NCBI RefSeq assembly: GCF_001017655.1
Contig: NZ_CP010904.1
Location: 750,001 to 782,000, forward strand
From: Kiritimatiella glycovorans
Lineage (GTDB): Bacteria; Verrucomicrobiota; Kiritimatiellia; Kiritimatiellales; Kiritimatiellaceae
DNA length: 32,000 bases
Reading direction: 5' to 3'
The number at the start of each line of letters is the position of its first letter. Position 1 is the first letter of the stretch. The translations under genes were made by a program, and so were the position numbers. Under the pieces are notes generated by a model. The model searched no databases, had not been told where the DNA came from, and was given only the letters and a program-made list of their open reading frames with translations. This document shows, in pieces, positions 1 to 32,000 of this stretch.

Positions 1-300
1 AGCGGGTTCCTGAGGGTGTGCACGCATCCGAAGGTCTTTGATCCTCCCGCGCCGCTTGACGGAGCGCTGGATTTTACAGGCGAGCTGCGCAGCCACGCCA
101 ATGTGATGGTGTTGAGCCCCGGTCACAGACACTGGGAAATCTTCCAGCGGCTATGTCGGGACAGTGGCGCAAAGGGCAATCTGATCAGCGATGCATACCA
201 CGCGGCCCTTGCCGTCGAGTACGGATGCGAATGGATCACAACCGACCGCGATTTCGCCCGGTTCCAGGGGCTGAAATGGCGTCATCCGCTTGACGGATGA
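1..300 (+). CDS. vapC: PIN-domain VapC-family toxin, 5'-truncated by the window edge
   Basis: Frame 1 is open from base 1. The translation SGFLRVCTHPKVFDPPAPL...GNLISDAYHAALAVEYGCEWITTDRDFARFQGLKWRHPL has the C-terminal layout of VapC-type PIN toxins (DA..AA and T.DRDF acidic motifs). The N-terminus and any antitoxin lie upstream of the window. Confidence 0.8.
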   Translation, partial: SGFLRVCTHPKVFDPPAPLDGALDFTGELRSHANVMVLSPGHRHWEIFQRLCRDSGAKGNLISDAYHAALAVEYGCEWITTDRDFARFQGLKWRHPLDG

Positions 301-355
301 CGGGTCCGGATGTAAGCCGTCCCTTTTTTGCAGCCGGCGAAGTGCGCTTTTTACC

Positions 356-2137
356 ATGGCCTTAATGACGCTCAAAGATGTTCACATGGCCTTCGGCGGT
401 CCGCCGATCCTGGACGGCGTGGATATGACGATCGAGCCGGGTGAGCGGGTCTGCCTGATGGGCCGCAACGGCGCGGGTAAATCGACGCTCCTGAAGATCA
501 TCGCGGGCGAGTTGATTCCCCACGACGGCGAGATCGTCCGCCGGCAGGATCTCGTCGTCGCCCAGCTCGAACAGGAAGTGCCGATGGACCGTACGGGTTC
601 GGTCTTCGATATCGTCTCCGAGGAGTGGGACCACGAGCACGAGCTGAGCCATCCCGTCGAGCGCGCGATCTCGCTGCTGAAACTCGATCCGCGGGCGGAG
701 TTCTCGACGCTCTCGGGCGGCACGCGCCGCCGCGTACTGCTGGCGCGGGCGCTGGTGAACGAGCCCGACATTCTGATCCTCGACGAGCCGACGAACCATC
801 TCGATATCGAGGCGATCGAGTGGCTGGAGACCTTCCTTAAACGGCGCGACGGCGCACTGCTGTTCGTGACGCACGACCGCGCGTTCGTGCGCAATCTGTC
901 GACGAGGATCATAGAGCTGGACCGCGGCGCGCTCTACAGCTGGGATCTGGATTACGACACCTACATCGAACGGCGCGCCGAGCGCCTGAGGGTGGAGCGG
1001 TCGCACTGGAAGGAGTTCGATAAGAGGCTGGCGGAGGAAGAGCAGTGGATCCGCGAGGGGATTTCCGCGCGGCGTACGCGCAACATCGGCCGCGTGCGCA
1101 ACCTCTACGCGATGCGCAGCGAGCGCGGAAAGCGCCGCAGGCAGGGCCGCGGCGCGCGCTTTTCGATCCAGGAGGCCGAGTCGACCGGCCGCAAGGTCAT
1201 CACCGCGAAGAACGCCACCTACGCGTGGGACGGCGAACCGGCCGTAAACGGCTTGAATCTCAAGATCCAGCGCGGCGACCGGATCGGGATCATCGGGCCC
1301 AACGGCTGCGGGAAGTCGACCCTCCTGCGCCTGCTGCTCGGCGACCTCGAACCGCAGTCGGGGACCGTGAAACACGGCACCAATCTCGAACCGGCCTACT
1401 TCGACCAGCACCGGCAGGAACTCGACGAGAACCGCAGCGTGAAACAGAACCTGTGCGACGACAATCAGTACGTCTTCATCGGCGGGCGCAAGATGCACGT
1501 GCTCGGATACCTGCGCAATTTCCTCTTCACGCGCGAGGATGCCGCGCGGCCGGTCTGCGGCCTGTCCGGCGGTGAACGCAACCGGCTGTTGCTCGCCAAG
1601 CTCTTTGCGCGCACCGCCAACGTACTGGTGCTCGACGAGCCGACCAACGATCTCGACAGCGACACCATGGAGGTGCTCGAAGAGCAGCTCATGGACTTCG
1701 AGGGAACGATTCTGCTCGTCAGCCACGATCGCGCGTTCCTGAATAACGTGGTCGACCGCATCCTCGCCTTCGAGGGGAACGGTCGTGTCGGCGAGTACGT
1801 CGGTGGATACGACGACTGGGTGCGCCAGAGCGGCGGGCTGAAGAAGGAAAGGCCCCCGCCGAAGACGCACAAACCCGCGCAGAGCACGCAGAAGGCGCGT
1901 CCGCGCAAACTGAATAACAAACAGCGCGAAGAGCTGGAGAAACTGCCCGCGCGGATCGAGGCGCTTGAGCGCGAACTTGACGCGCTGCAGTCCACGCTCA
2001 ACGATCCGGAGTTCTATCGTCGTCCGCAGGAGGAGATCAGAACCGCAACCGAACGCGCGGAGGCCATCCCGCGGGAGCTGGACGCCGCCTTCGACCGCTG
2101 GTCGGAACTGGAGGAACACGCGGGCGGGCCGTCTTGA
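356..2137 (+). CDS. uup: ABC-F family ATPase (Uup-like): two ABC cassettes plus a charged C-terminal coiled coil, no membrane domain
   Basis: Two Walker A motifs (GRNGAGKST, GPNGCGKST), two ABC signatures (LSGGTRRR, LSGGERNR) and two Walker B motifs (ILILDEPTNHLD, VLVLDEPTNDLD). K/R/E-rich tail KLNNKQREELEKLPARIEALERELDAL. The ORF track starts at 290, but the conserved N-terminus begins at ATG 356 (or 365). Confidence 0.9.
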   Translation: MALMTLKDVHMAFGGPPILDGVDMTIEPGERVCLMGRNGAGKSTLLKIIAGELIPHDGEIVRRQDLVVAQLEQEVPMDRTGSVFDIVSEEWDHEHELSHPVERAISLLKLDPRAEFSTLSGGTRRRVLLARALVNEPDILILDEPTNHLDIEAIEWLETFLKRRDGALLFVTHDRAFVRNLSTRIIELDRGALYSWDLDYDTYIERRAERLRVERSHWKEFDKRLAEEEQWIREGISARRTRNIGRVRNLYAMRSERGKRRRQGRGARFSIQEAESTGRKVITAKNATYAWDGEPAVNGLNLKIQRGDRIGIIGPNGCGKSTLLRLLLGDLEPQSGTVKHGTNLEPAYFDQHRQELDENRSVKQNLCDDNQYVFIGGRKMHVLGYLRNFLFTREDAARPVCGLSGGERNRLLLAKLFARTANVLVLDEPTNDLDSDTMEVLEEQLMDFEGTILLVSHDRAFLNNVVDRILAFEGNGRVGEYVGGYDDWVRQSGGLKKERPPPKTHKPAQSTQKARPRKLNNKQREELEKLPARIEALERELDALQSTLNDPEFYRRPQEEIRTATERAEAIPRELDAAFDRWSELEEHAGGPS

Positions 2138-2167
2138 AGGATGCTTACCACGGGGGCATGAGCAGAG

Positions 2168-2521
2168 GTGCCTGAACCGCCGGAACAAAAAAGAAAGAAG
2201 GGTGCAGTGGATATCATCGAAAGTATGGGTTATTCCGCTTTCTGGGTTTTCCTCGGTGTTATGTTCGTGCTCGGTCTCTCCGGGAGAATCGCTTTTCCCC
2301 GCGGAAGGGTTCGGACGGACTTCTCGAAGCATAAGGCGAGAGTGCTCGCTTCGCTCAGCACCCTCGCCTTCGTATTGGCCGCGCTTGCTTATGTGTATTG
2401 CCTGGCAACAACGGATACTGGAGCAGGGGCAAGGGACGCAGCCTCCAGCCTGATACTTCCGCTGCTGGGGCTGTCGGTGGTGTCCTCTATGGTTTACTGT
2501 GGGGTTAATTTCAGAAAATAG
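2168..2521 (+). CDS. Hypothetical small membrane protein
   Basis: GTG-initiated 117-codon ORF (alternative ATG at 2225), 30 nt after the ABC-F stop. Three hydrophobic stretches (FWVFLGVMFVLGL, LASLSTLAFVLAALAYVYCL, LILPLLGLSVVSSMVYC). No family recognised. Confidence 0.45.
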   Translation: MPEPPEQKRKKGAVDIIESMGYSAFWVFLGVMFVLGLSGRIAFPRGRVRTDFSKHKARVLASLSTLAFVLAALAYVYCLATTDTGAGARDAASSLILPLLGLSVVSSMVYCGVNFRK

Positions 2522-2606
2522 AAGCCGGTTTATGGCAGAACGATCATGGTCGCGCAGGAAGACCTCTGCCGAAGCCGGGCCCATTAAGCGGGAGGCAAAG
2601 CGTGAT

Positions 2607-2978
2607 ATGCGGATGACATGGACCATCACGGCCCTCGCATTTTTTGTATTTCTGTTCGCCGTGCGTGAACTGGGTGATCGATCCTTGCGCGTGACGGCGA
2701 CGGCCTACACTTCGGAGCGGGCCCAGACGGACGCGACCCCGCACACCGCCGCCTGGGGCGACCGCATCGAGCCCGGCATGGACGTGATTGCCGTCTCGCG
2801 CGACCTTCTCGATCACGGCTTGACCAATGGAGTGCAAGTCAGAATCGAAGGCCTGGGCACGTATACGGTCATCGATAAAATGGCTGCGGACCAGCGACGC
2901 GCGATCGACATCTATATGGGCCACGATAAACAGCGCGCGCTCGAATTCGGAAGGCGGGAAGTGAAGATTAAGTGGTAA
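2607..2978 (+). CDS. 3D-domain (RlpA-like double-psi beta-barrel) protein with an N-terminal membrane anchor
   Basis: ATG 2607 is preceded by GGGAGG at 2590-2595. Hydrophobic anchor TITALAFFVFLFAV, then VTATAYTS..QTDATPHTAAWGD..VIAVSRDLL..VRIEGLGTYTVIDKMAA..IDIYM, the usual 3D-domain pattern. The ORF-track start at 2499 is probably too far upstream. Confidence 0.75.
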   Translation: MRMTWTITALAFFVFLFAVRELGDRSLRVTATAYTSERAQTDATPHTAAWGDRIEPGMDVIAVSRDLLDHGLTNGVQVRIEGLGTYTVIDKMAADQRRAIDIYMGHDKQRALEFGRREVKIKW

Positions 2979-3006
2979 GGACGTGACATGGATTAACCAT
3001 GAAGGA

Positions 3007-3196
3007 CATGAAGAGCATGAAGGTGGGTTGAGGGGCGGTGAACATAATTCGTACTCTTACTCGTACTCGTATGCGTACTCGGAGCGCCGAAGGCGCGATC
3101 CCATTCCCCCTGTTCAGGGAACTCGAGTACGAGTACGAATTATGTTCTCTCTGAAACCCGATTTCGACTTCGATCCGGATTTCGAGATCCCATCCG
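3007..3196 (+). repeat. Composite intergenic repeat, copy A: CATGAAG box, long palindrome, and GATTTCGA-rich module
   Basis: 3007-3130 is near-identical to 9230-9359 in the same orientation. 3160-3196 matches 23288-23324 at 28 of 37 positions by hand alignment. Confidence 0.85.
3040..3147. repeat. 108-bp imperfect palindrome (MITE-like or structured-RNA-like) embedded in repeat copy A
   Basis: The left arm GAACATAATTCGTACTC(TTACTC)GTACTCG (3040-3069) pairs with the right arm CGAGTACGAGTACGAATTATGTTC (3124-3147): 17 bp perfect plus 7 bp after a 6-nt bulge. The loop holds a second small hairpin, GCGCC-GAA-GGCGC. Confidence 0.8.
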
Positions 3197-3300
3197 CTGT
3201 AATCCGAGTCGAAAACACAAGAAGGGTCTCTCGCAAAGGCGCCGGGACCGCAAAGGTGAATGAGAAGAGCCCAGGCGAAGGAATCGTGCGCTCTCTCTTA

Positions 3301-3444
3301 CGTCCGTAGTAGGCCCGCAGGCCTGCGAAGCAGGGCCAGGGCCGTTATCTTCACGCGCCTGGCCTGCCGGGGGCAGGCCAGGCGCTACTACGAACGGTAT
3401 AACGCGCCTTGGCCCTTCGGGCGCTTGCGGCGCTACTACGAACG
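3301..3444. repeat. REP/BIME-like cluster: one inverted and two direct units of a GC-rich hairpin followed by CTACTACG(A/G)ACG
   Basis: GGCGCTACTACGAACG occurs at 3381-3396 and 3429-3444. An inverted, diverged copy CGTCCGTAGTAGGCC starts at 3301. A perfect 13-bp stem GCGCCTGGCCTGC/GCAGGCCAGGCGC spans 3355-3385. The second unit contains GCCC-TTCG-GGC. The cluster lies between convergent genes. Confidence 0.7.
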
Positions 3445-3552
3445 TTTGTCGTCTCCCATCCCGACCCCGGCATCCTCTGTGGCCGCTGTGGTGAATCCCC
3501 ATCCCGCCTCTTCCCCAAAACGACTCCCCCCCACAAAATCCACGAATCATCG

Positions 3553-6198
3553 CTATTTTGCGGATTCGAGCGGATGGCCGTGTTCATCGAAGAGCTTCCA
3601 CAAACCGGGATTCCCGTTCTCATCCAGCTCGCGTCGAGCGATGGAATAATGCCCGTCGGTGCGGCAGCAGGGTTCGCCGTCCGGGCCGAAGTGGCGTTGT
3701 TCTATCAGCAGGTCGCCTTCGAATGTGCATTCATAGCGGTGGATGCCCTTATCATCCGCAACGGGCTGCTCGTGCTGATCGAAATAGCTGACCATTGTGG
3801 CGTTTCCCGTCTCGTCGTATTTTTTACGGACGACGGCGTATCCCCCGGTAGTGTTGACGGGACGGCCCCGGGTGTCGAAAAACAGCCGCTCAAGTTCGCG
3901 GCCCGCTTCGTCGAGCTTCGATCGGTACCCATGGTTCCCGTCGCGATGGGTTGTGGGGGCATTCCCGGCATCATGATAGCGGCGTTCGATCTCGCGCCCC
4001 GACTCGTCATACTTGATATGGAGAAAGGTAAAGCCTTCCTCCGTGTGGGAGGCGGGCCGGCCGTGGGCATCAATGACGCAGAACTCGACGAGTTTACCCT
4101 GTTCGTTCAGAACCTGTCGGAATCCGTAGTCGTAGGTGCTGTGACGGGTCGGGTCGCCGAGGGCATCGAAATAGCGATACGTATCGCCCGTCCCCTCATA
4201 AATGATCTGGCAGCGGTGATATCCTTTCGGGTGAAGTGCGGGTCGTCCGTCTTCATCATAAAAGGACTCGGATGTCCGTCGCCCCTCATCATCGAGCGTC
4301 CATCGAAGCGTCACATAGCCATTGGTGGAAAAGGTCGGCTCGCCGTCGGGTCCGAGAAAGGTTTCCGCGATCTGGCGATCCCGGTCGTCGTGCTCGAATC
4401 GAAGACCGCAGTACCCGCCGGGCATGCGCAGCGGTGTTCCGGAAGCATCGAAGTAGCGCTCCACCTTGCGCCGACCCCGCTCGTCATAACGGAAGCGCAG
4501 GATGGCGATACCCCGGGCATTGGCGCATGGCAGGCGGTCACAGCCGAAATGGACGCGTTCGACGGGATGGCCCCGCTCGTTCCAGGAAAGACGGTAGCCG
4601 TGGCACCCCTCTTCACAAAGCATGGGTTGCCCGCGTTCGTCGTAGTACCGCTCCTCGATTAATCGGTCGAAGCCGTCGTAGATTCGTCGAACCGTGGCAT
4701 ACTCGCACCCTGAGATGGCCGTGGGGTGGTTTTCGATGTTCAGCCACGTCTTTTCGATTTCATTACCGCGGGCATCGTAGCGGCAGACGACGGCGTGATT
4801 GCCGTCCCGGTGCGCGACGGGCTGGTTCGAACACCCGAAGTAGCGGGTTTCCAGGATATTGCCCATGGAATCGCGGCGATAGCTGATCCGGTGTGTCCCG
4901 TCATGATCAAGAACGGGCCGACCATCGGCGCCGAAACAGCGCCAGTCGAGGCAGTTGCCCCGGTCGTCATTGACCAGACGATTGATGGCGTATGCTTGAC
5001 CCTCAGGACAGACCGGATGGTCGTTCAGATCGACCCAGACCTGTTCATCGAGATATCCGTTGCGGTCGAAGGAGAAGTTTCGTCCGTGAAACCCGTTCTC
5101 GTGGAGGCAGGGGTGCCCGTGGCGGTCAAAGTAGCGCTCACGGCCGACGTTCACGGCGTCGATCCACGTATAGCGCTTTTCGGTCACTCCGTCCCGGGAT
5201 TCCGGCTCGCCGTCCAGCCCCAGGTAAACCTCTGAGATGATTCTGCCCTGATCGTCAAAGGCATAGCGTGTACCGTGTGTTTCTGTGGAGGAATGGAGGC
5301 AGGGATCGCCCTCCGGGCCGTAGTGGCGGCTCTGTATCGTATCGCCGCATGGGTTGTATTCGTTGCTCCATGAGTGGAAGTTCCAGCGGTCGTCCACCGC
5401 CGGGCGACCCTGATCGTCGAACAACGTGACGGATACGATATTGCCCCACTTGTCGTGACGGTAGCGTGCCTCGCACCAGCCGCTGCGCACGCAGCAGAGA
5501 TCGTTCGTGCCCTCCGCACCGTAGGAGATGGACCGCACGTGTCTCCCCCCGGAGTAGAAGTAAAGATGACCGGCTGCACCGGCGTGGGAGCGCAGGGGTT
5601 CGTAGCTCTCAAGGGTCCGGCGGCGTGCATCGCGATCTTCCCTTTTCAGCCGCAGGTAACGATGTTCGACGAGGCGACCCTCCTCATTATACCGGAAGGC
5701 GCTGGCGTGAGCCCCTTCCAGGCCGGGCAGGGGCTCGCCGTGAGCGCCGCAGTACTCGACCAGCGTTTCCATCCCCCCCGCTCCGTAGGAGATGCGCACG
5801 TATTCGGCCGCCGCCGTCACGGCGTTGGTGGTCGTTCCGGCCGCCTGGATCGCCTGGCGCTGACGCTGCGCGTATCCCCCGGCGCCGACGAAGTGTGCGA
5901 AGCGGGAGCGCGGCTGTCCCTCGTCGAGGTTCAGGGCGTTGTACTGCAGGATCCAGACGACCTTGCCCTCGGCGTTTTCGCCGATCTCATGCATCACGCG
6001 ACCCTGTTCGTCGGTGACGAAACGCCACTGACACACTTCGCGCAGGAGCCAGTCGGGTACCACCCCCGTCGCATCGCCGGAGTCTGATCCCCATTCCTCT
6101 CTTCCCCAGAGATAGGTGTCGCACCAGTGATCGATCGTGGGCCGGTCATGGCCGTTCACGGCAATAACCCGGTCGACCGGCCGCTTTGGAAACTGCAT
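3553..6198 (-). CDS. Protein of about 20 tandem YD/RHS-like beta-hairpin repeats (~37 aa each); probably the C-terminal part of a longer ORF (see 6460-6481)
   Basis: Repeating pattern [YF]FD..G.P......G.H.....YD..G...E, for example RYFDASGTPLRMPGGYCGLRFEHDDRDRQIAETF, SFYDEDGRPALHPKGYHRCQIIYEG and LFFDTRGRPVNTTGGYAVVRKKYDETGNATMVSYF. No signal peptide after Met 6198. The same frame stays open upstream to 6510, with no ATG/GTG/TTG, and encodes a TM helix there. Confidence 0.8.
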   Translation of the reverse strand: MQFPKRPVDRVIAVNGHDRPTIDHWCDTYLWGREEWGSDSGDATGVVPDWLLREVCQWRFVTDEQGRVMHEIGENAEGKVVWILQYNALNLDEGQPRSRFAHFVGAGGYAQRQRQAIQAAGTTTNAVTAAAEYVRISYGAGGMETLVEYCGAHGEPLPGLEGAHASAFRYNEEGRLVEHRYLRLKREDRDARRRTLESYEPLRSHAGAAGHLYFYSGGRHVRSISYGAEGTNDLCCVRSGWCEARYRHDKWGNIVSVTLFDDQGRPAVDDRWNFHSWSNEYNPCGDTIQSRHYGPEGDPCLHSSTETHGTRYAFDDQGRIISEVYLGLDGEPESRDGVTEKRYTWIDAVNVGRERYFDRHGHPCLHENGFHGRNFSFDRNGYLDEQVWVDLNDHPVCPEGQAYAINRLVNDDRGNCLDWRCFGADGRPVLDHDGTHRISYRRDSMGNILETRYFGCSNQPVAHRDGNHAVVCRYDARGNEIEKTWLNIENHPTAISGCEYATVRRIYDGFDRLIEERYYDERGQPMLCEEGCHGYRLSWNERGHPVERVHFGCDRLPCANARGIAILRFRYDERGRRKVERYFDASGTPLRMPGGYCGLRFEHDDRDRQIAETFLGPDGEPTFSTNGYVTLRWTLDDEGRRTSESFYDEDGRPALHPKGYHRCQIIYEGTGDTYRYFDALGDPTRHSTYDYGFRQVLNEQGKLVEFCVIDAHGRPASHTEEGFTFLHIKYDESGREIERRYHDAGNAPTTHRDGNHGYRSKLDEAGRELERLFFDTRGRPVNTTGGYAVVRKKYDETGNATMVSYFDQHEQPVADDKGIHRYECTFEGDLLIEQRHFGPDGEPCCRTDGHYSIARRELDENGNPGLWKLFDEHGHPLESAK

Positions 6199-7735
6199 CT
6201 CCGTCCAATTGAATTTCGGACGGTGCAGACCGTGGTATACAAACTTGAACGAAGTGCTGCGGTGACCCGCCTCGTCCGGGGTCAGGGGGCTGAGGCCTGC
6301 CGGGATACCGTGGCGCTTGGTGAATGTCTCGTAGTAGCGGACATGGGTCCGGACGAAGAACCACCAGCTCGAGCCGATCAGTCCCGCGAGCAGGAGGACG
6401 AGCAGCGCCGCACTGCCGGCGGCGACCCTGAAGCGCCTGCGCTCGCGACGAAGGCGGAGCCTCTCTTCGCGCGCGCTCCGCTGATTCGCGCCGCGCCCGG
6501 ACGATCGGCGTCAGGACGTCGTGGGTCAGTTCGATCATCGCTACGCCGCGCACATTTTCGATGTGCAGCAGGCGTCGCTCCACCAGCAGATCCACCGCCC
6601 GGCGCGCCGGGGCGGTTTCCAGTCCCGTGCCGCGGATGAAGTCCTCGACCGGCGCGAACATCCTCCGGCCGTCGCCCGTGAGCAGGGCATCTTCAACGGC
6701 GCGCGCTACCGGGTCGGCCACCGCCGCCATGGTCGCGTCGTAAAACTCCTCGAACACGCGTCGTCCGACCCCGGAGAGCAGGTCGGCCCCGATGTCCGTG
6801 CGACCCTGTTCGATCCGGCGGCGATTGAGTTCGAAACACATCAGCGAGAGCAGGGCGGGTTCAACCAGAATGTCGTCGAGCGCGGCGTTGGGGGAAGCAC
6901 CCGCAGCCATGCGCACGATCGTCTCCGCCGTGGGCTCGTCCATCAGGTGTTGCCCCGAAGCGCGCAGCGCGCCGAAGGCGGCCTCGCCGCTGAAGGGCTC
7001 CAGCCGCATCTCGTTGGACATGATCGAAGGACAGCGATCGCGGAGCGCCAGCAGCTCGCAGAGGAAATCCTCACGCAGGCTCAGCAGCAGGCGGACGCGA
7101 TCGAGCTGATATTCGAACGGAGGATCTTCTCCGCGCTCGGCGGCCGCTTCAATCATCGCCGCCGCAGCCCGCGGGACGCGATGTTCCGCGAGACAGGAAA
7201 GATCTTCGAGCAGCGCGTCCACAGCCCGGGGGCAGCGGCGGCCGAGAGTAAAGGCTTCTTCGAACTGGTCGAAAACGAGCACCGGCACGGCGGGGCGGTT
7301 GCGCGGCGTCCAGAAAAAGAGGCCGGCGCGGTTAAAGGTCTCCCAGAGCGTGCGGTCGGTACGTTCCAGCGGACGTTCTTCGGAACTTTCGACGGTGATC
7401 CCCGCATCCTTCAGCGCGGCGCGGACGGCGCTCAGCACCTGGTCGCGCAGGACCTCCACGGTACAGTTCTCATCGAAGCTGAGCCTGAGGTAGACGGGGA
7501 TAAAGCGCTCTTCACGGAGTTGCGGGAACACACCGGCCCTGAGCAGCGAGGTCTTGCCGACGCCGGAGATGCTGTAGAGCACGGAGAGCCGACTGCGCTT
7601 GACGCGTCGCAGCAGTTCGGCGGTCTCCTCCGCGCGTCCGTGGAAGAAGTCCCGGGACGATTCGGAAAAGGCGACCAGGCCCGGCCACGGCTGGTCGCGT
7701 GTGAGTTCCGGGGACGGGACGGCGGGACGCGTCAT
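6146..7735 (-). CDS. STAND-type (NACHT-like) P-loop NTPase; the last ~110 codons of this frame are probably not genuine
   Basis: ATG 7735 overlaps the upstream stop as ATGA. PWPGLVAFSESSRDFFHGR lead-in, Walker A LYSISGVGKTSLLRAG, Walker B VPVLVFDQFEEAF, a helical domain, and a winged-helix-like end RRLLHIENVRGVAMIELTHDVL. The 76 codons that the ORF track places upstream of Met 7735 overlap the previous gene and are discounted. Confidence 0.8.
   Translation of the reverse strand: MTRPAVPSPELTRDQPWPGLVAFSESSRDFFHGRAEETAELLRRVKRSRLSVLYSISGVGKTSLLRAGVFPQLREERFIPVYLRLSFDENCTVEVLRDQVLSAVRAALKDAGITVESSEERPLERTDRTLWETFNRAGLFFWTPRNRPAVPVLVFDQFEEAFTLGRRCPRAVDALLEDLSCLAEHRVPRAAAAMIEAAAERGEDPPFEYQLDRVRLLLSLREDFLCELLALRDRCPSIMSNEMRLEPFSGEAAFGALRASGQHLMDEPTAETIVRMAAGASPNAALDDILVEPALLSLMCFELNRRRIEQGRTDIGADLLSGVGRRVFEEFYDATMAAVADPVARAVEDALLTGDGRRMFAPVEDFIRGTGLETAPARRAVDLLVERRLLHIENVRGVAMIELTHDVLTPIVRARRESAERARREAPPSSRAQALQGRRRQCGAARPPARGTDRLELVVLRPDPCPLLRDIHQAPRYPGRPQPPDPGRGGSPQHFVQVCIPRSAPSEIQLDGDAVSKAAGRPGYCRERP
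6460..6481 (-). other. Probable frame-change site joining the STAND NTPase ORF to the TM/repeat ORF
   Basis: A (GC)n run CGCGCGCGC sits at 6468-6476. Upstream of it the NTPase frame reads sensibly (..IELTHDVLTPIVRARRESAERAR). Downstream, the +1 frame reads EERLRLRRERRRFRVAAGSAALLVLLLAGLIGSSWWFFVRTHVRYYETF.. and runs without a stop into the 6198 ORF. The original frame instead becomes Pro/Arg/Gly-rich, featureless sequence. Confidence 0.6.
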
Positions 7736-9120
7736 GCCGGAACCCCCATCAGTTCTTTCTGCTTGTTCCGGTCGGCCTTGTGCAGTTCGCGGACCAGGGC
7801 CTGGGCAGGCAGGCCGGCGGGGCAGGAGGTCATTTGGAGGCTGCGGAAGGCAAGCGGGAGATTTTTCGCCTCGTAGGGCTCCGTGTCGTCGATCACGGCG
7901 GGGAAGATAAAGCCCGGCCGGCGTTCGGCGTTGCGCTCGACGAAATCGCGAGCCTCCTTCCACTCGCGGTAGAAGAAACGGTCCTGCGAAGCGGCCTCGG
8001 TATTCGCGGATATCAGCGGCACAAACGCGGCGGCCTTGTGAATGTTGCGGACGATCTCGGGCACCCAGGCGCAGCCGGGGGCGAGCTTGGCTTCATCCAG
8101 CCACACCTCGAGCCCCCACTCATCGAGCGCATCGCGCATGGCACGCGCCGCCTCAAGGTCCTCGCGCGCGTAGCTGAGAAAGATCGCTCCCTCGGTCATG
8201 GGCGCGCGCCGGGGTCCGCCCGGGCCCGCGGCCCCCTTGCGTGAGGTCTCGCGCCAGCGGTCGCGCAATTCGCGCACGAATTCTCCGGCCGAACCCTCGT
8301 AGAGTCCCGCATCGGCGCAGTAGCGCGTGACGAAGTGGCAGAAGGAGGTGTCGTGCGCCTCCCGGCCGCCGAGGAAAAGTCCCTGGGTCTCATGACTGTT
8401 GATCGGCGCATTCTTGATCAGGCGCAGGAGGAAGCGACCGAGCCAGTCGGGATACCCGAAACCGATCAACAACAGATTGCTGGTCTTCAGTTCGTCGAAG
8501 AGTACGTTCGGCTGGCGTTCGGGATTCTGCAGCGCGGTTACAAATTCCAGTGTGTCGATCTCGCTGAGGGCGTAATTCGGCCGGGCGCTCGGCGCGCCCA
8601 TCAGGTGGTAGACGATCGGCTGTTCCAGCGTGTCGAGCTGGATCGTAGAGGGCAGGTCGACGGGGGCATCAGGCGAATAGACCAGTTCGCTCGCATCCCC
8701 TAGAGCTTCGTCGAGCAGGGGGCAGATGGTCAGGTTCACGAAAAGGCGGAACGAGGTGATCTCGGCGAGCGCCCGGAGGTTGGGGCCCGGCTTGAGCGGA
8801 GCGCGGAGAATCGCCTTGGCCTTCGGGTAGACCGACTTGATGTTGCCGCCCCCGTCGAGATGGGCGCGAACGACCGCATCCACATTCGGAGATGTCCCGT
8901 TTTCGTTTTCAGGCGACACGTCGAGCGATTGTGCCAGCGTCTCGGCGAGGTAGTCCTGGAACAGCCGCACGGTGCCGTCGATTTCGACATCCATAATGCG
9001 CGGCCCGAGAACGGGAATGACCCGTCCTTCGTCCAGGAACTCCAGCACGTCTTCGATGGAATAGGTCTGACGCATACCACGCCGATCATTTGAACGGGCC
9101 CACTTAACGGCCCGCCGCAT
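7732..9120 (-). CDS. Fusion protein: N-terminal SIR2-like (SIR2_2-type) domain plus C-terminal TIR domain
   Basis: N-terminal half: VIPVLGPRI.., PIVYHLMGAPSARPNYALSEIDTLEF and NLLLIGFGYPDWLGRFLL parallel the GAG / KLHG..T..DY / GYS..D blocks of SIR2_2 proteins. C-terminal half: AIFLSYAREDLEAARAMRDALDEWGLEVWLDEAKLAPGCAWVPEIVRNIHKAAAFVPLISANT...FFYREWKEA is a typical bacterial TIR. Alternative start at ATG 9075. Confidence 0.75.
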   Translation of the reverse strand: MRRAVKWARSNDRRGMRQTYSIEDVLEFLDEGRVIPVLGPRIMDVEIDGTVRLFQDYLAETLAQSLDVSPENENGTSPNVDAVVRAHLDGGGNIKSVYPKAKAILRAPLKPGPNLRALAEITSFRLFVNLTICPLLDEALGDASELVYSPDAPVDLPSTIQLDTLEQPIVYHLMGAPSARPNYALSEIDTLEFVTALQNPERQPNVLFDELKTSNLLLIGFGYPDWLGRFLLRLIKNAPINSHETQGLFLGGREAHDTSFCHFVTRYCADAGLYEGSAGEFVRELRDRWRETSRKGAAGPGGPRRAPMTEGAIFLSYAREDLEAARAMRDALDEWGLEVWLDEAKLAPGCAWVPEIVRNIHKAAAFVPLISANTEAASQDRFFYREWKEARDFVERNAERRPGFIFPAVIDDTEPYEAKNLPLAFRSLQMTSCPAGLPAQALVRELHKADRNKQKELMGVPA

Positions 9121-9229
9121 AAAGGATTGTCGCGCCCGCCGCGATAAGTCAAGATCGGGGCGGTACGTTACGGGTTCCCGGGAAAGGTGGGATGCGGGAG
9201 AACTGAGAAGGAGGGAAAAAGGGATTCAC

Positions 9230-9359
9230 CATGAAGAGCATGAAGGTGGGTTGAGAGGGGTGAACATAATTCGTACTCTTACTCTTACTCGTACTCGTAC
9301 GCGTACTCGGAGCGCCGAAGGCGCGATCCCACTCCCCCCTGTTCAGGGAACTCGAGTAC
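9230..9359 (+). repeat. Composite intergenic repeat, copy B (CATGAAG box plus a degenerate palindrome)
   Basis: Aligns with 3007-3130 in direct orientation, with a 6-nt TTACTC expansion, a 1-nt indel and a few substitutions. The right palindrome arm is degraded (GAGTATGAGTACGATGTGAC). It lies about 110 nt upstream of the SIR2-TIR start. Confidence 0.85.
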
Positions 9360-9491
9360 AAGCATTGCTTCGCGGAGTATGAGTACGATGTGACGCGAGC
9401 GGATTTTTAATCCAGCCGCTACGATTCCGGCCGTTCCGCAAGAATCCATGAAGAACCCTGTTTTTCCTCAAACGAAACACCCGCATCCGCC

Positions 9492-10559
9492 TCATACATC
9501 CAGGTGTTGTTTGATAAATGCGGCGATAGCGTCAAATGCAGCTTCATGGTTTTTATAGTCGCGGTCCATCCGGCGCACGCATTCGACACCGACTTTTTCC
9601 GCCTTCTTCTCCAGGTATCGGCCGAAGTTCGAATGATGGATATTGCCCGGGACGCTTTGTTTTTCGAAATGAAAAGAGAATACCGGCGGGTCGCCGGCGT
9701 CCAGATGGGTTACGGGCGAAGCGTCTTTAAACAGCGCATCCTGTTCCGGCGTAATCCGGGCGGTGTCGAGCGACCAGTTCTCCGGAAGGCCGTAGAAGGC
9801 CGGCAGCGCGTCGTGCCGACCGGTCATTCCCGGGATGATCTCACGAATCACACGCGGGTCGTACGTCGACTGCATATTGTACGCGAGGACGCAGGAGAGG
9901 CGGGTCGACTGGCGCTCGATCGGATCGCTGCTCGCCGGATCGGCGAGATCATCATGGAACCCCAGCCACTGCGCGATTCCCGACCCGGCCGAGCCCCCGC
10001 CCGCGGCCACACGCCGCGGGTCGATAGCCCATTCCTCCGCCCTGGAACGCAGAAACTGGATGGCGCGCGCGCTGTCCTCCATCGGTTGCGGGTACGGTCC
10101 GAGGTGCGTGAGACGATAATTGACCGACGCTACGGAAACGCCGGACTCCAGAAGCCTCTCCATCAGTTCCCGGGGAATCCCGGACTTGTCGCCGCCCCGG
10201 AATCCTCCCCCGTGAAACCAGACGAACAGCGGCGCGGGCCGGTCCGACGCCGCTTCCCAGAAGTCGAGCACCATGCTCTCGTGCTCGCCGTAGCAAACGT
10301 CGCGGTGCGTGGGGGGCACACGATATGGCCGTTTCTTCCGGCCCCTCTCGCGGCGCGAGGCCCGAACCTCGTTCTCCGTAAGCATCCCATCGCGGTTTCG
10401 ATCGAGCCCCGGCCTGCGCTCAAGCAGTTTGCGGAGACCGGCGTGGTTTTCGGAAGTCCGTGCACCCTCACTTCGCAACCCACCCGGACCCGCCAGACAC
10501 AGTAAGGCGATCAGCCCTATCCGTATCCTCGTTCCCATCGCATGAATCTCTGGTGTCAT
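9492..10559 (-). CDS. Secreted alpha/beta-hydrolase-fold esterase (HGGG-type)
   Basis: Signal-peptide-like MGTRIRIGLIALLCLAG (alternative start 10538). EF-hand-like loop DRNRDGMLTENE. Oxyanion motif WFHGGGF. Nucleophile elbow GGGSAGSG. Confidence 0.8.
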   Translation of the reverse strand: MTPEIHAMGTRIRIGLIALLCLAGPGGLRSEGARTSENHAGLRKLLERRPGLDRNRDGMLTENEVRASRRERGRKKRPYRVPPTHRDVCYGEHESMVLDFWEAASDRPAPLFVWFHGGGFRGGDKSGIPRELMERLLESGVSVASVNYRLTHLGPYPQPMEDSARAIQFLRSRAEEWAIDPRRVAAGGGSAGSGIAQWLGFHDDLADPASSDPIERQSTRLSCVLAYNMQSTYDPRVIREIIPGMTGRHDALPAFYGLPENWSLDTARITPEQDALFKDASPVTHLDAGDPPVFSFHFEKQSVPGNIHHSNFGRYLEKKAEKVGVECVRRMDRDYKNHEAAFDAIAAFIKQHLDV

Positions 10560-10869
10560 GATGGAGCGGCCCTCCTTTTGTCTGCTCGCGAACTATGGGG
10601 CGAACCCTTTCGTTTGCGTGCTCTCCCGCGGGGTCTCTTTCAACCCCCGCGTCGCGATGACCGGAGTCGAGCCTACCCGAGCAATGCCGGGAGAGAAAGG
10701 GGTTTCCATAAAGGGGGGATGATCATTGCAAAACGGAACAGGTAGCGCCGTATCCGGATTGACGAAGTCGGCTGAGATATTCGTCTTTGTGTATTACTCG
10801 CAATGAGTTAGATTCGGGTTTGGCGCGGGTGGTTCAGGTTGCGCCTCTTAACCCCGGGAGAGATACAAT

Positions 10870-11325
10870 ATGGCCCTGAAGGACGAGCTTAAAAAATTGA
10901 TCATCACCGAAGCCCGTCGGGAAATCCGCAGCGAGCTTCAGTCCGTAAAGAGCATGAACAATCGGCAGAAGAAGCATATCGCCAATCTGCGGCGTCAAAT
11001 CGATGCCCTCGAAAAAAGGATGAAGGCGCTTGAGAAACGGGTGCCGGAAGAACCGGCCGGTCTTGAGGTCCCGGGTGAAGAGGTCGGCGGCTGGCTCACG
11101 GGCAACGGTGTAAAGGCGGCCCGGGAACGGTTCGGATTCAGCCGGGCGCAGATGGGGACCCTGGCCGGGGTAAGCGATCAGAGCATCCTTAACTGGGAAA
11201 ACCGCGGCCGTAAAAAGATCGAATTCAGAAGTGCCGAGACCCTGGCCCGGATGAAGGCGATTGTGGCTCTGGGCAAGCGTGAGGCCCAAAGTGAACTGGA
11301 GCGAATGGAGGCGGCGCAGGGCTGA
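10870..11325 (+). CDS. Helix-turn-helix (XRE/Cro-like) protein with an N-terminal coiled coil
   Basis: ATG preceded by GGGAGAG. N-terminal heptad-rich IRSELQSVKSMNNRQKKHIANLRRQIDALEKRMKALEKR. C-terminal GFSRAQMGTLAGVSDQSILNWENRG is an HTH. Confidence 0.7.
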   Translation: MALKDELKKLIITEARREIRSELQSVKSMNNRQKKHIANLRRQIDALEKRMKALEKRVPEEPAGLEVPGEEVGGWLTGNGVKAARERFGFSRAQMGTLAGVSDQSILNWENRGRKKIEFRSAETLARMKAIVALGKREAQSELERMEAAQG

Positions 11326-11594
11326 GCTTTTTTGAAACCTGTCATCCGTGGTCGTTCCCGCCTGTTCGAAAACGCAAGACATGACTCTCGCAAAGATCGC
11401 AAAGAGAAATGAGAATCGCATAGGCAAGGGAATCGTGTTTTCCGAATGAAGAAATTCCCTGGCCACCTTGGCGGCCTGGCGGGAGAAAAACAGGTTCGAA
11501 CCAGTCACTTCAGCGGACGGAGTCCCGCCGCTGAGTTCAACCGTTATGCACAATAGTAATAGCGGAAAATATGCAGATAGGGAACGGACATTAA

Positions 11595-14054
11595 ATGGCA
11601 CTGAAAAAATCCCAACTCTACACCTCCCTCTGGCAGTCCTGCGACGAGTTGCGCGGCGGCATGGACGCCTCCCAGTACAAGGACTACGTCCTGACGCTGC
11701 TGTTCATGAAGTACGTCAGCGACAAGCAGGATTCGCTGATCGAGGTTCCCGAGGGCGGCAGCTTCCAGGACATGGTAGCGCTGAAGGGCGACAAGGAGAT
11801 CGGCGACAAGATCAACAAGATCATCGGGCGCTTGGCCGAGGCCAACGATCTCAAAGGCGTCATCGACCAGGCGGACTTCAACGACGAGACCAAACTCGGT
11901 TCCGGCAAGGACATGCAGGACCGGCTCTCCAAGCTCGTGAGTATTTTTGACCAGCTGGATCTGGGCGCCAACCGCGCCGACGGCGACGACCTGCTGGGCG
12001 ACACCTACGAGTACCTGATGCGCCACTTCGCCACCGAGTCCGGCAAGAGCAAGGGCCAGTTCTACACCCCCGGCGAGGTCTCGCGTGTGATCGCCCAGGT
12101 GGTGGGTATCGGCCCGGATACGCGCCAGGACGAGACGCTGTATGACCCCACCTGCGGCTCGGGCTCGCTGCTGCTGCGCGCCGCTTACGAGGCCCCGCAG
12201 GGTCTGAGCATCTACGGCCAGGAAAACGACAACGCCACCTGGGCGCTGGCGAAGATGAACATGATCCTGCACGACTACCCCACCGCCGAACTGTGGCGGG
12301 ACAACACCCTCTCGCGCCCCTATTTCAAGAGCGCCGACGGCCGCCTCAAGACCTTCGACTACGCCGTCGCCAATCCGCCGTTCTCCGCCAAGTCCTGGAC
12401 CAACGGCCTGGACCCGGCCAACGACGAGTTCGACCGCTTCGAATACGGCATCCCGCCGGCCAAGAACGGCGACTACGCCTTTTTGCTGCACCTGATCAAG
12501 TCGCTCAGGTCCACCGGCAAGGGCGCCATCATCCTGCCCCACGGCGTGCTGTTTCGCGGCAACAAGGAGGCCGACATCCGCCGCAAGCTGATAAGCCGCG
12601 GGCTGATCAAGGGCATTATCGGTCTCCCGGCCAACCTCTTCTACGGTACCGGCATCCCCGCCTGCATCCTGGTCATCGACAAGCAACAGGCCGCCGGCCG
12701 CGAGCACATCTTTATGGTCGACGCCAGCCGCGAGTTCATCAAGGACGGCAACAAGAACCGCCTGCGCTCGCGCGACATCCACAAGATCGTGGACGTATTC
12801 AACCACCAGCGCGATCTGCCCGGCTACGCCCGCCAAGTGCCGCTGGCCGAAATCGCCTCCGAGGCCAACGACTCCAACCTCAACATCCCGCGCTACATCG
12901 ACACGGGCGAGGCCGAGGACCGCCACGACCTCGGCGCGCATCTCAACGGCGGCATCCCCCAGCGCGACGTGGACGCGCTGGCACCCTACTGGTCCGTACT
13001 GCCCGGCCTGCGCGAGGCCTTGTTCAAAGACAACGGCCAGCCCGGCTACCTGGAAGCGAAGGTCGAGACCCGGCAAGTCAAGCCCACCGTGCTGGCGCAC
13101 CCCGACTTCCAGGCCTTCGCGGGCACCGTCAGCGGCGTCATCAACGCCTGGCAGGCGGCCCATCGCTCGGCACTGCACGCCCTGCAAGCCGGCGACAAGC
13201 CCCGGGATGTGATCCACGCCCTGTCCGATGACCTGCTCCAGCGCTTTGCTGAGATACCACTGCTGGACCGCTACGCCGTCTACCAGCGCCTGATGGACTA
13301 CTGGGCCGACGTCATGGCCGACGACGCCCACCTCATCGCCGCCGAGGGCTGGCAGGACGCCGCCCGCCCCCGCGGCGTCATCGACAACAAGGAACGCAAG
13401 ATCAAGGAAGCCCCCGACCTCACCATCGGCAGCGGCAAAAAGGCCAGGAAATACAAGCTGGACCTGATCCCGCCCGCGCTGGTCATCACCCGCTACTTCG
13501 CCGACCAGCAGGCCAGGCTCGAAACACTACAGGCCGAGCAGGAAACCGCCACCCGCGAGCTGGAGGAATTCATCGAGGAACAGGCGTCGATGGATGGGGG
13601 CGAGGAAGACCCCTTGAGCGAGGTCAAAAACGACAAGGGCAAGGTCACCAAAACCGAGATCCCCAAACGCCTCAAGGCCCTCAAGGGCGAGCCGGACAGC
13701 GCCGACGAGATCGCCGCCCTCAAGCAGTGCAAAACGCTCATGGAGGCCGAGGCCAGCGCCAAGACGGCCGTCAAGAACGCCCAGGCCGAGCTCGATCAGG
13801 CCGTGCTCGCCCGCTACGAATCCCTCACCGAGGACGAGATCAGGCAGCTCACGGTGGACGACAAATGGCTGGCCGACATCCGCGCCGCCATCGAATCCGA
13901 AGTCGAGCGCATCACCAACCAACTCGCCGGCCGCGTCCGCGAGCTGGAAGAACGCTACGCCGAGCCCTTGCCGGCCATCGAGCGAGAGGTCGAGGACCTG
14001 GCCGCGCGGGTCACCGGCCACCTGGAGAAAATGGGGGTGCGGGTCGATGGTTGA
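11595..14054 (+). CDS. hsdM: Type I restriction-modification methyltransferase subunit M, with a long coiled-coil C-terminal extension
   Basis: N-terminal HsdM-type LWQSCDELRGGMDASQYKDYVLTLLFMKYVSDK. FYTPGEVS. SAM motif YDPTCGSGSLLL. Catalytic ANPPFS. 819 aa in total. Confidence 0.92.
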   Translation: MALKKSQLYTSLWQSCDELRGGMDASQYKDYVLTLLFMKYVSDKQDSLIEVPEGGSFQDMVALKGDKEIGDKINKIIGRLAEANDLKGVIDQADFNDETKLGSGKDMQDRLSKLVSIFDQLDLGANRADGDDLLGDTYEYLMRHFATESGKSKGQFYTPGEVSRVIAQVVGIGPDTRQDETLYDPTCGSGSLLLRAAYEAPQGLSIYGQENDNATWALAKMNMILHDYPTAELWRDNTLSRPYFKSADGRLKTFDYAVANPPFSAKSWTNGLDPANDEFDRFEYGIPPAKNGDYAFLLHLIKSLRSTGKGAIILPHGVLFRGNKEADIRRKLISRGLIKGIIGLPANLFYGTGIPACILVIDKQQAAGREHIFMVDASREFIKDGNKNRLRSRDIHKIVDVFNHQRDLPGYARQVPLAEIASEANDSNLNIPRYIDTGEAEDRHDLGAHLNGGIPQRDVDALAPYWSVLPGLREALFKDNGQPGYLEAKVETRQVKPTVLAHPDFQAFAGTVSGVINAWQAAHRSALHALQAGDKPRDVIHALSDDLLQRFAEIPLLDRYAVYQRLMDYWADVMADDAHLIAAEGWQDAARPRGVIDNKERKIKEAPDLTIGSGKKARKYKLDLIPPALVITRYFADQQARLETLQAEQETATRELEEFIEEQASMDGGEEDPLSEVKNDKGKVTKTEIPKRLKALKGEPDSADEIAALKQCKTLMEAEASAKTAVKNAQAELDQAVLARYESLTEDEIRQLTVDDKWLADIRAAIESEVERITNQLAGRVRELEERYAEPLPAIEREVEDLAARVTGHLEKMGVRVDG

Positions 14055-15342
14055 GCGGAGCGAGATGATGGAACAGGAGGCCATGCGGGATGCGTCGCTC
14101 GCTTACTCGGTAGAGGCCAGGACGGCTATCGCAGAGGATGTGCCGCCTGGGTACAAGCGGACTGAAGTGGGGGTGATTCCGGAGGATTGGAGCGTCAAGA
14201 CGGTAAGTGAATTCGGTCAAGTGATCACAGGAGGAACCCCTTCCACGAAAGTGCGGGCTTACTGGGGAGATGCTTATCCGTGGGTAACGCCAACAGATAT
14301 ATCTACAAACAAAGATATTTGCTCTACTGAGCGGCACTTGAGTGAGGCTGGGTTCAGAGTAATGCGGGGGCTCCCGGCGAATACGGTGCTAGTTACATGC
14401 ATTGCTAGCATTGGAAAGAATGCAGTTCTGAGAACGCCAGGATCCTGTAACCAACAAATCAACGCTGTGATCCCTGACCGAGACTATGACTCTGACTTTC
14501 TGTACTACCTCTTTGAGTTCTCCAAAAACTACTTGATCGGAAGCGCGGGGACTACTGCTACAAGTATCATTTCCAAAAGTCTATTCAGCAGTTTGGCCTT
14601 TGCTCTACCTGCCATCCGTGAACAACGCGCCATCGCCACCGCCCTGTCGGACGCGGACGCGCTGATCGAATCCCTCGACCGCCTGATCGCCAAAAAGCGC
14701 GCCATCAAACAGGCCGCCATGCAACAACTCCTCACCGGCCAGACCCGCTTGCCGGGCTTCACCGGCGAATGGGAGACGACGCGGTTGGGGGAGATTGCTG
14801 AGATTGTCATGGGGCAATCCCCAGGTTCTGCCTTCTACAACGCGAAAGGGGAAGGGCTACCGTTAATACAAGGCAATGCTGATATTGAGAACCGTCAGAC
14901 GATTCGACGGATAAGCACTACCCAGATCACCAAGAAAGGCAGGCGAGGGGATATTCTTTTGTCAGTGCGCGCGCCAGTCGGCGAAGTCTCGCGCGCAACC
15001 TTCGATGTTTGCTTAGGCCGCGGTGTCTGCGCCCTGCGATTTCCGACCGATTTCTTATTTCACTACTTGGTTTACCTGGAGCCCTCATGGGGAAAGCACT
15101 CAAAAGGATCAACTTTTGATTCAGTGAACTCTGCCGACATTAAGGCCCTGGAGGTCGCGCTACCAGGCACCGAAGAACAAACCGCCATCGCCACCGTCCT
15201 CTCCGATATGGACACCGAAATCGAAGCCCTGGAGCGCCGCCGCGACAAAGCCCGACAGATCAAGCAGGGCATGATGCAGCAGCTCCTCACCGGCCGGGTG
15301 CGGTTGGTGGAACCGGAATCACCCACGGAGGCAAAGGCATGA
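14047..15342 (+). CDS. hsdS: Type I restriction-modification specificity subunit S (two target-recognition domains)
   Basis: Overlaps the hsdM stop by 8 nt. Two conserved spacer helices: LPAIREQRAIATALSDADALIESLDRLIAKKRAIKQAAMQQLLTGQTRLPGF and LPGTEEQTAIATVLSDMDTEIEALERRRDKARQIKQGMMQQLLTGRVRL. Each follows a variable domain of visibly lower GC. Confidence 0.9.
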   Translation: MVERSEMMEQEAMRDASLAYSVEARTAIAEDVPPGYKRTEVGVIPEDWSVKTVSEFGQVITGGTPSTKVRAYWGDAYPWVTPTDISTNKDICSTERHLSEAGFRVMRGLPANTVLVTCIASIGKNAVLRTPGSCNQQINAVIPDRDYDSDFLYYLFEFSKNYLIGSAGTTATSIISKSLFSSLAFALPAIREQRAIATALSDADALIESLDRLIAKKRAIKQAAMQQLLTGQTRLPGFTGEWETTRLGEIAEIVMGQSPGSAFYNAKGEGLPLIQGNADIENRQTIRRISTTQITKKGRRGDILLSVRAPVGEVSRATFDVCLGRGVCALRFPTDFLFHYLVYLEPSWGKHSKGSTFDSVNSADIKALEVALPGTEEQTAIATVLSDMDTEIEALERRRDKARQIKQGMMQQLLTGRVRLVEPESPTEAKA

Positions 15343-17441
15343 AGGCCACGGAAGCCAAGTTGCTCGATTTCCTCAAGAAGTCGCCGCAGTTCATTATTCC
15401 GATCTACCAGCGCACCTATTCCTGGACGGAGCCGCAGTGCCGGCAACTCTGGGACGATGTGCTTCGGGCCGGATCGAACGATGCCATCAGCGCACACTTC
15501 ATCGGCTCTATTGTTTACATCGAACAGGGCTTGTATCAGGTGTCCAGCCAGTCGCCGCTGCTCGTTATTGACGGCCAGCAACGGCTGACCACGGCCATGT
15601 TGATGATTGAGGCGCTATGCCGCCATCTGGGCGATGAGGAGCCGATTGACGGCTTTTCGGCGAAGAAGTTGCGTAATTACTACCTGCTGAATCCGCTCGA
15701 GGAGGGGGAGCGTGGGTTCAAGCTGCTGCTGACAGAAACGGACAAGGACAGCCTGCTGGCGCTCTTTCGGCAGAAGCCACTCCCGGCAGATGGTTCTCTG
15801 CGGATCCAGGAGAACTTTGAATGGTTCGAGCAGCAGGTGAATCGACTTGAGGATTTGGTCCCCTTGTGTCGTGGGCTGGCCAAGCTGGTGATCGTGGATA
15901 TTGCCCTGAGCCGCGACCAGGATAACCCCCAGCTCATCTTCGAAAGCATGAACTCCACCGGCCGGGAGCTGAGCCAGGCCGACCTGATCCGCAACTTTGT
16001 GCTGATGGGGCTTGAGCCGGAGCACCAGCGCCGACTCTATGAGGACCTCTGGCGCCCGATGGAGCTGAACTTTGGCCAAGAGGGCTACGGCGCCCATTTC
16101 GACTGGTTCATGCGCCATTATCTGACAGTGCGAACCGGCGATATTCCGAAAATCGGTGATGTGTATGAAGCCTTCAAGGCCTACGCCCGCGCGCCGAAAC
16201 AGGCAGAACAGGGCGTAGATGCATTGGTGGCGGATATCCACGCCTTTGCCGGATTCTACTGCGCCATGGCGCTGGGTAAGGAAAACGACAAATTGCTCGC
16301 AGAAGCGTTCCGTGACCTGCGCGAACTGAAGGTCGATGTGGCGTATCCGTTCCTGCTGGAACTTTACACGGATTATGAAAACGGACTCTTGTCACGGGAG
16401 GATTTTGCTGCGGCCGTCCGGCTGGTGGAGGCCTATGTGTTTCGCCGCGCCGTCTGTGCAATTCCCACTAACTCTCTGAACAAGACGTTTGCCAACCTTG
16501 GGCGCGGCCTGAAAAAGGATCGGTACCTGGAAAGCATTCAGGTGCACTTTTTGAATCTGCCCTCGTATCGCCGCTTTCCGAGAGATGATGAATTCCGGCG
16601 AGAGCTGGCGACCCGTGACCTGTATAACTTCCGGAGTCGCAGCTACTGGTTGCGGCGGCTGGAGAATCACGACCGAAAGGAAAGGGTGCCGGTGGATGAA
16701 TATACCATCGAGCATATTCTGCCGCAGAACGACAACTTGTCCCCGCAGTGGCGGCAGGCCCTTGGGGAGGAGTGGCAACGCATTCAGGAAACCTGGCTGC
16801 ACAGCCTGGGTAACCTGACCCTCACCGGCTACAACGCCGAGTACAGTGATCGACCCTTTACCGACAAGCGCGACATGAAAGGGGGCTTCAGACAAAGCCC
16901 TTTGCGAGTGAACGAGGGACTTGGGTTACTTGAGACCTGGAACGAGCAAGCTATAAAGGAGCGGGCGCAACGATTGGCGGAATGGGCCATCAAGGTCTGG
17001 CCCGCGCCCCGGGTCGACGACGACGTGCTGGCAGCGTATCGGACAGAGAAAGCGCCCCAGGCGACCTATAGCCTAAGCGACCACCCTCAGCTTATTGAAG
17101 GCAAGCCCATGCGGGCGCTGTTTGAGGCGTTACGCAAGGACGTCCTGGCGTTGGACCCTGGCGTCACCGAGGAGGTCCTAAAGCTCTATATCGCTTTCAA
17201 GGCTGAGAGCAACTTCGTCGATGTGGTGCCACAAAAGAGCCGTCTGCGCTTGTCGTTGAACATGGCCTTCCATGAGTTGCATGATCCGAAACAACTGGCG
17301 AAGGACGTAACCAACCTTGGGCGCTGGGGTAACGGGGATGTGGAAGTCGGGCTGAGCTCGCCGGATGACTTGCCCTATGTAATGGGGCTGGTGCGCCAGG
17401 CCTTCGAGAAGCAGATGGGTGATATGGAGGTCATGACATGA
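15339..17441 (+). CDS. DUF262 + DUF1524 (GmrSD-like, ParB-type NTPase plus His-Me/HNH nuclease) protein
   Basis: ATGA overlap with hsdS. N-terminal FIIPIYQRTYSW and VIDGQQRLTT (DUF262). Further on, EYTIEHILPQN ... LHSLGNLTLTGYN (DUF1524 nuclease motif). An extra C-terminal domain of about 150 aa. Confidence 0.85.
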   Translation: MKATEAKLLDFLKKSPQFIIPIYQRTYSWTEPQCRQLWDDVLRAGSNDAISAHFIGSIVYIEQGLYQVSSQSPLLVIDGQQRLTTAMLMIEALCRHLGDEEPIDGFSAKKLRNYYLLNPLEEGERGFKLLLTETDKDSLLALFRQKPLPADGSLRIQENFEWFEQQVNRLEDLVPLCRGLAKLVIVDIALSRDQDNPQLIFESMNSTGRELSQADLIRNFVLMGLEPEHQRRLYEDLWRPMELNFGQEGYGAHFDWFMRHYLTVRTGDIPKIGDVYEAFKAYARAPKQAEQGVDALVADIHAFAGFYCAMALGKENDKLLAEAFRDLRELKVDVAYPFLLELYTDYENGLLSREDFAAAVRLVEAYVFRRAVCAIPTNSLNKTFANLGRGLKKDRYLESIQVHFLNLPSYRRFPRDDEFRRELATRDLYNFRSRSYWLRRLENHDRKERVPVDEYTIEHILPQNDNLSPQWRQALGEEWQRIQETWLHSLGNLTLTGYNAEYSDRPFTDKRDMKGGFRQSPLRVNEGLGLLETWNEQAIKERAQRLAEWAIKVWPAPRVDDDVLAAYRTEKAPQATYSLSDHPQLIEGKPMRALFEALRKDVLALDPGVTEEVLKLYIAFKAESNFVDVVPQKSRLRLSLNMAFHELHDPKQLAKDVTNLGRWGNGDVEVGLSSPDDLPYVMGLVRQAFEKQMGDMEVMT

Positions 17442-20400
17442 GTCAGGTCGGCCAACGCGAACGACAAACCCAGCAGCAGGTGCTGCGCTTTTTCCAGGAC
17501 GAGCTGGGGTACCACTACCTGGGGGACTGGAAGGATCGCGACGGCAACCGCAATGTCGAGGAAGGCCCGCTACGCGACTGGCTGGCGCGGCAGGGCCACG
17601 ACGACAATGTCATCACCAAGGCGCTGCGCGAGCTGGACCAGGCGGCGGCGATTGGCGGCAGCAAGACCCTGTACGACGCTAACCGCGCCGTCTACGAAAA
17701 GCTGCGCTACGGCGTGCACGTCAAACCGTCGGTGCAGGAGCAGACGGTCACCGTCTGGCTGATTGACTGGGCGAACCCCGAGAACAATGACTTCGCCGTG
17801 GCCGAGGAGGTCACGGTGGTCGGCGCCAACACCAAGCGCCCGGATGTGGTGCTTTATGTCAACGGCATTGCTCTTGGGGTGCTGGAGCTCAAGCGCTCCA
17901 CCGTGGCGGTGGCCGAGGGCATGCGCCAGAGCCTGGACAACCAGAAGCGGGATTTTATCCAGCCGTTTTTCGCCACCGTGCAGCTTGTCATGGCCGGCAA
18001 CCCCAGCGAGGGCCTGCGCTACGGAGTGATCGAAACGCCCGAGAAGTTCTGGATGGAGTGGAAGGAGCCGTCGGAGATTGAGGATCCACTGGAGCGTGGG
18101 TTGCACCAGCTCTGCCGCAAGGAACGGCTGCTGGAGATCGTCCACGACTTCATGGTCTTTGATGCCGGCACCAAGAAGACCTGCCGGCACAACCAGTTCT
18201 TCGGCGTGCGCGCCGCGCAGGACCATGTGCGCCGGTGCCAGGGCGGCATTCTCTGGCACACCCAGGGCAGCGGCAAGTCGCTGATCATGGTGTGGCTGGC
18301 GAAATGGATTCGCGAGAACGTGAGCGACGCCCGGGTGCTGATCATCACCGACCGCACCGAGCTGGACGAGCAGATCGAGAAGGTGTTCAAGGGCGTGGAT
18401 GAGCAGATCCACCGCACCAAGAGCGGCGCGGACCTGATCGACGTGCTCAACCGCTCTGATGAGTGGCTGATGGCCTCACTGATCCACAAGTTCGGCGCCT
18501 CGGAGGAAGGCGACGTGGAGGCCTTTATCCAGGACCTGCGCCGCCACCTGCCGAAAGGCTTTGCGGCCAGGGGTAATTTGTTCGTGTTCGTGGATGAGTG
18601 CCACCGCACCCAGTCCGGCAAGCTGCACGAGGCGATGAAGGCCCTGCTGCCCGAGGCGATGCTGATCGGCTTTACCGGCACGCCGCTGTTAAAGCAGGAC
18701 AAGCGCACCAGCCTGGAAGTCTTCGGCCCCTACATCCACAGCTACCGCTTCGACGAGGCGGTGCGCGACGGCGTCGTGCTGGACCTGCGCTACGAGGCGC
18801 GGGACATCGACCAGCACGTCACCTCGCAGGACAAGATCGACCAGTGGTTCGACCGTAAGACCCAGGGCCTGAACGACTACGCCCGCGCCCAGCTCAAGAA
18901 ACGCTGGGGCACGCTGCAGAAGGTGCTCAGCTCCCGGGACCGGCTGGAGAAGATCGTCTCCGACATCCTCTGGGACATGGCCACGCGCGACCGGCTGATG
19001 AGCGGGCACGGCAACGCCATGCTGGTGGCCGGCAGCATCTATTCGGCCTGCCGGCTGTTCGAGATGTTCGAGCAGACCGAGCTGAAGGGCAAGTGCGCCA
19101 TCGTTACGTCCTATGTGCCGTCCACGGCCGACATCAAGGGCGAGGCCACCGGCGAGGGCGAGACGGAGAAGCTGCACCAGTACGCCATCTACCGCCGCAC
19201 GCTGGCCGAGCATTTCAACGAGCCGGAGGAGACGGCCGTCAACAAGGTGGAGACCTTCGAGCAGGAGGTGAAAAAGCGCTTCATCGACGAACCCGGCCAG
19301 ATGAAGCTGCTGATCGTGGTCGACAAGCTACTCACCGGTTTCGATGCGCCGCCGGCGACCTACCTCTACATCGACAAGCAGATGCGCGACCACGGCCTGT
19401 TCCAGGCCATTTGCCGCGTGAATCGCCTGCACACCGAGGACAAGGACGTCGGCTACATCATCGACTACAAGGACCTGTTCAAGTCCCTGGAGCAGTCCAT
19501 CCAGGACTACACGGGCGGCGCCTTTGATGCCTTTGACGCCGAGGATGTGGACGGGCTGCTGGAGGACCGGCTGGACAAGGCGCGCGAACGGCTGGAAGAA
19601 ACCCGCGAAGCGGTCAAGGCCCTGTGCGAGGCGGTGGAGCCGCCCAGGGACAGCGCCGCTTACCGGCGCTATTTTGTCGGCCCGAGCAACGCGCCCGAGG
19701 TGCAGAAGGGCAACGAGCCGAAACGCCTGGCCCTGTACAAACACGTCGGCGCCTTCCTGCGCGCCTACGCTGACCTGGGCAACGAGATGCAGCGGGCCGG
19801 TTACAGCCAGGCCGAGGCGGCCGCGATCAAGGCGGAGGTCGAACAGTACGAAAAGGTCCGCGAGGAGGTCAAGCTGGCCAGCGGCGACTACATCGACATG
19901 AAGATGTACGAGCCGGCCATGCGCCACCTGCTGGACAGCTACATCCGCGCGGAAGAGAGCGAAAAGCTATCCGCGTTTGACGACATGACGCTGGTGGAGC
20001 TGGTGGTGGAGCGCGGCGAGGCGGCGGTCGACAGCCTGCCGGCGTCGATTGCCGGCGACAAGGAAGCGATGGCCGAAACCATCGAGAACAACGTGCGCCG
20101 GCTGATCATCGACGAGATGGCGGTCAACCCGAAGTACTACGAGAGGATGTCAGAGCTGCTCGACGCCCTGATCGAGCAGCGCCGGAAGGAAGCGCTGGAT
20201 TACAAGGAGTACCTGCGCCGCATCGTGGAGCTGACGCGACAGGCGGCCCAGCGGGAAGACACAAGCCGCTATCCCACCGGCATCGACACCCCGGCGCAAC
20301 AGGCCCTGTACGACAATTTGGGTGATACGGCGTCTTCGGCAATGGCAGAGGCAACTGCCCCCTATGGTGGTACACGACCGGCCTCAGCGAGGGTACGACT

Positions 20401-20581
20401 AGCGCTCGACTTGGACCATGCCATCCGGGCAATCAAGAAGGCTGACTGGCGGGGCAATACGTTCAAGGAGCGCGAGGTGCGCAACGCCATCGCCTCGGTG
20501 CTGGAGGCCCGGGTGCGCGAGACCGATATGCCTGACGTGGATGCTGTCCTCGAACTGGTGAAGAACCAGAATGACTACTGA
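17438..20581 (+). CDS. hsdR: Type I restriction endonuclease subunit R
   Basis: ATGA overlap with the previous gene. N-terminal nuclease-region motif VLELKR. Helicase motifs HTQGSGKS, FVFVDECHRTQSG, GFTGTPL, VVDKLLTGFDAP and QAICRVNR. Confidence 0.92.
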   Translation: MSQVGQRERQTQQQVLRFFQDELGYHYLGDWKDRDGNRNVEEGPLRDWLARQGHDDNVITKALRELDQAAAIGGSKTLYDANRAVYEKLRYGVHVKPSVQEQTVTVWLIDWANPENNDFAVAEEVTVVGANTKRPDVVLYVNGIALGVLELKRSTVAVAEGMRQSLDNQKRDFIQPFFATVQLVMAGNPSEGLRYGVIETPEKFWMEWKEPSEIEDPLERGLHQLCRKERLLEIVHDFMVFDAGTKKTCRHNQFFGVRAAQDHVRRCQGGILWHTQGSGKSLIMVWLAKWIRENVSDARVLIITDRTELDEQIEKVFKGVDEQIHRTKSGADLIDVLNRSDEWLMASLIHKFGASEEGDVEAFIQDLRRHLPKGFAARGNLFVFVDECHRTQSGKLHEAMKALLPEAMLIGFTGTPLLKQDKRTSLEVFGPYIHSYRFDEAVRDGVVLDLRYEARDIDQHVTSQDKIDQWFDRKTQGLNDYARAQLKKRWGTLQKVLSSRDRLEKIVSDILWDMATRDRLMSGHGNAMLVAGSIYSACRLFEMFEQTELKGKCAIVTSYVPSTADIKGEATGEGETEKLHQYAIYRRTLAEHFNEPEETAVNKVETFEQEVKKRFIDEPGQMKLLIVVDKLLTGFDAPPATYLYIDKQMRDHGLFQAICRVNRLHTEDKDVGYIIDYKDLFKSLEQSIQDYTGGAFDAFDAEDVDGLLEDRLDKARERLEETREAVKALCEAVEPPRDSAAYRRYFVGPSNAPEVQKGNEPKRLALYKHVGAFLRAYADLGNEMQRAGYSQAEAAAIKAEVEQYEKVREEVKLASGDYIDMKMYEPAMRHLLDSYIRAEESEKLSAFDDMTLVELVVERGEAAVDSLPASIAGDKEAMAETIENNVRRLIIDEMAVNPKYYERMSELLDALIEQRRKEALDYKEYLRRIVELTRQAAQREDTSRYPTGIDTPAQQALYDNLGDTASSAMAEATAPYGGTRPASARVRLALDLDHAIRAIKKADWRGNTFKEREVRNAIASVLEARVRETDMPDVDAVLELVKNQNDY

Positions 20582-21299
20582 GCGCAGCCGGATCGAGGTG
20601 AGCGGTATCCCGGTGGAGATCCGCCGCAAGGCGATCAAGAACCTCCACGTGGGCGTCTACCCGCCGGACGGAAAAGTGCGGGTGGCCGTGCCCCCGCACC
20701 TGGACGACGAGGCCGTGCGGCTGGCCATCGTCTCGCGCCTGAGCTGGATTCGCCGCCAGCAGCAGGGATTTGCGGATCAGCAACGCCAGTCCCAGCGGGA
20801 GATGGTGAGCGGCGAAAGCCACTACGTCGAGGGCAAACGCTACCGTCTGAATGTGTTGGAACGGCCGGGCAACCCGCGTGTGCGTGTGGTCGGCAACACC
20901 ACGCTGGAGCTGCTCGTGCCGCCGGGGCTGGATCGCAGTGCCCGGCAAAGGGTGCTGGAGCGTTGGTATCGGCGTCAGCTCAAGGCGCGCATTCCGGGAC
21001 TGCTGGCGCACTGGCAGTCGGTGGTGGGTGTCGATGTCGCCGATTGTCGTGTCAAACGCATGAAGACACGCTGGGGGAGCTGCAATATCGAGGCGAAGCG
21101 GATCTGGCTGAACCTGGAGCTTGCCAAGAAACCGCCCCTGTGCCTGGAGTACATCCTCGTTCACGAGATGGTGCATCTGCTGGAGCGCCACCACACGGAC
21201 CGCTTTCGGGCATTGATGGATCAATGCATACCGGATTGGCGCCTGCACAGGGATGCGTTAAACGACGCCCCGCTATCGCATGAAGAATGGCGTTATTGA
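20571..21299 (+). CDS. M48-family / DUF45 (YgjP-like) zinc metallopeptidase
   Basis: Overlaps the hsdR end by 11 nt. TRWGSCN... and HExxH in YILVHEMVHLLERHH. Confidence 0.8.
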   Translation: MTTERSRIEVSGIPVEIRRKAIKNLHVGVYPPDGKVRVAVPPHLDDEAVRLAIVSRLSWIRRQQQGFADQQRQSQREMVSGESHYVEGKRYRLNVLERPGNPRVRVVGNTTLELLVPPGLDRSARQRVLERWYRRQLKARIPGLLAHWQSVVGVDVADCRVKRMKTRWGSCNIEAKRIWLNLELAKKPPLCLEYILVHEMVHLLERHHTDRFRALMDQCIPDWRLHRDALNDAPLSHEEWRY

Positions 21300-21405
21300 A
21301 GAGCTGCGCATACCAATAGCGTCAACTCGGACCGGCTTTTCCGCTGGCGCTCCCAAGCCGGCCGGTTACGCTAGACGTTAGCAGCCAAGAAACGGAGAGA
21401 GAATT

Positions 21406-22137
21406 ATGTTTTGTGAGAATTGCGGCAAAGAAGCAACGCAAAATGCAAAATATTGTCAATATTGTGGTTCTGAATTAAGCAATGCAGGCCAATCAGAAAG
21501 TAACCAAATTAAAGCTTCATCCATTCAATCTGAGAAATTGGAAAAAGACCAGCTTATAGAAACACCAAAAAAAGATGGAAGTAAAAGCTTTTTAGGTGGT
21601 GTCCATCATCCTTGGCGAAGGTTCTTTGCTCGCACAGTAGATTTGATGTCCATTGGAATTCTAATTTTTTTGCTATTTTCGTTTTCAATTGGTTATCTAT
21701 TCCCGCAAAACATTGATGGGTTTGTTAAATTTATAGAAAACCCGATCGGAGCGGCGATCGTTTTATATGTGTTATGGCTTCCGTTTGAGGCTTTGTTCTT
21801 ATTCCTCGTAGGTACAACTCCTGCAAAATGGGTATTTGGCATTCGTGTCACAACCCCAACAGGAGAAAATCTATCATATGGCCAAGCATTGCAACGAGTG
21901 TTTCTTGTTTTTGTTCAGGGTGAAGGCTTCGGTATACCACTCGTTACCCTGGTTACTAGATTATTTGCTTATCGTCGTCTTACAAAAACAGGCACTACAC
22001 TTTGGGATACATCCGTAGGTTCCGTAGTAACACATAAAAAATGGGGTGTCATCAGGGCTATTGCGAGTGTTTTTGTAACACTCGTAGTGTTGGTAATTAT
22101 GAGCATTCTTAACCAAGTGGGTAACTCATATGGATAA
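21406..22137 (+). CDS. Zinc-ribbon plus RDD-family membrane protein (AT-rich cassette gene 1)
   Basis: RBS GGAGAG. N-terminal CENCG..(11)..CQYCG zinc ribbon. HHPWRRFFARTVDLMSIGILIFLLF, followed by further TM segments typical of RDD proteins. Strongly AT-rich compared with the flanks. Confidence 0.75.
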   Translation: MFCENCGKEATQNAKYCQYCGSELSNAGQSESNQIKASSIQSEKLEKDQLIETPKKDGSKSFLGGVHHPWRRFFARTVDLMSIGILIFLLFSFSIGYLFPQNIDGFVKFIENPIGAAIVLYVLWLPFEALFLFLVGTTPAKWVFGIRVTTPTGENLSYGQALQRVFLVFVQGEGFGIPLVTLVTRLFAYRRLTKTGTTLWDTSVGSVVTHKKWGVIRAIASVFVTLVVLVIMSILNQVGNSYG

Positions 22138-22155
22138 ATATATAAGGATATAATC

Positions 22156-23163
22156 GTGAATAACCGAATGCGGATATTTGCAATTCTAATAGCGCTAATC
22201 GCAACTGCTCCTAATGTTTTTGCGGAAATCAAGCTTTCAAATGCTTTAGCTAAAGATATTGGCCAAGCTTATGGCTTTTACTTGGGGCAAAACTATTCCT
22301 TGAACGAAATTTCCAAGAAATATCCTTCATTATCAGGTTTGTCGCTAATAGCAGAGAAGGAATTTTCTGCAACCTTCAAATCATCTATTGAAGGCATGGA
22401 TGCGTTAATGGCGAAACACGCCAAAAGCGAATGGAATAAAATCAAAAAGCAACTCACAACTCAAATCGCAAGCTCTATCCAAATTGATCAAATATCAGAA
22501 GCGCAAGCTCGCCAGTTTGTTGAGTTAGTACGAGAAAGAGCTAATGGGAACATAGAATCTCCAGTAATTGAGACATATCTGCTATTCAAGTCTGGTTATG
22601 AAAAGAATCCCGAGCGTGAGTTTCTTGACGGTTATAAATACAAGTACACAACAAATGGTGTTGGAAAAGCAAAGGGTGTAGCGTTTTCTATTGAATCCCC
22701 AAAAACCTGGGTTGCCAAGGAAGGCAATCGGCCAAATATCGTACAAAAATTTGTTAGCGAGAATGGCAGAGGACTTGAGATACTGCTTATCCTCATCAAA
22801 GAAGTACCATTACAGCCCGGTGAGAAAATCACAGAAAAAGATGTATTGGAAATCTTAAACCCGAAAGACATTCAAGATTTTATACCTGACGGCGGAGTCC
22901 ATCTTAATAGCGGAAAATTAACATTAGAGAACCTTCCTGGTTTTTGGGTTCATTTCAAAATGGACATGGCGAGGGTGAGGAACACAGTAGGCATGGAAAC
23001 AATTATGTACACCATCTTTTACAAAAATAAAATGATTCAAATCCAAGGCCAAGTGATGACATCTATAAATGGAGAGCCATCTGAGCGAGGCGGGTTGAAA
23101 AAATACGAAAAGCTATTTGACCTCATGGCGAATAGCTTAGTCATTACCGACATTTATAAATAG
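22156..23163 (+). CDS. Secreted/periplasmic hypothetical protein (AT-rich cassette gene 2)
   Basis: GTG 22156 with AAGGA 7 nt upstream (alternative ATG 22168). Signal peptide MRIFAILIALIATAPNVFA. No family recognised. AT-rich, with K/I/N/E-rich composition. Confidence 0.7.
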   Translation: MNNRMRIFAILIALIATAPNVFAEIKLSNALAKDIGQAYGFYLGQNYSLNEISKKYPSLSGLSLIAEKEFSATFKSSIEGMDALMAKHAKSEWNKIKKQLTTQIASSIQIDQISEAQARQFVELVRERANGNIESPVIETYLLFKSGYEKNPEREFLDGYKYKYTTNGVGKAKGVAFSIESPKTWVAKEGNRPNIVQKFVSENGRGLEILLILIKEVPLQPGEKITEKDVLEILNPKDIQDFIPDGGVHLNSGKLTLENLPGFWVHFKMDMARVRNTVGMETIMYTIFYKNKMIQIQGQVMTSINGEPSERGGLKKYEKLFDLMANSLVITDIYK

Positions 23164-23188
23164 CTGCTAACAATCGCATGCACTCGGA

Positions 23189-23229
23189 CAGCAAAAAGCG
23201 CCACTCGTTCCTCGCTCTGCTTTTTGCTG
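23189..23229. terminator. Inverted repeat just after the AT-rich cassette; possible terminator
   Basis: Perfect 11-bp stem CAGCAAAAAGC (23189-23199) / GCTTTTTGCTG (23219-23229) with a 19-nt loop. The T-run lies inside the stem rather than after it, so this is not a canonical intrinsic terminator. Confidence 0.3.
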
Positions 23230-23287
23230 CCGGTGATGCGGGGCGTCCGATCAAACTTCATGGCCTTCCCCTCTTCATGGTGGGTAC

Positions 23288-23324
23288 ACAGTTCGAGTTC
23301 GATTTGGATTTCGAAGTCCCATTC
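23288..23324 (+). repeat. Repeat family copy C (GATTTCGA-rich module only)
   Basis: CAGTTCGAGTTCGATTTGGATTTCGAAGTCCCATTCG versus 3160-3196 GATTTCGACTTCGATCCGGATTTCGAGATCCCATCCG. Preceded by CTTCATGG...CTCTTCATGGTGGGT, which echoes the CATGAAG...GGTGGGT box of copies A and B. The long palindrome is absent. Confidence 0.6.
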
Positions 23325-23416
23325 GAGGTCCCGATACGGATTGACAATCCGCCTGAATAAAGCAAGTTTCACCTTCAGGCGGGCGATGATGCACCCGCAG
23401 GAGGCAGGAGGGCACC

Positions 23417-24265
23417 ATGAAAACATCGCTGTATTCGCCCGTGATTGATCACCCGCAGCGCAGCGGGCGAAAACGCCTGCGACGCGCATGGCCGACCTTG
23501 CTTCTCATTCCCGGCGTGATCTTCCTGTTATCCGGAACAGTGGATGCGCGGGAACAGACTTTCTATTCGTTCCACGAACTGGAGGGGACCCTTAGCGCAG
23601 AGGGCGCGGACCAGCATTACGTCATGGGCGGCGAGTCGCTCGCATTCGCGATCAACAACGACGGTGTGGTGGTCGGGAGCGCGGAGGGCTACGTATGGGA
23701 CCCGGGCGCCGGCGACTGGGAGGGGTCGAGTTCGGAGATTTCGACGCGCTGGATCTCGCCGGATGTCGCTGAAGTGGTCTATCGTGACGATACGCGTATC
23801 GTGGATATCAACGACGACGGCAGGATGGCCGGTCAGTTCGTCTGGAACGCCACGCCGTATTCCTCTCTCTACAAAGGCCATACGCAGGCGGACAGCGGTT
23901 TTCTCCGCTGGACGGACGAAGGCGGCACCACCCACACGTATACCACGTCCGATTCTTCCCCGGTGACCGTACCGACGGCGATCGCCCCCTCCGGAGCCGT
24001 GATTGCAAACGACTTGACCGGCGACCATTCGTACGCCATGACGCGGTTGTTGGGCGCGTGGTCGCGCACCGAGCTGGGGACGGAACATGCCTACGGCATG
24101 AATGAGTTCGCGACCTCCATCGGCACCAGTTGGGTCGGCGAATGGGTGGAGGATACGAACACCTATATGAGCCTCCACGGATACGCGGGGGCGAGCGACC
24201 TCGGACACCTCTGGAATCCCGGCGCGGTCGCGCCCGGCGAAGGGGGATGTCCCGAATCCTGTTGA
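23417..24265 (+). CDS. Secreted HAF-repeat-like protein, 3' end replaced by the IS insertion
   Basis: RBS GGAGG. Signal/anchor WPTLLLIPGVIFLLSG. AINNDGVVVGSA and VDINDDGRMAGQ resemble HAF-type extracellular repeats. The TGA stop (24263-24265) lies inside the IS terminal inverted repeat. Confidence 0.55.
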   Translation: MKTSLYSPVIDHPQRSGRKRLRRAWPTLLLIPGVIFLLSGTVDAREQTFYSFHELEGTLSAEGADQHYVMGGESLAFAINNDGVVVGSAEGYVWDPGAGDWEGSSSEISTRWISPDVAEVVYRDDTRIVDINDDGRMAGQFVWNATPYSSLYKGHTQADSGFLRWTDEGGTTHTYTTSDSSPVTVPTAIAPSGAVIANDLTGDHSYAMTRLLGAWSRTELGTEHAYGMNEFATSIGTSWVGEWVEDTNTYMSLHGYAGASDLGHLWNPGAVAPGEGGCPESC

Positions 24266-25795
24266 AACTCGTTGGCGGTCTCGGTCTTCATTTCGATGTA
24301 GTTCCTTGTCATTCACTTGTCCAGTCCCTGTTCGGCAGTTCGCTTCGCTCTCTGCCTGGGGGTGAGGCGTCGTGGAGTGGAGCCCGTTCCCGCCGGAGGC
24401 GGGATGGCCCGGAGGGCCAAGGGCGGAGCGGAGCGACGCCTCAACAGCTTCCGATGGCCAGCCCAGGGATTTCAAAAGCACCGGGATCTGACGATAGCCT
24501 TTGATTCGACGGAACCCTTTCTCGGCCCTCAGAAGCGAATAGGCCAGCCAGCGTTCCGCCTGATCCGTCTCTGCGCGCCAACGCTTCACCCGCCCGATTT
24601 TTGCGCGTGTGTTTCGGAACGGGTTCTCGATGCAGTTTGTGTTCGTCAACGTGGTGTGTAGAGTGGACGGCGCATTCAGCTTGTGAACCGTAATGAGCTC
24701 CTCACCGGCCTCGTGCAGGGATTCCAGGGCCTTGTGGCTGTGCCGGCTCAGAAAGCGTTCCGGATCGGCGAGTGCTTCACGTCCGGCTTCTTCGCCTTCC
24801 ACGGAGCGGAGACGCTTGAAAACGTCGCTCACGCTGCCGTGATGACGCCTGGAGAGACAACGCTTAATATTTCGTTCCTTATGCACCAGGCATCGTTGAA
24901 TGCGCGCTCGCGGAAAATGCTTCAAGACGCTGTTATGAAGTGCCCGAGAACCGTCGAGAACCGCCAACGGATCGCCCTCGAACTCAAGACCGCGGTGGAC
25001 AAGCCGGTCGAGCCAGCGATTCTCATTATGGCTTCACCCTTTTCGGTCGGGGTGGCACCCGACCCTCCCAGTGCCCGAAAATGCGTCGGATATCGACTCG
25101 GGAGGGACGGCTGCCACGCCGTCCGCGGTCGGAATGCGGCCATAATGAGAACGGCTGCGGTCGAGCAATGCGTCACACACTTCTGTCGATTCCTGTGCGC
25201 CTATTTCAAAATCCAGCATAACTTTGCGGCCGTCCAGCGTAATGCCCAGCCCCACAATGGCGCTGAGATCCTCGGACAGTACAATGCCGTCCAGCAGCAT
25301 GCAGAAGAACCTCTCGGACTTCAGGTCGCGGTCACGGAGCTTCTGTATGCGCTGTCGGCCCTCGACAATCCAGGCGCGGGAAACCCTGCTGCGTCCGGGC
25401 GCTGAATCGGGATACAAGGTTTTCTGATCACGTGAACTGACTCCGGCAGCTGTGGCACGCAAGATACGGTCACGAAGGTCGTCGGCCCTGTTGACCGCGT
25501 CGCAACTTTTAAGCCTGACCTCCTTCGATGTGTCTGCCTCATGGCGACGTACACGCGGCTTGCGGATCTCCTCATCAATACCGTCAATTCGAAGTCCTAC
25601 GCGGGTTCCGCCGGCACGTCGGCAGCCTCTGTCCCCTGCCGGCTTGTAGGCCGGACCACACAATTCTGTGACCTCTTCAGCCAGAATATCGGCGATCAGG
25701 GTTCGCATTTCACCACGCAGCCAGTCACGGAAAACATCTCCTGCTGCAGACGGTTCAACTTGTCCAAGGGCTTCAAGGACGCTATTGTCACTCAT
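24259..25795 (-). pseudogene. IS256-family (mutator-type) transposase, interrupted by a MITE carrying an in-frame stop
   Basis: N-terminal part from ATG 25795: ..FFCMLLDGIVLSEDLSAIVGLGITLDGRKVMLDFEIGAQESTEVCDALLDR. It resumes after the insert as LVHRGLEFEGDPLAVLDGSRALHNSVLKHFPRARIQRCLVHKERN...RWLAYSLLRAEKGFRRIKGYRQIP. There is no stop before the IS end, so the frame reads out into flanking DNA. Confidence 0.85.
25014..25157. mobile_element. 144-bp MITE nested in the transposase gene
   Basis: 19-bp terminal inverted repeats: CAGCGATTCTCATTATGGC (25014-25032) versus the reverse complement of 25139-25157, CAGCCGTTCTCATTATGGC (17 of 19). Perfect 9-bp direct duplication CGGTCGAGC at 25005-25013 and 25158-25166. 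Removing the element plus one duplicate restores ..DALLDRLVHRGL.. in frame. Confidence 0.85.
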
Positions 25796-25856
25796 GGCGG
25801 TCTCCTTTCGGGTTGGTTTGCCCCGAGCGTCCAACATGGACGCTCAGGAGACCGCC
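25796..25856 (-). promoter_or_regulatory. Fold-back hairpin sequestering the transposase Shine-Dalgarno
   Basis: On the minus-strand RNA, GGCGGUCUCCU (25856-25846) pairs with AGGAGACCGCC (25806-25796), which directly abuts AUG 25795. An inner perfect 9-bp hairpin GAGCGTCCA-ACA-TGGACGCTC sits at 25825-25845. The distal arm overlaps the IS terminal repeat. Confidence 0.55.
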
Positions 25857-25939
25857 TTCAAGTTTCAACAGTCAACGGGACACTTCCGCGCGTCGGGCTG
25901 GGGCCGTTTTACGCGCTGCTGGGCGCCCTTACGGCCATC

Positions 25940-26902
25940 ATGTCCTGGCTCACGGACGCCGGGGTCTCGGTGGAGTTCATGGGCCTCACGTTCATGGTGG
26001 GCTCGACCGTCTTCTATACCTCGCTGCTCCTGGGCGTATTCGTCGTGTACGCCTTCGACGGCCCGCCGGCCACGCGACTGGCGATTCTCACCGTGGCCGG
26101 CGTCTCCGCGCTGACCCCGCTGGTGGCGGCGGTGATCCATTTTCAGTTCCAGTTCTCGGATCCGTCCGCCCTCGCCGCCGTGCCCGTGCCCAGCCTGCGG
26201 ATCAATTCGGCCTCCGTGCTGACCACGATCGCGGACCTGCTCTTCCTGGCGATGATCTGGGAGGTGTTCGGCCGGGCGGGAATGAAGATGCGGCTCTGGC
26301 TGCGGACGTATCTGACGCTGCTGGGCGTGATGTGGATCGATGTGATTCTGTTCGCCACCGGCGCCTTCGGCGGGACTCCGGGATACCTGAGCATTATGAC
26401 CGGCACGTTCAGCAGCCGTTTCATCATCTCGCTGATCGCCTTCCCGTTTCTCTACTTCTATTTGAACCGGGAGAACCGCAGGACGGGGGCGGACCTGTCC
26501 TGCCGGCCGGTACTGGCGATTATCAAGGAGGTCGCCGAAGTGCGTGCGGAACTCACGCTGGCTCAGGAGGAGATCGAGCGCCGGAAGCAGGCGGAGGCCG
26601 AGAAAGAGGCGCTGATCGAAAAACAGAAGTGGACGCTCGAAAACCTGCAGCGGCTCGAAGGGCTGCTTTCCGTGTGCTCGAACTGCCGGCGTATCCGCCT
26701 GCGCTCGGAGAACCTCGAATGGAAGGACGAATGGCTCCCTCTCGAAGAATACATCCGCCAGCGCACCAATGTCCGTTTCTCGCACGGGATCTGTAAAGAC
26801 TGCATGAAATCGCTCTACCCGGAAGAGGTGGAAAGGGAATCCGGGGGTGAGCGTGGCGAACAGGCCCCGGATGACGACGGAGACCCGGAAGAGCGGCCAT
26901 AA
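25940..26902 (+). CDS. Polytopic membrane protein with a coiled coil and a C-terminal Cys/His motif; the N-terminus is possibly truncated by the IS
   Basis: Six or so hydrophobic helices, then AEVRAELTLAQEEIERRKQAEAEKEALIEKQKWTLENLQRLEGLL, then SVCSNCRRIRL...W..LEEYI.....FSHGICKDCM. The frame is open upstream of ATG 25940 (GLGPFYALLGALTAI, helix-like) right up to the IS end at 25871. Confidence 0.65.
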   Translation: MSWLTDAGVSVEFMGLTFMVGSTVFYTSLLLGVFVVYAFDGPPATRLAILTVAGVSALTPLVAAVIHFQFQFSDPSALAAVPVPSLRINSASVLTTIADLLFLAMIWEVFGRAGMKMRLWLRTYLTLLGVMWIDVILFATGAFGGTPGYLSIMTGTFSSRFIISLIAFPFLYFYLNRENRRTGADLSCRPVLAIIKEVAEVRAELTLAQEEIERRKQAEAEKEALIEKQKWTLENLQRLEGLLSVCSNCRRIRLRSENLEWKDEWLPLEEYIRQRTNVRFSHGICKDCMKSLYPEEVERESGGERGEQAPDDDGDPEERP

Positions 26903-27015
26903 ATGCGAAGATCTCCCCCGGATAGAAATCTCATCCATTCGAGGATCGCAAGCCCTGTGGATACAGGTACAATGTGGAACCCGTGAATGGACCGTTCAGC
27001 TTCGGGAGGTGAACG

Positions 27016-30000
27016 TTGCGAGTCGTATGGGTGACATGGATGCTGGCGTGCGTCGGGTTTTTCCTGCCGACGCGCGCGGAAGGGTTTACGTTCTCGCTGC
27101 GCGGACAACCGGTGCGGAATCACGTGCGTTACGTCGAGAGCGCGCCGTGGTCTTCGCAGGACGTAAACGACTACGACATCGTCTCGATCTACAGTGGTGC
27201 CGCCGTGATACTGGACCGGGATGACACCGCCGGTTTTCTGTCCGTCGGCCGGGATTCGGACGGCGGGACGCTGACGATCGAGGCCCCTCGTGAACTGCGG
27301 CTGAACGACGCGGTGTACGTAACGAACGGCGCGATCTATATGAACGGCGGAAGCCTGACCGCCCCGGAGATACGTACGGAGCCGGAAGGTGAGGTTCGTA
27401 TCGGCGGCGGAACGGTGGAGACGGATTCGTTCTCGATCGACGGCGCCGTCAGGGTGGACGGCGGGATTCTGCGCACGTCCCCCGGCACGGATTTCCCCAC
27501 GCTGATTTACGAGCGTTTCGTAGACGAAGACCAGAACGTCTGGGCCACCAACGACGCGGATCTCGCCCGGCAGCTGGGACCGGACTGGCGGAGGGCGAAC
27601 CCCGCCGATCAGGAGACCCAGTACCGCATTTCCGGCAACCACCTCGACATCGGGGACACGAGCACCACGTACATTCAGAAGGCCACCCTGGTGCACGACC
27701 GGGCGGAGGCGCCGTCGGGTGAAACGGGGGCGGGCTTTTCCCTCTCCGCCCTCATGCAGCAGGATACTGAGGCGCCCAGCGCATTCATGGGGCTGGCGTT
27801 CAACGTGCAGGAGGACGGGAGTTACTACCTCTTCCGGGTATCGGGGGAGGGCTCCGCGCAGTTCCTCGTCTATACCAATTTCACGAAGCAGGGCGGAACG
27901 GTCCTGAACAAGTCCGGTGCATTCGCGCCGGTTCCGGACCGCCCGTATCTCCTGAAGGTGGAATGCCGCGCACCCCAGACCTACGATATCGCGGTTGAAG
28001 ACACGGTGGCCGGAACCACCGTCTACTCGGTCGATGGTCTCACGGTGGGGGGCGGATTCGCGTCGCTCGACGGGGGCGTCTGCGGCGTTTACATCACGCA
28101 CGGACTTTGCGCCATCGACGACTTCCGCTTCGACGCGGCGCCGGAGCGCAACCGGCTGCTGCACGCCGATGGATTCACGTGCGAGAATCAGACTTCATGG
28201 GCCACGAACGATGCCGGGATTGCCCTGCAACTCGGCCCGTACTGGAGACGGGCCAACCCTGCAGACGAACAGACCCAGTACCGTATCCGCGACCAGAAGC
28301 TGGATATCAGCGCCGTGAACGGCGGCGTCGACCAGAAGGCGATGCTGATCAATACGGCGGCGAAGACCCTTAACGCGGGAGCAGGCACGAATTTCACGCT
28401 GTCCGCGACGATGCGGCAGGATACCGACGCCTCGACGGCGTACATGGGAGTGGCGTTCAACTATCGCGAGGACGGAAGCTGCTACCTGTTCCGGGTCTCG
28501 GGCGCGGGCGTCGCGCAGTTTCTCGTTTATTCGAATTACACCCAGCAGGCGGGCACGGTGATGAATGCGCCGGGTGTGTTCGCCCCCGTTCAGAACCGGC
28601 CCTACACGGTTACGGTCGAGTCACGGGACCCGGGGGTCTTCGATTTTCGGATCACGGACACCGCGGACCGCACCCCTGTGTATTCCGTCAGCAACGTCAC
28701 GGTAGGCGGATCGTACGTACAGCTTGAGGACGGGTGGGGCGGGATCTTCTTCACCCACGGCCTCTCCGCCGTGGACCACTATGTCGTGGACGCGGCCCCG
28801 GATCGCGGGGCGTGGCGGGGGGCGGGCGCCGGGCGCCTGGACGTGACGTCCGGTGAACTCAACCTCAAAGGGGGATCCCCGGGCCGGGTCTTTCTCGATA
28901 CCGCACGCTGCCGCGCAGGCGGGGGGATCCTCGCACTGGGGCAGGTGTATCTCGGACAGCACCGCGGCTCCGAGTTCAGCGTCGTCGGCCGTGCCCCGGA
29001 GGTGAGGATGCAGAGCCTCCGCCGGACCGCCGGAGCGGCGGAGGGCGGCGTGTTCCGGTTCGAATTCGACGAGACAGGCGTGAGTCCCGTGCGGGTCGAT
29101 TCGTTCGCGGCGCTGGACGCCGCGGAGATCGTGGTGGACGGGTCGGCGTATACCGGCGCGGCGGACCGGTTCACGCTCTTCGATGCCGGGGTACTGACCG
29201 CCCCGGTCCCGGATGAAAACCTGGTGGTGACGGGGTTCAGTCGCGCGTACGCGCCGCGGATTGAACAGGGGGGGGATCGGATTGAGCTGGTCGTCGCCCC
29301 GCCCGACCCGTTCACGGACGCGACCGATGCGCTGGGCATGGGGGAACTGACCGACGGGCGCGCCTGCTGGTTCGACTTCAACGGGGATGCATGGATCGAT
29401 CTGGCCGCAGGGGGACGGGTCTGGGTGAACCACGGAGGCACAAACTTCACCCGGGGCTCGTGGGTCGGCCACGTGGTGGCGGGGGATTTCGACAACGACG
29501 GCTGGGAGGACCTGTTTTCGCATTCCCACAGGCGGTTGTTCCGGAACGACGGCGGGACACTGGTCGAAGATGTGCCGCTGCCGGCATTTCCCGACCCGTA
29601 TTCGTGCCAGGGGGCGTGTTGGGGCGATTTCAACGGCGACGGCTGGCTCGATCTGTATGTCACCGGGTACGAAAACGGCTCAATGGAACCCTACCCGGAT
29701 TACATGCTGATCAACAACGGCGGCGAGTCCTTTGCGATGTATACCATGGAGACCCGTTACAACGCCCGCGGCGTGACCTCCTGCGACTTCGACGGCGATG
29801 GCGATCCGGATATTTACGTGTCGAATTACCGCCTGCAGCCGAACCTGCTTTGGCGCAACGACGGAAGCGGAACGTTCACGGAAGTCGCCTCGGCATACAA
29901 CGCGATTGCGACGTCGCCGGGGTACGGCGGCGGTCATTCGATCGGCGCCTGCTGGGGCGATTTTGACAACGACGGTCTGTTCGATCTGTTTGCCGGCAAT

Positions 30001-30663
30001 TTCGCTCACCCGGGTCAGCCGGAGTCGCGTTTCCTCCGCAACCGCGGGGCGGCGCACGGGCACACCTTCGAGGATATGGGCACCTGCGGCATCTATTTCC
30101 AGGAATCGTACGCCTCGCCCGCCGCCGCGGATTACGACAACGACGGCCGGCTCGACCTGTTCTTCACCACCGTGTACGAGGTGGCCACAGGCGGCATCCG
30201 GAACTATCCGGTCCTGTTCCGCAACGGAGGTCATTTTGACTTTGAAGCGGTGGACGGATCTTCCCTGGACGAGCTGCCGGACACCTATCAGGCCGCGTGG
30301 GGTGATTACAACAACGACGGCCGACCGGACCTGGTAACCGCCGGCCGCGTGTTCCGGAATAACGGCCTCGGGACCAACCACTGGCTGAAGGTCCGTTTGC
30401 GGGGCGACGGCTCCGCAGTCAACCGATCCGCGATCGGTGCACGTGTAACGCTGACCGCCGGAACCCGCACGATGGCGCGACAGGTCGAAGCCGGGACGGG
30501 GCAGGGCAACCAGAATGCCCCCGCGCTCCATTTCGGGTTGGGACAGGCGGACGGGCCGGTCGATATCGAGATCGCCTGGCCCGACGGAACGCTCGATACC
30601 GTAACCGGCGTCGAGCCCGACCGGTTGATTACGAGGGAGTATGGTTCATCCGCGGGACCTTGA
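27016..30663 (+). CDS. Large secreted protein: beta-strand-repeat N-terminus, duplicated ~200-aa lectin-like domain, FG-GAP/VCBS repeats, and an ASPIC/UnbV-like C-terminus (CRTAC1-like)
   Basis: TTG start 7 nt after GGGAGG. Signal peptide MRVVWVTWMLACVGFFLPTRAEG. FG-GAP loops GDFDNDGWEDL, GDFNGDGWLDLYV, CDFDGDGDPDIYV, GDFDNDGLFDLF, ADYDNDGRLDLFF and GDYNNDGRPDLV. Tail NHWLKVRLRG..AIGARVTL..VEAGTGQGNQNAPALHFGLG. Confidence 0.85.
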   Translation: MRVVWVTWMLACVGFFLPTRAEGFTFSLRGQPVRNHVRYVESAPWSSQDVNDYDIVSIYSGAAVILDRDDTAGFLSVGRDSDGGTLTIEAPRELRLNDAVYVTNGAIYMNGGSLTAPEIRTEPEGEVRIGGGTVETDSFSIDGAVRVDGGILRTSPGTDFPTLIYERFVDEDQNVWATNDADLARQLGPDWRRANPADQETQYRISGNHLDIGDTSTTYIQKATLVHDRAEAPSGETGAGFSLSALMQQDTEAPSAFMGLAFNVQEDGSYYLFRVSGEGSAQFLVYTNFTKQGGTVLNKSGAFAPVPDRPYLLKVECRAPQTYDIAVEDTVAGTTVYSVDGLTVGGGFASLDGGVCGVYITHGLCAIDDFRFDAAPERNRLLHADGFTCENQTSWATNDAGIALQLGPYWRRANPADEQTQYRIRDQKLDISAVNGGVDQKAMLINTAAKTLNAGAGTNFTLSATMRQDTDASTAYMGVAFNYREDGSCYLFRVSGAGVAQFLVYSNYTQQAGTVMNAPGVFAPVQNRPYTVTVESRDPGVFDFRITDTADRTPVYSVSNVTVGGSYVQLEDGWGGIFFTHGLSAVDHYVVDAAPDRGAWRGAGAGRLDVTSGELNLKGGSPGRVFLDTARCRAGGGILALGQVYLGQHRGSEFSVVGRAPEVRMQSLRRTAGAAEGGVFRFEFDETGVSPVRVDSFAALDAAEIVVDGSAYTGAADRFTLFDAGVLTAPVPDENLVVTGFSRAYAPRIEQGGDRIELVVAPPDPFTDATDALGMGELTDGRACWFDFNGDAWIDLAAGGRVWVNHGGTNFTRGSWVGHVVAGDFDNDGWEDLFSHSHRRLFRNDGGTLVEDVPLPAFPDPYSCQGACWGDFNGDGWLDLYVTGYENGSMEPYPDYMLINNGGESFAMYTMETRYNARGVTSCDFDGDGDPDIYVSNYRLQPNLLWRNDGSGTFTEVASAYNAIATSPGYGGGHSIGACWGDFDNDGLFDLFAGNFAHPGQPESRFLRNRGAAHGHTFEDMGTCGIYFQESYASPAAADYDNDGRLDLFFTTVYEVATGGIRNYPVLFRNGGHFDFEAVDGSSLDELPDTYQAAWGDYNNDGRPDLVTAGRVFRNNGLGTNHWLKVRLRGDGSAVNRSAIGARVTLTAGTRTMARQVEAGTGQGNQNAPALHFGLGQADGPVDIEIAWPDGTLDTVTGVEPDRLITREYGSSAGP

Positions 30664-30747
30664 GGGTGCCGGGGAGGAGTATGTTCCGGGGGCAAGGACC
30701 GGTCTGGCACGGTGCTCGGAGATGATTAAAAGGAAAGGAACGGAATC

Positions 30748-30924
30748 ATGAATAAGGTCTGTAACCCGCGCTATCTCGGAGCCCTGGGATTCCTCGGCTT
30801 TCTGGGCTTTCTCGGATTCCTCGGCAGCGACGAGACCGCGCATCTCGCCAGGTTCGCGATGCTGTCTCTTTTGTCGCTCATCGCACTTTACGCCTTTATT
30901 CCCTCCGACGGAAAAGGGAAATAA
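30748..30924 (+). CDS. 58-aa small membrane protein with a GFLGFLGFLGFLG repeat (DUF3796-like)
   Basis: Not in the ORF track because it is under 60 aa. ATG 30748 follows AAAGGAAAGGAA. Translation: MNKVCNPRYLGALGFLGFLGFLGFLGSDETAHLARFAMLSLLSLIALYAFIPSDGKGK. Confidence 0.5.
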   Translation: MNKVCNPRYLGALGFLGFLGFLGFLGSDETAHLARFAMLSLLSLIALYAFIPSDGKGK

Positions 30925-30947
30925 CGCCGCTGCCACCGCTTTTCAAA

Positions 30948-32000
30948 TTATTCCTCCCCGGAATAGTATTCACCCTGCAGCGGGACGGCGGGTCGCGTTG
31001 CGCGATACACGGGCATGCCGCCGACGAGCGTCAGCGCCGGCCGGAAACGTTCGATGAACGTGTTCACCATCTCCACCCGGTTCGACTGCGAGAGATCCGC
31101 CGCCGGATGCGCGAGATCGGCCAGGTGCAGCCCGTCCGGTCCCTCGATCGCAAACGGGTTGGTTCGCCAGACCACCAGGTCCGCGTACCACCCCGGCCCG
31201 TCCGGCATGCTGTTCGTCGGCGCAATCGCCCCCAGTTCGGTTTCCAGCCCCCCGTGGTACGCGGCCCAGAAGGTCATCGCACTCAGAGCCTGTTCCACGC
31301 TCAACTGCATCGGGTTGTCCTCTTCGTCCTCCCGGTGCCCCAGCGGCGGGAAGACTTTTCCGGCCAGGTACTCCGCCGGGTACACCTCCGGCCGTTCCTC
31401 CCCGCCCTGATCCAGCCAGCGCCCCGGATCGGCCTCGATCGGACAGCGCGCCACGGCGCCGATCATGGTGATCGCCGGACGCGGATCGCGTACCGAAGGC
31501 GGGTCGGTGTTGAGCGCGAACGGGATATCGTAGTCAAGATACAGCGGACAGGGTTTGTGATGCTCCGACCGCGGCCGCGCCGGGACGCCGCGCCAGAAGT
31601 CGGGCATCCCCGCCGTCGGGATCTCCCACAACTCCTGTTCGTCCGGGAACCCGTTCACGCGGATCGATTGTCCGTCGACCGCCAGCAGCGCGGGTTGGAC
31701 CGAAAAGACGACGTTGCGCTCCGTCGGCAGACTCTCCCGGTCCATCCCGAACCTCGGGTTGCGGATGAGGTTGATCGCATAGGGCGAGACATTGAGCAGG
31801 TGCTCAATCCGGTAGCGCTCGTTGGTGAATCCGCGCCGGATCACGGTTAGATCGTCGTCCGGCCCCAACGCGTTTTTCCAGTAGCCGGGCAGCAGTTTGT
31901 AACTGGTCGGCAGCGTCTCCAGGTCGTCTTTCAGCGTCCACAGACAGCGCGTATAGAGATCGACCCCGCCGTCGCCGAGATTATGACAGGCCACCTGGCC
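30948..32000 (-). CDS. Amidohydrolase-family (Amidohydro_3/YtcJ-like) protein; N-terminus lies beyond the window
   Basis: The frame is open to base 32000 (the track's start at 31994 is an internal GTG). CHNLGDGGVD resembles the HAIGD metal-ligand block. C-terminal ALSAMTFWAAYHGGLETELGAIAP...YADLVVWRTNPF is the usual family ending. Confidence 0.65.
   Translation of the reverse strand, partial: GQVACHNLGDGGVDLYTRCLWTLKDDLETLPTSYKLLPGYWKNALGPDDDLTVIRRGFTNERYRIEHLLNVSPYAINLIRNPRFGMDRESLPTERNVVFSVQPALLAVDGQSIRVNGFPDEQELWEIPTAGMPDFWRGVPARPRSEHHKPCPLYLDYDIPFALNTDPPSVRDPRPAITMIGAVARCPIEADPGRWLDQGGEERPEVYPAEYLAGKVFPPLGHREDEEDNPMQLSVEQALSAMTFWAAYHGGLETELGAIAPTNSMPDGPGWYADLVVWRTNPFAIEGPDGLHLADLAHPAADLSQSNRVEMVNTFIERFRPALTLVGGMPVYRATRPAVPLQGEYYSGEE

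Follow-up and report, generated by a model that had tools for sequence, protein, structure and literature searches.

The C-terminal repeats of STAND proteins serve as sensors, and known Avs proteins detect phage proteins in the cytoplasm. In the Avs/AVAST and bNACHT families, including Avs5 (SIR2-STAND), a STAND NTPase core and a C-terminal repeat sensor are accompanied by an NAD-targeting effector domain. TIR NADases require oligomerisation for activity, and in Thoeris (ThsB TIR plus ThsA SIR2-SLOG) a TIR domain is combined with a SIR2 fold. For NTPases of the nSTAND1 clade, a role in counter-invader systems has been predicted, together with effectors of the TIR or SIR2 type and with sensors made of repeats or FGE domains (Kaur, Burroughs, Iyer, and Aravind, eLife 2021, PMC8195603). 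In addition, ‘Transmembrane STAND ATPases’ fused to proteases next to Pepco appear in one sentence and a figure of a 2025 preprint (PMC12642450). We compared with these systems a locus of Kiritimatiella glycovorans, which is a damaged copy of a widespread two-gene bacterial module.

Gene content and genomic context

The window is the whole 32,000-nucleotide stretch that was analysed, and all positions are given in its numbering. The locus at 3553-9120 contains minus-strand open reading frames at 7732-9120 (462 aa), 6146-7963/7735, and 3553-6198 (881 aa). The initial annotation described three such frames with an ATGA shared at 7732-7735, and all of these sequence features are present. It counted them as three genes, but the NTPase and repeat frames are a single gene cut by a frameshift, with more than 60 single proteins spanning 93-100% of the repaired product (1394 aa). 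The locus consists of two genes, A and B, rather than three.

7732-9120, minus strand: gene A, SIR2-like plus TIR effector, 462 aa, ATG at 9120 (translation, Pfam)
7735 to 3553, minus strand: gene B, frameshifted; nSTAND1 NTPase, Arg-rich stretch, one predicted TM helix, ~24 YD/RHS-type hairpins
7732-7735, minus strand: ATGA, gene A stop overlapping the NTPase start codon (sequence check)
3553-3555, minus strand: gene B stop codon
3007-3140: left copy of a structured intergenic repeat, downstream of gene B (repeat match; fold -56.9 kcal/mol, z = -4.9)
9230-9365: right copy of the ~135-nt structured intergenic repeat, just upstream of gene A (D1, D3, and D5 direct-repeat families, pairwise alignment)
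9492-10559: BD-FAE esterase
10834-11601: unassigned 255-aa ORF between the esterase and hsdM
11595-20581: type I R-M operon with embedded GmrSD

In public databases, gene A is AKJ63927.1 (‘TIR domain-containing protein’, start 9075, 447 aa), the NTPase part of gene B is AKJ63926.1 (‘ATP-binding protein’), and the repeat part is AKJ63925.1 (‘RHS repeat protein’ or CWBP200, 881 aa, start ATG 6198).

Genes A and B are translationally coupled, and a 4-nt stop-start overlap like that at 7732-7735 is present in 48 of 76 related loci. The pairing of NTPase and effector is near-obligate. Starting from the effector, the NTPase is next in 77/77 informative genome loci (77/80 overall; the other three have no downstream DNA). 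Starting from the NTPase, the effector lies upstream in 62 of 65 metagenome loci and in six out of six further look-ups. The conserved co-occurrence expected of a trio is therefore found, but as a duo, and no third conserved gene was found beside the pair in related loci. Nor is the layout peculiar to K. glycovorans, as the effector family comprises at least 547 clusters at 50% identity, and the YD array is a minority sensor.

The two intergenic repeats are direct copies that bracket the locus, as previously noted, and contain blocks that are 95-100% identical. Their 23-mer core occurs just twice in the whole window, where chance would give 0. An accessory or defence context also holds, with type I R-M, GmrSD, and a transposase remnant (a split Mutator transposase gene) near. 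The initial annotation had a single esterase gene between the locus and the R-M operon; both are present, but the 255-aa ORF lies between esterase and operon as well. Related loci elsewhere have SLATT, patatin, or extra TIR genes nearby.

The gene A effector

The gene A protein shares 100% identity with P0121, and its AF2 model has a pLDDT of 85. Because it contains no hydrophobic segment (maximum KD 1.41), it is predicted to be cytoplasmic.

8233-9063, minus strand: SIR2-fold domain, aa 20-296 (Foldseek, structure model, profile alignment to ThsA)
8728-8730, minus strand: Thr131 at the canonical Asn position (profile alignment to ThsA)
8599-8601, minus strand: Met174 at the canonical His position (profile alignment to ThsA)
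7801-8193, minus strand: TIR domain, aa 310-440 (TIR_2 57.6 bits, cut-off 28)
7963-7965, minus strand: TIR catalytic Glu386, present in 29/29 family members

The SIR2_2 match scores 18.6 bits, under the Pfam cut-off of 24.5, but the structure model confirms the fold. The best Foldseek matches are ThsA, KomC, DSR2, and the SIR2 domain of Avs5 (E down to 7e-11, probability 1.0). When profiles are aligned, TTTFD falls opposite TTNYD of ThsA and vfHLlG opposite vyKMHG. The ThsA-N112 column is T, S, or C in 29/29 family members, and the ThsA-H152 column is F, L, or M in all 29. Since the whole family lacks the canonical Asn and His, the SIR2-like domain is probably a pseudo-enzyme or adaptor. The proposal of a dual NAD-consuming effector thus stands for the TIR domain, with Glu386 intact, and for the SIR2 fold, but not for SIR2 catalysis. 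With both columns substituted throughout, a second NADase is not credible, and there is no ‘SIR2 His’ available for mutation. The domain does have strongly conserved surface motifs (G39, W226, R229, R233). The K. glycovorans copy is more degenerate than its relatives, with NLTIC in place of the family TTTFD; Asp133, kept in 27 of the 29 members, is Cys here.

The TIR profile matches that of SPARTA TIR-APAZ at E 4e-12, and E386 pairs with TIR-APAZ E77. E77A is the mutant employed in the SPARTA papers (PMC9097488).

Gene B: NTPase, frameshift, and predicted topology

Gene B combines the following features.

6467-7735, minus strand: nSTAND1 NTPase module, aa 1-423 (PF20703 95.7 bits over aa 16-408, cut-off 27.1)
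7550-7564, minus strand: Walker A GVGKT, Lys61
7256-7282, minus strand: Walker B VLVFDQFEE
6462-6480, minus strand: frameshift site, +1 shift needed within GCGCGCGCGAAGAGAGG (three-frame translation, DNA sequence)
6427-6468, minus strand: Arg-rich stretch EERLRLRRERRRFR
6352-6426, minus strand: predicted TM helix VAAGSAALLVLLLAGLIGSSWWFFV (mean KD hydropathy 2.21)
3553-6351, minus strand: predicted extracytoplasmic part, a juxtamembrane beta segment followed by ~24 YD/RHS-type hairpins

The nSTAND1 score bears out the initial annotation's assignment of a STAND NTPase. The enzyme was also correctly said to have no N-terminal effector of its own: just 15 residues (~17 had been given) stand ahead of PWPGLVAF, with residue 16 as the first of the Pfam match. 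The NTPase begins at residue 5-20 in all of the 120 top homologues, so none of them has an N-terminal effector.

Beyond ...RARRESAERAR the NTPase frame becomes junk, and the +1 frame carries the protein onward through the Arg-rich stretch and the helix into the repeats. No ATG, GTG, or TTG start codon occurs in the +1 frame upstream of ATG 6198, so the TM helix is translatable solely after frame repair. The frameshift is located in short GC/GA dinucleotide runs. As sequenced, the K. glycovorans copy is most likely inactive, the alternative being that the frameshift is a sequencing error. We give even chances to a dead relic, in which the frameshift is real, the NTPase is junk-tailed, the 881-aa repeat ORF is not translated or yields an orphan protein in the cytoplasm, and nothing works here. 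Such decay would fit the frameshift itself, the repeat frame without a start codon upstream of the helix, the NLTIC motif with its Cys for Asp133, and the Mutator transposase, a second split gene in the same window. However, both halves of gene B retain long open frames, conserved motifs, and high-confidence models, which argues that the lesion is either very recent or an assembly indel, and slippage or sequencing error is plausible at GC/GA runs. A dead relic would concern the K. glycovorans copy alone and is compatible with a family-level explanation.

A predicted TM helix followed by YD-type repeats is present, as first described. The TM call was based on hydropathy, charge bias (nine K/R before the gene B helix, two after), and the AF2 model of the C-terminal part, in which an unbroken helix runs across residues 2-39. 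A single hydrophobic helix right after the NTPase is found in essentially all complete partners, and in 77/77 from metagenomes. Across homologues, K/R means are 5.9 before the helix and 1.8 after, and the bias has the N-in direction in 114/115 and 60/64 members of two sets, in agreement with the positive-inside argument that had put the repeats outside. We infer that gene B encodes a single-pass membrane protein with a cytoplasmic NTPase and with its C-terminal repeats predicted to lie outside the cytoplasm. A cytoplasmic enzyme, a single TM helix, and extracellular repeats make up the architecture of PknB-type kinases.

The repeats match the YD/RHS profiles TIGR01643 and PF05593 (RHS_repeat 29.6 bits, cut-off 22; YD_repeat_2x 44.1 bits, cut-off 15.8). 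Profiles and model bear out their identity but not the count of ~20, as the model (AF2 pLDDT 84.5) contains ~24 two-strand hairpin units of ~32 aa each. Foldseek matches include T6SS Rhs effectors, teneurins, and Tc BC subunits (E down to 4e-29), and Pfam detected no RHS core or toxin domain in gene B. The juxtamembrane beta segment is conserved. Across the family, sensor types are swapped on a constant NTPase-TM chassis: TPR, WD40, and FGE-sulfatase domains, compared with which YD arrays (with or without a C-terminal PDZ) are a minority. The C-terminal part varies in length from 109 to 1543 aa. In bacteria, PDZ domains lie mostly in the periplasm.

Proposed function and comparison with known systems

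We lean, slightly beyond even chances, towards a TLR-like, outside-in STAND/TIR NAD-depletion defence system, with function and topology read from sequence and models. The extracytoplasmic repeats would bind a periplasmic or cell-surface cue; candidates are structural or ejection components of phages and attacks on the envelope. Binding would lift autoinhibition, and the NTPase modules would oligomerise in the plane of the membrane. The oligomer may then recruit or cluster the gene A protein via its pseudo-SIR2 domain. Clustered TIR domains could build active NADase sites and deplete NAD+, leading to abortive infection or growth arrest. The constant TIR-protein partner of a membrane-spanning ATPase suggests an immune receptor that watches the envelope, not the cell interior. 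Several points count against this reading. TPR_10/12 and canonical WD40 sensors in STAND proteins are normally cytoplasmic, so TPR or WD40 in the periplasm would be unusual. Effector and NTPase share no EAD or Death-like adaptor through which they could dock, the PADLOC models give the pair no earlier link to defence, the viral contigs searched did not contain the system, and the K. glycovorans copy is disrupted.

In an alternative reading of the same module, the helix and outward repeats would only anchor the complex at the envelope, for example at phage entry sites, and the signal would be detected on the cytoplasmic side, either by the NTPase or by the SIR2-like domain, perhaps as an NAD/nucleotide sensor. 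That TPR and WD40 domains are atypical in the periplasm speaks for it. A SIR2-like fold kept without its catalytic residues and the conserved G39, W226, R229, and R233 fit such ligand or partner binding. We consider this unlikely, as C-terminal domain swapping and extreme length variation on a conserved chassis are the signature of a specificity-determining sensor, and a simple anchor does not need 650-1500 aa.

Less likely still is non-immune transmembrane signalling, in which the ectodomain senses an environmental or surface cue (polysaccharide, cell contact) and the TIR domain produces a signal from NAD or adjusts NAD metabolism while the cell survives. Some STAND NTPases, such as MalT and AfsR, are indeed ordinary regulators, and teneurins, among the fold matches, use YD shells for cell-surface recognition. 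Moreover, the module sits on the chromosomes of free-living environmental diderms and was not found in the viral contigs searched. However, there is no conserved third gene to read a TIR-made signal, the context is defence-like both here and elsewhere, and a hyper-variable sensor fits an arms race. Finally, it is highly improbable that the public annotation is right and that RHS/cell-wall-associated toxin-like, ATP-binding, and TIR proteins come from three independent genes: GenBank, RefSeq, and UniProt names agree with it and the YD repeats are genuine, but there is no RHS core, Asp-protease, C-terminal toxin, signal peptide, or PAAR or VgrG link, and more than 100 homologues have the repeats joined to the NTPase via the TM helix.

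The outside-in defence module that we favour is apparently undescribed. As the initial annotation suspected, the layout matches no named system that we found: no PADLOC model covers the pair, which thus has no earlier link to defence, no Avs, NLR, or Thoeris model matches, and the literature yielded no description of a SIR2-TIR protein paired with a membrane-spanning NTPase. Activation through oligomerisation is expected for the module as for Avs and bNACHT, and the Avs5 SIR2 domain matches that of gene A by fold. In those systems, however, the effector is an N-terminal fusion, whereas the module makes it as a protein of its own, translationally coupled to the NTPase, which is of the nSTAND1 clade and is set apart from the sensor by a TM helix. 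The nSTAND1 conflict systems share the PF20703 NTPase but couple effectors via EAD/Death-like adaptor domains, which the module lacks, and we found that study (PMC8195603) to mention neither a TM helix leading to an extracytoplasmic sensor nor a partner protein in which SIR2 and TIR are fused.

By structure and by profile, the N-terminal domain of gene A is matched best by ThsA. Unlike Thoeris, gene A has TIR and SIR2 fused in one protein, with no SLOG and without the catalytic Asn and His, and a STAND partner is required. Among solved TIR domains, that of SPARTA TIR-APAZ comes closest in sequence profile, but the module has no APAZ domain and no Argonaute partner, and activation is proposed to come from a STAND oligomer instead of guide and target nucleic acid. 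Gene B has YD hairpins in common with T6SS Rhs effectors, Tc toxin BC, and teneurins, and shares with teneurins its predicted type II topology (intracellular N-terminus, one TM helix, extracellular YD array). In contrast to those shells, it has no RHS core, autoprotease, or encapsulated toxin, and its repeats are joined to an NTPase; a closed cocoon is putative, because global TM-scores are low (0.15-0.27).

By analogy only, PknB-type Ser/Thr kinases with PASTA repeats and animal Toll-like receptors likewise join an extracellular repeat sensor through one TM helix to a cytoplasmic signalling module, with TIR-based output in the receptors. Neither has sensor or transducer homology to the module, in which a STAND NTPase acts as the transducer and a separate protein carries the TIR domain, predicted to be enzymatic. 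The only mention we found of TM-bearing STAND ATPases as sensors in defence modules is that in PMC12642450, where the effector is a protease with Pepco, as opposed to the SIR2-TIR protein of the module described here.

Reading frames and gene number

Three ORFs lie head to tail on the minus strand between 9120 and 3553, closely packed as the initial annotation had described:

7732-9120, minus strand: ORF of gene A, the SIR2-like/TIR effector, 462 aa
7735-6146, minus strand: ORF of the NTPase part of gene B, 529 aa counted from the ATG
6198-3553, minus strand: ORF of the repeat part of gene B, 881 aa

The ATGA at 7732-7735, also part of that description, holds the gene A stop and the NTPase ATG in common. 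Gene A is 100 per cent identical to WP_052881311/AKJ63927 from Kiritimatiella glycovorans.

The NTPase ORF is sensible as far as THDVLTPIVRARRESAERAR and then runs through Pro/Arg/Gly-rich junk to the stop at 6146. At this break the +1 frame reads EERLRLRRERRRFR, next VAAGSAALLVLLLAGLIGSSWWFFV, and continues stop-free into the 881-aa repeat ORF; the minus strand at the putative frameshift site, near 6462-6480, is GCGCGCGCGAAGAGAGG. Because the +1 frame has no ATG, GTG or TTG upstream of ATG 6198, the hydrophobic helix of gene B is made only after frame repair near 6462-6480. With the repaired 1394-aa gene B as query we found 2499 homologues, more than sixty of which are single chains, 1300-2000 aa long, spanning 93-100 per cent of its length at ~30 per cent identity. 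One gene, therefore, encodes the NTPase and the ‘RHS repeat protein’ as its two halves, and the three separate genes of the initial annotation become two. The public records make the same split (AKJ63926, ‘ATP-binding protein’; AKJ63925, ‘RHS repeat protein / CWBP200’), so that the annotation of AKJ63925-27 is misleading in giving two names to the halves of one frameshifted gene.

The frameshift is either a true mutation or an assembly indel, and in the form sequenced the K. glycovorans copy is probably inactive. We found nothing to support programmed frameshifting or phase variation at the GC/GA dinucleotide runs, which are short, and every homologue is a single ORF. In another locus carrying relatives of the pair (L048, 9116-12474) the partner NTPase is likewise split into two overlapping ORFs, which reflects either another frameshift or an error of assembly; in L071 (3718-10045) one effector gene is followed by two tandem NTPase genes.

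We rejected the ORF at 3140-3550, directly downstream of gene B, as an extra gene: it is low-complexity and R/G/P-rich, overlaps the flanking repeat and has no Pfam match. A scan for consensus promoters and terminators gave matches no more frequent than in shuffled sequence.

Domains of the two proteins

Gene A had been read as a protein with two NAD-consuming domains, of which the TIR domain keeps its expected catalytic Glu. TIR_2 (PF13676) matches aa 313-416 at 57.6 bits (cut-off 28), and the gene A family profile aligns with solved bacterial TIR domains, SPARTA TIR-APAZ among them, at E 4e-12. In this alignment E386, the Glu of the family ‘FRREW’ motif, falls on SPARTA TIR-APAZ E77, for which E77A is a catalytic mutant (PMC9097488). 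The Glu is invariant in 29/29 members of the family alignment.

The N-terminal domain departs further from expectation. SIR2_2 (PF13289) reaches 18.6 bits on aa 163-241, under its cut-off of 24.5, and in this it differs from TIR_2, nSTAND1 and RHS_repeat, which all score above theirs. A precomputed PF13289 match is present in most gene A homologues. The SIR2 fold assignment stands despite the low score because of the structural matches: in an AF2 model built from the 29-sequence alignment (pLDDT 85), the N-terminal domain resembles the SIR2 domains of ThsA, KomC, DSR2 and Avs5 (Foldseek E 7e-11 to 1e-7, probability 1.0), with TM-scores to the target of up to 0.72. A profile of this domain also aligns with ThsA (E 1.4e-4), pairing the family's ‘TTTFD’ with ‘TTNYD’ and its ‘vfHLlG’ with ‘vyKMHG’. 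We take N112 (in TTNYD) and H152 (in KxHG), by ThsA residue numbering, to be the canonical SIR2 catalytic Asn and His; 8bto has TTAYD at the Asn motif, which would fit an inactivating mutant. In the family, the Asn column is made up of T26/S2/C1 (T131 in the window) and the His column of F14/L11/M4 (M174 in the window), and judging by this alignment both catalytic residues are absent throughout the family. On these columns we reject a ‘dual NADase’ reading of gene A. With Asn and His missing family-wide, we read the SIR2-fold domain as a pseudo-enzyme that may act as an adaptor, scaffold or ligand-binding part, which leaves the TIR domain as the only credible NADase of gene A, its activity being predicted.

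In gene B, nSTAND1 (PF20703) covers aa 16-408 at 95.7 bits (cut-off 27.1), and the Walker A (GVGKT) and Walker B (VLVFDQFEE) motifs are intact here and conserved family-wide. The NTPase begins at residue 5-20 in 120/120 top homologues; hence none of the 120 has an N-terminal effector or adaptor, as had been remarked of the window's NTPase.

A strongly hydrophobic 19-mer follows the NTPase module at a distance of 20-40 residues, exactly one per protein in essentially all complete partners, and the helix is single in 77/77 metagenome partner NTPases. The window's helix has a KD of 2.21, with nine K/R before it and two after. Among homologues the mean count is 5.9 K/R in the fifteen residues before the helix and 1.8 after, and the bias points N-in in 114/115 and 60/64 of them, in agreement with the positive-inside helix proposed earlier. 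With one hydrophobic helix of ~20 aa, a positive-inside bias and no N-terminal signal peptide, gene B is a predicted single-pass type II (N-in, C-out) membrane protein. Since the NTPase needs ATP, comes without a signal peptide and has the positive-inside charge bias, we infer that it is cytoplasmic; the repeats are predicted to be extracytoplasmic, a layout like that of PknB-type kinases.

An AF2 model of the C-terminal part (pLDDT 84.5) shows a long helix, made up of an Arg-rich stretch and the TM helix, and then ~24 two-strand hairpins of ~32 aa; gene B ends directly past the last of them. This part matches TIGR01643 YD_repeat_2x at 44.1 bits (cut-off 15.8) and RHS_repeat (PF05593) at 29.6 bits (cut-off 22), and the structures it most resembles by Foldseek are those of T6SS Rhs effectors (RhsA, E 4e-29), of teneurins and of Tc-toxin BC subunits. 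Global TM-scores to YD/Rhs shells are low (0.15-0.27), so a closed YD cocoon is at most a possibility. No RHS core (PF03527), autoprotease or toxin domain was detected in gene B.

The YD repeats of the initial annotation are indeed present, but family-wide they are one of several sensor types. The domain after the helix may be TPR (the commonest, ~650 aa), WD40 propellers, FGE-sulfatase (C-type-lectin fold) or YD repeats, with C-terminal lengths from 109 to 1543 aa; YD-type parts frequently end in a PDZ domain. The YD sensor is a minority type, occurring in one of the seventy-seven genome loci with a partner NTPase (L067) and in 2/59 complete partner NTPases of the metagenome scan. By analogy with other STAND proteins, the repeats would be the specificity-determining sensor. 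The predicted topology is a main uncertainty of this reading, and so are periplasmic TPR/WD40 arrays, an unusual idea.

Pairing, spread and surroundings

Genes A and B form a conserved, translationally coupled and nearly obligate pair. A pattern scan that took one genome from each GTDB species gave eighty effector loci, and in seventy-seven of these an nSTAND1 NTPase is the next same-strand gene (phmmer E 1e-28 to 1e-87); in the other three the downstream DNA is absent. Starting from the NTPase side, a SIR2_2+TIR_2 gene lies directly upstream in 6/6 homologues looked up, as does the effector in 62/65 metagenome loci with enough upstream DNA. We found no recognisable replacement effector in the remaining three metagenome loci (L106, L152 and L159). 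The 4-nt stop-start overlap recurs in forty-eight of seventy-six loci. The trio expected from the initial annotation is thus conserved as a duo, and all-against-all clustering of the eighty loci returned only the two core genes and shadow ORFs, with no conserved third gene.

At E ≤ 1e-30 the effector family comprises at least 547 clusters, counted as 50 per cent identity representatives. Among the hosts are Opitutaceae and further Verrucomicrobiota, Burkholderiales, a number of Gammaproteobacteria, Thermoanaerobaculia, Holophagales, Gemmatimonadota and Chitinophagaceae, all of them diderm lineages; the phyla represented are Verrucomicrobiota, Proteobacteria, Acidobacteriota, Gemmatimonadota and Bacteroidota. 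Viral contigs yielded TIR-only matches and no full-length effector.

Some neighbours recur in contigs unrelated to one another. RyR-domain proteins (PF02026, often TrkA_N+RyR, 600-750 aa) adjoin the pair in three of six loci (L081, L084, L087), and SLATT_1 and/or patatin genes do so in three of six (L082/L083, L085, L084); these genes may be accessory parts or mere defence-island neighbours. Extra same-strand TIR ORFs, two to six per locus, surround the pair in L028, L078, L009 and L035, which are of Opitutaceae type, and in the Betaproteobacteria locus L058.

In the window, the cassette is set among the following features:

290-2137: ABC-F ATPase, left of the cassette
3007-3140: intergenic element, left copy, direct repeat, ~135 nt
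9230-9365: intergenic element, right copy, direct repeat, ~135 nt
11595-14054: hsdM, type I R-M
14047-15342: hsdS, type I R-M
15339-17441: GmrSD-type restriction enzyme with DUF5655 domain, inserted between hsdS and hsdR
17438-20581: hsdR, type I R-M
20571-21299: YgjP-like metallopeptidase, after hsdR
21406-22137: zinc-ribbon + RDD membrane protein, within the low-GC stretch
22156-23163: 335-aa ORF without Pfam match, within the low-GC stretch
23528-25837, minus strand: Mutator-family transposase, split into two ORFs
25837-25034, minus strand: first transposase ORF, HMM positions 12-217
24967-23528, minus strand: second transposase ORF, HMM positions 229-344

The two copies of the intergenic element, correctly reported as direct repeats on either side of the locus, are 95-100 per cent identical in blocks and exactly bracket the two-gene cassette. 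The element has an internal palindrome with 24-nt arms and a branched hairpin fold (-56.9 kcal/mol, z = -4.9), and could be REP-/MITE-like or a recombination scar; an Rfam scan of the window, the element included, returned no family. A 30-nt direct repeat (83 per cent identical) is also found at 3209-3238, in the cassette's left flank, and at 11366-11395, in the region of the 255-aa ORF described below.

To the right of the cassette follow, in order, an esterase, hsdM, hsdS, GmrSD, hsdR, the YgjP-like metallopeptidase, a low-GC stretch, the split Mutator transposase and an FG-GAP/ASPIC protein. The esterase had been named as the only gene before the R-M island. It is there, but a 255-aa ORF (10834-11601, minus strand; no Pfam match) also lies between it and hsdM, so ‘only’ may be inexact. 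GC drops to 39-47 per cent at 21000-23200, against ~62 per cent elsewhere, and this stretch is probably recently acquired DNA. The transposase is the window's second disrupted gene, so both disruptions could reflect pseudogenisation or assembly indel errors. The setting is defence-island-like and scarred by mobile elements.

Proposed mechanism and relation to known systems

The initial reading, a defence operon with an extracytoplasmic sensor, was largely right, and our corrections to it concern gene number, the role of the SIR2 domain and the variety of sensors across the family. In the mechanism we propose, ligand binding by the extracytoplasmic repeats would cause the NTPase to oligomerise in the plane of the membrane, the oligomer would gather gene A proteins by way of their pseudo-SIR2 domain, and the TIR domains, once clustered, would deplete NAD+. 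Direct NAD+ depletion is favoured over a second messenger because nothing conserved lies downstream that could read a TIR-made signal.

Tentatively, then, the pair may represent a large family of transmembrane NLR-like receptors in which interchangeable ectodomains (YD, TPR, WD40, FGE) survey the periplasm or surface and STAND oligomerisation activates a TIR NADase through a pseudo-SIR2 adaptor; such a family would be so far undescribed. To our knowledge, the bacterial STAND/NLR-like immune sensors characterised so far (Avs, bNACHT) all detect phage proteins in the cytoplasm. A membrane-spanning STAND protein whose swappable sensor faces outward, paired with a TIR effector, would move pattern recognition to the envelope, a bacterial counterpart to Toll-like-receptor logic in which infection or attack is sensed beyond the cytoplasm, before the genome enters or as it does so. 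This would raise the questions of which extracytoplasmic ligands the sensor reads, how a STAND switch signals across a single TM helix and how a catalytically dead SIR2 fold couples a TIR NADase to that switch. The interest lies at the level of the family rather than in the K. glycovorans copy, and with so many clusters across several phyla there are plenty of intact homologues to study.

The initial annotation did not recognise the layout as a named defence system, and our comparisons agree. In PADLOC-DB v2.0.0, gene A matches generic TIR segments only, the NTPase has only a 32-aa P-loop match to PDC-S68 (E 0.009) and the repeat ORF matches nothing; no model for Avs/AVAST, bNACHT or other named STAND defence systems was matched. 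NCBIfam adds a YD repeat and a weak TIR segment only. The nSTAND1 clade was defined in EAD/Death-like conflict systems (Kaur et al. 2021, PMC8195603). The available portions of that paper, of a 2020 conflict-systems paper and of a DGR paper using the nSTAND1 term mention no sensor set apart by a TM helix and no SIR2-TIR fusion as partner. Our literature searches returned no paper for ‘SIR2-TIR’ and no description of a SIR2-TIR/STAND pair; in a 2025 preprint (PMC12642450) ‘transmembrane STAND ATPases’ are named in passing as protease-fused sensors beside Pepco.

Typical STAND proteins have their N-terminal effector or adaptor, NTPase and C-terminal sensor repeats all in one compartment, whereas gene B has no N-terminal domain and carries a TM helix between NTPase and repeats. 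Thoeris has separate ThsB (TIR) and ThsA (an active SIR2 or TM effector with a SLOG/Macro signal receptor); in gene A, by contrast, TIR and SIR2 are fused, with neither SLOG nor the SIR2 catalytic residues, and none of the Thoeris models in PADLOC matches. In RHS polymorphic toxins the N-terminus is a secretion or PAAR/VgrG module, the RHS core includes an Asp autoprotease and the C-terminus is a toxin. Gene B is like RHS/YD toxins in its YD repeats, but its N-terminus is instead an NTPase and TM helix. We therefore classify the pair as a STAND/NLR-like + TIR conflict system, presumably Avs/NLR-like in its working yet distinct in layout from Avs, Thoeris and RHS toxins.

What the first reader, a model, noticed from the sequence alone, without database searches (positions are those of the whole stretch)
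7732..9120. Two NADase-type domains (SIR2-like and TIR) fused in one 462-aa protein
- The N-terminal ~300 aa carry SIR2_2-like blocks (VLGPRI, YHLMG...SEIDTLEF, LLLIGFGYPDW).
- The C-terminal ~140 aa are a canonical bacterial TIR (IFLSYAREDLEAA...VWLDE...FVPLISANT...YREWKEA).
- In Thoeris these two domain types sit on separate proteins with a signal-producer / effector relationship, so a covalent fusion is unusual.
- The first glycine-rich SIR2 block is degenerate (VLGPRI rather than GAG.S). One domain may therefore have become a regulatory or nucleotide-sensing module rather than a catalyst.
Basis: partly seen in the sequence, partly recalled or inferred. Interest (0 to 1): 0.6.

Follow-up and report, generated by a model that had tools for sequence, protein, structure and literature searches.

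The report
Dead-SIR2/TIR effector of membrane STAND switch
This gene encodes an apparently active NAD-cleaving TIR domain fused to a SIR2-like domain that has lost its catalytic residues. It belongs to a widespread but unnamed two-gene module, paired with a membrane-spanning NLR-like ATPase, and in this genome the partner gene is broken by a frameshift.

Summary
The ORF is real. It lies on the minus strand and encodes 462 aa (447 aa from Met16). An AlphaFold model (pLDDT 86.5) has two domains:
- an N-terminal defence-type SIR2 fold (Z 17-18.6 to ThsA, SPARSA, KomC, DSR2);
- a C-terminal TIR (Z 15-16.5 to SPARTA).

**Catalytic residues.** The TIR keeps its catalytic Glu in 110/110 relatives. 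The SIR2-like half has Thr at the catalytic Asn position and Leu/Phe/Met at the His position across the whole family. It is therefore not a second NADase by the known mechanism.

**Frequency.** The fusion is not rare: the N-domain profile finds 836 clusters (50% identity) at E<=1e-30, and at least 588 stretches in species genomes were confirmed. I found no paper, PADLOC model or NCBIfam model that names it.

**Partner.** A dedicated nSTAND1 NTPase with a membrane helix and a large variable repeat domain always follows it:
- 78 of 78 loci with enough contig downstream;
- exact co-occurrence in 6 of 401 genomes of the phylum;
- one natural single-chain fusion.

Relatives add or substitute kinase, cyclase or Death-like domains but keep the SIR2-like domain. 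I read that domain as an adaptor or scaffold.

**This copy.** The NTPase-TM-YD-repeat gene is frameshifted at about 6427-6500, so the system may be defunct here. Earlier reports of this scan describe the same module in at least six other genomes.

The parts
7732..9120 (-). Gene A: SIR2-like/TIR fusion protein, 462 aa (447 aa if it starts at Met16, nt 9075).
   Evidence: ORF and translation. 158 homologues, most carrying PF13289 and PF13676. AF2 model at pLDDT 86.5.
8221..9075 (-). SIR2-like domain (residues about 16-300). It has the defence-type SIR2 fold, but Thr131 sits at the catalytic Asn position, Met174 at the His position, and Cys133 where the family keeps Asp.
   Evidence: Foldseek and VIA-align give Z 17-18.6 to ThsA, SPARSA, KomC and DSR2. 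hhalign against 8 canonical SIR2_2 proteins gives probability 93.5.
7756..8196 (-). TIR domain (residues 309-455) with the catalytic Glu386 and the conserved Ser316, Asp321, Trp340 and Asp342.
   Evidence: Pfam TIR_2, E 2e-15. In the PDB profile alignment the Glu matches SPARTA Glu77. Z 15-16.5 to SPARTA TIR. The Glu is present in 110/110 relatives.
7732..7735 (-). ATGA overlap: the stop codon of gene A overlaps the start codon of the NTPase gene, which implies translational coupling.
   Evidence: Translation of 6146-7963 places Met77 at nt 7735. The stop of gene A is at 7732-7734.
6500..7735 (-). Gene B, part 1: the nSTAND1 STAND NTPase module, with Walker A (GVGKTS) and Walker B (LVFDQFEE) present. 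Its reading frame then runs on as about 100 low-complexity residues to a stop at 6146.
   Evidence: Pfam PF20703, E 8e-27. 40% identity to the G117 partner over 424 residues. tblastn with 8 single-chain homologues.
6427..6500 (-). Frameshift zone. Homology to single-chain relatives jumps from one frame to the next here. The zone contains a short GC-dinucleotide run near 6470.
   Evidence: Eight full-length homologues of 1256-1534 aa were mapped by tblastn. Seven map residues 3-17 to 387-400 to 7693..6500 in frame -2, and all eight map a start at residues 434-515 onward to 6378/6366..3559 in frame -3. Sequence.
6352..6426 (-). Predicted single transmembrane helix of gene B. It is encoded in the repeat-protein frame, upstream of any start codon, and is preceded by an Arg-rich stretch.
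   Evidence: Three-frame translation. The G131 and G117 partners have equivalent helices. 55 of 58 partner proteins have such a helix directly after the NTPase, and 43 of 55 repeat-array homologues have one.
3553..6198 (-). Gene B, part 2: an 881-aa ORF of about 23 YD/Rhs-type beta-hairpin repeats, the putative sensor (probably an ectodomain). Its frame is open upstream of the ATG at 6198 and carries the TM helix there.
   Evidence: Translation. Pfam RHS_repeat, E 9e-7. AF2 pLDDT 86.6, all beta hairpins. Foldseek to Rhs and teneurin shells at E 1e-29, but TM-scores only 0.17-0.34. Nearly all of the 64 homologues (596-1534 aa) are longer and most carry an N-terminal nSTAND1, kinase or TIR head.
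9230..9360 (.). Copy of a dispersed ~125-bp repeat upstream of the operon. Its mate lies at 3007-3130, downstream.
   Evidence: A 62-nt core at 95% identity. The element has 43 matches across the genome, so it is not a cassette-specific boundary.

Best explanation
Gene A is the effector subunit of a two-gene, NLR-like module.

Shown by tool results:
- Gene A is a degenerate SIR2-fold domain joined to an intact-looking TIR domain.
- It is translationally coupled to gene B. In intact relatives, gene B is one polypeptide made of an nSTAND1 STAND NTPase, a basic stretch plus a single membrane helix, and a large variable repeat domain. That domain is a YD/Rhs-type array here and is TPR-like in the Opitutaceae copy (G144) that gave TPR hits.

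Inferred mechanism:
1. The repeat domain recognises a cue. Given the Arg-rich stretch before the helix, it probably faces out of the cytoplasm.
2. The NTPase oligomerises on the inner face of the membrane.
3. Gene A docks on it through the SIR2-like domain, which acts as adaptor and oligomerisation scaffold rather than enzyme.
4. The clustered TIR domains form composite active sites and cleave NAD+, causing growth arrest or abortive infection. Alternatively they make an ADP-ribose-derived signal.

In this genome gene B is split by a frameshift, and gene A has lost an Asp that 96% of relatives keep. This copy is probably inactive or decaying, unless the frameshift is an assembly error.
For: Folds and residues:
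- Both folds are confirmed.
- The TIR Glu is present in 110/110 relatives and aligns to the catalytic Glu77 of SPARTA.
- At the SIR2 Asn position the family has Thr in 103/110 and never Asn. At the canonical His position it has Leu/Phe/Met in 110/110. The same holds in 149 diverse representatives, of which 4 have Asn.

Pairing with the NTPase:
- ATGA overlap in the window.
- The NTPase domain starts 6-487 nt downstream on the same strand in 78 of 80 related loci. The other two have under 800 nt of contig left.
- The same pairing holds in distant members: G131 and Paraburkholderia caribensis at 28.5% identity.
- In one 401-genome sample of the phylum, the fusion and this NTPase subfamily occur in exactly the same 6 genomes, and they are adjacent.
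- P0261 is a natural nSTAND1 + SIR2-like + TIR single chain.

SIR2-like domain as the constant part:
- Relatives carry Pkinase + SIR2-like, cyclase + SIR2-like + degenerate TIR, SIR2-like + bDLD3 + TIR, and TIR + SIR2-like + TIR.

Membrane helix and context:
- The helix is conserved in 55 of 58 partners.
- Heads ahead of the helix are preceded by basic stretches.
- The frameshift is documented.
- The operon neighbours a type I R-M operon with an embedded GmrSD.
Against: - Nothing has been tested experimentally for any family member that I could find.
- No physical contact between A and B was shown, and co-folding was not available.
- Strong conservation of Thr-Thr-Thr-Phe-Asp, of a His two residues before the canonical site (84/110) and of a Trp/Arg/Arg motif suggests a retained ligand pocket. 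Such a pocket would fit a sensor role as well as an adaptor role.
- The window's NTPase has no recognisable adaptor (EAD or Death-like) domain to pair with A.
- Topology rests only on hydrophobicity and the positive-inside rule. In the proteobacterial clade both sides of the helix are basic.
- The TIR could be a signal maker rather than an NAD+ depleter.
- An earlier scan report on another genome says the module does not sit in defence islands there.
Confidence: 0.55

Rival explanations
1. The SIR2-like domain is a ligand sensor, not a passive adaptor. It still binds NAD+, ADP-ribose or a TIR-made cyclic ADPR isomer and gates the TIR allosterically. Alternatively it catalyses a non-canonical reaction with a different residue set.
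For: - The Rossmann-like core and the motifs around the pocket stay highly conserved: Gly39 is invariant, Thr131 is kept in 94% and the motif Asp in 96%. His172 is kept in 76% and lies on the same face of the strand as the lost catalytic His.
- The fold is closest to NAD-binding defence SIR2 domains.
Against: - The glycine loop that holds the NAD pyrophosphate is altered: the second Gly and the Ser are gone.
- The window's own copy has lost the conserved Asp.
- In known systems the signal sensor is SLOG, Macro or SAVED. To my knowledge SIR2 has not been shown in that role.
Confidence: 0.25
2. It is a Thoeris-like signalling system. The TIR produces a nucleotide signal that activates a separate effector elsewhere, and the STAND protein only triggers it.
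For: - Bacterial TIRs with this Glu can make cADPR isomers (established for Thoeris ThsB; my own knowledge).
- NCBIfam gives weak partial matches to Thoeris type III ThcB4 and to a retron TIR.
Against: - The conserved module has only two genes in 78 of 78 loci.
- No SLOG, Macro or SAVED domain was found in A, in B or in the window's neighbours.
- P0001 gave no ThsB_TIR (PF08937) match.
- The closest TIR structures are the NAD-depleting SPARTA TIRs.
Confidence: 0.1
3. In this genome the locus is a relic. The frameshift is real, gene B makes a truncated soluble NTPase at most, and gene A is an orphan drifting towards loss. This is compatible with the best explanation for the family as a whole.
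For: - The frame change is supported by 8 homologues.
- The repeat ORF has lost its TM helix and its head.
- Only this copy has Cys for the 96%-conserved Asp, and its SIR2_2 score falls below the Pfam cut-off.
- Another copy in the phylum (G163) is truncated next to a transposase-type HTH gene.
Against: - Both ORFs are otherwise free of stops over 5.5 kb, and the TIR motifs are intact.
- A one- or two-base error at a GC-rich run in a single-contig assembly cannot be excluded.
- Split versions could still work.
Confidence: 0.4
4. It is not anti-phage immunity. It is a membrane receptor for envelope or cell-contact cues, such as neighbouring cells or Rhs/teneurin-like adhesion, that uses TIR chemistry for signalling or self-destruction.
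For: - The YD/Rhs-type array resembles extracellular adhesion and toxin shells.
- The same array follows Ser/Thr kinase heads in PknB-like single-pass layouts.
- An earlier scan note reports that the module lies outside defence islands in another genome.
Against: - Here it sits next to a type I R-M / GmrSD operon.
- STAND plus TIR is the standard architecture of immune and abortive systems (Kaur et al. 2021, PMC8195603).
Confidence: 0.15

Closest known systems
Avs5 / AVAST type 5 (SIR2-STAND), e.g. EfAvs5
   Same: Both combine a defence-type SIR2 fold at the effector end of a STAND NTPase with a C-terminal sensor, and Avs5 is activated by oligomerisation. Avs5 structures are among the top fold matches (9nc9, 9jap).
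   Different: - Avs5 is one chain with a catalytic SIR2. Here the SIR2-like domain lacks Asn and His, an added TIR carries the catalytic residue, and the effector is a separate gene.
- The NTPase is nSTAND1 with a membrane helix.
- No PADLOC defence model of any kind matched the NTPase significantly; the only hit was PDC-S68 at E 0.009.
nSTAND1-centred conflict systems (Kaur, Burroughs, Iyer, Aravind, eLife 2021, PMC8195603)
   Same: - Same NTPase clade (PF20703).
- Same logic of a variable effector, a central NTPase and a variable C-terminal sensor.
- TIR and SIR2 are listed there among effectors.
- One relative carries bDLD3 between the SIR2-like and TIR domains.
   Different: - Those systems couple effector and NTPase through paired EAD or Death-like domains. 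This copy has none.
- A pseudo-SIR2 joined to TIR as a fixed partner, and a membrane-spanning NTPase, were not found in that paper by term search.
Thoeris (ThsB TIR + ThsA SIR2-SLOG)
   Same: Both use a TIR and a SIR2-fold domain. ThsA is the best fold match of the N-domain.
   Different: - One polypeptide rather than two.
- No SLOG or Macro sensor.
- The SIR2 catalytic dyad is absent.
- The TIR is of TIR_2 type, not ThsB_TIR.
- The obligate partner is a STAND NTPase.
Short pAgo systems SPARTA (TIR-APAZ) and SPARSA (SIR2-APAZ)
   Same: These are the closest solved structures for each half: SPARTA TIR at Z 15-16.5 and about 20% identity, and SPARSA SIR2 at Z 18.3. The TIR Glu aligns with SPARTA Glu77.
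   Different: There is no APAZ domain and no Argonaute partner. Activation would come from a STAND NTPase rather than from guide/target nucleic acid.
SAMD9/SAMD9L (animal antiviral proteins with a SIR2-like domain next to a STAND-type P-loop NTPase)
   Same: Both place a SIR2-like domain beside a STAND-type NTPase in an innate-immune protein. This rests on my own knowledge and on titles and abstracts listed; I did not read the papers.
   Different: SAMD9/9L are eukaryotic, single-chain, have no TIR and are not membrane-anchored. No homology was tested here.

Membership tests
SIR2 / sirtuin-like NADases (Pfam SIR2_2, defence SIR2 of ThsA, DSR2, Avs5) | Rossmann-type SIR2 fold | tested here: met
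   Z 17-18.6, rmsd 3.6-4.3 over about 250 residues to ThsA, SPARSA, KomC and DSR2. Foldseek E 1e-8 to 1e-11.
SIR2 / sirtuin-like NADases (Pfam SIR2_2, defence SIR2 of ThsA, DSR2, Avs5) | Sequence score above the Pfam gathering threshold | tested here: not met
   18.6 bits against a cut-off of 24.5 for this protein. Most relatives do pass.
SIR2 / sirtuin-like NADases (Pfam SIR2_2, defence SIR2 of ThsA, DSR2, Avs5) | Catalytic Asn (in the TTNYD motif) and catalytic His (in the HG motif) | tested here: not met
   Profile-profile alignment to 8 canonical SIR2_2 proteins (probability 93.5) puts Thr at the Asn position and a hydrophobic residue at the His position. The family has 0/110 Asn and 0/110 His at these columns. 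Residue-level structural superposition was not available.
SIR2 / sirtuin-like NADases (Pfam SIR2_2, defence SIR2 of ThsA, DSR2, Avs5) | Glycine-rich NAD loop (GAGxS) | tested here: not met
   Only the first Gly is kept. The second position is Pro, Ala or Ser, and the Ser is replaced by Leu.
Enzymatic TIR domains (bacterial/SARM1-type NADases) | TIR fold and a Pfam score above cut-off | tested here: met
   TIR_2 at 57.6 bits against a cut-off of 28. Z 15-16.5 to SPARTA TIRs.
Enzymatic TIR domains (bacterial/SARM1-type NADases) | Catalytic glutamate | tested here: met
   Glu386 is invariant in 110/110 relatives and is aligned with Glu77 of SPARTA TIR-APAZ.
Enzymatic TIR domains (bacterial/SARM1-type NADases) | NAD+ cleavage activity | not testable with these tools
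   This needs an enzyme assay.
Thoeris | Separate ThsB-type TIR gene plus a ThsA effector with a SLOG or Macro sensor and an active SIR2 or TM effector | tested here: not met
   The two domains share one chain. There are no SLOG, Macro or ThsB_TIR hits. The SIR2 dyad is absent.
Avs5 / SIR2-STAND | Single polypeptide of catalytic SIR2, Avs-type STAND and sensor | tested here: not met
   There are two genes. The SIR2 is degenerate. No PADLOC defence model, Avs included, matched the NTPase significantly.
nSTAND1 conflict systems (Kaur et al. 2021) | nSTAND1 NTPase with intact Walker motifs | tested here: met
   PF20703, E 8e-27. Walker A and Walker B are visible.
nSTAND1 conflict systems (Kaur et al. 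2021) | Effector coupled through matching EAD or Death-like adaptor domains | tested here: not met
   No EAD or bDLD hit in gene A (E up to 1) or in the NTPase. A relative, P0181, has bDLD3.
nSTAND1 conflict systems (Kaur et al. 2021) | Variable C-terminal repeat or sensor region on the NTPase | tested here: met
   A YD/Rhs-type array here and in G131, and a TPR-like region in the Opitutaceae copy G144. In this window it is separated from the NTPase by a frameshift.

The most novel reading that the evidence does not exclude
The module is a bacterial outside-in immune receptor. A STAND (NLR-type) NTPase spans the membrane and reads an extracytoplasmic cue with a fast-changing YD/Rhs, TPR or WD40 ectodomain. 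It passes the signal to a cytoplasmic TIR enzyme through a pseudo-enzyme SIR2 adaptor. That would combine NLR and Toll-like-receptor logic in one prokaryotic system.
Probability: 0.3. Interest if true: 0.8.

Novelty: new variant of a known kind. Interest (0 to 1): 0.55.

Why it matters
STAND/NLR-like proteins with TIR or SIR2 effectors are established bacterial immune devices. The known ones are cytoplasmic single chains with active effectors. This family adds three features that are testable in a simple two-gene system:
- a sirtuin-fold pseudo-enzyme kept under selection as a constant partner of changeable effectors;
- an effector encoded apart from its NTPase, yet strictly co-inherited with it;
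- an NTPase anchored in the membrane, with its sensor probably outside the cytoplasm.

The family is large, found in hundreds of species across Pseudomonadota, Verrucomicrobiota and others, and is unnamed in the resources I could query. Characterising one intact pair would therefore annotate many genomes. This particular copy is a poor experimental model because its partner gene is frameshifted.

Tried and rejected
- **Plus-strand reading.** Reading the stated coordinates on the plus strand gives stops. The gene is on the minus strand.
- **PDB sequence search for the SIR2 half.** The full profile A1 found only TIR chains, plus one sirtuin at E 1. The N-domain-only profile A2 found nothing relevant. 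Residue equivalences therefore come from hhalign against canonical SIR2_2 genes fetched from genomes.
Contexts came instead from the genome search, the fetch from genomes and the search for related loci.
- **The search for related loci with the 36-sequence alignment failed** because it had no conserved stretch. It succeeded with a 12-sequence clade alignment. The 80 loci analysed therefore come from one well-populated clade at 69-91% identity to its first sequence. Distant members were checked separately: G000, G131 and Paraburkholderia.
- **Apparent single long ORFs spanning A and B** in some GC-rich loci are overlapping open frames, not fusions.
- **The 125-bp repeats flanking the operon are not cassette ends.** The element has 43 matches genome-wide.
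- **PADLOC and NCBIfam** gave only partial TIR matches for gene A, and nothing significant for the NTPase or the repeat protein.
- **Promoter and terminator scan** gave no more than shuffled sequence.
- **Literature searches.** Searches for the fusion by name, or by the Pfam pair, returned nothing relevant. Kaur et al. 2020 does not mention SIR2.
- **Rhs cocoon.** Foldseek on the repeat model matched Rhs and teneurin only locally (TM 0.17-0.34). I do not claim a closed Rhs cocoon.


Full report
**1. Observation**

Coordinates 7732-9120 hold an ATG-to-TGA ORF of 462 aa on the minus strand. The plus strand is full of stops. The public protein collection carries the 447-aa version that starts at Met16. 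This start fits the N-terminal length of relatives.

**2. The two domains**

- Pfam finds TIR_2 at residues 313-416 (E 2e-15). SIR2_2 matches only below threshold: 18.6 bits against a cut-off of 24.5.
- An AlphaFold2 model built on a 36-sequence alignment reached mean pLDDT 86.5.
- Foldseek against the PDB puts defence SIR2 proteins first: ThsA, KomC, Avs5 and DSR2 at E 1e-8 to 1e-11.
- VIA-align separates the two halves. Residues 4-297 align to ThsA, SPARSA SIR2-APAZ, KomC and DSR2 at Z 17-18.6. Residues 309-455 align to SPARTA TIR-APAZ at Z 15-16.5.
- The fold assignment of both halves is therefore solid.

**3. Catalytic residues**

I aligned 110 full-length family members.

- The TIR Glu (Glu386) is invariant. 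In the PDB profile alignment it falls on Glu77 of SPARTA TIR-APAZ.
- For the SIR2 half I fetched canonical SIR2_2 genes from genomes of the same phylum. They carry the usual TTNYD and HG motifs.
- A profile-profile alignment to them gave probability 93.5.
- The canonical Asn column is Thr in 103/110 family members and never Asn.
- The canonical His column is Leu, Phe or Met in 110/110.
- Only the first Gly of the NAD loop survives.
- The same holds in 149 representatives of 50%-identity clusters, of which four have Asn.
- The window's protein is more eroded than its relatives. It has Cys where 106/110 keep the Asp of the motif.
- A His two residues before the canonical site (84/110) and a Trp/Arg/Arg motif are conserved. 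A ligand pocket or an interface is therefore still under selection.

**4. Size of the family**

- The word-indexed search gave 158 hits. Most are about 460 aa, carry both Pfam domains, and are at most 39% identical to this protein.
- The exhaustive search with the N-domain profile gave 836 cluster representatives at E<=1e-30 and 2360 at E<=1e-10.
- The ESM Atlas has automatically named 'SIR2-like/TIR' clusters of 337 and 87 members.
- A pattern scan of one genome per species confirmed at least 588 stretches.
- The fusion is therefore common, not unusual.
- I found no paper describing it. No PADLOC or NCBIfam model covers it.

**5. The partner gene**

- The stop codon of gene A overlaps the ATG of the next gene in an ATGA. 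That gene is an nSTAND1 STAND NTPase (PF20703, E 8e-27) with Walker A and B motifs.
- The same pairing is seen in four Opitutaceae genomes and one genome of the window's own class.
- In 78 of 80 loci from the species-genome scan, the NTPase domain starts 6-487 nt after the TIR on the same strand. The two exceptions run out of contig.
- A Paraburkholderia caribensis replicon with a member only 28.5% identical shows it too.
- In one 401-genome sample of the phylum, the fusion family and this NTPase subfamily occur in exactly the same six genomes. These genomes are related, so they are not independent counts.
- One database protein, P0261, is a single nSTAND1 + SIR2-like + TIR chain.

**6. Modularity**

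Among N-domain relatives I found four variant architectures:
- Pkinase + SIR2-like;
- cyclase + SIR2-like + degenerate TIR (G131);
- SIR2-like + bDLD3 + TIR;
- TIR + SIR2-like + TIR.

All of them lack the canonical dyad. The SIR2-like domain is thus the constant element, and the enzyme attached to it varies. This is my main reason to read it as adaptor or scaffold.

**7. Architecture of the partner**

- Directly after the NTPase, 55 of 58 complete partners have a hydrophobic helix of about 20 residues. G117 and G131 have one too.
- In the window this helix (6352-6426) is preceded by an Arg-rich stretch.
- Downstream lies an 881-aa array of about 23 beta hairpins. Foldseek matches it locally to Rhs and teneurin YD shells.
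- No Rhs core or toxin was detected.
- Homologues of this array are almost all longer. They begin with nSTAND1, a Ser/Thr kinase or a TIR domain, followed by a basic stretch and a helix.
- This is the layout of single-pass receptors with a cytoplasmic head. An extracytoplasmic position of the array is an inference from the positive-inside rule, not a result.

**8. The frameshift**

- Eight single-chain homologues of 1256-1534 aa were mapped by tblastn. For seven, residues 3-17 to 387-400 map onto 7693-6500 in one frame. For all eight, a start at residues 434-515 onward maps onto 6378/6366-3559 in the next frame.
- The membrane helix is encoded in the second frame upstream of any start codon. 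The first frame continues as about 100 low-complexity residues to a stop at 6146.
- The change therefore lies between about 6500 and 6427, in a GC-rich stretch with a short GC-dinucleotide run.
- I cannot tell a real mutation from an assembly error.
- If it is real, the NTPase has lost both its anchor and its sensor.

**9. Context**

- The window is G000:C1:750001-782000 of a 2.95-Mb single-contig genome.
- An earlier follow-up of this scan names it Kiritimatiella glycovorans.
- I verified only the following. G144 of the 'same phylum' set coincides in coordinates with an Opitutaceae MAG record. That is consistent with Verrucomicrobiota in the GTDB sense.
- Next to the operon lie an esterase, an HTH gene, and a type I R-M operon with an embedded GmrSD and a YgjP peptidase. 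This is a defence-island setting.
- The ~125-bp repeats on both sides of the operon belong to a dispersed element with 43 matches in the genome.

**10. Comparison and verdict**

- The module works like an Avs-type or nSTAND1-type NLR system with a TIR effector.
- It fails the membership tests for Thoeris, for Avs5, and for the EAD-coupled nSTAND1 systems as described by Kaur et al. 2021.
- I class it as a new variant of a known kind.
- Earlier reports of this scan reached the same reading for the same module in at least six other genomes. That is agreement between AI readers, not independent evidence.
- Specific to this window:
  - the YD/Rhs-type sensor;
  - the frameshift;
  - the extra erosion of the SIR2-like motif;
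  - the defence-island neighbourhood.

Noticed in passing
window 3007-3130 and 9230-9360 (a further copy was reported near 23255-23324): A ~125-bp dispersed repeat with GTACTC hexamer runs flanks the operon. It has 43 matches across the 2.95-Mb genome, so it is a REP- or MITE-like intergenic element rather than a cassette boundary.
   Followed up: partly
window 11595-21299: A type I R-M operon (hsdM, hsdS, hsdR) carries a GmrSD-type DUF262/DUF1524 nuclease plus DUF5655 inserted between hsdS and hsdR, followed by a trailing YgjP-like metallopeptidase. The gene junctions overlap.
   Followed up: partly
window 21000-23200 and 23528-24967: A low-GC stretch (39-47% against about 62% elsewhere) encodes an RDD-family/zinc-ribbon protein and a 335-aa ORF with no Pfam match. 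It is followed by a Mutator-family transposase remnant. This is probably horizontally acquired DNA.
   Followed up: no
proteins P0275-P0329: The YD/Rhs-type hairpin array is a shared C-terminal module. Three different cytoplasmic heads precede it (nSTAND1 NTPase, Ser/Thr kinase, TIR), usually with a basic stretch and one membrane helix in between. The TIR-TM-array proteins have a Toll-like-receptor-like layout.
   Followed up: partly
L026:9492-11453 (G131, same class as the window's genome): This variant partner protein of 653 aa has a class III cyclase-like domain, then the SIR2-like domain, then a TIR-like tail that has lost the usual motifs. It is coupled by a 4-nt overlap to an nSTAND1-TM-YD-repeat protein of 1276 aa.
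   Followed up: partly
L025:9551-11201 (G163): A family member is truncated inside its TIR domain at 358 aa and is followed by a gene with an HTH_33 transposase-type domain. This looks like an insertion-disrupted copy.
   Followed up: no
G000:C1:1814666-1815118 (L032), outside the window: The same genome has a second SIR2_2 gene with an intact TTNYD motif and HG dyad (414-aa open frame). A catalytic-looking defence-type SIR2 therefore exists elsewhere in the genome.
   Followed up: no
L028, L029, L031 (three genomes of one family in the phylum): Stand-alone ~290-aa proteins score above the SIR2_2 cut-off yet also lack the Asn and His and have a Gly-Pro loop. They may be another lineage of pseudo-SIR2 proteins.
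   Followed up: no
L021, L023, L024 (Opitutaceae loci): In these genomes the module sits in clusters with several other large genes that begin with the same type of TIR domain, with three or four TIR genes within 10 kb.
   Followed up: no
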